A stretch of 51,172 bases of DNA, taken from contig JBIOYL010000188.1 in NCBI GenBank assembly GCA_044870185.1, forward strand, positions 1-51,172, given 5' to 3'. A program made the position numbers and the translations under genes. The notes below the pieces were generated by a model. The model saw only the letters and a list, made by a program, of their open reading frames with translations. It was not told the DNA's origin and did no database searches. Shown here piece by piece: positions 1 to 51,172 of the stretch. The DNA is from Actinomycetes bacterium. Its GTDB lineage: Bacteria > Actinomycetota > CALGFH01. Numbering within the stretch: position 1 is the first letter of the stretch; the number at the start of each line of letters is the position of its first letter.

Positions 1-209
1 GCCGCCATCAACGGCTGACGGAAGAACCCGTTGAGTACAACGTCGTACTCCATCAACGGCGACATGATAAACGGAGTCCCAACCTCCAGGTCCTCGTCGA
101 GCAACCACTGCGACCAACCGGACGGAAGCCCTGACACGAACGGCAGCGGTGCACCCGGCGACGGTAGTTCAGCGCGGGTGAACCGCACCCGCCATGCCTC
201 TCTGATCAT
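1..209 (-). CDS. 5' end of an ORF running off the left edge; product unknown (N-terminus vaguely like some actinobacterial integrase N-termini)
   Basis: Absent from the ORF track because it has no stop in the window. ATG at 209-207 (complement), open to position 1. Translation MIREAWRVRFTRAELPSPGAPLPFVSGLPSGWSQWLLDEDLEVGTPFIMSPLMEYDVVLNGFFRQPLMA is protein-like with mostly G/C third positions. The DNA is visibly less GC-rich than the rest. Confidence 0.4.
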   Translation of the reverse strand, partial: MIREAWRVRFTRAELPSPGAPLPFVSGLPSGWSQWLLDEDLEVGTPFIMSPLMEYDVVLNGFFRQPLMA

Positions 210-229
210 AAGCGGCGATCTTCCGGTCA

Positions 230-739
230 ATGACCGCCTGTGCACAAGGGATCGTCATCAAGCCGCTGGACGGCCCGTACCGCCCGGGCCAGTCCGGCTG
301 GCACAAGCTGCGGGCCCGGACCACCACGGAGGCGATCGTCGCCGGCGTCACCGGCTCGGCGCGTGAGCCCCGCACGCTGCTGCTGGCCCGACTCGACCGC
401 ACCGGTCACTTGCGCTACGTCGGGCGGACCGCCCCGCTGGCGGCGCCATCCCGGCGCGAGATCGCGCTGCTATTGCAGCCGGCCACAGATCACCCGTGGC
501 CGGTGCCGCTGCCGGTGGCCTGGCAGGGCCGCCTCGGCAGACCGGAACCGCTGCCCTACGTGCCGCTGGTGCCGTCGCTGGTGGCCGAGTTCGGTGCCGA
601 TGTGGCCTTCGAGACTGGCCGGTTCCGGCATCCCGTGCGCTATCTGCGTCCGCGCCTGGACCTCGACCCGGCTGACATCCCGCCCTGGACTTACGCGCGA
701 CGGCCTGCAGGAAGCGGGACAGCCGCAGCCACCGAGTGA
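230..739 (+). pseudogene. ATP-dependent DNA ligase, C-terminal fragment only (motif V plus OB-fold region); adenylation domain missing
   Basis: Translation opens inside a ligase motif-V-like segment (GIVIKPLDGPYRPGQSGWHKLRAR) and continues through an OB-fold-like tail. An in-frame TAA at 209-211 removes everything upstream, and no KxDG motif is present. Confidence 0.6.
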
Positions 740-921
740 GCTGCGCTGCCGACCCATGCCGCCGGCGGGGTTGGTCGCCTCGGCGGAACACCACGGCCGG
801 ACACCTGGGCGGCAAGCCTGGCCAACACCCGTCCTCCACCGTCGGCCGTCCAGATAGGACCTTGGTCGTGGCGTGCGAAACCCCTTTCCCTGGCGGCAGT
901 GACGGTGGTCTACTGATTGCC

Positions 922-957
922 AAGGTGGTGCGCCCTCCCCCGTGGGCACACCACCTT
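922..957 (+). terminator. Stem-loop downstream of the ligase fragment
   Basis: aaggtggtgcgccc / gggcacaccacctt pair at 13 of 14 positions around an 8-nt loop. No clear U-tract. Confidence 0.35.
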
Positions 958-1051
958 CGATCGTCTCTTGCCGGGACGTGTCCGACGTTCGCGATGTGCT
1001 GTGGGCACACACCGCTCCGCTGCGCCGGAGCCACCGAACGGAGGTCATCAG

Positions 1052-1252
1052 ATGGCGCGATACGCCACCCCGGGCGAGCTGAAGGCCGGCGACTGGTTCG
1101 TCGATCCGCATCGCGAGGGCAGGCGGCCCGCCGTGGTCGTCAAGGTGCTCAAGTCCGACCAGGGCAAGGTGAATTTCGAGCTGAACGACGACACCAAGTG
1201 GGGTGCCTGGACGGCCAGCTACGAGGCCGACGAGCAGCTCGAACTGGCCTGA
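1052..1252 (+). CDS. Small hypothetical protein (66 aa)
   Basis: ATG preceded by GGAGG SD (1040-1044). Protein-like translation MARYATPGELKAGDWFVDPH...; the upstream part of the listed ORF 917..1252 is Arg/Pro junk. Confidence 0.6.
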   Translation: MARYATPGELKAGDWFVDPHREGRRPAVVVKVLKSDQGKVNFELNDDTKWGAWTASYEADEQLELA

Positions 1253-1266
1253 CCGCACTCCACGAT

Positions 1267-1299
1267 GTGCCCGGCCGCGCTTCCCCGACGGCCGGGCAC
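1267..1299 (+). terminator. Perfect 11-bp stem-loop after the 66-aa gene
   Basis: gtgcccggccg (1267-1277) pairs perfectly with cggccgggcac (1289-1299); it starts 15 nt after the stop codon. Confidence 0.45.
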
Positions 1300-1365
1300 C
1301 CCAGGTCAAACCAGCAAGCCGGGCGTCGCGCTGGCGCACGCACGTTCTGGAGAGGATCGGCCCCG

Positions 1366-1740
1366 ATGAACTTCCAGCCTCAGCTCGCCCAGCTGGTGAT
1401 GGCCGGGCAGAAGTCCGTGACGCGCCGGATCGCCAACGGCAACCCGCGTTCCCCGTGGAGCGCCGACGGTTGCAAGCTGAAGATCGGCGCCGACTACGCC
1501 GTGTGCCCCGGCCGCGGCAAGCCCGCTATCGGACGCGCCCGCGTCTTGAGCGTCGCGCTGGTCCGCCTGGGTCATCTGTCCACGGAGGAGGCCCGGCGGG
1601 AGGGCTTCGACAGCCCGGCCGCGTTCGAGGCGGCCTTCGCCCGCATCAACGGCCGCTACGACCCGGACGCGATGGTCTGGCGCGTCGAGGTCGAACGGGT
1701 CACCGTCACGCCCGGCCGCCGGTCTCACTCCGGCTCCTGA
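1366..1740 (+). CDS. ASCH-domain protein
   Basis: MNFQPQLAQLVMAGQKSVTRRI... matches the ASCH N-terminal pattern (G-x-K-x-x-T-R-R). SD GGAGAGGA lies upstream. It is the in-frame tail of listed ORF 736..1740. Confidence 0.7.
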   Translation: MNFQPQLAQLVMAGQKSVTRRIANGNPRSPWSADGCKLKIGADYAVCPGRGKPAIGRARVLSVALVRLGHLSTEEARREGFDSPAAFEAAFARINGRYDPDAMVWRVEVERVTVTPGRRSHSGS

Positions 1741-2906
1741 TTCCCCTCACCCATCAGGTGATCCATCAAGGTGAACCCGGGTGGAGTCTCCACGTCGATC
1801 AACTCGTGCATGAATTGCGGGACAATCACCTGCAGAAGCTGGTACTGCCCGTTGGGGATCGCCTCGCGCAGCACCCGTAACGCCCGGGCCGTGTGCAGCA
1901 GGCCGACCGCCGTGGACGCCCGCGAGGCCAGGGTGTCCCGGCGGGCACGCAGCTCCGTCCGGACGATCATCCGGTGCAGGCCGACGACACTGCCCAGAAA
2001 CCACTCCAGGCACCCCGGCCCCGGCTGGCCGGCGGCCAGCTCGGCCTCCACGTTCTCGACCAGCTGCAGGGCCCAGACCCGCTGGGCGGCGGCGGTCTGC
2101 CACGCCAGCCGCAGCTGTTCGGACGTGGCCTGCTCGACGACCAGCAGCAGATCCTTGCGCATGTCCCCGGCGGGCATCATGGTGAATCCGGCGGCATCAC
2201 CGATCAGCGTCAGGTCGGGGTTGTTCTCGTACTCGAGCATCGACGCGGCGGGCATCGCGGCCCCCGCTGGGCCCATCGCCCGCATCATCGCGGCCATGGC
2301 CGGACCGGTCAGCTCCGTGCCTCCACCGAGCACCGCGGCCACCGACAGCGCGTCCAGGTCACGAGCGTTCATCGGCTCCGGTTGCGCGGGGCCCTTGTCG
2401 TACTGGGCGATCGACTCGTGTGACCACGGCAGCCACGCGGCGAGCTGATCGTCGATGCGCCGCATCCGCCTGGGCACCAGCACCCCGCGCGGGTGGGCGT
2501 CGAGCTCGCGCGCCACGACCTCCCACGTCCAGTCGCCGCGGTCGCCACCTTCGACGGCTTGCACCTCTCGCTCTGCCTTGAGCACCACCCGGTGGATGCT
2601 GGCGGCCAGCGCCGCCCGCACGGCGGGTTCGGGCACGACCAGGCCGGCGTCATACGCCAGCAGCGCCAGGTCGTGCGGGCGCCGCCCCGCCCGCGCGTGA
2701 CGCCCGAGCAACACCACCAGGTCGCCGGCCCCATCGGCCGGAGCGGAGGTGCTGCCGCGTCCCCGGCCGAGCGCACGCTGCGTGTTGGGCGGGAGCAGTC
2801 CGTGCGCGCGCCAGCGCTCAAGCTGCGACGCGGTGACCTTTACCGCGTGGGCTTCGGCGTACGCGACCAACTGCCGGTCGGCGGCTGACGGCGTTCCACG
2901 GGACAC
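1725..2906 (-). CDS. Hypothetical protein (393 aa)
   Basis: Long ORF with balanced composition, GTG start. It lies downstream of and co-oriented with the exonuclease gene. Confidence 0.65.
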   Translation of the reverse strand: MSRGTPSAADRQLVAYAEAHAVKVTASQLERWRAHGLLPPNTQRALGRGRGSTSAPADGAGDLVVLLGRHARAGRRPHDLALLAYDAGLVVPEPAVRAALAASIHRVVLKAEREVQAVEGGDRGDWTWEVVARELDAHPRGVLVPRRMRRIDDQLAAWLPWSHESIAQYDKGPAQPEPMNARDLDALSVAAVLGGGTELTGPAMAAMMRAMGPAGAAMPAASMLEYENNPDLTLIGDAAGFTMMPAGDMRKDLLLVVEQATSEQLRLAWQTAAAQRVWALQLVENVEAELAAGQPGPGCLEWFLGSVVGLHRMIVRTELRARRDTLASRASTAVGLLHTARALRVLREAIPNGQYQLLQVIVPQFMHELIDVETPPGFTLMDHLMGEGNQEPE

Positions 2907-2987
2907 GTGCAGACCATACGTCCACCGCGGCTACCCGGGTCTACCGCCGCTGCGGCGCATCGGCTGCGGAGAGGCCGGACTAGGGGT

Positions 2988-3173
2988 TCACGCCTGACCG
3001 CCAACGTCCGGCGCGGACGGCAGTTCGGCCTGCAGGTACAGGGTGTACCCATCACCATCGCGGCGCGGGCGCGGCTGGCGGCTTTCGCCGACCACCGTCA
3101 GCACGGTAGCCACGCGATCTGCAGCGGCGTGGAGCTCGTCGAGGTCAGCCGCGACGAGCCGTACGCGGATCAT
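2988..3173 (-). CDS. Small hypothetical protein (61 aa), translationally coupled to the exonuclease gene
   Basis: Its ATG overlaps the exonuclease TGA (ATGA at 3170-3173). Translation: MIRVRLVAADLDELHAAADRVATVLTVVGE... Confidence 0.5.
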   Translation of the reverse strand: MIRVRLVAADLDELHAAADRVATVLTVVGESRQPRPRRDGDGYTLYLQAELPSAPDVGGQA

Positions 3174-4825
3174 CGGCGCAGCGCCTTGGGCTGGAACGCC
3201 GGAGCGGTCATTGCGGCGAGCAGTTCGGCGGCCACCTCGCAGTCTCCCCGCGCCCTGTGCCCCCCGCCCAGCGGCAGCCACCGGTGGCGCATCAGCCAGT
3301 CCGAGCGCCGGTTCATCAAACACGACCAGCGATGCTCGTCGGCAAGGTGGCGCGGGTCCAAGCCGTCGCGGCGGGCGTGCCGGGCCAGGGTGCCTTGGTC
3401 AAACTCGGCGTTGTACGCCAGTACCGTGCGGCCCTGGGTGACCTCCAGCAGCCGGGGCATCACCTGCGCCAGAGGCGGGGCGTCGACAAGTTCCTCATCG
3501 CTGATGCCGTGCACCCAGCGGGCCCCTGGCTGCACCGGGCAGCCCGGGTTCACCAGGGTGTCCAGCAGTACCTCGCCGGTGGCCGCGTCCAGGACGGCAA
3601 TCTCCACGACGTAGCCGACCAGATCGGTGGTCTCGGTGTCGAGGATGACGGCCGCGCCGGGTTCGCGCATCGCCCGGGCCCAGCGCAGCGCGGCGCCAGC
3701 CTCCGTGGCCACCGCGATCGACTCACGATGCTGGCGCAAGTACGGATGGGCGAGGATCGCCGCCTTGAACTCCTTGACGGTGGGGCCGCCGTCCACTCGC
3801 TCGAAGTCGACCTCCCAACTCCCGGCGTTGTTGTTCCACCAGGCCCACACTTCGCAGCGGTACCGGTCGCCCAACTCAGCGATGCCCCGCCGGATGACCG
3901 CCGCCCGGTCGATTGGCCGGCGGGCCAGGTGCCGCAGCGGCGACGGCTCGCCCGGCTTGACCGTCCGCACGGCTTCCCAGTCGATATCCGGGTGCTCGCG
4001 CAGCCCTTCCAAATCGCCGACCCGGTAGAGCGGCACGTCCACCCACCTGTACTTGGTGACCTGGGTGGCGGTATGGGTCTTCGGCGCAACCAGGTCCGCC
4101 GCCAGCAGCCACTTGAAATCACTCTCGCGGATCTCCAGGTGAACGGCGGCCTGGTGGGTCATCAGCAGCCGGTCTAGCCGCACCTGCTCGGCCAGCTCCT
4201 CGTCGCCGGCGAGTGCATCCAGGTCGGACTTGGCGTACCGGTCTAACCGCCCCATCGTCAGGCCGCGCTGCTTGGCGACCCGGCCGAACTCGTCGCGCCG
4301 CCAGCCGAGGTATCCAGGGGCGTCCCACTGGCTGACGCTGCTCGCGACCCACGCCTGGCGCTCGGCCACGATCGCACCCAGCGCGTCCACGTCGACCGCA
4401 TCCAACGCCCTGCAGTCCCACAGCGGCCATTCCTTGTACCAGCCAGCCACCGCGAGCGTTCCGGCGTCCGCCAGCGCCTCGACGTCGTGCTTCTGCACCT
4501 CCAGACCGGTCCGTTCGGCCAGCCGGGCCGCGGCCTTGTGTCCGCCGATCGGCGCGTCCACTCCCACGAAGGCCACGATCTCGTCGCGTCGCTGGGCCAC
4601 CTCGTTGGCTACCGCACGCGACCAGCGTCCCGTCGCAGTGTCGGGGGCCGGGATCAGCCCGGCGGCCCGGGCGGCGTCCCACTGCCACTCGGCCAGTCCG
4701 GTGTGCCGGAGCACCTGCACCGGGCCGAAATCGGTCAGCGGCGGCTTCGGCTTGGGCTCCGTGCGGGCCGCGGTCGGCACCACTGCGGCACCGGTTCCGG
4801 TCGTGCTCTCAGCCACGTTGCTCAC
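3170..4825 (-). CDS. DnaQ/epsilon-like DEDD 3'-5' exonuclease fused to a ~370-aa N-terminal region of unknown function
   Basis: C-terminus carries ILDTETTDL (Exo I), AYNAEFD (Exo II) and HRARGDCE (Exo III, DEDDh). GTG start at 4825 is preceded by GAGAGGAA. The listed 739-aa ORF is N-terminally over-extended. Confidence 0.85.
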   Translation of the reverse strand: MSNVAESTTGTGAAVVPTAARTEPKPKPPLTDFGPVQVLRHTGLAEWQWDAARAAGLIPAPDTATGRWSRAVANEVAQRRDEIVAFVGVDAPIGGHKAAARLAERTGLEVQKHDVEALADAGTLAVAGWYKEWPLWDCRALDAVDVDALGAIVAERQAWVASSVSQWDAPGYLGWRRDEFGRVAKQRGLTMGRLDRYAKSDLDALAGDEELAEQVRLDRLLMTHQAAVHLEIRESDFKWLLAADLVAPKTHTATQVTKYRWVDVPLYRVGDLEGLREHPDIDWEAVRTVKPGEPSPLRHLARRPIDRAAVIRRGIAELGDRYRCEVWAWWNNNAGSWEVDFERVDGGPTVKEFKAAILAHPYLRQHRESIAVATEAGAALRWARAMREPGAAVILDTETTDLVGYVVEIAVLDAATGEVLLDTLVNPGCPVQPGARWVHGISDEELVDAPPLAQVMPRLLEVTQGRTVLAYNAEFDQGTLARHARRDGLDPRHLADEHRWSCLMNRRSDWLMRHRWLPLGGGHRARGDCEVAAELLAAMTAPAFQPKALRR

Positions 4826-5045
4826 CTGCCGGGTTCCTCTCGTTCCGGTGACAGCGGCGGATCCAGGATGCCGCAGCCGTACGACGGTTCCTGGTAGCCC
4901 GTGCCGCCTTGCCTGTTCAGGCGACCAAGGGCTCATGCGGCGACGTGGACAGCGTTTAGAGCCCCGCGACCTTCGGAGAGCTGACCATGGTGCGGCTTGG
5001 TTGGCTTGACGCAATGCCCCAGGTGGGGGCGCTGGTACGGAGGCA

Positions 5046-5234
5046 GTGATGTCTCGTAAGGAAACTCCCGATGGGCCGCAGCCGCCGCTGCTTGATCCGC
5101 GCACGTGTCTGGTGGTGGCGATGGCGGCCGGCGCGGGCCTGGCCTCCGCCCACAGCGAGTCGTGGGCCACCGCGATCACCACCGGCCTGGCGGTGCTGGT
5201 GGCGCTGCAGGCAGTGATCGGGCGGTGGAGATGA
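5046..5234 (+). CDS. Small putative membrane protein (62 aa)
   Basis: SD ACGGAGG upstream. Two hydrophobic segments (CLVVAMAAGAGLA, TGLAVLVALQAVIG). Confidence 0.4.
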   Translation: MMSRKETPDGPQPPLLDPRTCLVVAMAAGAGLASAHSESWATAITTGLAVLVALQAVIGRWR

Positions 5235-5243
5235 CGGTCAGGT

Positions 5244-5747
5244 TCAGCCGACGGCCAGCACCGCAGGATGCCGGTCGGCTGGGTGGTACGCCCAGGTGCT
5301 GGCGCTGGCACCAGTGATCTGCCAGCGGTCGGTGACGTCCCAGCGCTGCTCGGCCAGGATGGTGGCAGCGGCGCGGATCGCCCCGGCAAGGCTCACGCCG
5401 CTGTCGCCGAGGCCGTCGCGGATCGGCGCAAGGTGCTCGGCCAGCGTGCGGCGCAGCCACCACCGGCCGGACTCGTCGGTGTGCACGCGCAGCGTCCATA
5501 CCGCCGTCGCCCATTCGGGCTGGTGTTCTGCCTTGCCAAGCTCGGTGGTGGCCTGGTCACCGTCGCGCCGCCACGGCCCTACGGGCACCTCCCGCCGGGT
5601 CCGGGCCAGCACGATCTCGGCTTCGACGATCGCGTCCTCGAGGCGGCTGGCGTGAAGGCGCAGGCCGCTGGAGACGAACCCGCCGCCGTACAGACGCGCG
5701 CACCAGATGCCGCTGTCGTCGCGTCGCACCATGACGGTGTGGCTCAT
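5244..5747 (-). CDS. Hypothetical protein (167 aa)
   Basis: Strong SD GGGAGGGAAG before the ATG; globular-looking translation. Confidence 0.65.
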   Translation of the reverse strand: MSHTVMVRRDDSGIWCARLYGGGFVSSGLRLHASRLEDAIVEAEIVLARTRREVPVGPWRRDGDQATTELGKAEHQPEWATAVWTLRVHTDESGRWWLRRTLAEHLAPIRDGLGDSGVSLAGAIRAAATILAEQRWDVTDRWQITGASASTWAYHPADRHPAVLAVG

Positions 5748-5900
5748 GTCTTCCCTCCCGTGCCGGGACCTGTTTCGGTGAGTGTCCCCCGTAGATCAGA
5801 CATGAGCTAGCTGGGCGCAATCGGCGGGCCGCCCCCGGCGCGGACGACCACCGGGCCGGACGGCTTGTTCGGCGTCGCTCCCTCGGCCCTGGTCCGGCCG

Positions 5901-5928
5901 TTGCATCGGCGGCGACGGCGAGTACGAT
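5901..5928 (+). promoter_or_regulatory. Sigma70-like promoter candidate TTGCAT-N16-TACGAT
   Basis: Hexamers read directly at 5901-5906 and 5923-5928 in a non-coding gap. Confidence 0.3.
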
Positions 5929-5934
5929 CGCTGG

Positions 5935-6065
5935 CAAGTGGCGGAATGCTAAGCGGTCATGGCAAGGGCTCGCGAAGTCCGTCCCCGTCCGGAAACGGAT
6001 GAGCAGAGGGTGTTGGGCACCCACCTTGCCCGGGCAAGGCGAGACCACGGTCTCGCCTTTCGCTT
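5935..6065 (+). ncRNA. Candidate ~130-nt structured small RNA or terminated leader
   Basis: Bounded by the promoter candidate and an intrinsic terminator. Contains a 16-nt perfect palindrome (6024-6039) overlapping the terminator stem by 2 nt, and three GGCAAG repeats. Confidence 0.25.
6038..6065 (+). terminator. Rho-independent-type terminator
   Basis: ggcgagacc / ggtctcgcc stem followed by tttcgctt. No plus-strand CDS ends nearby. Confidence 0.45.
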
Positions 6066-6177
6066 ACCCACCAAGTGAAACGGCCCTACCGCGCCGCCCG
6101 CACCCAGGCGGGGGGCAGCGAAAGTAGCCGGGCGCGACCACTATGGATGGGGACGGCCTGGGTGAGCCTGGATCGGA

Positions 6178-7011
6178 GTGACCCACATGGACGTACGGGA
6201 AGTCGAAGCGCTCGTTCGCGACACGTACCGGTCGCTGCTCGCCTCGCCCGGGCCGGCGGGCTGGGGACGACTGGGTGAGATCGTGTCGCTGGCCGAGTTG
6301 CGCGGCGCGTTGCCCGCCGCTCTCCCCCGCGATCAGCTCGACGCGGCGCTGCAGAACTTGGCCGACCACAGTGACGTTCACATCTTCCCGCGGTCGGACC
6401 AGAGGAACGCCCACCCCATTGACCAGGAAGCGGCACTGGTGGTCGGCGGGCAACACCAGCACGCCATCATGATCGATGCCGGGAAGTCGGCCGACCTGGT
6501 GGCAGGGCGGCTGAGCATGCGCGAAAGGGACCGGGCCGAGTCGATGGTGGCGGCGCTGGACGACGGCATCCTGGCCGAGGTGGCCTCCCTGATGAACGTG
6601 AACCTCAGCGACGATCCGCAGGTGCTGCGGCAGCGGCTGGTGGACACGTCAGTGGCCAATCACGACGCATGGCTGGCAGCCGCCGTCCAAACCACCGAGG
6701 ACGGCAACCTTCTCTACCGCGCGGAGAACGAGCCGCAGAGCCTGTCAGCCGACGAGATCGTCAAGGTTCAGGCGGCGGCCGGTCGGCACGCCGGCAATCC
6801 CGACAGCTGGCGCCCGATGCGTGAACGAGCCGAACGCTGGCTGGCCCAGACCGCCTCGGCAGGCCCGCAGACGCCCCCGACGGCGGCGAGCTTGGCCCGC
6901 ACATCGTTCTCGACACCGGCCGAGGCGGGTACGCCCCCGGATGCCGCCGCGGCGCCCGGCAGCGCTGGCACCACGGCGGTGCAGCAAGGCACACCACACC
7001 GGCGCCGATAG
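6178..7011 (+). CDS. Hypothetical protein (277 aa) with Pro/Ala/Thr-rich tail
   Basis: GTG (or ATG at 6187) after GGATCGGAG; protein-like N-terminal 230 aa. Confidence 0.65.
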   Translation: MTHMDVREVEALVRDTYRSLLASPGPAGWGRLGEIVSLAELRGALPAALPRDQLDAALQNLADHSDVHIFPRSDQRNAHPIDQEAALVVGGQHQHAIMIDAGKSADLVAGRLSMRERDRAESMVAALDDGILAEVASLMNVNLSDDPQVLRQRLVDTSVANHDAWLAAAVQTTEDGNLLYRAENEPQSLSADEIVKVQAAAGRHAGNPDSWRPMRERAERWLAQTASAGPQTPPTAASLARTSFSTPAEAGTPPDAAAAPGSAGTTAVQQGTPHRRR

Positions 7012-7018
7012 ACCGGGA

Positions 7019-7393
7019 TCAGCGGCAGCACTGCTCCGCTGCCGCCTTCATGAGGGGCCTGCGCCCGACAGCCAACTCTCGCAGCCAGCCCCCACGCCTG
7101 GGCGCGCGGTCGGCGAACGCCGCCGCCAGGTCCAGCCAATCGTCGAAAGTGACCTGCAGCTGATGGGCCGAGGCGAGCCGACCGGCGACCTGCTGCGGAG
7201 TCCAGCCCTCCTCGATCTGCGGCATCCACGCCCCCGATCTGTCGGTCCAGAACGCAAGCCGGCCCGGCCGAGAATCGCTGCGCAACATGATGTCGCAGGT
7301 CCAGTCGTTGTCGGCGCACTCCACAAAGACGCCCGGGAACACCTTCCGGCGGCGCCAGCCGTGCCACGCGGTGGCGAACTGGCTTTCCATCAT
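7019..7393 (-). CDS. Hypothetical protein (~124 aa); start uncertain
   Basis: In-frame tail of listed ORF 7019..7561 beginning MMESQFATAWHGW...; no good SD. Confidence 0.5.
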   Translation of the reverse strand: MMESQFATAWHGWRRRKVFPGVFVECADNDWTCDIMLRSDSRPGRLAFWTDRSGAWMPQIEEGWTPQQVAGRLASAHQLQVTFDDWLDLAAAFADRAPRRGGWLRELAVGRRPLMKAAAEQCCR

Positions 7394-7511
7394 GAGGACT
7401 GGCAGGGCGGACCAGCCCAGATGAACGCAGCTCAGCGCCAGGCCCTCACCGACGATCGCGTGCTGTCTGTCGCGTAACACGACACCACCTTCTGTCTCCG
7501 CGTACCGTCCG

Positions 7512-7877
7512 CTAACTGGATGCAGGCTTGCCGGTGTCGAGCTGGGCGCGCAGATCGGCAAAGACGGTTCGTGCGCTCTCCACAGTGTCCTCGCCGATGT
7601 CGAACCGCAGCCGCTCCAGCGCCTCGTCGGCGGTGTACCCGGCGGCCGCGAGCCGATCGCGGTCGTCGATGATCACGGCGACGGCGAGGACTTCACCGCT
7701 CGACCAGGCGGGCCACGGCTGGCCAGGATCGAGCCGGCGCACGAGGCGCGCCTTGTTCAGCCAGTCGTCCAGCAGCCGCGGCCCGGTGCCTGCGGTCTGG
7801 TCCGCGATCCACTGCTGCAGACCGCCGCGTGGGATGACGATCGGCTCGTCGCGGCCGCCGAACTGCTGCTGGCCCAT
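7512..7877 (-). CDS. Conserved small protein, paralog family copy 1 (121 aa)
   Basis: Clear paralog of 17042..17371 (shared PIVIPRGGLQQW, PWPAWS-GEVLAVAVI, EALERLR). SD AGAAAGG. Confidence 0.7.
   Translation of the reverse strand: MGQQQFGGRDEPIVIPRGGLQQWIADQTAGTGPRLLDDWLNKARLVRRLDPGQPWPAWSSGEVLAVAVIIDDRDRLAAAGYTADEALERLRFDIGEDTVESARTVFADLRAQLDTGKPASS
7809..7844. repeat. 36-nt segment matching 17312-17347 at 35 of 36 positions
   Basis: ccactgctgcagaccgccgcgtgggatgacgatcgg versus ccactgctgcagtccgccgcgtgggatgacgatcgg. Confidence 0.8.
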
Positions 7878-7890
7878 GTCGCGTCCTTTC

Positions 7891-8394
7891 TTAGAGCTGC
7901 TCTGCCGACGGGCCCAGGGTTGTGATCACTACGCCGGTCAGGCGCTGGCGTGCATCTCGCGCGTGCCCGCCGCACATCGGCCCACCGCTGCCATCTTCGC
8001 CGGTGACCTGGTACATCACCAGCTCCGTGCAGGGCAGGCCAGCCCGGTCGTAGTTCCAGGCGCGGCCACATCCCGGCGAGCGGCACCAGGACGTGCCGCC
8101 GCTGCTGGACAGGGTGTTGCCGTGCTCGGGGCATACGCCCCAGTCAGCGGGGCACTCGCCACGGCCACGTACACGGGCCAAGTCGCTGGCGGTCGCGTGC
8201 AGCTCGGCGGCGATCCGGTGGGCGGCGCCGGCGGCGTCGCCGAGGCGGAAGCCGCTGCGCTGGGTCGGCTCGTCCAGCGCGTCGCGAAGCCCGCGGTGCA
8301 GTGCGGCGATCGCCTCGGCCAGCTCGTCGGCGCGGGCCGCCAAGTCGCGCAGGTCGGCCGGAGTGGCGGGTGGGAGACCTTCGTCGGCGTTCAT
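7891..8394 (-). CDS. Hypothetical protein with C-terminal Cys-rich (zinc-ribbon-like) region
   Basis: CPADWGVCPEHG...WCRSPGCG...PMCGGH. ATG at 8394 chosen; a GTG at 8457 is possible. Confidence 0.55.
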   Translation of the reverse strand: MNADEGLPPATPADLRDLAARADELAEAIAALHRGLRDALDEPTQRSGFRLGDAAGAAHRIAAELHATASDLARVRGRGECPADWGVCPEHGNTLSSSGGTSWCRSPGCGRAWNYDRAGLPCTELVMYQVTGEDGSGGPMCGGHARDARQRLTGVVITTLGPSAEQL

Positions 8395-8476
8395 CGTCGA
8401 TGCCGTTCTTGCTGCTGGAGTGCGATGATCCGGGGTGCGGCTCGGGGCGAACGTCACTCGTCCCGAGCCGTGGCTA

Positions 8477-9310
8477 CTAGCCCCAGAACGAGTCTGCCGT
8501 ACGCGGCGGCGGGACGTGGACGTACACGCGGCCGCTGCCGGACACCTGGTCCATCACGTTGCGGGTGACCTTGTTGACACGGATGCTGCCGCTGCCGGAA
8601 ATGGTCAGGCCGGCGTCGGTGGCGGTGCCGCCGAAGGCGATCGATCCGGATCCTGCGATCGCGGCGTTGAGGTTGGCCACCTGGCCGTCTCTGATCTCGA
8701 TGTCGCCCGAGCCGGTGATGTTCAGCTGCGCCGCCTGGCCGGTCACCGTGGTGACGGTGACGTCGGCGGAGCCGACGATGTTGACCCGAAGCTCGGCGAC
8801 CTGTCCGGCGGTCACCTGGCCGTGGGCCTTCAACTTGAGGTCCAGCGGAGCGTGGGTGTCGCCGATGCGGTAGCTGCCGCCCGCACCGTCGTCGATCGTG
8901 ACCGGTGTCCGTGGCGGGACCTCAACGGTGATCGCGATCTCCTCGAACGGCGCCGAGCCGCCGTCGGCGGTGATGGTCTTGCCGTTGACCACGATGGGGC
9001 CGCTGACGCCGGAAATCTGGATGCCGCGGCCGCCACCGGCGATGACCACACCGCCCACGGACATGTTGCTGATGGAGGTGAAACCGCCCCGGCCGCCGAC
9101 GACCATCGTCATGCCGCCTCCGGCGCCAGTGGCCGGGCCGCTGACGGTCAGGGTGTCGCCGGTGACGTCGCGGCGGATGCGGTCGAGCTGGTCCTGCGGT
9201 CCGCGCATCTGCAGCCGCATCTCGTTCAAGCCGGGGGTCGGGACGACGGCGACCGTGCCGGGAAGGTCGGTCAGGCGTAGCCGGGTCGCGCGATGTGTCT
9301 CGTTGATCAT
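8477..9310 (-). CDS. DUF2807/GIN-domain-like beta-helix repeat protein (putative adhesin fold)
   Basis: Repeated GSGxI motifs (GSGDIEI, GSGSIAF, GSGSIRV, GSGRVYV) in a Gly/Val/Thr-rich repeat. ATG preceded by GAAGGGAAA. Confidence 0.7.
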   Translation of the reverse strand: MINETHRATRLRLTDLPGTVAVVPTPGLNEMRLQMRGPQDQLDRIRRDVTGDTLTVSGPATGAGGGMTMVVGGRGGFTSISNMSVGGVVIAGGGRGIQISGVSGPIVVNGKTITADGGSAPFEEIAITVEVPPRTPVTIDDGAGGSYRIGDTHAPLDLKLKAHGQVTAGQVAELRVNIVGSADVTVTTVTGQAAQLNITGSGDIEIRDGQVANLNAAIAGSGSIAFGGTATDAGLTISGSGSIRVNKVTRNVMDQVSGSGRVYVHVPPPRTADSFWG

Positions 9311-9410
9311 TCGGGTTTCCCTTCGATCCGGTGGGACGCCGGGATTGAACCAGGACGGTCGGTCACGCAAACGGTGATCGGTGTCGGGACGAGGGCCGCG
9401 CCGCCAGGCG

Positions 9411-10106
9411 TCAGTGGATGTCGCCTCGGTGGAACTGGTCCCAGGTCAGGGCACTCCAGAACGGCACGTTGCCGCCGTGGGTGAGCAGGTGGCCGACCGC
9501 GGTCAGGACCAGTCCACGGTGGTCGTTGCCCAGGTCGGCGGTGTCGTCGCCGATGTTGATCGGCATGGCCGAGGCGATCGAGGCGGCGATGCGCAGCATG
9601 GCCAGTTCCGAGGAGGAGCCGTCGAGGCTGGCGCCCTGGTCGTGGAGCTGGTCGCTCTGCTGCTCGTCCCAGTTGTCGAGCTCGTCGAGCAGTTGGGCGG
9701 GTGCGTGCAGGCTGCGCAGGGTGCGGATCGCGCGGGAGGCCAGTCCGAGGGCGGCGGCGAGCTTGCGCCAGTCGAGGTACGCCTCCACGCTCCCGTCGGG
9801 GTTCCAGCGGCAGGAGATGTACGGGCGCAGCGACTTCTCCTCCAGCCACCACTCGTGGACGATGAGCAGGTCGACCGCGGCCAGGCGCTGGCTGTCGGAG
9901 GCCCCGCGGCGCAGCGCGTCGGCGAGCTGGGCGGGGGTAAGCCGGGGTGCGAGCCGGCGGCTCTGCTGGTCCATGTGCTGGTACGCCAGGGTGGAGGCGT
10001 CGTCGAGGCGGTTGCCGCTGCCTCCCGATCCGCAGGCACAGGACCAGGTGTTCGCGGCGTCGTTGACGGTGTAGTAGTGGTTGGGGATGGCCTTCTTGGT
10101 GCTCAT
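9411..10106 (-). CDS. Hypothetical protein (231 aa), coupled to the GntR gene
   Basis: Its ATG overlaps the GntR stop (ATGA at 10103-10106). Translation: MSTKKAIPNHYYTVNDAANTWSCACGSGG... Confidence 0.6.
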   Translation of the reverse strand: MSTKKAIPNHYYTVNDAANTWSCACGSGGSGNRLDDASTLAYQHMDQQSRRLAPRLTPAQLADALRRGASDSQRLAAVDLLIVHEWWLEEKSLRPYISCRWNPDGSVEAYLDWRKLAAALGLASRAIRTLRSLHAPAQLLDELDNWDEQQSDQLHDQGASLDGSSSELAMLRIAASIASAMPINIGDDTADLGNDHRGLVLTAVGHLLTHGGNVPFWSALTWDQFHRGDIH

Positions 10107-10453
10107 GCCTGCTGCCCTCGTTCGTGGGGTCGCATGGACGGCTCGGTGCTCTCCAGCGCGGCCTCCAACTTGGCCAGCGCGGTTTTGACGTCGTTGACCA
10201 GCTCGCGGATGTCGTGGCGGGGCACGGCGATCACTTCGGCGCCGATGCCCTGGGTGATCCTGATCAGGCCCTCCTCGCGCAGGATGGCCTCTGCGCGGCG
10301 GATGGTGTTCAACGCCGCCTGGTAGTGCCTTTCGAGGTCGCTTATGCCGGGCAGCAGGTCGCCGATGCGGAACTCTTCGTCGCGGATCCGGCGGCGCAGA
10401 TCGGCGGCGATCCACGCGTGCTTCGGAACCCCGCTCGCTCCATCAGTTGTCAT
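10103..10453 (-). CDS. GntR-family (short, YtrA-like) winged-helix transcriptional regulator
   Basis: IAADLRRRIRDEEFRIGDLLPGISDLERHYQAALNTIRRAEAILREEGLIRITQGIGAEV is a typical GntR wHTH. Only a ~45-aa helical tail follows. Confidence 0.8.
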   Translation of the reverse strand: MTTDGASGVPKHAWIAADLRRRIRDEEFRIGDLLPGISDLERHYQAALNTIRRAEAILREEGLIRITQGIGAEVIAVPRHDIRELVNDVKTALAKLEAALESTEPSMRPHERGQQA

Positions 10454-10557
10454 GGTGTTCCTATAAGGGTTCGGGCGGACTTGGGCCGGAGCCCAAAAGA
10501 GGATGTCGAGCCCTACACTATCAATCCTTCCCACATAAGTGAAAGGGCTGTACCTCG

Positions 10558-10992
10558 TCAGGGTCTCGGCTGTCCTCTGTGTACGCCCTGGATGAGGTCG
10601 GCCACGTCGCGGCCGCCGTGCGTGAGCTGCAGCAGGAGGTCGTACTTGTCCTCGGGCAACCATCCCTGGTCGCGCCCGGCTGTTACGAGCATCCCGGCGA
10701 GCACCACGTTGGCGACGTCCCTGCCGAACTCGTTGACGATCCGGTCTTGGAGCTGATCAGCCTCGGCGGTCTGCCCGGCCGCCAGATGATCGAGCATCTG
10801 GCGGGCCATCAGGCTCGCGCGGGCGACGTCGCCGAACATCTTCGCCTCCTCCGGCGACGTTGCCCCTTCGCTGACCAGGTGGGTCACCGCGCGGTCGGTC
10901 TCGTCCGGCAGGCCGGCGGCCTGCGCGTCGGCGGCGCGCTTGGCCGCGTGTACCTCGAACACGTCCGGCAACGGCCGGATGGGCTGCGACAT
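10558..10992 (-). CDS. Hypothetical protein (144 aa)
   Basis: SD GGAG 7 nt before the ATG; helical-looking translation. Confidence 0.6.
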   Translation of the reverse strand: MSQPIRPLPDVFEVHAAKRAADAQAAGLPDETDRAVTHLVSEGATSPEEAKMFGDVARASLMARQMLDHLAAGQTAEADQLQDRIVNEFGRDVANVVLAGMLVTAGRDQGWLPEDKYDLLLQLTHGGRDVADLIQGVHRGQPRP

Positions 10993-11049
10993 GGAGGCTC
11001 CGTTTCGCCTGGGTCAGCGACTGCTTGGGCGGGCTGCGACGAGCCCTTG

Positions 11050-11077
11050 AAAATAGCCCTCCCCGAGGCAGAGGGCC
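11050..11077 (-). terminator. Intrinsic terminator closing the DprA-like/PRTase/DUF5131 cassette
   Basis: On the minus strand, a gccctc/gagggc stem is followed by TATTTT, 44 nt after the DUF5131 stop. Confidence 0.5.
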
Positions 11078-11120
11078 AGACTTCCTCCGCATGTCCGACA
11101 TGGACGCCGGATCCGATTGG

Positions 11121-11897
11121 TCAAGGGGCGGATCGAGCCAGCGCCAGCAGGTCGGGCTCCCCCATCGCCGGCATGGCGTCGTAGACGCGGCCGTCGAGAA
11201 CGCGGCCACCCGCCTTGGGCGTGTGCCCGCCCCACTGCTTGAAGAAGAACGGCACGCCCGCGCTTTCGCAGCGGTCGCGCAGCTCCCGCACCCACTGCGG
11301 GCGCACCGGCCGGTGGTTTCTGCCGCTCTCGCCACCGGCGATCAGCCAGGAGATCCCGGCCAGGTCCAGCTCGCCGAGCGATCCCAGCAGCGGCTCGGCG
11401 GAGATGAAGCGCACGGCCGCGGGCACCCGGCGCAGCTCGTCGACCCGCCGCGCCTGCTGTGGGTTCTCCACGCTGACCCCGAGCCACACGTTGGCCGGCC
11501 AGGGCAGGTCTGCCGCCATCCGCGCCGCCCGGCGTGGGCGTTTGGTCAGCAGCTGGTAGGTGTGGCGCGGGGTCGCCGCCATCACCTCGAACACTGAGTG
11601 GATGAACGCGGCGGAGACTTTGGCGTGGAACAGGTCGCTCATGCTGTTGACGAACACCAGCCGTGGCGCGGCCCAGCGGTGCGGCAACGCCAGCGCGGCC
11701 GGGTGTTCGGTGACCGCGAACCCGGGGCCGCTGGTGCGGGGGTCACCGTCGGCCTGGTACTTCGGGTTGCCCATGGCTTTGAGGCGTTTGGCCAGGGTCA
11801 GGGCGTAGCAGTTGTCGCAGCCGGGCGATACCCGGTCGCATCCGGTGACCGGGTTCCAGGTGGCCTGTGTCCATTCGATCGCGCTCTTGTCACCCAT
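11121..11897 (-). CDS. Phage Gp37/Gp68-family (DUF5131) protein with three-Cys motif
   Basis: N-terminus IEWTQATWNPVTGCDRVSPGCDNCYA is the family hallmark (C-x6-C-x2-C). The listed ORF 11121..12047 is trimmed to MGDKSAIEW. Confidence 0.85.
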   Translation of the reverse strand: MGDKSAIEWTQATWNPVTGCDRVSPGCDNCYALTLAKRLKAMGNPKYQADGDPRTSGPGFAVTEHPAALALPHRWAAPRLVFVNSMSDLFHAKVSAAFIHSVFEVMAATPRHTYQLLTKRPRRAARMAADLPWPANVWLGVSVENPQQARRVDELRRVPAAVRFISAEPLLGSLGELDLAGISWLIAGGESGRNHRPVRPQWVRELRDRCESAGVPFFFKQWGGHTPKAGGRVLDGRVYDAMPAMGEPDLLALARSAP

Positions 11898-11934
11898 GGG
11901 CGCACCGTAGGGGGTGGGTCCGTCACCGGCGCGG

Positions 11935-12654
11935 TTACGGCCGCCAGGGCACCCGGGCCAGTACCAGCCCGTCGACCTGCACTGCGCCGAGCAGGCGCAG
12001 CTTGTTCCCCACCGCGTCGAACTGGGAGCCGGTAGTGAACAGATCATCGGCCAGCAGGACGCGCGCCCCGGCCAGCGGGATCGTCGCCTGCACGGCGTCG
12101 GCGTGCGCGGCGGCCGCGGCCTGCTTGGCGGCGAAGTCCCGCCCGGCCGACTGCGGCGTGTCGATCGGTTTGACCAGGCCGTACGGGAAGATCGGCCAGC
12201 GGCGGTGGATGTCCTCGGTGGCGGCCGCCGCCATGACCCGCTCCATGTGCTGGTAGGGCTGCCGCCCGGTGAAGCTGGGGTTGGCCAGGATGTGGGTGTA
12301 CTGGCTGGCCTGCACCGCGTGCCGGTCCAGCCAGCCGAGGATCAGGCGGCCGAAGATGTTGCCCCATCCCCAAAAGCCCGGTGGGTACTTGAAGCGCCGG
12401 ATCGTGTCGTTGAGCGGGGCCGAGTCGACGGAGATCGCCGAGACGGTGCCGAAGCCTCGCGTGGGTTGCAGGCAGATCCGGTTGCGGCAACCGGCGGCGT
12501 CGACCTCCTGGGCGCACACCGGGCAGCGGATGCCGGTCAGCTGCGGGACGGTGCTCAACGCGCAGCCGATGCAGAACGCGGCCGCGCCGCTGACCTGGTA
12601 GGGGCAGGTCGCGCAGTTGGGGAAGCCCGGTGGGCGGCCGGCCGGGTAGGTCAC
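11935..12654 (-). CDS. ComF-type phosphoribosyltransferase with N-terminal double zinc ribbon
   Basis: CATCPY..CIGC..CPVC..C-x4-C, then the PRPP loop ARVLLADDLFTTGSQ. GTG start overlaps the DprA-like stop (GTGA). Confidence 0.85.
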   Translation of the reverse strand: MTYPAGRPPGFPNCATCPYQVSGAAAFCIGCALSTVPQLTGIRCPVCAQEVDAAGCRNRICLQPTRGFGTVSAISVDSAPLNDTIRRFKYPPGFWGWGNIFGRLILGWLDRHAVQASQYTHILANPSFTGRQPYQHMERVMAAAATEDIHRRWPIFPYGLVKPIDTPQSAGRDFAAKQAAAAAHADAVQATIPLAGARVLLADDLFTTGSQFDAVGNKLRLLGAVQVDGLVLARVPWRP

Positions 12655-13766
12655 AGCGGCGCCGCCGCGGCGCTGGCCATGTGGTGGCGCAGCGTGGCGG
12701 CCGCGGCGATGGCGTCGGCGGACGCGACGCGTTCGATCACGTCGGCCACGTCGGCGACCTCGACGACCGGCAGGGGCAGCCGTGGCGGCTCGGCGGTGCT
12801 GTCGTCGTCCTGGCCGGGTGTCGTGAACAGGTCGACGTCGGTCACCGGCTTGATCCGGGTCGCGCGCGCGTAGCTGCCGGTCAGCGGGGTCTGCGGATCG
12901 GTCCGGTACAGCTGCAGCGCTTCGAGGATCATCTTCTTGGCCCACGGTTGGGCGGTGGCCAGGGACTTGAGCAGGAAGACGGTCTTGGCGTGGGCGCGGG
13001 CGGCCTGGGCCTGCATCTTGGCGCCGGAGGTCGACGACGCCTCGATGACGACCGTGCCCTGGGTGAAGCCGGACATGGTGACGTTGCGGGCCGGGAAGCG
13101 CCACTTGTCCGGCGGATCGGTGGGCCAGAACTGGGAGACGACCGCGCCGCCGGTGGCCACGATCCGGTCGGCCAGTGCCGCGTTCTCCTTCGGGTAGACG
13201 GGGCTGGCGATGCCGGTGCCGGTGACGGCCACGGTGCGGTTGTCCAGCCCGACGGTGGCCGTGTGCGCCGCGGTGTCGATGCCCTTGGCGAGGCCGGAGA
13301 CGACCACGATGCCTTCACGGCTGAGGCCGGCGGCCATCCGGCGTGCCCGGGACAGCCCGTCGGCGCTGGCGTTGCGGGTGCCGACGACCGCGATCGAGCG
13401 GGCGTCGGTCAGGCTGAGGCTGCCCTTGTAGAACAGGAAGGGCGGCGCGTCGGGCACCAGGCGCAGGTTGGCCGGGTAGTCCTCGTCGACGACGGTCACC
13501 AGATGTGCCCCGGCCCGCTCGGCGATGTCGAGCTGCCGGAGCGTGAATTCCCGCGCGTCCTTGAGGGCGGTTGACGACGCTAGCGCCCACGCCATGATCT
13601 GGCGAGCCTTGTCCGCCTTCGCCGAGTGTTCGGTGACCTCGCCGGCGAACCAGCGGTCGAGCGCTTCGCTGCCCTGAGCGGTGCGGGCCAGTAGCTTCCA
13701 GTCGATGCGGCCGAGGGTCTCGTGCTGCAGGGCGCACAGCGTCAGCAGTCGTTCCTGATCACGCAT
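12651..13766 (-). CDS. DprA/Smf-like (SLOG/Rossmann) DNA-processing protein with atypical C-terminal tail
   Basis: IAVVGTRNAS..G...A..LA..L...GIVVVSGLAKGIDTAAH...VAVTGTGI...YP.EN is the DprA core. Strong SD GGAAGGAGGG. The last ~110 aa are acidic/Ala-rich rather than a wHTH. Confidence 0.9.
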   Translation of the reverse strand: MRDQERLLTLCALQHETLGRIDWKLLARTAQGSEALDRWFAGEVTEHSAKADKARQIMAWALASSTALKDAREFTLRQLDIAERAGAHLVTVVDEDYPANLRLVPDAPPFLFYKGSLSLTDARSIAVVGTRNASADGLSRARRMAAGLSREGIVVVSGLAKGIDTAAHTATVGLDNRTVAVTGTGIASPVYPKENAALADRIVATGGAVVSQFWPTDPPDKWRFPARNVTMSGFTQGTVVIEASSTSGAKMQAQAARAHAKTVFLLKSLATAQPWAKKMILEALQLYRTDPQTPLTGSYARATRIKPVTDVDLFTTPGQDDDSTAEPPRLPLPVVEVADVADVIERVASADAIAAAATLRHHMASAAAAPL

Positions 13767-13819
13767 GGTGCCCTCCTTCCCTCGGTGCCAGGCTAGGGCA
13801 GGCGTGTGTCATTTCGGCG

Positions 13820-13840
13820 GCACGGCGGCCGCGGCCGTGC
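13820..13840 (-). terminator. Short hairpin between the RHH/PIN pair and the DprA-like cassette
   Basis: gcacggc / gccgtgc 7-bp stem with a 7-nt loop, 23 nt after the PIN-like stop. Confidence 0.3.
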
Positions 13841-13862
13841 GGGGCGAGTGGGTACATGGCGG

Positions 13863-14261
13863 TCACTCGCTGAGATCGAGCACGTCGTCCTCGTCGAGTT
13901 CGTCGGCGTAGAGGTTCACGTCGTAGGTCGCCACGAGCGCACCCTGGGTGCGGGCCTCGGCCAGCACGTGGACGAATCCGGCCTCGACTCCGTGCGGCCG
14001 CGAGGCGATCGGCAGCGTGTCGTGCGAGAGCAGCGGCAGGATCACCGCGACGCCCTCGGCGCCGCCGAACAGCTCCACCAGGTGCTGCCGCTCGGTCGCG
14101 TTGAGGTCGGCGAACGCGTCCAGCACGGTAAGCGCGGGCACGCCGATCAGGCCGCCGTTTTCCATCACCGTGGTCATGAGTTCGGCGACCGGGGTCGCCC
14201 AGTCTTTGAGCACCGCGTACGAGGCCAGCGCGGTCTTGTCGAGAACGACGTGAATGCTCAC
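13863..14261 (-). CDS. PIN-like (VapC-family) toxin candidate, possibly degenerate
   Basis: N-terminal VVLDKTAL and C-terminal LVATYDV fit PIN acidic positions; the third acidic position is unclear. GTGA overlap with the upstream RHH gene. Confidence 0.45.
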   Translation of the reverse strand: MSIHVVLDKTALASYAVLKDWATPVAELMTTVMENGGLIGVPALTVLDAFADLNATERQHLVELFGGAEGVAVILPLLSHDTLPIASRPHGVEAGFVHVLAEARTQGALVATYDVNLYADELDEDDVLDLSE

Positions 14262-14500
14262 GCCGCCTGGGCCTCCGCGCCGCTGGTCCGGCGGCGGGTC
14301 TTCTCCGCCAGCCGCGCGCGCATGCGGGCCACGCCCTCGTCAGTGACGGTCACGCCGTGCGCGGCGAAGACCTCCTCGAGGCGGTCGGCTCGCTGCCGCC
14401 GCCGCAGTGCCTCGGTCACGTACTCGGACTTGTTGGGCAGCCCTTCGAGCTGGTCGGCGAGCTCCTCGGGGATGCTGACGCTGATCTTCCGCGATGCCAT
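14258..14500 (-). CDS. Ribbon-helix-helix (CopG-like) antitoxin/regulator
   Basis: MASRKISVSIPEELADQLEGLPNKSEYVTEALRRR is a classic RHH N-terminus. Confidence 0.75.
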   Translation of the reverse strand: MASRKISVSIPEELADQLEGLPNKSEYVTEALRRRQRADRLEEVFAAHGVTVTDEGVARMRARLAEKTRRRTSGAEAQAA

Positions 14501-14564
14501 ACCGTCAGCGTAACCCGGTAGGAAGATCCAACGCCAGAAGTAGGAAAGATCGATTATGGTGGCG

Positions 14565-14930
14565 CTAGTCCTGCCAGTCCAGCTGGTCGGCAGGTACGCC
14601 CAGCCCCAGGCCGTGCGTGATCGCAGCCTGCCGGGTCGCCTCGTCGCCGCGGGCGAAGCTGAAGACGACACCGCCGGGGAAGATCACCCACTTGCGCTGC
14701 TCGTCGTGGAAGTCGGCGTACCAACCCGGAGATGTCAGGGAGCGGCTGATCAGGTTCGCCAGGCTGTCGGGGTCGGCGGTGCTCCGGAAACTGATCAATG
14801 TCCACACCGAGGGCTGGCCCGCAGCCGGTTCGGTGATCTCCAGCCGGTCCAGTGACGTGACCCGCAGGTCGACACCGGCAAGCTTGCTCCCGGGCCGCAA
14901 GCTCTCCGCGATCAGCACACCTTCCACCAT
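14565..14930 (-). CDS. Hypothetical protein (121 aa)
   Basis: Clean ORF with balanced composition. Confidence 0.55.
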   Translation of the reverse strand: MVEGVLIAESLRPGSKLAGVDLRVTSLDRLEITEPAAGQPSVWTLISFRSTADPDSLANLISRSLTSPGWYADFHDEQRKWVIFPGGVVFSFARGDEATRQAAITHGLGLGVPADQLDWQD

Positions 14931-15031
14931 GGGCGGATCCTATTCAGGGCATCCGACAGGGCCGCGGAGTCGCCACGGTCGCGACGACCGGTCCGGCAGG
15001 CCGACCACGGTGCCTGCCGGACCTGGATCGC

Positions 15032-16324
15032 TCATGCCGCACGGCGCAGGTGTGCGACCGCCGTGCGGGCCTGCAGCTGCCCGCCCAGGCGCAGCAGCTT
15101 GCGTCGGACCCGCTCGCCGTATCCGGCCGGCGCGGCGGCGATGGCCTCCGCCTCGGCCCAGCTGATGCCGCCGCCGAACGCGTACGCCTCGGCCACCGCC
15201 CGCTCCATCGGCTTGAGCATCGCCAGCACCCGCAAGATGCGCGGGTCCTGGAACTCGCCTGCCAGGCCGGGCAGCGCATCGGGCCGCGGCCGCCAGCACG
15301 CCACCACGTCTCCGACCGTGCTGGTACCCGGCTCGGGGGCCGGAAGCGGCTCGTCCAGCGAGGCGACGCAGCGGCCGAAGAGCTGCGTCTCCCCGATCAG
15401 GCGCAGCGCCCGCCGCTGCCGGCGGGTCTCTCGCCGCAGATCGCCGAGCAGATCGCCGGTGCGCTCGGTGCGGAAGTCGCCGCCCGGGTCGTCCGGCTCC
15501 AGCGGCAGGTGTAGCAGCGCGGCCCCGACCGCTTCGGTCCCGGCCGGGTGCGTGATGCCCAGGTACGCCGCAGCGAACCGGCCGACCCGTTCCCGGCTGA
15601 TCGACGGGTCGTCGCGCACGATCGAGTCCCGTACGTCGATCGCCTCGGTGACCGCCTGCAGGGCCGCGTCGCGTACCGCGGTGACAGCCTCACCGGTAAC
15701 GGCCGGGGCCAGCCTCGCCATGCACACCGGGCACTGCGTCGCGATGGTCGACGCCAGCAGACTCAGGAACAGGGTGACCGCAGTGGCGGAGACTTCGGCC
15801 GGGGCGGAAGGTTCCGGGATCGGCTGCTTGCGCCGACCTGGCCGCTCCGGCCACGGCCACCTGTGCTCCGGGCTCGGTTCGGCGCCCGCCTTCACCTCGG
15901 CGATCGCTGTGATCGACTCGAAGGAGATCAGCAGGTCGGCCAGGATTTCCCGGCCCGCACCGGCAGAGCCGTGCACCAGCTCGTTGCGCAGCCGCCACAT
16001 GTCGTGCGCCCGGCGGACGATCGCCTTGTCGCGAGTCTTGTTCCGTGGACCCCAACGACGGCTGAATGCCTCGTCGAGCGCCGTCAGATACTGTCGTTCG
16101 TCCTCGGACTCCACCAGGATCGTCAGCTCGGCGATGCCAGCGGCGCTGGCCGTGCAGACCGGGCACGACGGGAACTCACCACCGGGCCACCGGTCGTGAC
16201 CGGCCAGCACGGAGGCGAGCTTGACCGTGAAGGCGTCGCCGACCGCGCACGCCGGGCACATCGGCGCGCGGCAGTCGCCGCGCGTCCGTTCCTCGCCGCC
16301 ACCCGCGGCACTGTGGGTTTTCAT
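15032..16324 (-). CDS. Multidomain protein: Zn-ribbon + possible HEPN (R-x4-H) region + C-terminal sigma-70 region-4-like HTH
   Basis: CPAC...CPVC, then AHDMWRLRNELVHGS (RN-x3-H). C-terminus LKPMERAVAEAYAFGGGISWAEAEAIA..GERVRRKLLRL resembles sigma region 4. SD GAGGGGGG before the ATG at 16324. Confidence 0.6.
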   Translation of the reverse strand: MKTHSAAGGGEERTRGDCRAPMCPACAVGDAFTVKLASVLAGHDRWPGGEFPSCPVCTASAAGIAELTILVESEDERQYLTALDEAFSRRWGPRNKTRDKAIVRRAHDMWRLRNELVHGSAGAGREILADLLISFESITAIAEVKAGAEPSPEHRWPWPERPGRRKQPIPEPSAPAEVSATAVTLFLSLLASTIATQCPVCMARLAPAVTGEAVTAVRDAALQAVTEAIDVRDSIVRDDPSISRERVGRFAAAYLGITHPAGTEAVGAALLHLPLEPDDPGGDFRTERTGDLLGDLRRETRRQRRALRLIGETQLFGRCVASLDEPLPAPEPGTSTVGDVVACWRPRPDALPGLAGEFQDPRILRVLAMLKPMERAVAEAYAFGGGISWAEAEAIAAAPAGYGERVRRKLLRLGGQLQARTAVAHLRRAA

Positions 16325-16489
16325 GGCCCCCCTCGGGATGTCAGTGCTTCTACCCCTATAGGGCCGGTGAGGGGCTGACCGGCAAAAAATCTTGAAGAGG
16401 GTCGTCGGCGCCGACGGACCCTCCATTCTGGCATCACCCCGGCCCGGCACAGACCTTGGTGGAATGCGCGCGGGACCGCGCGTGGTTGG

Positions 16490-17032
16490 TTACGCGGTGA
16501 CAGCGGCAGGGCGGCTGGCCAGCAGCTCGCCGGTCGACATGTGCACAGTGGTGAAACCTTCGGCGATCAGCAGGCCGGGGTTGGCCATGATCTCGCGCAC
16601 GGCGGTGTGCGTGCGCCGGACGATGTGGTCGGGCACGCGCCGACCGTAGCGGCGGCCGGGCGGCGGGCCGGGCCGGGCAGCGTTGCGAGCAAGGGCGACG
16701 TCCAGGTCCACGGCGAACAGCACCGCGCGGGCCGGCACGCCGACCGTAGCGGCCAGGGCGAGCAGGTGCGCGCGGTCGGTGACGTCGGCTGACGTCGCGT
16801 CGACCACGACGTCGCGGCCGTAGCGCAGCCGGGCCTCGATGAGCGCGAGCATCACGGGCACGGCGGCCGCGGTGGCGTCCTGGTCGTTGTCGTCGTCGCT
16901 GACCCAGCCACGCACGGTGTCCAGGCAGACGATCGCGGTGGTGGGCAGTCCGGATCGCGCACACCACCAGGTCTTCCCCGAGGCTGGGCAGCCGACCAAG
17001 GCGGTAAGCGTCGGCGCCGTAGCGGTGATCAT
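16490..17032 (-). CDS. P-loop kinase of the AAA_33 / polynucleotide-kinase / zeta-toxin-like class
   Basis: Walker A LVGCPASGKT, then CLDTVRG (Asp), VVVDATS, and RNAAR...R..VP, typical of small PNK-like kinases. Confidence 0.8.
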   Translation of the reverse strand: MITATAPTLTALVGCPASGKTWWCARSGLPTTAIVCLDTVRGWVSDDDNDQDATAAAVPVMLALIEARLRYGRDVVVDATSADVTDRAHLLALAATVGVPARAVLFAVDLDVALARNAARPGPPPGRRYGRRVPDHIVRRTHTAVREIMANPGLLIAEGFTTVHMSTGELLASRPAAVTA

Positions 17033-17041
17033 CGAGGCGGC

Positions 17042-17371
17042 CTACACCTGCTCGCGCAGATCGGTGAAGAACGCGCGCCCCTCGTCGCGGTCGGCGCCGA
17101 TTTCGTGGCGCAGCCGTTCGAGGGCCTCCTCTTCGGTGTAGCCGAGATCGGCGAGCATGTCGTCACGGTGCAGGATCACCGCTACGGCCAGGACTTCGCC
17201 GGTCGACCAGGCGGGCCAGGGCTCGCCGGGGGCGAGGTTGCCGGCGTGCATGGCCTTGGCCAGCCAGTCCTGCCGGAAATGCTCACGGTCGCCGCGCGCT
17301 TGCTCTGTCAGCCACTGCTGCAGTCCGCCGCGTGGGATGACGATCGGTTGGTTGTCGTGCTGGTCGGTCAT
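17042..17371 (-). CDS. Conserved small protein, paralog family copy 2 (109 aa)
   Basis: Paralog of 7512..7877, with a similar SD context (AGAAAGG). Its stop lies 9 nt before the kinase start. Confidence 0.7.
   Translation of the reverse strand: MTDQHDNQPIVIPRGGLQQWLTEQARGDREHFRQDWLAKAMHAGNLAPGEPWPAWSTGEVLAVAVILHRDDMLADLGYTEEEALERLRHEIGADRDEGRAFFTDLREQV
17312..17347. repeat. 36-nt segment matching 7809-7844 at 35 of 36 positions
   Basis: See the feature at 7809-7844. Confidence 0.8.
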
Positions 17372-17433
17372 GTCGGTGCCTTTCTACGATCCTGCCGTGG
17401 ACCGGGCCAGGTAGCAGCTGGCCTGGTCTCCTG

Positions 17434-18051
17434 CTAGTTGTCGTCTTGGGGGATGTCGATGTCGGCGAGCTGGGCGGCGGTCAGCGCGTCGGCCTTGCGC
17501 CGCTGGTGATCGGCAAGGGCTTCCTCGGATGCGCCGCCGTGGCGCAGCTTGCCCGACAGCCACCGGGCCCGGGCCAGGGTCTCCGAGGTGCGGGTCATGG
17601 CGTTGTAGACGGGTAGGCCGGCGCTGACGCTGTAGCCGCGCCGGGCGCTTTCGGCGTCGGCGGCCAGCCAGGTGTCGAGCTCGTCGACCACCTCGGCGGG
17701 GTTGTAGGCGCCGTCGGGCAGCCACTCGTAGCGGTGCCGTGCCGGGTCGTACAGCGCGTCCTCCCAGTCGGTGATCGCCTCGGCGTACCGTTCCTGCGCC
17801 GTCGCGCCGGTGATCGTCAGGTTCTGGTCGATCTCCTCCCAGGGCACGGCGCGCTGGCGGGCGTAGACGACGGCCAGGCGCCGCACCATCTCCAGCTGTC
17901 CGGCGAGGTTGTCGACGGCCTGCAGCAGTTCCCGGATGGCGTCGTGGCGCTCCTCGTGCTGGGTGTCGATCAGGTGCCGGGTGTCCTCGGCCAGCTCCTT
18001 GGCCGCTTGGGACAGGGCGATGCGGGCGCGGGCCGCGTCGGTGTACTCCAC
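17434..18051 (-). CDS. Hypothetical helical protein (~205 aa)
   Basis: GTG at 18051 sits 7 nt after GAGGAG; the listed ATG at 18066 has no SD. Confidence 0.6.
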   Translation of the reverse strand: MEYTDAARARIALSQAAKELAEDTRHLIDTQHEERHDAIRELLQAVDNLAGQLEMVRRLAVVYARQRAVPWEEIDQNLTITGATAQERYAEAITDWEDALYDPARHRYEWLPDGAYNPAEVVDELDTWLAADAESARRGYSVSAGLPVYNAMTRTSETLARARWLSGKLRHGGASEEALADHQRRKADALTAAQLADIDIPQDDN

Positions 18052-18078
18052 GTTTGCACTCCTCATGGGCGAGCTGTG

Positions 18079-18870
18079 TTAGGAGATCCGTGTCGGGTAG
18101 GTGCTGTGCTCGCCGGCGTGGGCGGCCCGGGCGCAGATGACCGAGCAGACCTCCACGGTGTTGCTCCAGTACGGGCCGACGTAGACCTTGCGCGCCGACT
18201 CTGGTGCCAGGGTGGTTTCGCATACCGCGCATGGGGTCTCGCGGTGCGGAGAGATCCAGGCGGGGAAGCCGTCGGCGTAGGGCTCGCGCACGATGCTGCC
18301 GAGCAGGTCGCCGAGCTCGCGCACGAGCGTGGCGGTCTGCAGCAGGGTTGCGGGCGTGTGCGGCCGCGGCACCGGGGCGGCCCCGATGTTGGAGCTCGTG
18401 CTCAGCGCTCGGCTTGTGCCGGGGTCGATGGTGACGGTGATGGTGCGGGATGACTCTTCGTGGTCGGGAAGCTGGACGTCAACGGTGGCACCGTACGCGG
18501 CGGCCTCGTCGAAGGCGGATTCGTAGGCAAGCACGTCGGCGTCCTCGACCCGTTTGGTGGCCTGTTCCATCGTCAGGCCCTCGGCGGCGATCGCCAGCGC
18601 GCGGCGCGCGTTGCTCAAGCTGATTCCGGCTACCTCGTACCAGTCGGCGAATCCCTTGTCGTGCTCGTCGGGTGTGGCCGACCATCCGCCGCCAAGTCCT
18701 AAGAGGAGCTTGGACGTCTGCCAGAGGAAGTCGATGTCGGGGCTGGGGTTGGTGGCGTTCATGTGCGGGCGCAGCGCGGCGGCCAGGGTCTCGGAAGCGG
18801 CGCGCACCGCGTCGAGAACCGGGCCGGGCAGCTCAGGGCGCACCGCACCAGGCTCGGGCGCGTCGGTCAT
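18079..18870 (-). CDS. Hypothetical protein (263 aa) with C-terminal Cys cluster
   Basis: SD AGAGGAGAGAG; CAVCETT...VCSVIC near the C-terminus. Confidence 0.65.
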   Translation of the reverse strand: MTDAPEPGAVRPELPGPVLDAVRAASETLAAALRPHMNATNPSPDIDFLWQTSKLLLGLGGGWSATPDEHDKGFADWYEVAGISLSNARRALAIAAEGLTMEQATKRVEDADVLAYESAFDEAAAYGATVDVQLPDHEESSRTITVTIDPGTSRALSTSSNIGAAPVPRPHTPATLLQTATLVRELGDLLGSIVREPYADGFPAWISPHRETPCAVCETTLAPESARKVYVGPYWSNTVEVCSVICARAAHAGEHSTYPTRIS

Positions 18871-18887
18871 CAGCTCTCTCCTCTGGG

Positions 18888-19451
18888 TCAGTGCGCGGCT
18901 GCGGGGGCAGGCGTGGTGTTCTCATCGCTGGCGAAGGGGCCGTTGGCGTCATACCAGTCGATGAACTTGCTGACCGAGCCGCCGAAGTCGGCGCGGATGC
19001 GGTCGTGGATGGCGCGCTGGTCGTGGCCCTGCAGCCAGTCGCCGCGGGTCACGGTTTCGCCGCAGCCGCACCGGCAGGTGGTGGCGTCGGCCTTGTCGGT
19101 CAGGTAAAGCACCGGGAAGCGGCTGGTGGACTCGGCCGGATCCGGCTTGCCGACGAACCGATCGTGCACCGGGTCGCCGGGGGCGAGGATCTGCCCGGCG
19201 AACGCGCGGCGGTCGCCCTCGGTGCGCCATTCGGTGATCCGGATCGCCATCCGGCACACGTCCGCCGCGACGACGAGCGCGAGGCGCTCCTGCTCGGCGC
19301 GTTGGTTGAGCCGCCACCAGCCGCGGGCGGCGTCGTAGACCTCTTTGTCGCTCATGGTGGGGTCCCAGCCGGCGTGGCGGCGGGGCAGGAACGGGTGGGT
19401 GGCCTGCTCGTCGCCGACGTACACCCGCTGTCCGAGCTTGATCCTCAGCAA
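18888..19451 (-). CDS. Hypothetical protein (187 aa) with C-terminal CRCGCG...GHD zinc-ribbon-like motif
   Basis: First gene after the AT-rich divergent region. Non-ATG (TTG) start inferred, so the start is uncertain. Confidence 0.55.
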   Translation of the reverse strand: MLRIKLGQRVYVGDEQATHPFLPRRHAGWDPTMSDKEVYDAARGWWRLNQRAEQERLALVVAADVCRMAIRITEWRTEGDRRAFAGQILAPGDPVHDRFVGKPDPAESTSRFPVLYLTDKADATTCRCGCGETVTRGDWLQGHDQRAIHDRIRADFGGSVSKFIDWYDANGPFASDENTTPAPAAAH

Positions 19452-19556
19452 GGTTCAGAAACCCTCTCCGCTTGTTCGATCATTTCACAAACATCATGCA
19501 ACCACCAAGGGGTCTTAAAGGCAAGTGCCATTCACCCATTGGAGGGTGGAGAGTGC

Positions 19557-19585
19557 TTGCAAGATCACTATCCGATCAGGATAAT
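19557..19585 (+). promoter_or_regulatory. Near-consensus sigma70-type promoter TTGCAA-N17-GATAAT
   Basis: Read directly in the lowest-GC stretch of the window, 44 nt upstream of the 19629 start. Confidence 0.45.
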
Positions 19586-19599
19586 GACTGTTATCCTGA
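19576..19599. promoter_or_regulatory. Perfect 9-bp inverted repeat (operator candidate) overlapping the -10 box
   Basis: tcaggataa-tgactg-ttatcctga. Confidence 0.5.
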
Positions 19600-19628
19600 A
19601 TCATTAGCGATCTTGCGGGAGGCCCACG

Positions 19629-20036
19629 GTGATCGCACTCGCAAAGCTCAGCCCGGCGCAGCGGCGCACCCTCCAGCAGGCGGCTCATGGCGAAGTCCGC
19701 ATAGCCGAGACCTGGAACCAGCTGGAGACCTTCCGCTGCTGGGGCAGCAACGTCGCCCGGCCGGTCAGGGCACTGCTGGACGAGCAGCTCGTGGAGCGCG
19801 ATTACAGCAGCCGCAGGATCGTCCCCACCGCCACAGGTCGGGATCTCGTGGCACTGCTGGACCAGCAGGACACGGGCCGCGAGGTGGTCTCACTCGGTCA
19901 CGACGCCGAGGGACGCCCGCTGCTTGACCTTTTATGTTATGGCGACGAACGCCGCCAGCCTCGGGCGCTGCGTTCCGTGGTGACCGCCGCCGACCGGGCC
20001 CGCTTCCTCGCCGCACACGAAGCCGACTGCCGATGA
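19629..20036 (+). CDS. Hypothetical protein (135 aa), possibly winged-helix
   Basis: GTG after GCGGGAGG; first gene of the plus-strand block. Confidence 0.6.
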   Translation: MIALAKLSPAQRRTLQQAAHGEVRIAETWNQLETFRCWGSNVARPVRALLDEQLVERDYSSRRIVPTATGRDLVALLDQQDTGREVVSLGHDAEGRPLLDLLCYGDERRQPRALRSVVTAADRARFLAAHEADCR

Positions 20037-20362
20037 CCGCGGTACCCGTCACGTGCTTCAGGCTGGCCTGCGACGCCGGCCTGCCCTGCTGCGACAGCGA
20101 CTTCCTCAACACCGACACCGAGGACGTCGTGCTCGGCGAGTCGCTGGAGACGCTGCGCCGGTGGGCCCGCACCCATGGCTGGGTGGTCTACTGCGGCGAG
20201 GACTGGTGCCGCCCATGCACGGCAGAACTCGCCGATAGAGATCACCAGTACACGGCGCGGCCCGACGGCGACCCGTTCTGCGCGGTGTGCGGGGAATGGC
20301 CGACCGACGAGCGCCACCACCCGGAGATCCCCGGACAGCTGGACCTACTCAGCCAGGCATAA
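20033..20362 (+). CDS. Cys-rich small protein (109 aa)
   Basis: ATGA overlap with the previous stop; multiple CxxC-like pairs (CRPC, CAVC). Confidence 0.55.
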   Translation: MTAVPVTCFRLACDAGLPCCDSDFLNTDTEDVVLGESLETLRRWARTHGWVVYCGEDWCRPCTAELADRDHQYTARPDGDPFCAVCGEWPTDERHHPEIPGQLDLLSQA

Positions 20363-20401
20363 ACCGTCATCCACGATCCGGTCTGATCTTCGGAGGTTCC
20401 T

Positions 20402-20668
20402 ATGTCCACCACCAACACACAGCTTCGGTCCGGCCAGGCACTCCCCCAGCCGACGGCCGACGGCACGCTGCCCAACTACGTCCTGCAATGCCCGGGCAGC
20501 GCCGAATACGGTCACGGCCTGACGGCCGCCCAGGTCCACCTCGGCGGATGCTGCCAGGCGTTCGAGGCATTGACCGCCGACGAGCAGGCCCGCACCGGGC
20601 TGCGCATCCCCACCTACGCCCATCTGTCCCCGTCCGACATCCGCCGAGCGATGGGGACCAGCGAGTAG
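20402..20668 (+). CDS. Hypothetical small protein (88 aa)
   Basis: GGAGG SD 5 nt upstream of the ATG. Confidence 0.55.
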   Translation: MSTTNTQLRSGQALPQPTADGTLPNYVLQCPGSAEYGHGLTAAQVHLGGCCQAFEALTADEQARTGLRIPTYAHLSPSDIRRAMGTSE

Positions 20669-20814
20669 CCGATCACCGGCTCGGCGGCCTCGCCGTAGCC
20701 AGCCGAACAGAGGTACGCCCGATACCGAACTACCACTGCAACGGCGAGCCCGCACGGAGGCTCTCAGGCCGTCCCCGCAGGTCAGACCCCATCTCATCGA
20801 CAAGGAGACGTCAA

Positions 20815-21147
20815 ATGTGGCCCACCGATCCCGTGGATGGGACGCCGCAAGACCCGATGGATCCGCGCGTCCACCCGCACCCGGACAAGGGAGTCCAGCT
20901 CGGCCACAAATCGACCATGGCGCTGCTCCTGATCGCCGAGGCGGGAGGCGTGTCCGTGTCGATCAAAGACCTGCCCGCGCGGGAGCGCCGCTTCCTTGAC
21001 GGATCCGGGCACCTGTTCGACGCGATGGCGCTGGTGACCACCGAGCATCCGCCGGTGGCCGACGGCCGGGCCGGCAAGCCGCGCTACACCCTCACGCCGC
21101 TCGGCCGGGACATGGTGGACCACATCCGCGCTGCGTCCCGCCCCTGA
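20815..21147 (+). CDS. Hypothetical protein (110 aa)
   Basis: AAGGAGA SD. In-frame tail of listed ORF 20287..21147, whose N-terminus is Arg/Pro junk. Confidence 0.6.
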   Translation: MWPTDPVDGTPQDPMDPRVHPHPDKGVQLGHKSTMALLLIAEAGGVSVSIKDLPARERRFLDGSGHLFDAMALVTTEHPPVADGRAGKPRYTLTPLGRDMVDHIRAASRP

Positions 21148-21176
21148 CCACCGCCGTCGACACGGAAGGCTGACGC

Positions 21177-21566
21177 ATGGACGACCGAGACCGGCTCGCC
21201 GAGTTCCTCACCCGCTACCACCCCACCGACGGCACACCGCTCAGCCCCGAGGAGGCACACGCCGCCGCCGACCGGATGCTGGTCGTCGCGCGCGCCAGCG
21301 ACGCGGAGCTGTACGCCAACGGCTACCGCTTCCTCACCGTCGCCCACGGTGACCTGGAGGATGCCGACGACGAGCGTCGCCTCCACCGGCTGTCCGCGCT
21401 GGCCGACGCCCCGCGGACGCTGGCCAGCATCTCGTTCCGGGGCACCAACGACACCAGCACCTGGATCGTGAACGGGGCTCAGGCCGCCGCCACCGTCGAC
21501 CAACTGGAAGCACTCGCCCACGAGCTCAACCCCGGCTGGTGGAAGATCCGAAGGACCGCCCGGTGA
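21177..21566 (+). CDS. Hypothetical protein (129 aa)
   Basis: GGAAGG SD; the stop overlaps the recombinase GTG. Confidence 0.6.
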   Translation: MDDRDRLAEFLTRYHPTDGTPLSPEEAHAAADRMLVVARASDAELYANGYRFLTVAHGDLEDADDERRLHRLSALADAPRTLASISFRGTNDTSTWIVNGAQAAATVDQLEALAHELNPGWWKIRRTAR

Positions 21567-22660
21567 CCACACTCGCCAAGCTCGAGCGCACGCTGTCGCC
21601 GGTGGAGGCGATCGTCCTTGCGGTCGACGCGCTGCCCGCGCTGCCCGCCAACGTGGACGGCGACCGCTACGCGGTCCGCCGGCTCACCGCCTCGTGGCTG
21701 GCCAAGCTCGGCTCCGACCACACCCGCCGCGCGTACTTCGGGGACCTGTCCGAGGCGCTGGCCTGGTGCGACCGGCAGCAGCTGGAGCCGCTGGCCGCCC
21801 GCCCGGCCGACTACGACATATATAAGGTCGGCCTGGTCGACCGGTACGCCGCAAGCACGGTCGGCCGCAAGCTGTCCGCGCTGAGCAGCTGGTACGCGTA
21901 TCTGCTGTCCAACCAGGCCGAAGGTGTGCGGGCCAACCCGCTTGCCGGAGTCGACCGGCCCGATGTGTCCCGCGACGACAGCCCGACCGTCGGTCTCGAC
22001 CCCTACGAGGTCGCCGCGGTCCTCACCTGGGCAGATCACGAAGTTGAGCTGCGGCAGCGCCGCCACGATGCGGATCCCACCCCCGGGCGGCATGCGCGCC
22101 TGCTGGCTGCGCTGCGGGACCGGGCGCTGGTCAGGGTGCTGGCCGGCATGGGTCTGCGGGTCGGGTCGGTGCTGGCGATGGACGTCTCGGCGCTGTCATA
22201 CCGGCAGGGCCTGCGTACCCTGCGCTACGTCGGCAAAGGAAAGCGGCGCCGGGAGCGTCCGCTGAACCCGACCGCCGCGCACGCCCTCGACGACTACCTG
22301 CGGGCCCGCGCGGCCGCCGCCGGCGTCGACGTCGACGAGCTGACCGGGCCGCTGTTCGCCACCACCGGCCGCGGTGGCGCTGTCGGGCGGGTCGACGAGC
22401 CGACCGTGTTCCGGCTGATCCGTCGCCTCGGGCGGTACGCGGGCCTTCCGCACGCCGCCCGCCTGTCGCCCCACTCGCTGCGCCACGCCTTCGCCACCAA
22501 CGCCTTGGACGACGGCGCCGAGCTCCGCGACGTCCAGGACGCGATGGACCACGCCGATCCGCGCACCACCCGCCGCTACGACCGCAACCGGCGAAGCCTG
22601 CTGCGCGACCCGGCCCTGCGCCTGGACGCCGTGTACGCCGTGCCGACAAGCGACGGTTGA
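21563..22660 (+). CDS. Tyrosine recombinase / phage-type integrase (XerC/D-like)
   Basis: C-terminal catalytic signature LSPHSLRHAFATNALDDGAELRDVQDAMDHADPRTTRRYDR (R...HxxR...Y), with an N-terminal SAM-like core-binding region. Confidence 0.9.
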   Translation: MTTLAKLERTLSPVEAIVLAVDALPALPANVDGDRYAVRRLTASWLAKLGSDHTRRAYFGDLSEALAWCDRQQLEPLAARPADYDIYKVGLVDRYAASTVGRKLSALSSWYAYLLSNQAEGVRANPLAGVDRPDVSRDDSPTVGLDPYEVAAVLTWADHEVELRQRRHDADPTPGRHARLLAALRDRALVRVLAGMGLRVGSVLAMDVSALSYRQGLRTLRYVGKGKRRRERPLNPTAAHALDDYLRARAAAAGVDVDELTGPLFATTGRGGAVGRVDEPTVFRLIRRLGRYAGLPHAARLSPHSLRHAFATNALDDGAELRDVQDAMDHADPRTTRRYDRNRRSLLRDPALRLDAVYAVPTSDG

Positions 22661-22773
22661 GCACCGTGGCCCCCGTCGGGATCGACGACGTGAGGCGCCC
22701 CGTGGACAGCGCTGCCCTGTCCGACCTCGGCCCTATACAAGGTCGCACCGAGTTGTTCCGCTCAACGAGAGGC

Positions 22774-23085
22774 ATGGCGATGCCGGAAGCAAGCCGCCAG
22801 TTCCGAATCCCGACCTTCCCCCGGAAGGTGAACACCGTCCCCGTGATGATGACCGATCTTGCCGCTGGCGATCGGTTCGTGGGTCCCGACGAGCGGACGG
22901 CCTACACCGTCCTGGTCGACTGCCACCATCACCAGAACCGGGGCTGGATGAACGTCCGCACGATCGGCGTCCCCCACACCTGGAACGAGTCCCAGCAGGC
23001 GTTCGACGACGAAGGATTCTTCGCCTACACCTATCCCGACAAGGTCAGGGTGTGGAAGTTCGTCGACGCGTGGGCCCTCGTCTGA
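22774..23085 (+). CDS. Hypothetical protein (~103 aa)
   Basis: ATG after GAGAGG. Alternative TTG start at 22657 overlaps the integrase stop. Confidence 0.5.
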   Translation: MAMPEASRQFRIPTFPRKVNTVPVMMTDLAAGDRFVGPDERTAYTVLVDCHHHQNRGWMNVRTIGVPHTWNESQQAFDDEGFFAYTYPDKVRVWKFVDAWALV

Positions 23086-23207
23086 CACCGCCTGTGCCCC
23101 GGCCCAGGGGGCGCTCCCTTGGCCGGGGCACAGTGCGTCGTCGCCGGGGTTTCCGGCGTGTCCGACCGGCCCGCCAGAATCGGCCCGTGACAGATCACGA
23201 GCCCGAA

Positions 23208-23531
23208 ATGCTGCTGTGGGATGCCGTCGCTGTGTCGAAAGGCTGGCTCGATCAGCACAATGGCTGCGACGACCACGAGGTCACGCTGCGCATCCTCAAG
23301 GTGATGGAGGAGGCGGGCGAGGTTGCCGCCGCCCGCATAGGGGCGCTCGGGCAGAACCCGCGCAAGCGGGTCAGCCACACCGCCGAGGACACTGCGGCCG
23401 AGCTGGCCGACGTGATGATTACCGCCGCTGTGGCGATCGAGTCCTTGGGATTGTCAGCGCAACAAGTTCTCGATGCGACCTGCCGCAAGGTTCTGGGCCG
23501 CATCGCGAGACCTTCCGCTGAACCGTCCTGA
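23208..23531 (+). CDS. MazG-like nucleoside-triphosphate pyrophosphohydrolase (small all-alpha type)
   Basis: LKVMEEAGEVAAA...EDTAAELADVMI shows the EExGE...E..D-type metal-binding helices of MazG/DR2231-like proteins. Confidence 0.7.
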   Translation: MLLWDAVAVSKGWLDQHNGCDDHEVTLRILKVMEEAGEVAAARIGALGQNPRKRVSHTAEDTAAELADVMITAAVAIESLGLSAQQVLDATCRKVLGRIARPSAEPS

Positions 23532-23660
23532 GTGCCGCGGCACCAAGCTCTTGACCCGCTGACAGCGATGGCAATGAGCCGCCATCGCACACCTGACGCG
23601 ACGTCCAACCCCACAACCGTGCTGGCAACGAACCGCAGCAGCCAGTAACCAGGAGGATAG

Positions 23661-23888
23661 ATGGCGAACAAGACCGACGACATTGAGTGGTGCATCGCCC
23701 GAGCGCTGGACAACGGTCCCCTCACGCTCGCGGAGATGGAGAAGCGGCTTCCCGCGGAGATTCGGGCAGAGGACCGGCGCTGGATCGGCGCGGCCGTCTA
23801 CGCCATGCTCCGCGACGGCCGGATCCGCGCGGTCGGCTGCGAACACGGCAGCCACGACGGCACATGCGTGGTGGAGGCGATGCGATGA
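23661..23888 (+). CDS. Small hypothetical protein (75 aa), wHTH-like
   Basis: Strong AGGAGG SD. Confidence 0.6.
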   Translation: MANKTDDIEWCIARALDNGPLTLAEMEKRLPAEIRAEDRRWIGAAVYAMLRDGRIRAVGCEHGSHDGTCVVEAMR

Positions 23889-24100
23889 CCACCACGATTC
23901 AGGCATGGACCGCCACCTGCAGTGTCTGCAGCCGCCCGATCAGCGGCCGCGACGTCCTCAAGCCAGGCAAGGAGCGCGACCGCCAGCACGAGCACGACAA
24001 CCCCGACGACATGTACCTCGACATCCCCGGCACGGGCGGTGCCCACTCGAGCTGGCCCGACGAGGGCACGATCCGGGTTGCCAAGACCACCGAGCATTGA
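23885..24100 (+). CDS. Small hypothetical protein (71 aa)
   Basis: ATGA overlap with the previous stop; CSVC motif. Confidence 0.5.
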   Translation: MTTTIQAWTATCSVCSRPISGRDVLKPGKERDRQHEHDNPDDMYLDIPGTGGAHSSWPDEGTIRVAKTTEH

Positions 24101-24173
24101 GCCTGTTGGGCGGGAGTCCCCGCAGGCATTGACACCATCGGATGCTCAGCCCAGCATCCTGGGAGGCCGGATC

Positions 24174-24368
24174 GTGGCACGTAAGACGGAAACCCGCAAC
24201 GTCGTCGCCGCTGAGTGGCGCAGTCAGGACGGTGAAGTCGTCCGTGGCGAGATCATTTCCCGCACCAAGAGCTCCGCCCGCGTCAAGTGGAGTTCGAACG
24301 GCCGCGTCGAGTTGGTGCATTTCGACGATCCCGAACTGACATTCCTCACGGCCGAGGAACTGACCTGA
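24174..24368 (+). CDS. Small hypothetical protein (64 aa)
   Basis: GTG after GGGAGG; beta-rich translation. Confidence 0.5.
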   Translation: MARKTETRNVVAAEWRSQDGEVVRGEIISRTKSSARVKWSSNGRVELVHFDDPELTFLTAEELT

Positions 24369-24390
24369 CTGCACCTGCGCGGTGTCGACG

Positions 24391-24427
24391 AAGGGCGGTC
24401 CACCTGGGCCGCCCTTGTTGATTCTGT
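24391..24427 (+). terminator. Intrinsic terminator ending the plus-strand block (bidirectional position)
   Basis: aagggcgg / ccgccctt stem followed by a T-rich gttgattctgt. Confidence 0.55.
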
Positions 24428-24436
24428 GGAATCGGG

Positions 24437-24727
24437 CTACCCAGGAACGCCGTCTTCGCGCGGGGCGGCACCGACGGCGGGCATGTCCGCGTCGCTGCCG
24501 GGGTCGATGACGAATTCCGCCACCGTGGTGCTGCAGGTGCTGCACTGGTAGGCGTACCAGTTCAGGCGGTGCCCGCTGCCGACCATGAACCGCTGGTGGC
24601 CCTCATGTCCCTCGCGATCGGCCAGTCGGCTAAGGGCATCCCAGAACCGGCTGGACCCGAACTCTTCGGCCTTGACCACGAGGTGCTGCGTCACGACACC
24701 AATGATCCCGGGCAAGCCGTGGGTCAC
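24437..24727 (-). CDS. Small hypothetical protein (96 aa) coupled to the upstream 330-aa gene
   Basis: GTGA overlap at 24724-24727. Only the last 96 codons of listed ORF 24437..25780 look protein-like. Confidence 0.5.
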   Translation of the reverse strand: MTHGLPGIIGVVTQHLVVKAEEFGSSRFWDALSRLADREGHEGHQRFMVGSGHRLNWYAYQCSTCSTTVAEFVIDPGSDADMPAVGAAPREDGVPG

Positions 24728-25716
24728 GGCGTCGGCAGCGACTCCGGCGGCGCCGGGAGGATGCCCAGCTCCTGCGCCTTGTAGGTCAGGTACGCCACCA
24801 CCATCGCCGCCCCGGCCTGCTTGGCCACCTCCAGGACGTGACCCAGCACCCGGCGTACCCGGCCCGGGTTGGGCTGCGGCGCGGCCGCCTCCTCCTCCAG
24901 CTCCCGCACCGCCGCGGCGACCTGCGGCGCGGCATCGCCGAACTGCGGCATGGCCGCCGTTAGCTGCGTCACGATCTCCCGCAGCCCCGCCGGGTCGATC
25001 CCGTTGTGCACGTTCTGGACCACGTGCGCGCCGATCGCATTGGTGCCGCCGCTGATCGAGCCGATGTTGTTCTGATACACCGTCTGCGCCAGTACCCGCG
25101 TCTTCAGGAACGCGGCGACGTCGCCCTGGTGGTCGGTCATGCAGTCCTCTCCGAGCGCAGTCAGCTCCACCATCGTCGGACGGCCCGAGCCGTTGATGGC
25201 GTGCCCGCGCAGCAGGCGCTTCTGCGCCAGGTAGTCGTAGGCGCGATACACCTCGGCCTCGGTCAGCCGCGAGCCCAGGAATTCGCCGTGCCGACACCGC
25301 GACGTGCCGTCCAGGCTCACCATCTCCTTGCCCTTGACCTTCGCGTCGTAGACGCAGGCCAGCACAGCCTTGCGGGCGGCGGCCGCGCGCACCGCTGGGT
25401 CGGCCCGGTGCGTACGCAGCCGCACCACGAAGTCGCGGCCGGCGTCGACCAGCAGCGCGGCCGGGCTGCCCATCGCGTTGCACTCGCGGACCAGCCCCTG
25501 CTCGTCCAGCGCCCGGGTCAGGCCCAGCGCGGCCACCAGGCTCAGACCGGACTCCTCCATCAGGAACGGGCCGCTGTCCATACCCTGGCCGGGATGGGTC
25601 TGCTCGAAGTCGTAGAGCCGCTCCAGATAGCCGATCTTCACGGCGTCGAGGTTCGCCACGTCGGTGATCAATTGTGCCTCCGGCATCAGTCTGTGCCGTA
25701 TGGCACGGAGATCCAT
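24724..25716 (-). CDS. Hypothetical protein (330 aa) with two winged-helix-like modules and a helical tail
   Basis: Balanced composition, for example LTEAEVYRAYDYLAQKRLLRG. Confidence 0.65.
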   Translation of the reverse strand: MDLRAIRHRLMPEAQLITDVANLDAVKIGYLERLYDFEQTHPGQGMDSGPFLMEESGLSLVAALGLTRALDEQGLVRECNAMGSPAALLVDAGRDFVVRLRTHRADPAVRAAAARKAVLACVYDAKVKGKEMVSLDGTSRCRHGEFLGSRLTEAEVYRAYDYLAQKRLLRGHAINGSGRPTMVELTALGEDCMTDHQGDVAAFLKTRVLAQTVYQNNIGSISGGTNAIGAHVVQNVHNGIDPAGLREIVTQLTAAMPQFGDAAPQVAAAVRELEEEAAAPQPNPGRVRRVLGHVLEVAKQAGAAMVVAYLTYKAQELGILPAPPESLPTP

Positions 25717-25957
25717 CGTACGCCCGTTTCAACCCGATCTTGACACGCCCCGAAGCGGCGTGCGCCCTCGTGAGGGGCACGCCGCTGATGGCCAGTCACA
25801 GCTTCGTGATCAGCAGCGCAGAGACGAGCAGCATCCCGCCGAGACAGGCAGCAGCAGCACCGCCCGGTCCACCGTTGCCCTACACCGCACCTTCGAGCTG
25901 GGTCTCGACAGGCGCCTCAACTACGACGCCGGTACCCAGCCGGGCTGACCTCACGGG

Positions 25958-27295
25958 TCAGAGTGCCCCGACGCGTGCGGCGAACTCGCGTACGCCGGGC
26001 AGCGTGACGCGGTTGTCGCGTGCCAGCAGCTCGCGGGTGAGCTCTTGTGCCCAGGGGCGGAAGCGAACTTCCTGCGGGGTGTCGCGTTCGGCGGCCTGCA
26101 AGGCTTGGAACGTCGCCTGCAGCCGGCCGCGCCCGTGCAGCGCCAGCGCGGTGTCCTCCCAGTAGCGTGCCCGGCGTTCCGGGGAGACGATCCGGGCCGG
26201 GTCGACCAGGCGGGCGTAGTCCACGGCCGTGCCGTAGTCACCCAGCACCCGCGAGACGCTGATCTTGTAGACGGCCAGTTCCAGCATGTTGAACGGAGTG
26301 CCTTTGGCCGCGCCGACACGGCAGGCGGCGTCTTCGGCTTCGGCGAGCAGCGTCCAGGCGGTGTCACGGTCGTCGCGCATCGCCGCGGTGTACGACGCGG
26401 CAGCGAGGATCTGCCCGTAGAGGGAGCTGGTGGCTGCGTCCGGCAGGCCCGTGTGCGCTTCGAGCTGGCGGGCGGTGTCGAGCATGAGCCGCTGCGCACC
26501 ATCACGGTGATGGGTTCGCCGCATGACGGTCGCGGCCAGGCGCTGCGCCTCGGCCAGAACGATCGGGTCATCGCCACCCCGTGCGGCCTGCGCGGCGCGG
26601 TCGGCGGTTGCCCAGGCCATCCCGTTGTCGTGCAGCTTGATCAGGAGCTGGGTAGCGACGTTATACGCCTGGGCCAGCCGCGCGGCGGCCAGCGACGCCT
26701 CGCTCGTGCCGGCGGTGTCGCGGCCTGCGATGGCCTGGGCGAGCAGCCGGGGCAGGCGGCGGGCGAGCTGGCTGTAGCGGGTGGCACGGAAGTCCGCCCG
26801 GGCGGCGGCGATCTGCGCCGCGAGCTGATTCCCCGGAATCGGCGCGACAGACAGGCGGCCGAACAGCACGTCCTCCACCGTGTCGGCCATCCCGGCTGAG
26901 GCGGCGGCCGGATCGAGGGAGAGCGTCGCGGCTCCCGTGACCGCGACCGCGGTCATCGCGATCAAGTCGCGTCGGCGCATATCGTCACCACCCTCATCGA
27001 CACCTGTGCTCAGGCTATCGGTGCCGCCCTCGAAGGTCGATCGCGACAGCCCGAACAGGTGCGCGGGGATAGCGAACAGCTCGGCCAGACGGCGTAGGTC
27101 TCTCACATCCCAGGTGCGCTTGGGGTTGGTTTCCATCCGGCTCAGCGTCGAGGCGGACACGGCCGCCAGACCGGCTGCCTCTTCCAGGGTGAACCCGGCG
27201 GCGATGCGGGCAACGCGCAGCACGGTGCCGTAGTCGCCGGTCTGCGCGGCTTTCGCGACGTTGGGCATCGCGGTCCACGTGGTGTCGGTGCTCAA
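25958..27295 (-). CDS. XRE-family HTH regulator with large helical (TPR-like) C-terminal domain
   Basis: LRVARIAAGFTLEEAAGLAAVSASTLSRMETN is a canonical HTH_XRE. TTG start after GGGAGGTG. Confidence 0.85.
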   Translation of the reverse strand: MSTDTTWTAMPNVAKAAQTGDYGTVLRVARIAAGFTLEEAAGLAAVSASTLSRMETNPKRTWDVRDLRRLAELFAIPAHLFGLSRSTFEGGTDSLSTGVDEGGDDMRRRDLIAMTAVAVTGAATLSLDPAAASAGMADTVEDVLFGRLSVAPIPGNQLAAQIAAARADFRATRYSQLARRLPRLLAQAIAGRDTAGTSEASLAAARLAQAYNVATQLLIKLHDNGMAWATADRAAQAARGGDDPIVLAEAQRLAATVMRRTHHRDGAQRLMLDTARQLEAHTGLPDAATSSLYGQILAAASYTAAMRDDRDTAWTLLAEAEDAACRVGAAKGTPFNMLELAVYKISVSRVLGDYGTAVDYARLVDPARIVSPERRARYWEDTALALHGRGRLQATFQALQAAERDTPQEVRFRPWAQELTRELLARDNRVTLPGVREFAARVGAL

Positions 27296-27452
27296 CGATC
27301 ACCTCCCCGCAGGCGAGGGTGCGGAGTTTGAGCGTGACCGATGTTTGCAGGTTGTGCAAGCGGGTTGCACTCTGCGTGGCCGCGTCTTCGCACCGGCCCG
27401 GCGGGCCGGTGTGCTGGATGCATCCATTCGTTGCCAGACAAGGAGACCGGCG

Positions 27453-28238
27453 ATGATGCACCTGTCCACATCGGATATCCCCGCGACCGTTACCGAGCTG
27501 ACCCGGGCAGGGCTGCTCCAGCTCGGCGAGGGCTGTCAGATCCACCCCACGGCCGTCTTTCTGCCTCGCGACCTGGTGGGCACGGTTCGCCCGATCGTGT
27601 TCGGCAACCGGGTGAGCGTTGGCGCGTTCGCGATCGTGCACGGCGGTGCCCACGCCGGCGACAACAGCCGTATCGGGCACCGGGTCACCGTGGGCGAGCC
27701 CGAGTACGGGTATGCGGTGCGGCAGGTCTACTCCGGCGCCGGAGCGCTCACCGAACTCGGCTCCGGCGTGATCGTGCGCGATGGCGCGACGGTCTACGCC
27801 GGGGTCGCGATCGGCGATGACACCACGGTCGGCCACAACACCCTGCTGCGCACCAACGCGAAGGTGGGCTCCGGTAGCCAGCTGGCGGCGAACCTGACCG
27901 TCGAGCGCGGCTGCGTCATCGGCAACGGCGTGCGCTGCTCGCCCGGCTCGCACCTGACCGCCGAGACCGTGGTGGAGGACCGCGCGTTCCTCGGTGCCGG
28001 CGTTCGCACGATCAACGACAAGCAGCTGATCTGGCGTGACCCGACCCAGGAGCCGCCGCTGCTGCCCCCGTCGTTCGCGTACGGGTGCAAGGTCGGCTCC
28101 GGGGCCGTCATCCTCGCCGGAGTCAACGTGGGCGAGTACGCCCTGGTGGGAGCCGGGTCGGTGGTCACCAAGGACGTGCGGTCCCGGGCGATCGTCTACG
28201 GCGTTCCCGCAGCACAGCATGGGGAGGTGGAACTGTGA
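27453..28238 (+). CDS. Left-handed beta-helix (hexapeptide-repeat) acyl/acetyltransferase
   Basis: Successive hexapeptide turns ([LIV]-G-x4): IGHRVTVG, LGSGVIVR, IGDDTTVG, VGSGSQLA, IGNGVRCS, VGSGAVIL. AAGGAGA SD. Confidence 0.85.
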   Translation: MMHLSTSDIPATVTELTRAGLLQLGEGCQIHPTAVFLPRDLVGTVRPIVFGNRVSVGAFAIVHGGAHAGDNSRIGHRVTVGEPEYGYAVRQVYSGAGALTELGSGVIVRDGATVYAGVAIGDDTTVGHNTLLRTNAKVGSGSQLAANLTVERGCVIGNGVRCSPGSHLTAETVVEDRAFLGAGVRTINDKQLIWRDPTQEPPLLPPSFAYGCKVGSGAVILAGVNVGEYALVGAGSVVTKDVRSRAIVYGVPAAQHGEVEL

Positions 28239-29449
28239 AGGCGCTGACGTGGCTGGAGCCGCTGCGCTCCAGCGTGCCCGAGCTGGACGACGCGGCCTGG
28301 CGGGCGCTGACGCGGCTGGCCGACACCCTCGGCACGCTGTGCGGCGCCGCGCCGCCGGCCACCGAACACGCAGCTCGGTCGCGGTGGCTGCTTGGGCTCC
28401 GCCGAGAGCTCGCCGCACGCGGCCACCACGCTCCGAGCGGTCCGGCCGGGCCGCTGTGGCAGACCTTGACCCAGTTCGTCGCCGGATTCCATGACCTCGA
28501 TCTGCGCGACGCAACGGGACCGGGACACGGCGCGATGGTGCTCACCGAAGGCACTGCCGAAGCCCGCAACCATTGGGGCGCAAGGCTTGCGGCCGGTGAG
28601 CTGGCCGGGATAGCAGCGACCGAGCGGCACGGCGGCTCGCGCATCCAGGAGATCACCACCCGGGCCAGCGTGCGCGGAGACGGCACATGGCGGATCACCG
28701 GCGAGAAGTGCTGGGTCTCTCGCCTGGTCGAGTCCAGCGGGTTCGTGGTGTTCTTCCGCGACCCGGACGGCCGGATCAGCGCCGCGATCGTCGATGCCCG
28801 GCAGGCCCGGCTGGAGCGGGAGGTGATCGAGCCGTTCGGGCTGGGTGGCTGGTCGTGGGGTGTGCTGCGCCTGCACGACCTGCCGATCGACCCGCTGGCG
28901 GATCTGGTCGGCCGTCCGGGTGGCGGGCTAGGGGTGTTCCGGCGGCACTTCGCCCGGTTCCGGCCGCTGGTGACCGCGACCGCGCTGGGCACCGCGGCCG
29001 GGGTGCACACGCTGGTCACCGATGCCCTGGCAGCGAAGAAGAGCGTCGGCATCCTGCCGCGGGTGCGCGACAACGCCCTGGTGACGCTGGGCCGCACCCA
29101 CGCGGAGCTCACCGCGGCGCTGCTGGCGGCGATCACCACCAGCCGCCTGGCCGCCCTCGGGCATCCGCACGCGGACTTCGCTGCCCGAGTCGGCAAGGCC
29201 GCCGGCGTGGACACCGCCGTCCGCACGGTGGCCGACCTCGCACCGCTGATCGGCGCGGTCGGGTTCCAGCGCGGCCACCCGGTGGCCAAGGCCCGCGCCG
29301 ATCTGACTGGGTTGCTGTACGCCGACGGCATCCACGACAGCCTCTACCGCTCCGGCGGCGTGAGCCTGCTGGCTGAACCGGCGCTGGCGCCGGTCGTGCC
29401 GATCCGGCCGGGGGTAACCACAGCGCTGCCGCTGGACAAGGCAGCATGA
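28235..29449 (+). CDS. Acyl-CoA dehydrogenase-fold flavoprotein (possibly not a dehydrogenase)
   Basis: GIAATERHGGSRIQEITTRA...DGTWRITGEKCWVS matches the ACAD middle domain. GTGA overlap with the transferase gene. The usual YEGT segment reads YADG. Confidence 0.8.
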   Translation: MKALTWLEPLRSSVPELDDAAWRALTRLADTLGTLCGAAPPATEHAARSRWLLGLRRELAARGHHAPSGPAGPLWQTLTQFVAGFHDLDLRDATGPGHGAMVLTEGTAEARNHWGARLAAGELAGIAATERHGGSRIQEITTRASVRGDGTWRITGEKCWVSRLVESSGFVVFFRDPDGRISAAIVDARQARLEREVIEPFGLGGWSWGVLRLHDLPIDPLADLVGRPGGGLGVFRRHFARFRPLVTATALGTAAGVHTLVTDALAAKKSVGILPRVRDNALVTLGRTHAELTAALLAAITTSRLAALGHPHADFAARVGKAAGVDTAVRTVADLAPLIGAVGFQRGHPVAKARADLTGLLYADGIHDSLYRSGGVSLLAEPALAPVVPIRPGVTTALPLDKAA

Positions 29450-29452
29450 ACG

Positions 29453-29494
29453 CCAACGGCGCGCCACCCTCAAGCTGGGGTGCCGCGCCGTTGG
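29453..29494. terminator. Long hairpin between convergent ACAD-fold and Nudix genes
   Basis: ccaacggcgcg / cgcgccgttgg 11-bp stem plus inner pairs. Confidence 0.5.
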
Positions 29495-29503
29495 ACAGTC
29501 TGG

Positions 29504-29983
29504 TCAGAAGGTGTGGAAGCCGTTCTCCAGCTCGTACACCACGCCGTTCTCCCTGGCGCGCATGGCGGCGATCACCCTGCGGGCCAGCAACTCTGACATC
29601 CGCTCGTTGATCTGCGCCTCGTCGCACCAATCCCAGCTGCGCAGCTCGTCCGGCGGCAGATGGATGTCGGCGGTGTCGCGCTCGGTCAGCGTCCCGCCGT
29701 CGTAGACAAACATCAGCCCTTCTGTCCGGCCAGGCCGGGGCGGTACCCAGTCCACCACCAGCAGCCGACCTGGCTGGATCGTCTTGCCGAGTTCTTCTTT
29801 CACCTCGCGGGCGGCGGCCTGGCGGGGCGACTCGTTCTCATCGACGCACCCGCCGATGATCTCCCAGTAGTCCTTGTAGACCGGCTCGGCGATCATCGCC
29901 CGCCCCGCGGCGTCAGTGAACAGCACAGCCGCGCCCATGCGCTTGCGGGGAAGCGTCGCGGTGTAGTCGCCGGAAGTGGTCAC
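29504..29983 (-). CDS. Nudix hydrolase
   Basis: Nudix box GGCVDENESPRQAAAREVKEELG. Confidence 0.9.
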   Translation of the reverse strand: MTTSGDYTATLPRKRMGAAVLFTDAAGRAMIAEPVYKDYWEIIGGCVDENESPRQAAAREVKEELGKTIQPGRLLVVDWVPPRPGRTEGLMFVYDGGTLTERDTADIHLPPDELRSWDWCDEAQINERMSELLARRVIAAMRARENGVVYELENGFHTF

Positions 29984-30090
29984 TCACGCAGGCTACCCGC
30001 GCCGCTGGCCGGTCACGCACATCTTCGCCGAGGCCGCGGCACGGATGGGCAGCCGCCGGCCCAGACCGCGCCGCAGCTCGGCGACGGCCG

Positions 30091-30480
30091 TCACCTCAGC
30101 GGCCCCGCAAGCGGGGTCCATTCGCCGAAGGTAACCTCACGCGCGACCAACGCCACTGTGGCATCGCCCCGGTAGAGGCGCATTGTCACCTCGGCGCTGG
30201 CCCGGTCGCACGCGTGTACCTCGGTGTGTTCCCGGTCAGCCCAGGTGTAGCGAAGGCCCCACTCGGTACCGGTCGCGTCCTCCCGCCAGGGGCCGATCTC
30301 GATGCGCCGGTGCACGAGCTCGGCGCCGACGTGCCCGAACATCTGTCGCGCGTCCGGGAGGCTGGCGAGGGCGCTGGCGCGGCTCGACTTCTGCTCCACC
30401 TCCATGTGCGGGGGCGCTCCAGCGAGGGTGATTCTGATCCCCCAGACGACCTTCACCTGCGACGTCGACTCCATGCTCAC
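30091..30480 (-). CDS. Hypothetical protein (~127 aa)
   Basis: The ATG at 30474 has a GAGGTG SD; the listed start at 30480 is a GTG. Confidence 0.55.
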   Translation of the reverse strand: MSMESTSQVKVVWGIRITLAGAPPHMEVEQKSSRASALASLPDARQMFGHVGAELVHRRIEIGPWREDATGTEWGLRYTWADREHTEVHACDRASAEVTMRLYRGDATVALVAREVTFGEWTPLAGPLR

Positions 30481-30583
30481 CTCGTTGTTGTGGTGGGTTG
30501 ATGCGGCGGTCGGGCCCGTGCCCGCCTGACCAAACTGGCGCAGTGGTGCGACACGGGCGGTTTCATGGCGCAGGACATGCGTG

Positions 30584-30613
30584 AGCCCGGCCTGCGACGG
30601 TGCAGGCCGGGCT
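30584..30613 (-). terminator. Perfect 12-bp stem-loop after the HTH gene
   Basis: agcccggcctgc-gacggt-gcaggccgggct, 35 nt after the stop at 30649. Confidence 0.45.
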
Positions 30614-30648
30614 CGTGGTCGTCTGGACGGCGGTTGCGTGGTGGCGGG

Positions 30649-31002
30649 TTACGCTGCCCTGCGCTGAAAATCGCTGCTGTACCGCAGCACGTCGGACAGC
30701 AGCAGCTTGCGGTTGCCGCCAGCGCCCTTGGTAGCGGCGAGGTGGCCCTTGTCGATGCGGTCGATCAGCGTGGGGACCGAGCAGCCGAGGACGTGGGCGG
30801 CCTCGCCGGTGGTGATCTCGCGGTCCCCGCCGTTCTCCCGCAGATACACCTCGATCAGTTCCTCGTCGATGGCCTTGCCACGGCCGACGCTCAGGCCCCG
30901 CCGGTAGTCCTGGTCGCCGGTGGCGTCGTAGGTGCGCGCGTCGCCGACCTGGACGTTGAAGCCGTCCTGGACGCCGCGCTGGTAGCTGGTGCTGCGTGCC
31001 AT
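30649..31002 (-). CDS. Excisionase/MerR-type (HTH_17-like) DNA-binding protein
   Basis: ITTGEAAHVLGCSVPTLIDRIDKGHLAATKGAGGNRKLLLSDVLRY. Confidence 0.65.
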   Translation of the reverse strand: MARSTSYQRGVQDGFNVQVGDARTYDATGDQDYRRGLSVGRGKAIDEELIEVYLRENGGDREITTGEAAHVLGCSVPTLIDRIDKGHLAATKGAGGNRKLLLSDVLRYSSDFQRRAA

Positions 31003-31021
31003 GTGCGGGGTTCTCCTTGTG

Positions 31022-31240
31022 CTAGGCGGGCGGGCCGATGACCATCTCGACGGCCTCCTCGGCGGTGTCGGCCCACACGCCGGTCTGGTCACGGTCGACC
31101 GGGCGGGCGTGCCAGCCACCGCGCTGCCGGTCTGCTACAACCTCCCAGTCGGAGTATCTGGGGTCGTTGACGGGCAGCAGGTACCCGGTGGCGGTCTTTC
31201 TGACCCGGGAATCCTTGGAGTAGTCCAATTTGGACGCCAC
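31022..31240 (-). CDS. Small hypothetical protein (72 aa)
   Basis: GTG start 6 nt after AGGGAGG. Confidence 0.55.
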   Translation of the reverse strand: MASKLDYSKDSRVRKTATGYLLPVNDPRYSDWEVVADRQRGGWHARPVDRDQTGVWADTAEEAVEMVIGPPA

Positions 31241-31406
31241 GTTGTGCCTCCCTTTGGGGATCGTTGTCCACGCAAGCAGATCGGCCGAGTAGGACTCACT
31301 GCTGCTTGCTGCTCCCCGGGCTGCGGCGGGTGGTGCTGGTACGGATGGGGGCTGGCTGTATTCAGCGTGTGGCCCACACCCCGGGGGAGGGTGCGGGCCA
31401 ACACGG

Positions 31407-32687
31407 TCAGTGGGCGGCGTCGACCAGTTCCTCCTGGGCGGGCAGGCCCAGCTGCTGCTTGACGTCGCGGATGCGCTGCTTGGCCCAGCCCTCAGAGGGC
31501 CGCCATTCCTGGTTGAGCGTGGCGGCGACGTGCTGGGCCACCCAGTCGCACACGACGGTGCTGGTGAGCCGGTCCTCGTTGCGCAGGGCGGTTTCGATCA
31601 TCTCGCGGGCGGGCCGGTCCATCGCCGCCGACAGGGTGCGCTGGTTCATGTTCAGTTCACCGGAGTCCACCATGGCGTCGCGGCGCTGCACCTGAGCCGG
31701 TGCCCCTGCGGCCACGACGGGAGCGGGGTCGTGTCGCACACCGTTGGCGTGGGTGAGCGGGGTGACCGGCACTGCGTTGAGCGGGGCGCCGTTGGCCGGG
31801 TGGTCGACGGCGACCGGGTGCCCGTTGCTCGCCGTGTGGGTGGACGCGAACGTGTCCGGCCGGATCAGGGCGCGGTTGGCTTCTGCCCGGGCCAGGCGCT
31901 CGACGATGAGCGCCTGCTGTTCCTCGACCACGCTGCTGGTGCGCTGGGACAGCTTGGCTGCACGGTGCTCCCTGAGCCACACGGTCCGGTGGTCCAGCGC
32001 GTCGCGCACGGTGGGCCGGGTGCCGGGAAGCGGCGGGTGGACGATCCAGGTGCGCCAGGCGAGGAAGGTGGACAGCGGGGCGAGGAACCACCGCAGCCCG
32101 AACCGGGGGTTCTTGGTCTTGAGCGCCAGTTCGTCGTCGTAGCCCGCCATGAACTGATCCAGCAGCTCATGGAACATCGCCATGCCAGCGAACGACAGGA
32201 ACGCCAGGTAGACACCGGCCCAGATCGAGTAGGTCTCCCGGCCGTGCACGAAGTTCAGCGTCGCGGACACCGTGGCTGCGGCGAACACGATCTTGTAGGC
32301 CCGGCCCGGGTGTCGGCCGCGCTTGACCGCGACGAACGCCCACGCTCCGAAGGAGACGCTGATGCCGTCGAGGCTCAGCGGCACCAGCATGTTGGTCCAG
32401 TGGTCCCACGCCATGACGTCGCGGGCGAACCCGGTCAGCCCGATGAACGACACGCCCATGACCGCCAGCCACACCAGCACCGAGGGGATGAGCGCGGCGA
32501 GGAACAGCGCGGTGTCCTTGGCCCGCTCCCGGCGGGTGGTCAGCTGCTCGGGATCGGCAGCACGGCGGCCGCGGCGCAGGCCGGCCGAGCGCGCCAGCGG
32601 GATGCCGATGAACAGGCTGATGGTCAGGACGCTGACGACAAGGACCAGCACCCATGTCGGAATCCAGGTTCCAAAAATCTGATCCAC
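31407..32687 (-). CDS. DUF2637-like polytopic membrane protein (Spd-like, typical of actinomycete integrative/conjugative elements)
   Basis: Four or five N-terminal TM segments including LVPLSLDGISVSFGAWAFVAV, then a long soluble tail. Confidence 0.6.
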   Translation of the reverse strand: MDQIFGTWIPTWVLVLVVSVLTISLFIGIPLARSAGLRRGRRAADPEQLTTRRERAKDTALFLAALIPSVLVWLAVMGVSFIGLTGFARDVMAWDHWTNMLVPLSLDGISVSFGAWAFVAVKRGRHPGRAYKIVFAAATVSATLNFVHGRETYSIWAGVYLAFLSFAGMAMFHELLDQFMAGYDDELALKTKNPRFGLRWFLAPLSTFLAWRTWIVHPPLPGTRPTVRDALDHRTVWLREHRAAKLSQRTSSVVEEQQALIVERLARAEANRALIRPDTFASTHTASNGHPVAVDHPANGAPLNAVPVTPLTHANGVRHDPAPVVAAGAPAQVQRRDAMVDSGELNMNQRTLSAAMDRPAREMIETALRNEDRLTSTVVCDWVAQHVAATLNQEWRPSEGWAKQRIRDVKQQLGLPAQEELVDAAH

Positions 32688-32692
32688 GATCG

Positions 32693-32992
32693 TCAGCCCT
32701 TCTTCGTGTCTCGTGTCGTGGCCTCGTCTGCTCGCTTTCGGTCTTTCCTGAGCTGCGCGTCGAGCTCATCGCGGTGCTTGACCGCGATGCGCCAGAAGGC
32801 AGCGACGATCTCGTGTTTCTTCACGTCCATCAGGCCCGCCGCGGGGTTCAGCGCGCGGGTGTGCAGCTCCACGTTGACCGCGGCGTCGAACTCGGCGGCG
32901 GCCTCGGTGCCGACGTAGAAGGTCTTGCGGCCGGCGCCGGTCTCGTCGGCAGCGCCGGGCTCGGCGGCGGAGCGGCTGGTCTTACGGGCCAC
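32693..32992 (-). CDS. Small basic protein (99 aa)
   Basis: GTG 8 nt after GAGGAG. Its stop lies 5 nt before the DUF2637 start. Confidence 0.5.
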   Translation of the reverse strand: MARKTSRSAAEPGAADETGAGRKTFYVGTEAAAEFDAAVNVELHTRALNPAAGLMDVKKHEIVAAFWRIAVKHRDELDAQLRKDRKRADEATTRDTKKG

Positions 32993-33050
32993 GGTCGGCA
33001 CTCCTCGCGTCAGGCCGCACGGCAGGCGGCAACCACCCGACGAGTGTATA

Positions 33051-33092
33051 ACATGTCCAACACGTGTGCAACGTTGGATGTGTTGGACATGT
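33051..33092. promoter_or_regulatory. 13-bp perfect inverted repeat with 16-bp spacer (operator candidate)
   Basis: acatgtccaacac ... gtgttggacatgt. The spacer contains the caacgttg palindrome. Lies in a low-GC gap 60-100 nt upstream of the 32992 start. Confidence 0.5.
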
Positions 33093-33239
33093 ATTACACG
33101 CCTGGGGCGTGAGCGTCGTGCGGGTGGGGCGAGGGTGGGCATGCGGCCTCCGTTCCGCATCGTGTCGTATCGGAGCCGTGAGACATGCCCGTTGGCTCCC
33201 GTTCGGGTTCCGGCGTGTCGGAGCGCCCCCTTGATCGGG

Positions 33240-36200
33240 CTAGGCGTCCTGCAACACGGTGTCCAATCCGAGCTCGAGGATGACGGCGTAGGTGGACTTG
33301 CTCAGGTCGACCAGGGCTTCGGCGCCCCGGGCGTGCATCAGGTCGGCGACGATGGCCCGCAGCTCGGCGTCACGGCCTTCGGCGGCGGCGATGCGCATGC
33401 GGTCCTGCCAGGGGTGATCGTCGGTGTGTTCGGGATCGGCCGTCCAGGCCCGGTCGACGGCCCAACGTGCGCCGTCGTGATCGCCTGCCTCCAGGCACAG
33501 GCCGACCAGGGTGTGTGCGGTGTCGACGATCGCGGCGGTCAGGTGGTACGGCGGGATCTCGCTGTTAGGCAGCCACGCGTACGGGGTGCGCTTGTTGCTG
33601 CCGTGACGGTGGTCGGCTCCGTCGAGCGGCACCCCGCGCACCAGTTCCAGGGCGGCGCGCAGGTCGGCTACGCCGGCGTTGCCGCGGGCCTCGCCGCGTG
33701 CACGGACGCGGCGGAACAGGTGCCAGTCCAACAGGTATCCGTCCTTGAGCCGGTAGGGAGCTTCGCCGGAGGAGTTGCCCGGCATCCACGGCTGCCCTTC
33801 GGGATCTTCGCCGAGCCAGCGCCGGACCCTGGACAACGCGACCCGCAGGCTGTTGCGGCCGATCGGCTCGTCCATCCACAGGTTGGCGATGATCTCTTCG
33901 GCGGTGGCGCCGCGGCGGCCGCGCTGGGCCAGGAAGACCACGACCTCGGCGTAGAACCTCAGCCGTTCGTCCGGGACGAAGCCAGGTGCCTCGACGACGA
34001 CGGAGCCGAGGATGCCGATGCAGGGACGGGTCTTCTCCGCATCGTTCCATGCGGCCAGATCGGCGTCCAGTGTCGGGTCGTCGGGCAGCGGCCGGCGAGC
34101 GGTGGCCGCGGCGGCGGCCAGCTGGCTGTGGCCGTTCACGCGTGCTACCGGCTCAGGAAGGAGGGCGGGCTCCTGCAGCTGGCCCTCGCCGCCCTCGCCG
34201 TCCCCTGTGTCGTCGGCGTCGGCGAACTCCTCGGCGATGCCGCCGAGCAGGTGGCCGTGGGCGTCGGTGCCGGCGGCCCACTCCTCGGCGGCGGCGGGGA
34301 CCGGTTCGTCGAAGGGGTAGTCGAACCCGTCGGGCAGATGGTCGAACACGGTGGTGCGCTGCGGGTGCGGGCGGGCTTTGGTGATGGTGGCCGCCAGGTC
34401 GGCGAGCTGGGCGGCGCTCAGTTGCGAGGCGCTGGTGTTCTGGGTGGCCAGCCACGGCATGGACACGTTGCCGTCGGCGTCGACGTGCAGGCTCCACGCG
34501 GTGGGCTGCGCGGTGATGGCGACGACGGCGACCATGCTGCGGGTGGCGTCCTTGAGCTGGCCGTCGAGCTGCTGCAGCGCGGCGGTGTGCGCCCCGTCCA
34601 GGTCGGAGACGAACAGCAGTTGCGGGGCCCAGGTCTGCCCTTCGTTGTGGTTGATCCGGCCGTCGAGCGCGTCGTGGGCACCGGCGTCGCGCAGGGCGCT
34701 GGCTCCGGCCTGGGCGCGGCGGCCCGCCCGGGCCAGCGCGTCTGCCACCGAGGTGTGGGCGCGCACCCGGCCTTCGTTGAGGGCGATCAGGGCGGCGGTG
34801 TCATCGGGGCTGAGCCCGGCGACCAGGACCACCGAATCGTCGCCCCAGCTGCTGGCGGCGGCCTCGGCGGCGAGATAGCGCAGCAGGTCCTGGCAGCGGC
34901 GCGGATCGCCGGTGATCGACAGCAGTCCGGCGCGTTCGGCGTCGATGAGCAGGTGGACCTGGTCGCCGTCCTGGCTGGCGGGCTGGGCGCCCAGGGTCAT
35001 CAGCGCCGGGGCGGGGCTGAGGTGTTCCTCGGGATCGACGTCGACGACGGTGCCGGCGGGCAGCGTCCAGGCGGCCGCTCCGGCGGCGGAGAACGGTGCC
35101 GGTGGTGTGCAGGGCGAGGCGAGGATGAACGACACGGTTTCCTGGTCGAGCCAGGCGGCGGCGATGTCGGGCAGGTCGGCGGGGGGCCGTCCCTGGGTGT
35201 GCTCGGCGACCAGTCGCAGCGCCGCGTCCAGGCGGCTGACGTCGGCGGGCCGGGCTGCGGCCCGGGCGGCGACCTCGACGGTGGCGTCGGCCGGGGTCGC
35301 GATGCGGCGGCCGGCCCGGCGGTGCTGCTGCTGGCTGCGGCGTCGGCGGCGCAGCAGCATGACCACCAGCCCGGACAGCAGGCTCGCCGCGGCCAGCCCG
35401 GACGCGACCGTGATCAGCTCGTCGCCGCTGTCGTCCTGGTCCTGCCCGGCGGGTGTCTGGGCGGGATCGGCGGCGGCCGGGGTGGCGGTGGCCGTGTTGG
35501 ACGGCAGGGCGCTGGGTTCCACGCTCGGTGCTGGGCTCGGGGTGATGCTTGGGGCCGGGGTCGGCTGGGTTGAGGGTTCGCCCGGGGTTTCGGCTGGCGG
35601 CTGCACGGGTGTGGCCGCTGCGGGCGGTGTCAGCGGCGTGGCCTTGCCGGTCGAGTGCCGGTTCTCGCCCCGGTCGTAGGCACCGGCCGGGAGTTTCAGC
35701 CGCCAGCCAGTCTCGATGTGGTCGGGGAAGTGCCGGGTGTGCTCGGCGTTGTGGCGGCCCGCGTACTGGGGGTTGAGTTTGGCGATCTCGGGATAGCGTT
35801 CGCCGTCGCCGAGGTAGCGCTGGGCGATGTAGAACAGCCAGTCGTTGCGGTCGACGGTGTAGACCAACTGTTGCTGCTCGCCCTGGACGGCTTGCTGGGT
35901 AACGTTTGCCGCCGCTGGGGCGGCCGTGGCGGTTGTGGTGCCCAGCGGGATGCGGACGGTCCAGCCCGCGCGGATGAGGGTCTGGCCGCGCTGCATGGTG
36001 CGCCCGTCCGGCTGGCGAAGGCCGTAGCTGGCTTCGGCGATCGCCTCGGGGGCCACGCCGTACCGGTCGGCCACGTCCAGCAGCGCCTCGGTGCGGGTGG
36101 CGGTGTGCTCGACGAAACGTGGGCCTGTCCGCTCGCTGGCGGGGGTGGTCCGCTGGCCGGCGGTGTCGGTGTCCAGGTGCGGTGCGTCGACCACGAGGAC

Positions 36201-36611
36201 CACGGGTGTGGTGGCGGTGAACGCGGCCTGGGCGGAGGCGGCGGCGGGGCTGACGATCGCGCTGACGATGGCGGCGATCAGGGCGGCGCAAACGCGCTGC
36301 TGCAGCCGCAGGCCGAGTACGCGGGGCCGCCATCCGGCCAGGTGGCTGACGATCTCGATGAGGAACGCCAGCGCGAAGGTGGCCCAGCCTGCCCAGCCGA
36401 TCCACACGAGGGCTCCGGTGAGCAGAGTGCCGTCATCGGGGCGGGCCACGGCGGCGAGCAGGTCGTCGAGCTGGCCCAGGTCCTGCAGCGGGTTGCCGGT
36501 CAACAGGTACAGCGCGGCCGGGATCCCGGCGAGCAGCGCTGCGAGGGTGAGCAGGGCAGCCAGGCCGCCCGCCAGCCGGGCGGCCGGTCCACGGGTGGTG
36601 TGGCGTGCCAT
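33240..36611 (-). CDS. Membrane-anchored LysM-repeat protein fused to a SARP-type wHTH + BTAD regulator domain (1123 aa)
   Basis: N-terminal TM segments; two LysM-like modules (YTVDRNDWLFYIAQRYLG...); a Pro/Thr/Ala linker; a TM followed by RRRRR; and a C-terminal wHTH/BTAD (LRVALSRVRRWLG...LDWHLF...AALELVRG). The ATG overlaps the upstream stop. Confidence 0.85.
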   Translation of the reverse strand: MARHTTRGPAARLAGGLAALLTLAALLAGIPAALYLLTGNPLQDLGQLDDLLAAVARPDDGTLLTGALVWIGWAGWATFALAFLIEIVSHLAGWRPRVLGLRLQQRVCAALIAAIVSAIVSPAAASAQAAFTATTPVVLVVDAPHLDTDTAGQRTTPASERTGPRFVEHTATRTEALLDVADRYGVAPEAIAEASYGLRQPDGRTMQRGQTLIRAGWTVRIPLGTTTATAAPAAANVTQQAVQGEQQQLVYTVDRNDWLFYIAQRYLGDGERYPEIAKLNPQYAGRHNAEHTRHFPDHIETGWRLKLPAGAYDRGENRHSTGKATPLTPPAAATPVQPPAETPGEPSTQPTPAPSITPSPAPSVEPSALPSNTATATPAAADPAQTPAGQDQDDSGDELITVASGLAAASLLSGLVVMLLRRRRRSQQQHRRAGRRIATPADATVEVAARAAARPADVSRLDAALRLVAEHTQGRPPADLPDIAAAWLDQETVSFILASPCTPPAPFSAAGAAAWTLPAGTVVDVDPEEHLSPAPALMTLGAQPASQDGDQVHLLIDAERAGLLSITGDPRRCQDLLRYLAAEAAASSWGDDSVVLVAGLSPDDTAALIALNEGRVRAHTSVADALARAGRRAQAGASALRDAGAHDALDGRINHNEGQTWAPQLLFVSDLDGAHTAALQQLDGQLKDATRSMVAVVAITAQPTAWSLHVDADGNVSMPWLATQNTSASQLSAAQLADLAATITKARPHPQRTTVFDHLPDGFDYPFDEPVPAAAEEWAAGTDAHGHLLGGIAEEFADADDTGDGEGGEGQLQEPALLPEPVARVNGHSQLAAAAATARRPLPDDPTLDADLAAWNDAEKTRPCIGILGSVVVEAPGFVPDERLRFYAEVVVFLAQRGRRGATAEEIIANLWMDEPIGRNSLRVALSRVRRWLGEDPEGQPWMPGNSSGEAPYRLKDGYLLDWHLFRRVRARGEARGNAGVADLRAALELVRGVPLDGADHRHGSNKRTPYAWLPNSEIPPYHLTAAIVDTAHTLVGLCLEAGDHDGARWAVDRAWTADPEHTDDHPWQDRMRIAAAEGRDAELRAIVADLMHARGAEALVDLSKSTYAVILELGLDTVLQDA

Positions 36612-37060
36612 CAGCCCACCACCAGCGCGGCGGTGGCGGTGCCGCTGACGGTGAAGCTGTTCACGCCGACGATCTGCAGGGTGAACGTCGGCTGGGCGAT
36701 GGTGATCGTGACGGTGATGTGCTGCAGGTCGGGGCTGATGGCGCAGGACGCTGGGGTGCACACGGGGAACCCGGCATCGATCAGGTAGGCGTTGACCGCG
36801 GCGATGGCGGCGTCGGGGTCGACCTGCTTGGTGCCGCCGGGCACGGCCTCGGTGAAGTCGATGGCCTGGCCTCCGGCGCGGGCCGCTTCGCGGGCGATGT
36901 TGGCGGCGCGTTCCCTGGCGCGGGTGTGTGCTGAGGAGTCGGCGCCGAACCCGACCAGGGCGATCAGCATCGGGTAGGTGATCGCGAAGAAGATCGTCAT
37001 GCTGCCCCGGTCCGTTCGGCGGCGGGGGCGGCGCAGCGCTCTACGCACAAGCTCAGTCAT
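36611..37060 (-). CDS. TadE/TadG-like pseudopilin
   Basis: RGSMTIFFAITYPMLIALVGFG N-terminal signature. ATGA-type coupling on both sides. Confidence 0.7.
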   Translation of the reverse strand: MTELVRRALRRPRRRTDRGSMTIFFAITYPMLIALVGFGADSSAHTRARERAANIAREAARAGGQAIDFTEAVPGGTKQVDPDAAIAAVNAYLIDAGFPVCTPASCAISPDLQHITVTITIAQPTFTLQIVGVNSFTVSGTATAALVVG

Positions 37061-37494
37061 GATCTCGCTCGGTATCTGTCGATGGGTGAGGTGTACTGAG
37101 CCCAGACCAGCCGTTGTCCGGGCATGCCGGGCAGGGCGACGTCGCTGAGGCTGACCAGGCAGGAGATGCGGACGGTGACGTTGGCAGGCTGGCCGACCGG
37201 GTTGGCGAACTGGGCGACGTCGACGTCCACGGTGGGGGCGGCGGCGCAGTGCAGGTCTTGGGCGGCCAGAGTGGCCAGCGCGGAGGTGCGGGCCCGGTCG
37301 CGGGCGGTGGCGGGGTCGCGCGATTGTGACGCGGCTCGGGCGGAGGCGTACGCGGCGGCGTCGACGGCGGCCGCGGCGAACTCGGTTCGATTGACCACCC
37401 AGCTGAAGCTGATGGTCAGCATGAACATGGGGAACAGCATCGCCAGGGAGATGACGATCGAGCCGCGCTCGTCGCGGTGCCGCCGGCGGGTCAT
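37057..37494 (-). CDS. TadE-like pseudopilin
   Basis: ERGSIVISLAMLFPMFML N-terminal TadE motif. Confidence 0.75.
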   Translation of the reverse strand: MTRRRHRDERGSIVISLAMLFPMFMLTISFSWVVNRTEFAAAAVDAAAYASARAASQSRDPATARDRARTSALATLAAQDLHCAAAPTVDVDVAQFANPVGQPANVTVRISCLVSLSDVALPGMPGQRLVWAQYTSPIDRYRARS

Positions 37495-37916
37495 GGTGTG
37501 GCCTCGGTGGTGAAGCGTTCGATGCTGGCGTAACCGGTCTGGGAGATGTTGAAGCGCAGGCCGAGCCAGCCGACGACGGTGCCGGAGACGGTGACCCGCA
37601 CATCGGTGGCGCTGCGGTTGACGACCACGTTCTGGTCGAGGATCAGCTGGCTGTCGGCGGCCAGGAAGTTGCTGGCGGTGGCGGCAGCGGTGCCACTGGG
37701 GGCCTGGTAGGCGGCCTCGGCCGTGGCGGCCTGCTGCGCCGCTGCCCGGGCCTCGTCCTTGGCCTTGTGGATGAACATGACCTGGACGCCGATGAGCACG
37801 GAGAAGATCGCCAGCGGCCACAGGATGGCCGTGGGGATCACTTCGCCGCGGTCGCCGCGCAGCTGACGCCGGGCCCGGATGCGGGCCCGGCGCAGCATGC
37901 GGTGTAGGTAGCTCAC
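37491..37916 (-). CDS. TadE-like pseudopilin
   Basis: DRGEVIPTAILWPLAIFSVLIG N-terminal TadE motif. Confidence 0.75.
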   Translation of the reverse strand: MSYLHRMLRRARIRARRQLRGDRGEVIPTAILWPLAIFSVLIGVQVMFIHKAKDEARAAAQQAATAEAAYQAPSGTAAATASNFLAADSQLILDQNVVVNRSATDVRVTVSGTVVGWLGLRFNISQTGYASIERFTTEATP

Positions 37917-38125
37917 TACGGGATGGTGGGCAGGGCCGGAGCGGGCCAGATGTTCAGCCAGGCACCCAGGTAGGCACCACCGGCCACCAGCAGCAGCCCG
38001 GCGAGGGCGGCGACGCCGACGTAGATGACCGTGTTAGAGACCAGCCCTTCCCCCCGGTCGTTGGAAAGTGATGCGGTGTGTGCCTTCCACCGCAGCTGGA
38101 GGTTCACCAGCGGTCGGTACAACAT
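37916..38125 (-). CDS. flp: Flp-like pilin candidate (non-canonical)
   Basis: 69 aa with AAGGAGG SD. NDRGEG followed by the hydrophobic stretch LVSNTVIYVGVAALAGLLLVAGG, at the pilin position between tadC and tadE. Lacks the canonical Glu-Tyr pair. Confidence 0.5.
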   Translation of the reverse strand: MLYRPLVNLQLRWKAHTASLSNDRGEGLVSNTVIYVGVAALAGLLLVAGGAYLGAWLNIWPAPALPTIP

Positions 38126-38162
38126 GTTGCGTGGCCTCCTTGCGTCATTGGTGCGGGGTTTG

Positions 38163-39035
38163 TCAGCGCCCAGGCGGCGTGACGGTGATGGTGGCGATGT
38201 AGGGGTAGAGCATCAGCACCATGAGGACGATCAGCACGAGTGCGACCGGTGCCTCCATCGCCGTGGTGCGGCTGTTGGCTGCGGTGAGCTGGTCGTTGAG
38301 GACCTGCTTGCGCAGCGACCGGGCGCGGGCCCGCAGTGACTGGTAGACGTGGGCGCCGGAGACACCGGCGGCCTGCATGACATCGCCGACTCCGGCGAGC
38401 TCGTCGACTCCGAGCTCACCGCCGAGGTTGCGCAGCCCTTCCCACGGCTCCACTCCCTGCAGCTGGGCGCGCAGCAGGGTCTCGCGGATGCGCTCGAAGA
38501 CCCAGCCCCGGCCGATGCTGGCGGCGCGCATGAGCGCGGCGGCCGAACCGTAGCCGTTGTAGTGCATGGTGGCGACGAGATCGAGGTAGGAGCAGATCGC
38601 CTGCCTGCACTCGCGGCGGGCCGCCTCGGCTTTGCGTTTGACGTCGGCGATGCCGATCCACACGAACCCGGCGGCCATCGCCAGCGTGACCACGACCGGG
38701 GTGACGATCCCGAACCGCAGCCCGACCAGCGCGAGCAGCAGCGACCCGGCGGTCGGCAGGGCCAGGCCGATCGCCGCGGTGGCGGCAAGGCCCAGCACGA
38801 ACTCCTCGGTGCTCTTGCCCAGGATGCGCAGGTCGGCGGCGGGGGCGTACGGGGCCACCCGCTGGTGCAGGCCGCGTTTGATCCGGTCGCTGCGGGTGTT
38901 GCTGACCGCCGCCGCCCGCGGCGACAGCACCGCCCCGAGCGCCGGCGTGCTGGGCATGACGGCGTACAGCGCGAGCCAGACAGCCAAACCGAATCCGGCG
39001 CCGAACAGTGCGGCCAGCGTCGCAGTGCTGATCAT
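38163..39035 (-). CDS. tadC: TadC-like inner-membrane platform protein (T2SS-F family)
   Basis: Polytopic, 290 aa, ATGA-coupled to tadB. The listed 637-aa ORF is over-extended. Confidence 0.8.
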   Translation of the reverse strand: MISTATLAALFGAGFGLAVWLALYAVMPSTPALGAVLSPRAAAVSNTRSDRIKRGLHQRVAPYAPAADLRILGKSTEEFVLGLAATAAIGLALPTAGSLLLALVGLRFGIVTPVVVTLAMAAGFVWIGIADVKRKAEAARRECRQAICSYLDLVATMHYNGYGSAAALMRAASIGRGWVFERIRETLLRAQLQGVEPWEGLRNLGGELGVDELAGVGDVMQAAGVSGAHVYQSLRARARSLRKQVLNDQLTAANSRTTAMEAPVALVLIVLMVLMLYPYIATITVTPPGR

Positions 39036-39931
39036 CGCCGGTCCTCCTGGTGTCCTGGCTGCGGGGCGAGGAAACGGTTCTGTGTGCCCGGCATCGACAG
39101 CGACCGGACCCACCACAGCAGCAGCACGATCACGCCGAGCAGGACGGACAGCAGGATGGTGCCGAAGGTGGTGCGGTAGGCGCGCATGAGGTGCGGGCTG
39201 GCGATGCCGAGCAGGATCGCCCCGCCCAGCGCCCACATCAGGAACTTCAGCTCGAACCGCGACTTGGCCCTGCTCTTGGTGACTTCCTGCCGTCCGGCGA
39301 CCTCCTCGGCGGCGGTCTCGGCGATGGCGACCAGGGCCTCGCCGAGCTTTTCGCCCTGCGAGGTGGCGTGCTCGATGAGGGTGACCACTACCTGGTCGGC
39401 GATGTGGTCGCCGAGGTCGTCGGCGAAGGCGCGCAGCGCCTCCTCCAGGTCCCATCCGGCGCGGATGCGTCCGGCCAGATCGGCCACCTCCGTGGCGATC
39501 GCCTTGGGTGCCTTGTCGGCCGTCTTGAGGATCGACTCGCGCAGGCCGCTTCCCACGTCGTCCTGGTCGCGCATCTGCCGGGCCCAGAACTCGACCGCTT
39601 CGATGCGGGCGGCTCCGGCCTTTTCCATCTTGGCCCCGGCCAGCAGCCACGGCAGGCCGATGACCGCCAGCCCGGCGAGGGCTCCGGCGAGGAACACGCC
39701 CGACAGCAGCCACCCGGCGAGCGCGACGGCGGCGGCGATGCCGAGCCGGGTGCGGTGGCGCTGCTGGTCGCGGCGGGTCCGGCCGGTGCCGTACCAGATC
39801 CGGTTGACCAGCCGCCGGGTCCGCGATACCGGGGCCGGCGGCTTGGCGGTGCCGATCAGCGCGACGACGGCGAGCCCGGTGCTGAGCACCAGGCCGAAGC
39901 CGATGAGGGTGGCCAGGATGCGCAGGTTCAT
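39032..39931 (-). CDS. tadB: TadB-like inner-membrane platform protein (T2SS-F family)
   Basis: Polytopic, 299 aa, ATGA-coupled to tadA. Confidence 0.8.
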   Translation of the reverse strand: MNLRILATLIGFGLVLSTGLAVVALIGTAKPPAPVSRTRRLVNRIWYGTGRTRRDQQRHRTRLGIAAAVALAGWLLSGVFLAGALAGLAVIGLPWLLAGAKMEKAGAARIEAVEFWARQMRDQDDVGSGLRESILKTADKAPKAIATEVADLAGRIRAGWDLEEALRAFADDLGDHIADQVVVTLIEHATSQGEKLGEALVAIAETAAEEVAGRQEVTKSRAKSRFELKFLMWALGGAILLGIASPHLMRAYRTTFGTILLSVLLGVIVLLLWWVRSLSMPGTQNRFLAPQPGHQEDRR

Positions 39932-41454
39932 GACGGCCGCCTGCGCAGTTTGCGGTCCAGGGGCCGGCCCCACTGTCCCTGGCCACGATGCTGGACCAGC
40001 TGCGCGGTGTCGTAGCCGACCAGTTGCAGCGCCTCGGCGAGCCGGTCCGGCGGGTTGTCCGGCACGCCCCGCCCATCCGGGCCTGGCCCGAAGATCGTCG
40101 TGGTGCGCGGGCGGCCGTTGTCGCCGATCCGGTCGACCTCCACGATGTGGCTGACGAACCGGTGCCGAGTGCCGCCGAGGTTGGACTCGTCGATGATGCG
40201 CACGAACACGATCAGGTCCATGGCGTTGGCGACCTGCAGGTAGACCCGGCGTTCGCTGGCGTTGTCCTGGTCTTCGAGCGCGAGTTCGACCACGCGGTCG
40301 AACACGATCCGGGGGTCGCGGGCGTGGATGGTCGACAGGCTGCCGTTGCTGGTGCTCATCGCCTGCAGCATGGCGCCGACCTCGCGGCCGCGGACCTCGC
40401 CGACGATGAGCCGCCGGGCGTTGAGCTGCAGGCTGACCGGGATCATGTCGGAGAGCCGGATCTGGCCGGCGGGGCGGCCGTCGGGGCCCTTCTCCCCGTG
40501 GCCGTCGCGGGCTTGCATCGCCACGGCCCAGGGGTGTCGGCCGGTCTCGTGCAGGCCGAGTTCGGGGATCTCCTCCATCACCACGAACCATTCGCTGGCC
40601 GGGATCTCGTCGGCCAGCGCCCGGACCAGGGTCGTCTTACCGCTGCCGCCGACCCCGGCGACCATGATGTTGAGGTGGGCGCGCATCGCCGCGCGCAGGA
40701 AGTCGCGCATCAGCGGGTCGATCATCGCGGACTTGTCCGGGGAGATCTGGTCGAAGTTGACCAGATCGTCGAGGGTGACGCCGATGGTGCCGGGGATGCG
40801 GATGACGGCGACCGGTTCCGGGGTGACGCCGTAGACGGCGGCCAGCCGCTGGCCGCTGCCCAGTTGCACGCTCATCATCGGCCAGGCGTCGCCGAACGCC
40901 TTCTCCCCCGCGCCGCCGTTGCGGGCCAGCAGCTGCAACTTTTTGATCAGGTCGGGGTCCGTGTCGGCGATGGCGTCGAGGTATTCGATGCCGCCGTCGG
41001 TGCGCTCGATGCGTACACCGCTGTGGCCTTTGATGGTGATGTTCTCGATGTCGGTGCGCGACAGCAGCATGTGCAGCCGGCCCAGGCCCGCGAGCTCGGC
41101 GAGGACGGCCTGGATGAGGTCGTGCTCGTGGTCGGGTGAGAGCGGCTCGCCGGCGGTGCGGCGCTGGTCGACGTGCGCGCCCACGATGCGGGTGGTGGCC
41201 CGTTCCCGTTCCAGCTGTTCGCGGCTGGGTTCGAGTGTGCCTTTGGCCAGCAGCGGCGCGAGGTCGGCGCTGACCTGCCGTTGCAGTTCGCGTACCACCG
41301 TGTAGTCGAGTTCGGTGGTGGTGGGGGCCGCAGCGGCCGGGCGGCCCCCACCGGGCCTGATCGGCGGCTCGGCAGTTATCACCGTGCCGTTAACCCGTCG
41401 GGTGATCGCCTCGCGGAACGCCGCGGGCCAGGCCGGATCAATGTGGTCACTCAT
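39928..41454 (-). CDS. tadA: CpaF/TadA secretion ATPase
   Basis: Walker A VAGVGGSGKTTL, Asp box, Walker B and His box typical of VirB11/CpaF ATPases. Confidence 0.95.
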   Translation of the reverse strand: MSDHIDPAWPAAFREAITRRVNGTVITAEPPIRPGGGRPAAAAPTTTELDYTVVRELQRQVSADLAPLLAKGTLEPSREQLERERATTRIVGAHVDQRRTAGEPLSPDHEHDLIQAVLAELAGLGRLHMLLSRTDIENITIKGHSGVRIERTDGGIEYLDAIADTDPDLIKKLQLLARNGGAGEKAFGDAWPMMSVQLGSGQRLAAVYGVTPEPVAVIRIPGTIGVTLDDLVNFDQISPDKSAMIDPLMRDFLRAAMRAHLNIMVAGVGGSGKTTLVRALADEIPASEWFVVMEEIPELGLHETGRHPWAVAMQARDGHGEKGPDGRPAGQIRLSDMIPVSLQLNARRLIVGEVRGREVGAMLQAMSTSNGSLSTIHARDPRIVFDRVVELALEDQDNASERRVYLQVANAMDLIVFVRIIDESNLGGTRHRFVSHIVEVDRIGDNGRPRTTTIFGPGPDGRGVPDNPPDRLAEALQLVGYDTAQLVQHRGQGQWGRPLDRKLRRRPS

Positions 41455-42262
41455 GGGTCGCCTCCGCCGCTACGGAGTGGTGCAGCAGCGCCTGTACCTG
41501 GGCGGCGCGGTCCCGCACGGCCCGGGCAGCGCCGATGGCCGCCCGCAGCAGGCCGCGCTTGTAGAGGTTGCCGCCGAAGCTGAGCACGGCGGCTGATTTG
41601 GGGTCGTGCGGAAGCGCGGCGACGACCTCCGGGGTGAAGCCGTCGCCGCTGGTCAGATGGCGTTCGATCTCGCGCGGCTGGTAGTCGCCCTCGCCGGTGA
41701 GCAGCAGCGCCAGCGGCCGGTCCCCGGCGCCGCGCTGGCGCAGGTCGGCGCGGATGGCGGCCAGCGCATGGCTGGTGCTGGCGATCGAGGCGGCGGTGGG
41801 CCGGGCGACCACGAGCACCGCGTCGGCGCGGCGCAGGATCGGCCACGGCGCGTGCGGCGTCGTCAGTCGCCCGCAGTCGACGATGACGTCGTAGCCGGGG
41901 GCGGTGGCGGCCAGCGAGTGGAACAGCCCGGCCAGGCCCTCCCACACCGGTTCCAGGCTTGGGGCCTGCCCGGCGTGGGTCAGCCCGGGCAGTAGCCGCC
42001 GGGTCCGGCGGGGCCCGTCGAGGTCGACCAGGTTGTGCCAGAGCTGGTCTGGGGCGGTGCCGCGCAGCTCGGCGATGGCGACCGGCATGAGGCCGATGTC
42101 GCCGGGCAGGTCGACGCTGCGCAGGTAGCCGTGCCGGATGTCGCCGCCGGCCGGATCCGCCTCGGCGAGGACGACCGGGTGCGGCCACGCGAAGGTCAGC
42201 GCGAGGCCGGACACGGTGACCCCGGGCGAGCCCTTCCCCGCGATCAGTGCGATCACTGCCAT
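41447..42262 (-). CDS. tadZ: TadZ/CpaE-like ParA/MinD-fold protein with degenerate Walker A
   Basis: IALIAGKGSPGVTV in place of KGGxGKT; located between cpaB and tadA. Confidence 0.7.
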   Translation of the reverse strand: MAVIALIAGKGSPGVTVSGLALTFAWPHPVVLAEADPAGGDIRHGYLRSVDLPGDIGLMPVAIAELRGTAPDQLWHNLVDLDGPRRTRRLLPGLTHAGQAPSLEPVWEGLAGLFHSLAATAPGYDVIVDCGRLTTPHAPWPILRRADAVLVVARPTAASIASTSHALAAIRADLRQRGAGDRPLALLLTGEGDYQPREIERHLTSGDGFTPEVVAALPHDPKSAAVLSFGGNLYKRGLLRAAIGAARAVRDRAAQVQALLHHSVAAEATHE

Positions 42263-42266
42263 GCCG

Positions 42267-42914
42267 TCAGCTCCCGGCCAGGGTGACCACGAGGCGGCCT
42301 TCGGCGGCCAGCCGGGCGGCGGTCGGCCCGTCGCTGTCGGCCACGGCAACCGAGATCAGGGTGTCGTTGTTGACCGCGATCGCGACGACCACGGTGGCGG
42401 GGATCTCCGGCAGGGGCGGCGGCGGGTTACCGGAGGCGCCGCTTTGCGGTGGCGCGGTGGCCACCAGGACGACCTTCGCGCCGGGCTTGAGGCCGGGCGG
42501 GACGCGGCCGGGCTTGAGCGAGATCCCGACCAGCTGCTGCCCGTCGCCGGGCAGCGCCGTCTCGGCCAGCGCCCGGTCGGTTAGCAGGGTTCCGGCGGTG
42601 AGGTTGGTCAGCGCGTACCGGCCCACGACACTGGTCTGCTTGGTGGCCGGGATCGGTGCGAGCCCGGGGTCGCTGTTGATGTAGACGGTGCGCAGGTCGG
42701 CGGCGGTGATCTGCTGGCCGATCGCGACGTCTCGGGCCAGCGCCAGAACCGGTTTCGCCTTGGCCACGCCGAGGACCAGCCCGGCGGTGGCCAGCGCGAA
42801 CACGGCCATGAGCGCGATCGCCAGGCCGAGCAGGCCACGTGAGATGCGCCGTTGCCGCACCGCCCGGACCGGGATGCTCTGCTGGGCGGTGGGGGTGGTT
42901 GACTGAAGACTCAT
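42267..42914 (-). CDS. cpaB: CpaB/RcpC-like SAF-domain pilus assembly protein
   Basis: N-terminal TM, then a SAF-like segment LALARDVAIGQQITAADL. Confidence 0.8.
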   Translation of the reverse strand: MSLQSTTPTAQQSIPVRAVRQRRISRGLLGLAIALMAVFALATAGLVLGVAKAKPVLALARDVAIGQQITAADLRTVYINSDPGLAPIPATKQTSVVGRYALTNLTAGTLLTDRALAETALPGDGQQLVGISLKPGRVPPGLKPGAKVVLVATAPPQSGASGNPPPPLPEIPATVVVAIAVNNDTLISVAVADSDGPTAARLAAEGRLVVTLAGS

Positions 42915-43822
42915 TGGGTGACCACCTGCAGCTCGTCGATCCGGACGGTTGTTTCGGTCTCGCGGGTGACCCGGAACCAGCCGCTCTGGCCGTTGCTGGC
43001 GGTCCAGGTCACCATGAACGTGGTCGTGCCGACGAGCTTGTAGCGGCCGTCGGGGCGGATGTCGCGTGAGGGCTGGGTGTAGAGGTGCCCGCACGAGGGC
43101 ATGGTGTCCTTGTCCGCCGCGGTGTACGCGCGGCCGGGCCAGGTGCAGACCTCGGCGGCGGTGCTGTCACCCATATCCCAGGTGATCTTTTCGGCGTGGG
43201 CGGTGGCGGTGACGCTGAGCCCGGGCACACTGGCGGACTTGGTGTTCGGGCCCCAGGTGTGCTCGTTGACCGTGGTGGCCAGCCACACCGGCAGGCCGAC
43301 CAGCCCGGCGCCGTTGGTCTGCGGGGAGATGATGATGTCGGGGCCGGTCAGGCGCATCAACGTCACCGCCTCGGCGGCCAGGGTGAGCGGGCCGGGCAGG
43401 CCGCCGTAGCCGGGCGGCGGGCTGGCCCGCCAGGTCAGGCCCGTCGCCGATGACCAGCCGAAGCACCAGACGTTGTAGATGTCGCCGTCGGGGTAGTTCC
43501 CGTTCCACACCGGGTCCCCGGCGGGCGGCTGCGGGTCGACGCGCTTCCAGTAGCACTTGTCGGCGGGGTTGTACCAGCCCAGGTCCTCGTCGTGGCAGGG
43601 GATTACGTTGCCGTCGGGGTCGCGGCAGACGTAGCTATTGCCGCCGCCCCCGCCGCCTCCTCCCCCGCCGCCGCCCGGGGTGCCCACGACGACGATGTAG
43701 CAGTCGCCGCCGCGCGGTGGGCAGTACACGTAGTCGGCGTGGGCCGGGCCGGCGGCGGCGATCAGACCGACCGCGGCGAGCGTGGCGGCGAAAACGGCGG
43801 CGGCGGCCCGGCGGGCTAGCAT
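42911..43822 (-). CDS. Secreted protein with 12-residue poly-Gly tract and conserved Cys-containing C-terminal module
   Basis: Signal peptide ending AHA-DY; G50-G61 run; C-terminal LVGLPVWL...WDMGDS...PSCGH. ATGA-coupled to cpaB. Confidence 0.65.
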   Translation of the reverse strand: MLARRAAAAVFAATLAAVGLIAAAGPAHADYVYCPPRGGDCYIVVVGTPGGGGGGGGGGGGNSYVCRDPDGNVIPCHDEDLGWYNPADKCYWKRVDPQPPAGDPVWNGNYPDGDIYNVWCFGWSSATGLTWRASPPPGYGGLPGPLTLAAEAVTLMRLTGPDIIISPQTNGAGLVGLPVWLATTVNEHTWGPNTKSASVPGLSVTATAHAEKITWDMGDSTAAEVCTWPGRAYTAADKDTMPSCGHLYTQPSRDIRPDGRYKLVGTTTFMVTWTASNGQSGWFRVTRETETTVRIDELQVVTQ

Positions 43823-44403
43823 GACCGGCTCCGGTCGGCCTCCGAGGTCTCGATGTACCACTTGCCGTCGCCGTACACCTTGGCGGTGGAGACCACGACG
43901 TACTTCTTGGTCTGGTTGGGCACCCCGGCCGGGGAGCCGTCCGCCTTGACCAGCGGGTAGTTGGTGACGTCGTAGCAGTCTTCGATGGTGGCCGTGTAGG
44001 GGGCCTTCTCGGTGGAAATCTTGGTGACCTTGGCGCTCCACACCGGCCGTCCGGTGTTGTGCAGCTTGGCGTCGCGTCGCTGGCGCAGGTCGAGTACCAG
44101 CTGGGTGCGCAGCGGGTCGACGGCGAACGCCTTGAGCTGTTCGCGGGCCGCGTCGACGTCGGGCGTGGCGGCCGTCTGCAGCGCGATCAGCTTCTCGGTG
44201 AGGCCGTTGTAGACCTCCAGCGCCTTGACGGCCTCGGCCTGGTCCTTCGACGGGGCGGCGCTGGAGGCGGCGGTGCTCGGCGAGCTGGCCGGCGGTGCGG
44301 GAGTTTCGCCGTTGCAGCCGGACACCGCGACGGCGGCCAGCGCCACGGCGGTGGTGGCGAGCAGGGTACGGATACGGAGGTTACGAGCGGGGGCGGTGAT
44401 CAC
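43816..44403 (-). CDS. Lipoprotein, first gene of the tad operon
   Basis: Lipobox AVSGC after a signal sequence, then a Pro/Ser/Ala linker. GTG start after GGAAGGA. Confidence 0.7.
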   Translation of the reverse strand: MITAPARNLRIRTLLATTAVALAAVAVSGCNGETPAPPASSPSTAASSAAPSKDQAEAVKALEVYNGLTEKLIALQTAATPDVDAAREQLKAFAVDPLRTQLVLDLRQRRDAKLHNTGRPVWSAKVTKISTEKAPYTATIEDCYDVTNYPLVKADGSPAGVPNQTKKYVVVSTAKVYGDGKWYIETSEADRSRSC

Positions 44404-45060
44404 CGTTATGTCCTTCCAGCCAGTGAACTACAAGCGCAACTTGTACATTGCAATTTGCAGATGGTTGGAGGACTGGCAAGCTATCCCGGCCCCCCACCGG
44501 TCTTCGCGACTTGCGATCTATGGACGCCTATCGAGGCCGTGCGGTTGCTACGGCGTGCAGCAGGTCACGTGAGCGCGGCGATCGCGCAGGGCTACGTGAC
44601 ATCGGTGGCCGCCGTCGACGGCTCGCCGAGTGGGGCGCGTCGCGCTCCCTCTATCGGCGTGGGTCCGGATTGCGCATCTCATTTCGCCTCCCCCGTGGTG
44701 GTGCATCCGTCCACATGCAACAAAAGTCGCCGGATGCCCAGTGCCGCCCCCGTTGGCGGATTGATCAGCAACCTTGACCATAGCGTGAATCCCTTTTCGC
44801 GCAACAGGGTTTGCCACCCATCACCGTGCGTCAGGACAGCCAGCATCCACGAACAGGCGTACTACGCCTGAGCAGCTGACCGACCCACCATCGCTTGATC
44901 AGCGCTGAGTCCAATCGGGATGGTTGATGGAGATACCGGCGCAAGTCAGTGCAATTAGGAGGAAGATTCACATCCGCTGCGGTGAAGTGGTGGACGCTGC
45001 GGTGATACGCCTCCGACAATGATGATTCTTCGCATCGGCGCATCGGCACGGGGGTAGATC

Positions 45061-45837
45061 ATGACAGAGACGCAGACGACCCGCGAGGCGCGTAGCCAAA
45101 CTGCGGATTCCCGCAGCCGCTGGTGGCCCGCGCTGGCGGTAACGCCGCTGCTGCGCTGGCTGGTGGTGCGCCATTCGGTGCCCGCCGAGGCTTCGGTGCT
45201 GACCATCTGCCCGCAGTGCGGTGCGCAGCTGAGTCCTGGGCATCCGGCGGCGTGGCCGCTGGCGCGCTGCCGCTGCGGCCAGCGTCTGGGGGCCCGGCCG
45301 CTGACCGTGGAGGCCATGGTGGTGGTGCTCGCCGCCGTGCTGGTGGCCGGACCATTCACCGGATGGGAACGGGCCGCGTTCGGCTGGTGGATCGCCTGCT
45401 GGATCGTGCTGTCGTGCGTCGACCTGGCGGTGCACCGGCTGCCGACCACGCTGACCTACGCCGCGGCGGGTGGCCTGCTGGTGCTGCTGGCTGCGGCGGC
45501 GGTGGCCGCCGGGGATCCAGGGCGGCTGGCCCGGGCCGCCGCCGGCGGGGTCGGTGTGTGGCTGCTGCTGGCCGCCGGGGCGATGTTCGGCAGCAGCGGG
45601 CTGGGCGGCGGCGACGTGCGGGCCGGGTTGTCGGTAGGGATCGCGGCCGGCTGGGTGTCCTGGTTCGCCATCGTCAGTGCGGTGTTTCTGTCCGGCGTGG
45701 TCATGGCGGGGTACGGGCTGTGGCTGGTGGCTCGGCGCCGGGGAACGCTGAGGTCGGCAGCCGCGTTCGGACCGAGCATGTTCATTGGCACCTTGCTGGC
45801 CGTGCTGCTGCTGCAGGGGATGCTGCGGCACGTCTGA
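45061..45837 (+). CDS. tadV: A24-family prepilin peptidase (TadV/CpaA-like)
   Basis: CPQCG...CRCG zinc motif, catalytic Asp contexts CVDLAVHRLP and GGGDVR, polytopic. Confidence 0.85.
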   Translation: MTETQTTREARSQTADSRSRWWPALAVTPLLRWLVVRHSVPAEASVLTICPQCGAQLSPGHPAAWPLARCRCGQRLGARPLTVEAMVVVLAAVLVAGPFTGWERAAFGWWIACWIVLSCVDLAVHRLPTTLTYAAAGGLLVLLAAAAVAAGDPGRLARAAAGGVGVWLLLAAGAMFGSSGLGGGDVRAGLSVGIAAGWVSWFAIVSAVFLSGVVMAGYGLWLVARRRGTLRSAAAFGPSMFIGTLLAVLLLQGMLRHV

Positions 45838-45875
45838 TCGCGCCGGACAGGAGGAGATGCGACGGCGGGGTGCGG

Positions 45876-48800
45876 TCAGCGGAAGTCGCGGCTGGCCACG
45901 GTGGTGGCGATCGGCAGCGCCTGCAGGTGCTCGGCGACGAGGTTGACCACACCGGATGCCGACTGCAGCGTCCCCCGGATAATCAGCGCGGGGCTGGCCT
46001 TGGCGACCTGACGGAACCTGATCCACGCGCCCTGGGAGACCACGACGTTGAGGATGCCCGTCTCGTCCTCGAGGCTGAGGAACGTCACGCCGCGGGCGGT
46101 GGCCGGGCGTTGCCGGTGCGTGACCAGCCCGCCGACCAGGACGCGGGTCTTGTCCGGCACGCCGGACAGGCGTACCACCTGCAGGGCACCGGCCGCGTCC
46201 AGCCGCGCCCGCACCAGCTCGATCGGGTGGCTGTCCGGGGACAGGCCGGTGGCCACGACGTCGGCGACGAGCAGGTCGACGTCGGTCATGCCGGGCAGGG
46301 TCGGGGCGTGCAGTCCGCCGACGGTGCCCGGCAGCCGGTCGGGGGTGTCGCGCACGGCGGCGCCGGCGGCCCACAGTGCCTCGCGGCGGCCCAGCCCGAA
46401 CACGGCGAAGGCGTCGGCGGTGGCGAGGTACTCCAGCTGGCCGACGGTCAGCCCGCAGCGGCGGGCCAGGTCGCTCATGCTGGTGTATGGACCGCCCGCG
46501 TCGCGTTCGGCCACGATGCGCAGCGCGGTCTCCTCGGAGATGCTGTCGACCTGATCCAGGCCGAGGCGTACCGCCGGGCCGCCCAGTCCCCATTCGTGGG
46601 GTTTCTCGCCGGGCGCCGAACCCCACCGGGTCGACGCCGTGGACTCCAGGGTGGCCTTGGCGCCGGAGGCGTTGATGCAGGGCCGGTGGACCTGCACGCC
46701 GTGGCGGCGGGCGTCGTCGACGAGCGACTGCGGGTTGTAGAACCCCATCGGCTGCGCTTTGAGCAGCGCGGCCAGGAATGGGCCCGGGTGGTAGCGCTTG
46801 AGCCATGCCGAGGCGTAGACCAGGTAGGCGAAGCTCATCGCGTGTGACTCCGGGAAGCCATAGTTGGCGAACGCGGCCAGCTTGAGGAAGATGTCGTCGG
46901 CGACCTCACCGGTGATGCCGTTGGCGTGCATGCCCTGGTAGAGCCGGTCTTTGAGCGCGTCCATCTTGGCCGCGCTGCGTTTGGAGCCCATCGCCCGGCG
47001 CAGCTGGTCGGCCTCGGCCGGGGTGAACCCGGCGACGTCGATGGCCAGCTGCATCATCTGCTCCTGCCATAGCGGCACGCCCAGGGTTTTCTCCAGGCTG
47101 TTGCGCATCAGCGGGTGGCCGTAGGTCGGCTCCTCCAGGCCGTTGCGGCGGCGGATGTACGGGTGCACCGAGCCGCCCTGGATCGGGCCGGGCCGGATCA
47201 GCCCGACTTCAACCACCAGGTCGTAGAAGGTGCGCGGCTTGAGCCGGGGCAGCGTGGACATCTGGGCGCGGCTTTCGACCTGGAACACCCCGACCGAATC
47301 CGCGCGGCACAGCATCGCGTAGACCTCCGGGTCGCCGCAGTCGAGGTCACCGAGGTCCAGCTCCTGGCCCAGGAAGTCGAACGCGTAGTGCAGGGCGCTG
47401 AGCATCCCCAGGCCGAGCAGGTCGAACTTGGTCAGCCCGGCGTCGGCCGCGGAGTCCTTGTCCCACTGCAAGACGGTGCGCTTGTCCATCCGGGCGTGTT
47501 CGACCGGGCACACCTCGGCGACCTCGCGGTGGCAGATCACCATGCCACCGGAGTGGATGCCCAGGTGCCGGGGCGCGTCCAGCAGCGCCCGCGCGTAGGT
47601 GACCACCTGCGCGGGGATGCCCTCGGCGGCGTCGTCGGAGATGTCCGACCACCGGTCGAGCTGCTTGGACCAGGCGTCCTGCTGGCCGGGCGAGTAGCCG
47701 AAGGCGCGGGCGACGTCGCGGACCGCCGAGCGGGGCCGGTAGGTGATGACGTTGGCGACCAGGGCGCTGTGGCGGCGGCCGTGCTTGTCGTAGACGTACT
47801 GGATGACCTCCTCGCGGCGGTCGGACTCGATGTCGACATCGATGTCGGGTGGCCCGTCGCGTTCGGGGGCGAGGAACCGCTCGAACAGCAGCCGCTGGGC
47901 CACCGGGTCGACGTTGGTGATCCGCAGCGCGTAGCAGACCGCGCTGTTGGCGGCGCTGCCGCGGCCCTGGCAGTAGATGTTGGCCTCGCGGCAGAACCGC
48001 ACAATGTCCCACACGACCAGGAAGTAGCCGGGAAACTTCAGCTCCTCGATCATCGCCAGTTCCCGGTCGATCTGGGCCCAGGCGTCCGGGTGGGCCTGCC
48101 TCGGGCCGTAGCGGCGCTGGGCGCCTTCGTAGGTCAGGTGGCGCAGCCAGGTCGCCTCGGTGTGCCCGGCCGGGACATCGAACGGCGGCAGTTCAGGGGC
48201 GATCAGGCCGAGGTCGAAGGCGCACTCCTGGCCAAGGCGGGCGGCGTGGGCGACCGCGCCCGGGTAGTCGGCGAACCGGGCGGCCTGCTCGGCACCGGAA
48301 CGCAGGTGCGCGGTGCCGGCGGCGGGAAGGTACGGGTCCAGGTCGTCCAGTGAGGACCGCGCCCGCACCGCGGCGACCACCGCGGCGAGCCGGGCCCGGG
48401 CGGGCGCGTCATAGTGCACGTTGCCGGTGGCCACCACCGGCAGACGGACGGCGGCGGCGAGATCGGCGAGGGCGTCGTTGCGGTCGCCGTCGGCCGGGCT
48501 GCCGTGGTCGATCAGCTCGACGGCCACGTTGTCGGCGCCGAACAGGGCGGTCAGCCGGTCGAGCTCGCGGCGGGCGGCGTCTGGCCCGCCAGAGAGCAGG
48601 GCGGCGGGGACAGTGCCTTTGCGGCAGCCGGTCAGCGCCACCACATGCCCGGCCAGCCCGGCCGCCATCGCCTCCAGGTCGTAGACCGGGCGGCCTTTCT
48701 CCCCGCCTGCCAGGTGCGCGGTGGACAACATCCCGGCGAGCCGGTGGTAGCCCTCCTGCCCGCGGGCCAACAGCAGCAGGTGCTGGCCGGCTGGGTCGGG

Positions 48801-49202
48801 CACGCCGGTCTGCCCACTGGGCAGGCCGAGGGACACCTCCACCCCGTACACGGTCGGCAAGCCGATCGCCTTGGCCGCACCGGCGAAGACGACCGCGCCG
48901 TAGAACCCGTCGTGGTCGGTCAGCGCCAGGGCGTCCAAGCCCAGCCGGGCCGCCTCGGTGGCCAGATCCTCCGGGGAGCTCGCACCGTCGAGGAAGGAGA
49001 AGTTGCTGTGGCAGTGCAGCTCGGCGTACGCGATGGTGGCCGTTGGGCGGATCAGGGCGGGTGCGGTGAACGGGGCGCGTTTGCGCGTGAAGCCGGGCGC
49101 GTCGCCGCCGTCGGCGTCGGCGAGGGGGTCGGTGACCCGTCCGGCCAGCCGCTGCTGCAGCTGCTCCCAGCCCAGATGTGATTGCGCGTCGAAGCGGCTC
49201 AT
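45876..49202 (-). CDS. dnaE2: Error-prone DNA polymerase III alpha subunit DnaE2
   Basis: PHP motif YAELHCHSNFSFLDGAS and polymerase core throughout. The ATG lies 5 nt after the imuB stop. Confidence 0.95.
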   Translation of the reverse strand: MSRFDAQSHLGWEQLQQRLAGRVTDPLADADGGDAPGFTRKRAPFTAPALIRPTATIAYAELHCHSNFSFLDGASSPEDLATEAARLGLDALALTDHDGFYGAVVFAGAAKAIGLPTVYGVEVSLGLPSGQTGVPDPAGQHLLLLARGQEGYHRLAGMLSTAHLAGGEKGRPVYDLEAMAAGLAGHVVALTGCRKGTVPAALLSGGPDAARRELDRLTALFGADNVAVELIDHGSPADGDRNDALADLAAAVRLPVVATGNVHYDAPARARLAAVVAAVRARSSLDDLDPYLPAAGTAHLRSGAEQAARFADYPGAVAHAARLGQECAFDLGLIAPELPPFDVPAGHTEATWLRHLTYEGAQRRYGPRQAHPDAWAQIDRELAMIEELKFPGYFLVVWDIVRFCREANIYCQGRGSAANSAVCYALRITNVDPVAQRLLFERFLAPERDGPPDIDVDIESDRREEVIQYVYDKHGRRHSALVANVITYRPRSAVRDVARAFGYSPGQQDAWSKQLDRWSDISDDAAEGIPAQVVTYARALLDAPRHLGIHSGGMVICHREVAEVCPVEHARMDKRTVLQWDKDSAADAGLTKFDLLGLGMLSALHYAFDFLGQELDLGDLDCGDPEVYAMLCRADSVGVFQVESRAQMSTLPRLKPRTFYDLVVEVGLIRPGPIQGGSVHPYIRRRNGLEEPTYGHPLMRNSLEKTLGVPLWQEQMMQLAIDVAGFTPAEADQLRRAMGSKRSAAKMDALKDRLYQGMHANGITGEVADDIFLKLAAFANYGFPESHAMSFAYLVYASAWLKRYHPGPFLAALLKAQPMGFYNPQSLVDDARRHGVQVHRPCINASGAKATLESTASTRWGSAPGEKPHEWGLGGPAVRLGLDQVDSISEETALRIVAERDAGGPYTSMSDLARRCGLTVGQLEYLATADAFAVFGLGRREALWAAGAAVRDTPDRLPGTVGGLHAPTLPGMTDVDLLVADVVATGLSPDSHPIELVRARLDAAGALQVVRLSGVPDKTRVLVGGLVTHRQRPATARGVTFLSLEDETGILNVVVSQGAWIRFRQVAKASPALIIRGTLQSASGVVNLVAEHLQALPIATTVASRDFR

Positions 49203-49209
49203 GACGTGC

Positions 49210-50733
49210 TCAATCGAACGACCCGGTGATCGCCCACCGGCCTGCGGCGAGGCTGAGCTGCACGGCTTCGCCGTCGTCGAGCACCAGCTGCAGCCGGACC
49301 GCCCGCCGGGTGTCGGTGGCGTCCCACCACCGCTCGGCGACCGCCCACGGCCCGAACCATTCCCGCACGGCGGCCGCGCCGCCGGTGCGGTGCAGCCGCA
49401 CGGGTAGCCCGGACATGGCCAGCCGCGCGTCCACGCCGATGTCGGTTCCGGCGGCGTCGACCAGCCGGACCGGCTCGGGCACGCCGTTGAGGGCGGGGAA
49501 CGGTGCCAGCAGCGCGCCGGGCCACGGTCCGTCCGGGCGGGCCGGGCGGCGCTCGTCGCCGAACGGGACGGCGGTGACCATCTGGTCGGGATCGCGGCCG
49601 CCGCCGGCGACGGGTACCAGCACTGCCTCGGGCCCGAGCAGGCCCTGCACCCGGTGCAGCGCACGGTGCGCCCGGTCCCGGCTGGGTCCGGCCTCGCCCC
49701 ACAGTCCTGGCTGCAGACCGACGTGGCGGACCAGCCCGTGCGGGATCAGCCGCAGGGCGACCAGGCCGCTGGCCAGTTTGCGGCGGGTGAGCCAGCCGTC
49801 GAGCTGCCAGCGGGTCCGGTCGGCGATCGCGGTCTCGGTGAGCAGCCCGTCGTGGCGCCACAGCCGCGACAGCTCCTGCCCCTGCTCGGTGACCGCGCAG
49901 ATCTCCAGCCGGGTGGCGGCCAGACCGTATCCGGCCAGCCGCTCGTGCAGCCGGACCGCGAGGGCGCGGGCGGCGAATGCGCCGGCGTCGACGCGGGCGA
50001 CGGGCTCGTCGAACGTCTCGGCGACGATCAGGTCAGGTGGGGGCTGGCGCACGTGCAGCGGCCGGTCGTCGCGGCCGGCGGCGAGCCGGTGGGCGATCGC
50101 CCCGTCGAGCCCGAACCGGTCCAGGACCTGCGAGCCGTGCAGCGCCGCGAACGCGCCCAGGGTGGTGATGCCCATGCGCCGCAACAGGTCCACCAGCCTT
50201 GCCCGTTCCAGGGTCGCCACCGGCAGGTCGGCGAGGTAGGCCGCGGTCTGCCCCGGCGGCACGTGGTGACCCTCGCGGGCGGCCAGCAGCGCGGCGAAGA
50301 TGCCGTCGGCGACGCCGATCTGCGCCTCCACCGTGGTGTCGACGGCGACCTGTTCGACGATCCGCTCGGCGGCCTGTTCCTCGCCGCCGAAGTAGCGGGC
50401 CGGGCCGCGGGCGGCGAACGCGCACGCGCCGGGCCGCACGATCGCGACCCCGGCGGCGACCTCCTCGACGGCGGCTACGACCGGCTCGAACGCGGCCGCG
50501 TCGCGGGCCTCGTCGTAGATCACGACGGTGAGCTGCGGGCAGCGGCTTTGCGCCTCGCGCTTACGTAGCCCGCGGCGGACCCCGGCGTTGCGCGCGGCTG
50601 CGGAGCAGGCGACCACCCGGTTGGCGTGCAGGACGGCCACCGGGTCCTCGGGCTGGGCCAGGCCGGTGTGGATCGCGGCGATCACCGGCCAGTCTGGGCA
50701 CCAGACCAGCATGGTGCGTACCGCGGTGCTCAC
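49210..50733 (-). CDS. imuB: ImuB, Y-family-polymerase-like mutasome subunit
   Basis: MLVWCPDWPV...GVRRGL...IEVAPGI-like core. GTGA overlap with the upstream gene. Conserved position before dnaE2. Confidence 0.9.
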   Translation of the reverse strand: MSTAVRTMLVWCPDWPVIAAIHTGLAQPEDPVAVLHANRVVACSAAARNAGVRRGLRKREAQSRCPQLTVVIYDEARDAAAFEPVVAAVEEVAAGVAIVRPGACAFAARGPARYFGGEEQAAERIVEQVAVDTTVEAQIGVADGIFAALLAAREGHHVPPGQTAAYLADLPVATLERARLVDLLRRMGITTLGAFAALHGSQVLDRFGLDGAIAHRLAAGRDDRPLHVRQPPPDLIVAETFDEPVARVDAGAFAARALAVRLHERLAGYGLAATRLEICAVTEQGQELSRLWRHDGLLTETAIADRTRWQLDGWLTRRKLASGLVALRLIPHGLVRHVGLQPGLWGEAGPSRDRAHRALHRVQGLLGPEAVLVPVAGGGRDPDQMVTAVPFGDERRPARPDGPWPGALLAPFPALNGVPEPVRLVDAAGTDIGVDARLAMSGLPVRLHRTGGAAAVREWFGPWAVAERWWDATDTRRAVRLQLVLDDGEAVQLSLAAGRWAITGSFD

Positions 50734-51172
50734 CGGACCACCTGCAGGCGCCGCTGCCCGCTGCCCTGCTGCTCCGGGGCGGGCAGGGTGGCCTGGAACT
50801 GGGGATCTTCGGGCAGCCACACCTGCGCCCGGCGCGGGCGGCCCGCCGCGCCCCGGCCGGTGACCGACACCGTGAGGTGGCGGCAGCGCAGCCGCCGCCG
50901 TCCGTACCAGGGTCCGCCTTCGGCGGTCAGGGTCATGGTCGCGCCTGGCCAGGCGTTCATCGTCACCAGGGTGGCGTCGTTGGCCCGGGCTCGGGCCGAC
51001 AGTTGCGAGCACACCGCGGCCGCCGGGGTCGCGGCCGGGGCCACTACCACCAGGTCGAACCCGTCGAGCAAGGTGGCCACGACGGTGGTCAGGTCGGGGC
51101 CGGGCTGGGGCACCAGGGCCAGATGGTCGAGGTGCACGCCCATCGTCTTCGCGGCGGCAAGCGACAGCGCCG
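50730..51172 (-). CDS. imuA: ImuA'-like protein, C-terminal part (5' end beyond the window)
   Basis: The frame stays open to the window edge. Assigned by its position upstream of imuB-dnaE2; the sequence itself is not diagnostic. Confidence 0.55.
   Translation of the reverse strand, partial: ALSLAAAKTMGVHLDHLALVPQPGPDLTTVVATLLDGFDLVVVAPAATPAAAVCSQLSARARANDATLVTMNAWPGATMTLTAEGGPWYGRRRLRCRHLTVSVTGRGAAGRPRRAQVWLPEDPQFQATLPAPEQQGSGQRRLQVVR

Follow-up and report, generated by a model that had tools for sequence, protein, structure and literature searches.

A candidate ShosTA-class gene pair with a ComF-type PRTase beside a solo DUF5131 gene in an actinobacterial contig

Three minus-strand genes at positions 11121-13766 of a 51-kb window (51,172 nucleotides, the whole stretch of actinobacterial DNA that was analysed) encode a DprA-like protein (gene A), a ComF-type PRTase (gene B) and a DUF5131 protein (gene C). 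Our best explanation, to which we give an even chance, is that two independent modules stand side by side here: a mobile A-B pair of the ShosTA/PsyrTA class and a solo DUF5131 gene. Gene anatomy, family membership and synteny surveyed from both the A-B side and the DUF5131 side are the observations on which this explanation is built.

Results

Organization of the three genes

All three genes are real and are placed as a sequence-only reading of the same DNA had them. The features read from the window are as follows.

11048-11078, minus strand: possible terminator 3′ of gene C, a 9-bp GC-rich hairpin (11054-11078) followed by UAUUUUC
11121-11897, minus strand: gene C, DUF5131 (phage Gp37/Gp68 family), 258 aa, assigned by PF07505
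11898-11934, minus strand: B-C intergenic spacer, 37 nt, with no clear Shine-Dalgarno sequence and no significant hairpin (z = -0.83)
11935-12654, minus strand: gene B, ComF-type PRTase, 239 aa, GTG start, assigned by motifs, fold and a weak GntX/ComF alignment
12651-13766, minus strand: gene A, DprA-like/ShosA-like protein, 371 aa, assigned by PF02481 and PADLOC ShosA
13771-13780, minus strand: Shine-Dalgarno-like GGAAGGAGGG, read directly, ending 4 nt before the gene A ATG at 13766
13820-13840, minus strand: 7-bp hairpin with no U tract, in the 96-nt spacer from the upstream 132-aa ORF to gene A

Direct reading also recovered the signals that had been claimed around these genes. The strong Shine-Dalgarno sequence in front of the DprA-like ATG was found at 13780-13771, the stop codon of gene A and the start codon of gene B share GTGA at 12654-12651, and the 37-nt gap (11934-11898) sits before the DUF5131 ATG at 11897. 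In contrast to A and B, gene C has neither a Shine-Dalgarno sequence nor translational coupling. GC and GC3 do not set gene C apart from A-B, and GC3 is similar in all three genes. The B-C gap is 37 nt long and holds no terminator, so gene C may be co-transcribed with A-B here and might thereby be tied to them in function within this single genome.

The unit had further been described as insulated by hairpins on both sides. Both hairpins exist, but insulation was not borne out by their stability: the 61-nt context of the hairpin at 11054-11078 was no more stable than dinucleotide shuffles (z = 0.05), the hairpin at 13820-13840 did not exceed its shuffles either (z = +1.66), and a consensus terminator scan called neither as a terminator. 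An RHH/PIN pair said to lie upstream found no support in Pfam, NCBIfam, PADLOC or PDB sequence searches.

Genes A and B resemble both ShosTA and DprA-ComFC

In the Pfam profile search, gene A matched PF02481 at 1.1e-58 (198 bits), and it scored higher on the PADLOC ShosA model PDLC03961 (1.1e-66, 223 bits, profile positions 43-277 of 303). Two further PADLOC models, PDLC02997 (1e-23) and PsyrA (2.3e-30), also matched, while on the dprA equivalog model TIGR00732 the protein scored 178.2 bits, below the cut-off of 191.15. From its N-terminus, the protein runs through a helical region, a DprA Rossmann core at residues 83-274, a linker and a terminal strand-helix unit to a short tail; ShosA likewise begins with helices, has the Rossmann core and extends past the fold at its C-terminus. 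The C-terminus had been read as a ~110-aa acidic/Ala-rich tail replacing the wHTH. A wHTH is indeed absent, but the tail is not uniform, as a clade-specific linker insertion of ~50 aa is followed by the strand and helix that close the DprA fold, which are conserved (VVEVxDVxDV..R), and then by ~20 residues. Three ssDNA-binding arginines have been defined for ShosA (PMC12961424), and sequence comparison showed that two of the three are kept in gene A, in the motifs GTR131N and FPAR227N.

The ComFC architecture claimed for gene B was confirmed. Eight Cys within the N-terminal 60 residues make up two CxxC...CxxC zinc ribbons (C14/17/28/31 and C44/47/56/61), and the PRPP loop reads VLLADDLFTTG, with D203, D204 and T207 invariant among 18 family sequences. 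D203/D204 correspond to D331/D332 of ShosT, mutation of which abolishes toxicity (PMC11961720, PMC12961424). The Pfam assignments suggested for the three proteins hold for A and C (PF07505 for the latter), but gene B had no Pfam match. It aligned weakly, over its full length, with GntX/ComF (NCBIfam NF008616, 1.3e-5) and fell under the curated comF cut-offs (TIGR00201, 21.4 against 233.55; NF008616, 24.8 against 304). Gene B itself matched PADLOC ShosT weakly and through the PRPP loop only (5.3e-4), whereas all 18 tested members of its family matched ShosT (best 1.2e-10) and 17 of the 18 matched PsyrT (best 1.5e-6). With the ShosA match of gene A, these family matches support the ShosTA-type domain pair that had been proposed for A-B.

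Structure prediction gave a similar picture. The AF2 model of gene B (pLDDT 90) found H. pylori ComF (7p0h) as its Foldseek top match (3.6e-5, TMq 0.50) and the ShosT structures 8zvd, 8zvc and 8zvb at about 4e-4 (TMq 0.47-0.50), so that ComFC and ShosT have the nearest folds (TMq about 0.5, compared to about 0.3 for housekeeping PRTases). When B was aligned with true ShosT of Streptomyces by hhalign, the probability was 88% (E = 3e-6) over just 105 columns, and a PDB profile search matched gene B to ShosT at E = 0.009. Since the hhalign match is limited to these 105 columns, gene B is not a ShosT orthologue.

These comparisons also bear on another reading, possible though on the whole unlikely, in which A-B is a non-toxic ssDNA-handling pair of the DprA/ComFC type carried on mobile elements. 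B would bind ssDNA or nucleotides and pass DNA to A, A would load RecA, and the pair would aid recombination or the establishment of incoming DNA. The top fold match of B to H. pylori ComFC and its full-length alignment with GntX/ComF are in favour of this, as ComFC, which combines a 4-Cys zinc finger with a PRT domain, is an interaction partner of DprA and also binds ssDNA (PMC9005727). The PDB sequence search, too, placed gene A nearer to bona fide S. pneumoniae DprA (3uqz, 1.4e-33) than to E. coli ShosA (9vzo, 5.3e-21). Against it, A and B both stay under the dprA and comF equivalog cut-offs, and A scores 223 bits on the ShosA model compared to 198 (Pfam) and 178 (TIGR) on DprA models. Gene B could be a toxin or a DprA helper.

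The A-B pair is conserved and mobile

We surveyed 85 loci with a B homologue (80 from genomes and 5 from metagenomes). B homologues are rare, with 97 matches among the representative genomes of 185,579 species, and the pair is distributed over Actinomycetota. An A-like gene lies immediately upstream of B in 82 of the 85 loci. Of 79 loci, 51 have a 4-nt overlap between the A stop and the B start, and the genes are at most 13 nt apart in 25 of the remaining 28. B is carried on 26 plasmids; Streptomyces sp. NPDC048664 holds two copies of the pair (L015 and L027), B is duplicated in tandem at two loci (L082 and L086), and A-B loci are found near chromosome ends and, in some cases, near integrase, transposase, restriction endonuclease or SbcC-like genes. 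Recurrent neighbours were clustered from non-overlapping gene calls, clustering of raw ORFs being confounded by antisense ORFs in high-GC DNA. The flanking genes were almost all locus-specific, no flank was common to more than 12 loci except the ShosT of Streptomycetaceae, and each of the other window genes was present at 4 of the 85 loci at most. An exact look-up of the window proteins led to no more than a 2.8-kb Logan contig that agrees exactly with the window, and the DUF5131 protein was not on record.

This distribution bears on whether A and B could simply be the housekeeping dprA and comFC competence genes of the organism, as the NCBI labels of their homologues ('DNA-processing protein DprA' and 'ComF family protein') would have it. 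The rarity of the family, the plasmids, the two copies in one genome, the sites near chromosome ends and integrases, the lack of conserved flanks and the scores short of the equivalog thresholds (dprA, 178 against 191; comF, 21 against 234) leave this reading with a negligible probability, and the earlier claim that the pair is not a housekeeping one is upheld.

The same loci cut both ways for a non-toxic DNA-handling pair. Three Streptosporangiaceae loci carry a B homologue without A, adjoining an amidohydrolase, and two of these lie in one common, conserved neighbourhood of the chromosome; B homologues standing without A are unexpected for an obligate toxin and so favour a helper. CoiA and a prepilin peptidase adjoin A-B on an Embleya plasmid, and Tad-like pilus genes are present in the window. 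However, the association with CoiA and the peptidase was seen in one locus only, and the antitoxin-first 4-nt coupling, the tandem duplication of B and the patchy, plasmid-rich distribution are typical of TA and defence modules.

At 31 Streptomycetaceae loci, a full true ShosT gene lies directly upstream of A, which gives the order ShosT-ShosA-ComF-like. As a separate toxin is present there, B could act as a helper instead of a toxin in these loci. On the helper reading, A and B would jointly neutralise a true ShosT where one is present, and the window would hold a helper pair without its toxin. We tentatively raise a further idea, which may well prove wrong, that the zinc-ribbon PRTase of ComF architecture has so far gone unrecognised as a conserved component of actinobacterial ShosTA-type systems, being the sole PRTase partner of the ShosA-like protein in most lineages and part of a three-gene ShosT-ShosA-ComF-like operon in Streptomycetaceae. 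If true, the module would bridge, in evolution and in mechanism, the DprA-ComFC hand-off of ssDNA and PRTase/DprA abortive infection, and it would help in the search for the ligand or acceptor that ComFC and ShosT use.

Gene C is a solo DUF5131 gene

Gene C matched PF07505 over its full length (5.2e-100) as well as the PADLOC candidate-defence models PDC-M41B (2.1e-102) and PDC-M30B (3.5e-97). The cysteine triad reported for it, WNPVTGC-x6-C-x2-CYA, is present as C20, C27 and C30, and DUF5131 has been listed as a radical SAM subgroup (PMC9477430). The closest DUF5131 homologues are found on plasmids and phages, are 67-77% identical to gene C and are paired with TcmP. TcmP, or a TcmP-like 'methyltransferase', was adjacent in all six of the closest annotated homologues examined, and TcmP was detectable in 19 of 88 DUF5131 loci. 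DUF5131 genes commonly stand alone in actinophages and viral contigs. Compared to the DUF5131-TcmP pair (TIGR04474 partner; PDC-M30/PDC-M41), gene C is alike in being full-length with the three-Cys motif and differs in standing solo in the 51-kb window, as do the copies in many mycobacteriophages. When the window was searched by tblastn with three TcmP sequences, no TcmP gene or remnant was detected (nothing better than E = 0.1). Local loss of a TcmP partner by gene C was therefore rejected as an account of its solo state.

The sequence-only reading had treated A, B and DUF5131 as parts of a single nucleotide-centric conflict system of three components, in which the three-Cys Fe-S protein was the new partner. 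The shared strand, the 37-nt gap with no terminator-like site between B and C, the similar GC3, the lack here of the normal partner TcmP and the matches to PDC-M41B and PDC-M30B would fit such a system. The synteny does not: DUF5131 was found within 10 kb of B at none of the 85 B loci, including the closest relatives at 60-74% identity, and A or B was found at none of the 88 DUF5131 loci. Moreover, DUF5131 is often found solo in actinophages and viral contigs, and gene C lacks the Shine-Dalgarno sequence and the coupling of A and B. With no recurrent three-gene synteny from either side, which the sequence-only reading itself had named as grounds for giving up its proposal, a new three-gene system was rejected and we rate it as very improbable. 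DUF5131 is thus not supported as a third component, its usual partner being TcmP, and on this comparison of loci gene C is taken to be a chance neighbour outside the A-B module. In the literature on DUF5131/TcmP function and on SLOG, PRTase and DprA combinations, we found no account of this arrangement.

Discussion

Among known systems, ShosTA (E. coli APEC O1 and KTE181; PDB 8ZVA-8ZVD and 9VZO) is like A-B in having two genes, one for a DprA-like protein and the other for a PRTase whose DD PRPP loop is essential, and in its accessory, mobile distribution; A and B are adjacent, co-oriented and kept as a pair in 82 of 85 loci. The PRTases differ in size (424 aa for ShosT and 239 aa for B) and in their N-termini. 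Residues 1-164 of ShosT form a pyrophosphatase-like domain (PMC11961720), whereas B lacks this domain and has the two 4-Cys zinc ribbons in its place. The gene order, A then B with a 4-nt overlap, is another difference, and the toxicity and defence role of A-B are predictions. In PsyrTA (RqlHI), too, a toxin with a PRTase domain is paired with a DprA-like antitoxin (bioRxiv 10.1101/2022.05.11.491447). Gene A has a match to PsyrA, as 17 of 18 members of the B family have to PsyrT; these matches are weaker than those to ShosA and ShosT, and the PsyrA model, at 398 positions, is the longer one. With DprA-ComFC (H. pylori ComFC, PDB 7P0H), the pair shares the zinc finger and the PRT domain with a DDxxTTG loop in B. 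It differs in the second zinc ribbon of B, where ComFC has one, and in being plasmid- or island-borne and patchy, with no link to comEC or comEA.

For our preferred explanation, a mobile A-B pair of the ShosTA/PsyrTA class beside a solo DUF5131 gene, the setting would be a variable stretch of an actinobacterial element that is integrative or resembles a plasmid. The pair, conserved, horizontally mobile and translationally coupled, would belong to the class that combines a DprA-like antitoxin with a PRTase toxin, and from its homology to E. coli ShosTA we infer toxicity, antitoxin action and a role in defence. B would spend PRPP through its invariant DD loop and thereby disturb nucleotide or DNA metabolism. 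A would bind ssDNA, recruit RecA and offset the damage without touching the toxin, as in a type IV TA system. Phage infection might remove or titrate A, for example by host shut-off or through phage ssDNA or SSB, and the cell would abort the infection once A is gone. The second module would be gene C, radical-SAM-like, without the TcmP that usually accompanies its family on plasmids and phages of actinobacteria, and with no link to A-B outside this genome.

A-B is a modest variant of the ShosTA kind, a widespread actinobacterial pair with a ComFC-like rather than a ShosT-like PRTase. A three-component system with an Fe-S partner does not hold and so carries no weight. A family that lies structurally between ComFC and ShosT and always accompanies a DprA-like protein offers a useful comparative handle, since the acceptor substrate of ShosT and the role of the ComFC PRT domain are unknown (PMC12961424, PMC9005727). 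The locus is also a caution for the annotation of defence islands, as PADLOC-type tools would see here ShosA with at best a borderline ShosT, and gene C as an orphan PDC-M30/M41 'B' gene.

When 119 immediate neighbours of A-B were scanned with PADLOC, no clear enrichment in defence genes emerged. Most matches were to redundant methyltransferase models and came from 2 members; mad2 was matched by 3. A 670-aa protein containing RNase_T was seen again close to A-B at two loci, and a third locus gave a short, fragmentary match; two of these three loci belong to Micromonosporaceae or their closest relatives.

Three consecutive minus-strand genes

Direct reading placed three consecutive minus-strand genes exactly where the sequence-only reading had put them, in a window of 70.8% G+C.

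13820-13840, hairpin
13780-13771, minus, Shine-Dalgarno-like GGAAGGAGGG, 4 nt before the gene A ATG
12651-13766, minus, gene A, DprA-like (ShosA-like), 371 aa
11935-12654, minus, gene B, ComF-type PRTase, 239 aa; GTGA shared by its GTG start and the gene A stop
11121-11897, minus, gene C, DUF5131, 258 aa; 37-nt spacer after gene B
11054-11078, hairpin, then UAUUUUC

The overlap, the spacer and the Shine-Dalgarno-like sequence were all read directly. The reported motifs are also present, namely the double zinc ribbon of gene B (8 cysteines as two CxxC...CxxC ribbons) with its loop VLLADDLFTTG, and WNPVTGC-x6-C-x2-CYA in gene C. Both hairpins that were said to terminate and insulate the unit exist, but neither region folded more stably than its dinucleotide-shuffled versions (z = 0.05 for 11054-11078, +1.66 for 13820-13840) and a consensus terminator scan called zero terminators; thus, insulation of the three-gene unit is not demonstrated.

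Genes A and B form a mobile module

A one-genome-per-species scan yielded 97 gene B loci, 80 of which were retrieved with 10-kb flanks; together with five contigs from metagenomes, which represent the closest relatives (60-74% identity), this gave 85 loci for synteny (tblastn within 6-10 kb). A gene A homologue lies directly upstream of gene B in 82 of the 85. In 51/79 loci the end of gene A and the beginning of gene B share 4 nt, and in 25 of the other 28 the genes are ≤13 nt apart. Apart from ShosT upstream of gene A in Streptomycetaceae, the flanks differ in nearly every locus; 26 plasmids of Streptomyces, Embleya or Kitasatospora carry the pair, one Streptomyces genome has two copies (L015, L027), and integrases, transposases, a restriction endonuclease or SbcC-like genes adjoin it in several loci. 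Therefore, A-B is a self-contained mobile two-gene module and, as the sequence-only reading had argued, not a housekeeping pair of competence genes. NCBI already annotates the genes as 'DprA' and 'ComF family', but gene A scores under the equivalog cut-off for dprA (178.2 vs 191.15), which, with the plasmid carriage and locus-specific flanks, makes a housekeeping competence role extremely improbable.

DUF5131 is very probably a neighbour

Gene C is a full-length DUF5131 (Pfam profile, 5.2e-100), a listed subgroup of the radical-SAM superfamily (PMC9477430), and hits two candidate models of PADLOC, PDC-M41B and PDC-M30B. A DUF5131 homologue was found in 0/85 gene B loci (tblastn E ≤ 1e-6), and in the closest relative (74% identity) DUF5131 is absent from the kilobase downstream of gene B. 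Conversely, gene A or B homologues were found in 0/88 DUF5131 loci (80 viral contigs and 8 annotated plasmid/phage loci). TcmP, the usual DUF5131 partner, was detectable beside DUF5131 in 19/88 loci, a frequency underestimated with the three divergent queries used. Among annotated homologues, the six closest that were examined (67-77% identity) come from plasmids of Nocardia, Mycolicibacterium, Streptomyces and Micromonospora and from Gordonia phage Easley; in all six, TcmP or a TcmP-like 'methyltransferase' adjoins DUF5131. The more distant mycobacteriophage copies are solo. Within the window there is no TcmP, and PADLOC found no partner for PDC-M30 or PDC-M41. Taken together, these results, the very lack of recurrent synteny that the sequence-only reading had named as refuting, show that the three genes do not make up the system proposed and that DUF5131 is, with high probability, a neighbour rather than a conserved part of A-B; with zero co-occurrence from either side, a lineage-specific functional link to DUF5131 is highly unlikely.

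Plasmid NZ_CP108881 (L088, Micromonospora sp. NBC_00821) has three genes in common with the window.

10103-10453, GntR-like wHTH, 55% identity
11121-11897, DUF5131, 69% identity; TcmP next on the plasmid
21539-22660, integrase, 41% identity

These shared genes, and the TcmP that follows DUF5131 on the plasmid, suggest that the window's DUF5131 derived from an L088-like element and lost TcmP.

A PRTase of ComFC architecture beside a ShosA-like protein

In profile searches, gene A matches PADLOC ShosA (PDLC03961, 1.1e-66) more strongly than Pfam DprA (PF02481, 1.1e-58), and also PsyrA (PADLOC, 2.3e-30), while its sequence is nearer S. pneumoniae DprA (3uqz, 1.4e-33) than E. coli ShosA (9vzo, 5.3e-21). 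It retains the GTR and FPxRN arginines, through which ShosA and DprA bind ssDNA (PMC12961424). The product indeed has no wHTH, but the 'tail' claimed in its place resolves into three parts: a ~50-aa linker insertion specific to the closest-relative clade (Actinoplanes, Krasilnikovia and related metagenome contigs), the strand and helix that close the DprA fold and are conserved, and ~20 terminal residues. At its C-terminus, E. coli ShosA likewise has one additional helix and a tail that is disordered and makes the protein labile (PMC11961720, PMC12961424).

Gene B has no Pfam match; it aligns weakly yet full-length with GntX/ComF (1.3e-5), and with PADLOC ShosT over the PRPP loop only (5.3e-4). 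ShosT was matched by 18/18 family members tested (best 1.2e-10) and PsyrT by 17 of them. D203, D204 and T207 are invariant in 18 sequences of this small family (43 protein clusters, all actinobacterial), and D331/D332 of ShosT, the equivalent of D203/D204, are needed for toxicity (PMC11961720, PMC12961424). The top structural match of the AlphaFold2 model (pLDDT 90) is H. pylori ComFC (7p0h, E = 3.6e-5, TMq 0.50), with ShosT 8zvd, 8zvc and 8zvb nearly equal second (E ~4e-4, TMq 0.47-0.50) and housekeeping PRTases at TMq ~0.3. The module is like ShosTA in its DprA-like partner, which matches ShosA, but has a ComFC-architecture PRTase in place of ShosT; a description of it was not found in the searchable literature.

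ShosT triples and variants of gene B

ShosT lies directly upstream of gene A in 27 loci, with degraded copies in 4 more, all 31 in Streptomycetaceae (L094, L093 and 29 further loci within L003-L046), in the order ShosT, ShosA-like, ComF-like.

L094 1727-3352, plus, ShosT
L093 3500-4747, minus, ShosT
L082 8917-9615, second gene B paralogue, tandem with the first
L086 8298-9095, second gene B paralogue, one reverse-strand gene between paralogues
L072 8406-9896, L074 8156-9703 and L078 8291-9766, gene B loci without gene A

This upstream protein (415-560 aa; PADLOC PDLC03962, 1.6e-30) aligns collinearly to the E. coli-type model of 427 positions (1.3e-14) and has the PRPP loop VIVFDDFTTEG. Gene B is only a distant relative of it (hhalign probability 88% over 105 columns), and the window has no ShosT gene. 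In L093 (Embleya plasmid NZ_CP108778), an A24 prepilin peptidase and a CoiA-nuclease-domain protein (652-3017) lie just upstream of the triple, a competence-flavoured neighbourhood seen in this one locus only.

A second paralogue, 50% identical to the window's gene B, follows the first in L082 and L086. In three Streptosporangiaceae MAG loci, a gene B homologue without gene A follows a ~500-aa amidohydrolase; two of these (L072, L074) have downstream genes in common, a conserved chromosomal setting, and the family may have its housekeeping root in such loci.

These arrangements cut both ways. With PRTases duplicated or swapped while the DprA-like gene stays constant, the pattern resembles diversification of effectors. 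The separate ShosT and the stand-alone gene B homologues also fit gene B as a non-toxic ComFC-like helper of the DprA-like protein; in transformation, DprA is an interaction partner of ComFC, which also binds ssDNA (PMC9005727). We consider a non-toxic DprA/ComFC-like pair for ssDNA handling or as co-antitoxin possible, if doubtful. We give roughly even chances to A-B being a ShosTA-class type IV toxin-antitoxin/abortive-infection pair. By homology, gene B would encode a PRPP-dependent toxin and gene A its ssDNA/RecA-dependent neutraliser, and the pair would act in abortive infection or defence. Gene C, on this reading, would be an unrelated solo radical-SAM-like gene. The most interesting remainder is the ShosT-ShosA-ComF-like arrangement of Streptomyces, which suggests that defence systems of the PRTase/DprA type are linked to competence proteins.

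Neighbourhood in the window

The neighbourhood of A-B consists mostly of ORFans.

3170-5182, minus, 670-aa protein, C-terminal RNase_T/DEDDh exonuclease domain
10103-10453, GntR regulator
13863-14261 and 14258-14494, minus, pair shaped like a TA module, 132 aa and 78 aa respectively, 4-nt overlap
16490-17032, AAA_33 kinase-like protein
21539-22660, tyrosine integrase
31400-44400 and 45876-49664, Tad/Flp-like pilus cluster and DnaE2-type pol III alpha gene
39928-41454, T2SSE ATPase of this cluster

Other genes of the Tad/Flp-like cluster code for small TadE-like proteins and a prepilin peptidase of the A24 type. The window as a whole resembles an integrative or plasmid-like element. Its other PADLOC matches are only a DEDDh exonuclease, PDC-S48, PDC-S07 and an HTH. 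The RHH/PIN identity proposed for the pair upstream of gene A found zero sequence support in Pfam, NCBIfam, PADLOC, PHROG or PDB.

Homologues of the RNase_T protein (46-50% identical) lie ~3 kb or less from A-B in L053 (Krasilnikovia) and L086, which may be a lineage-specific association. Two small minus-strand ORFan paralogues (7512-7877 and 17042-17371; 58% identical) have the common motif PIVIPRGGLQQW, each within a run of unannotated minus-strand genes.
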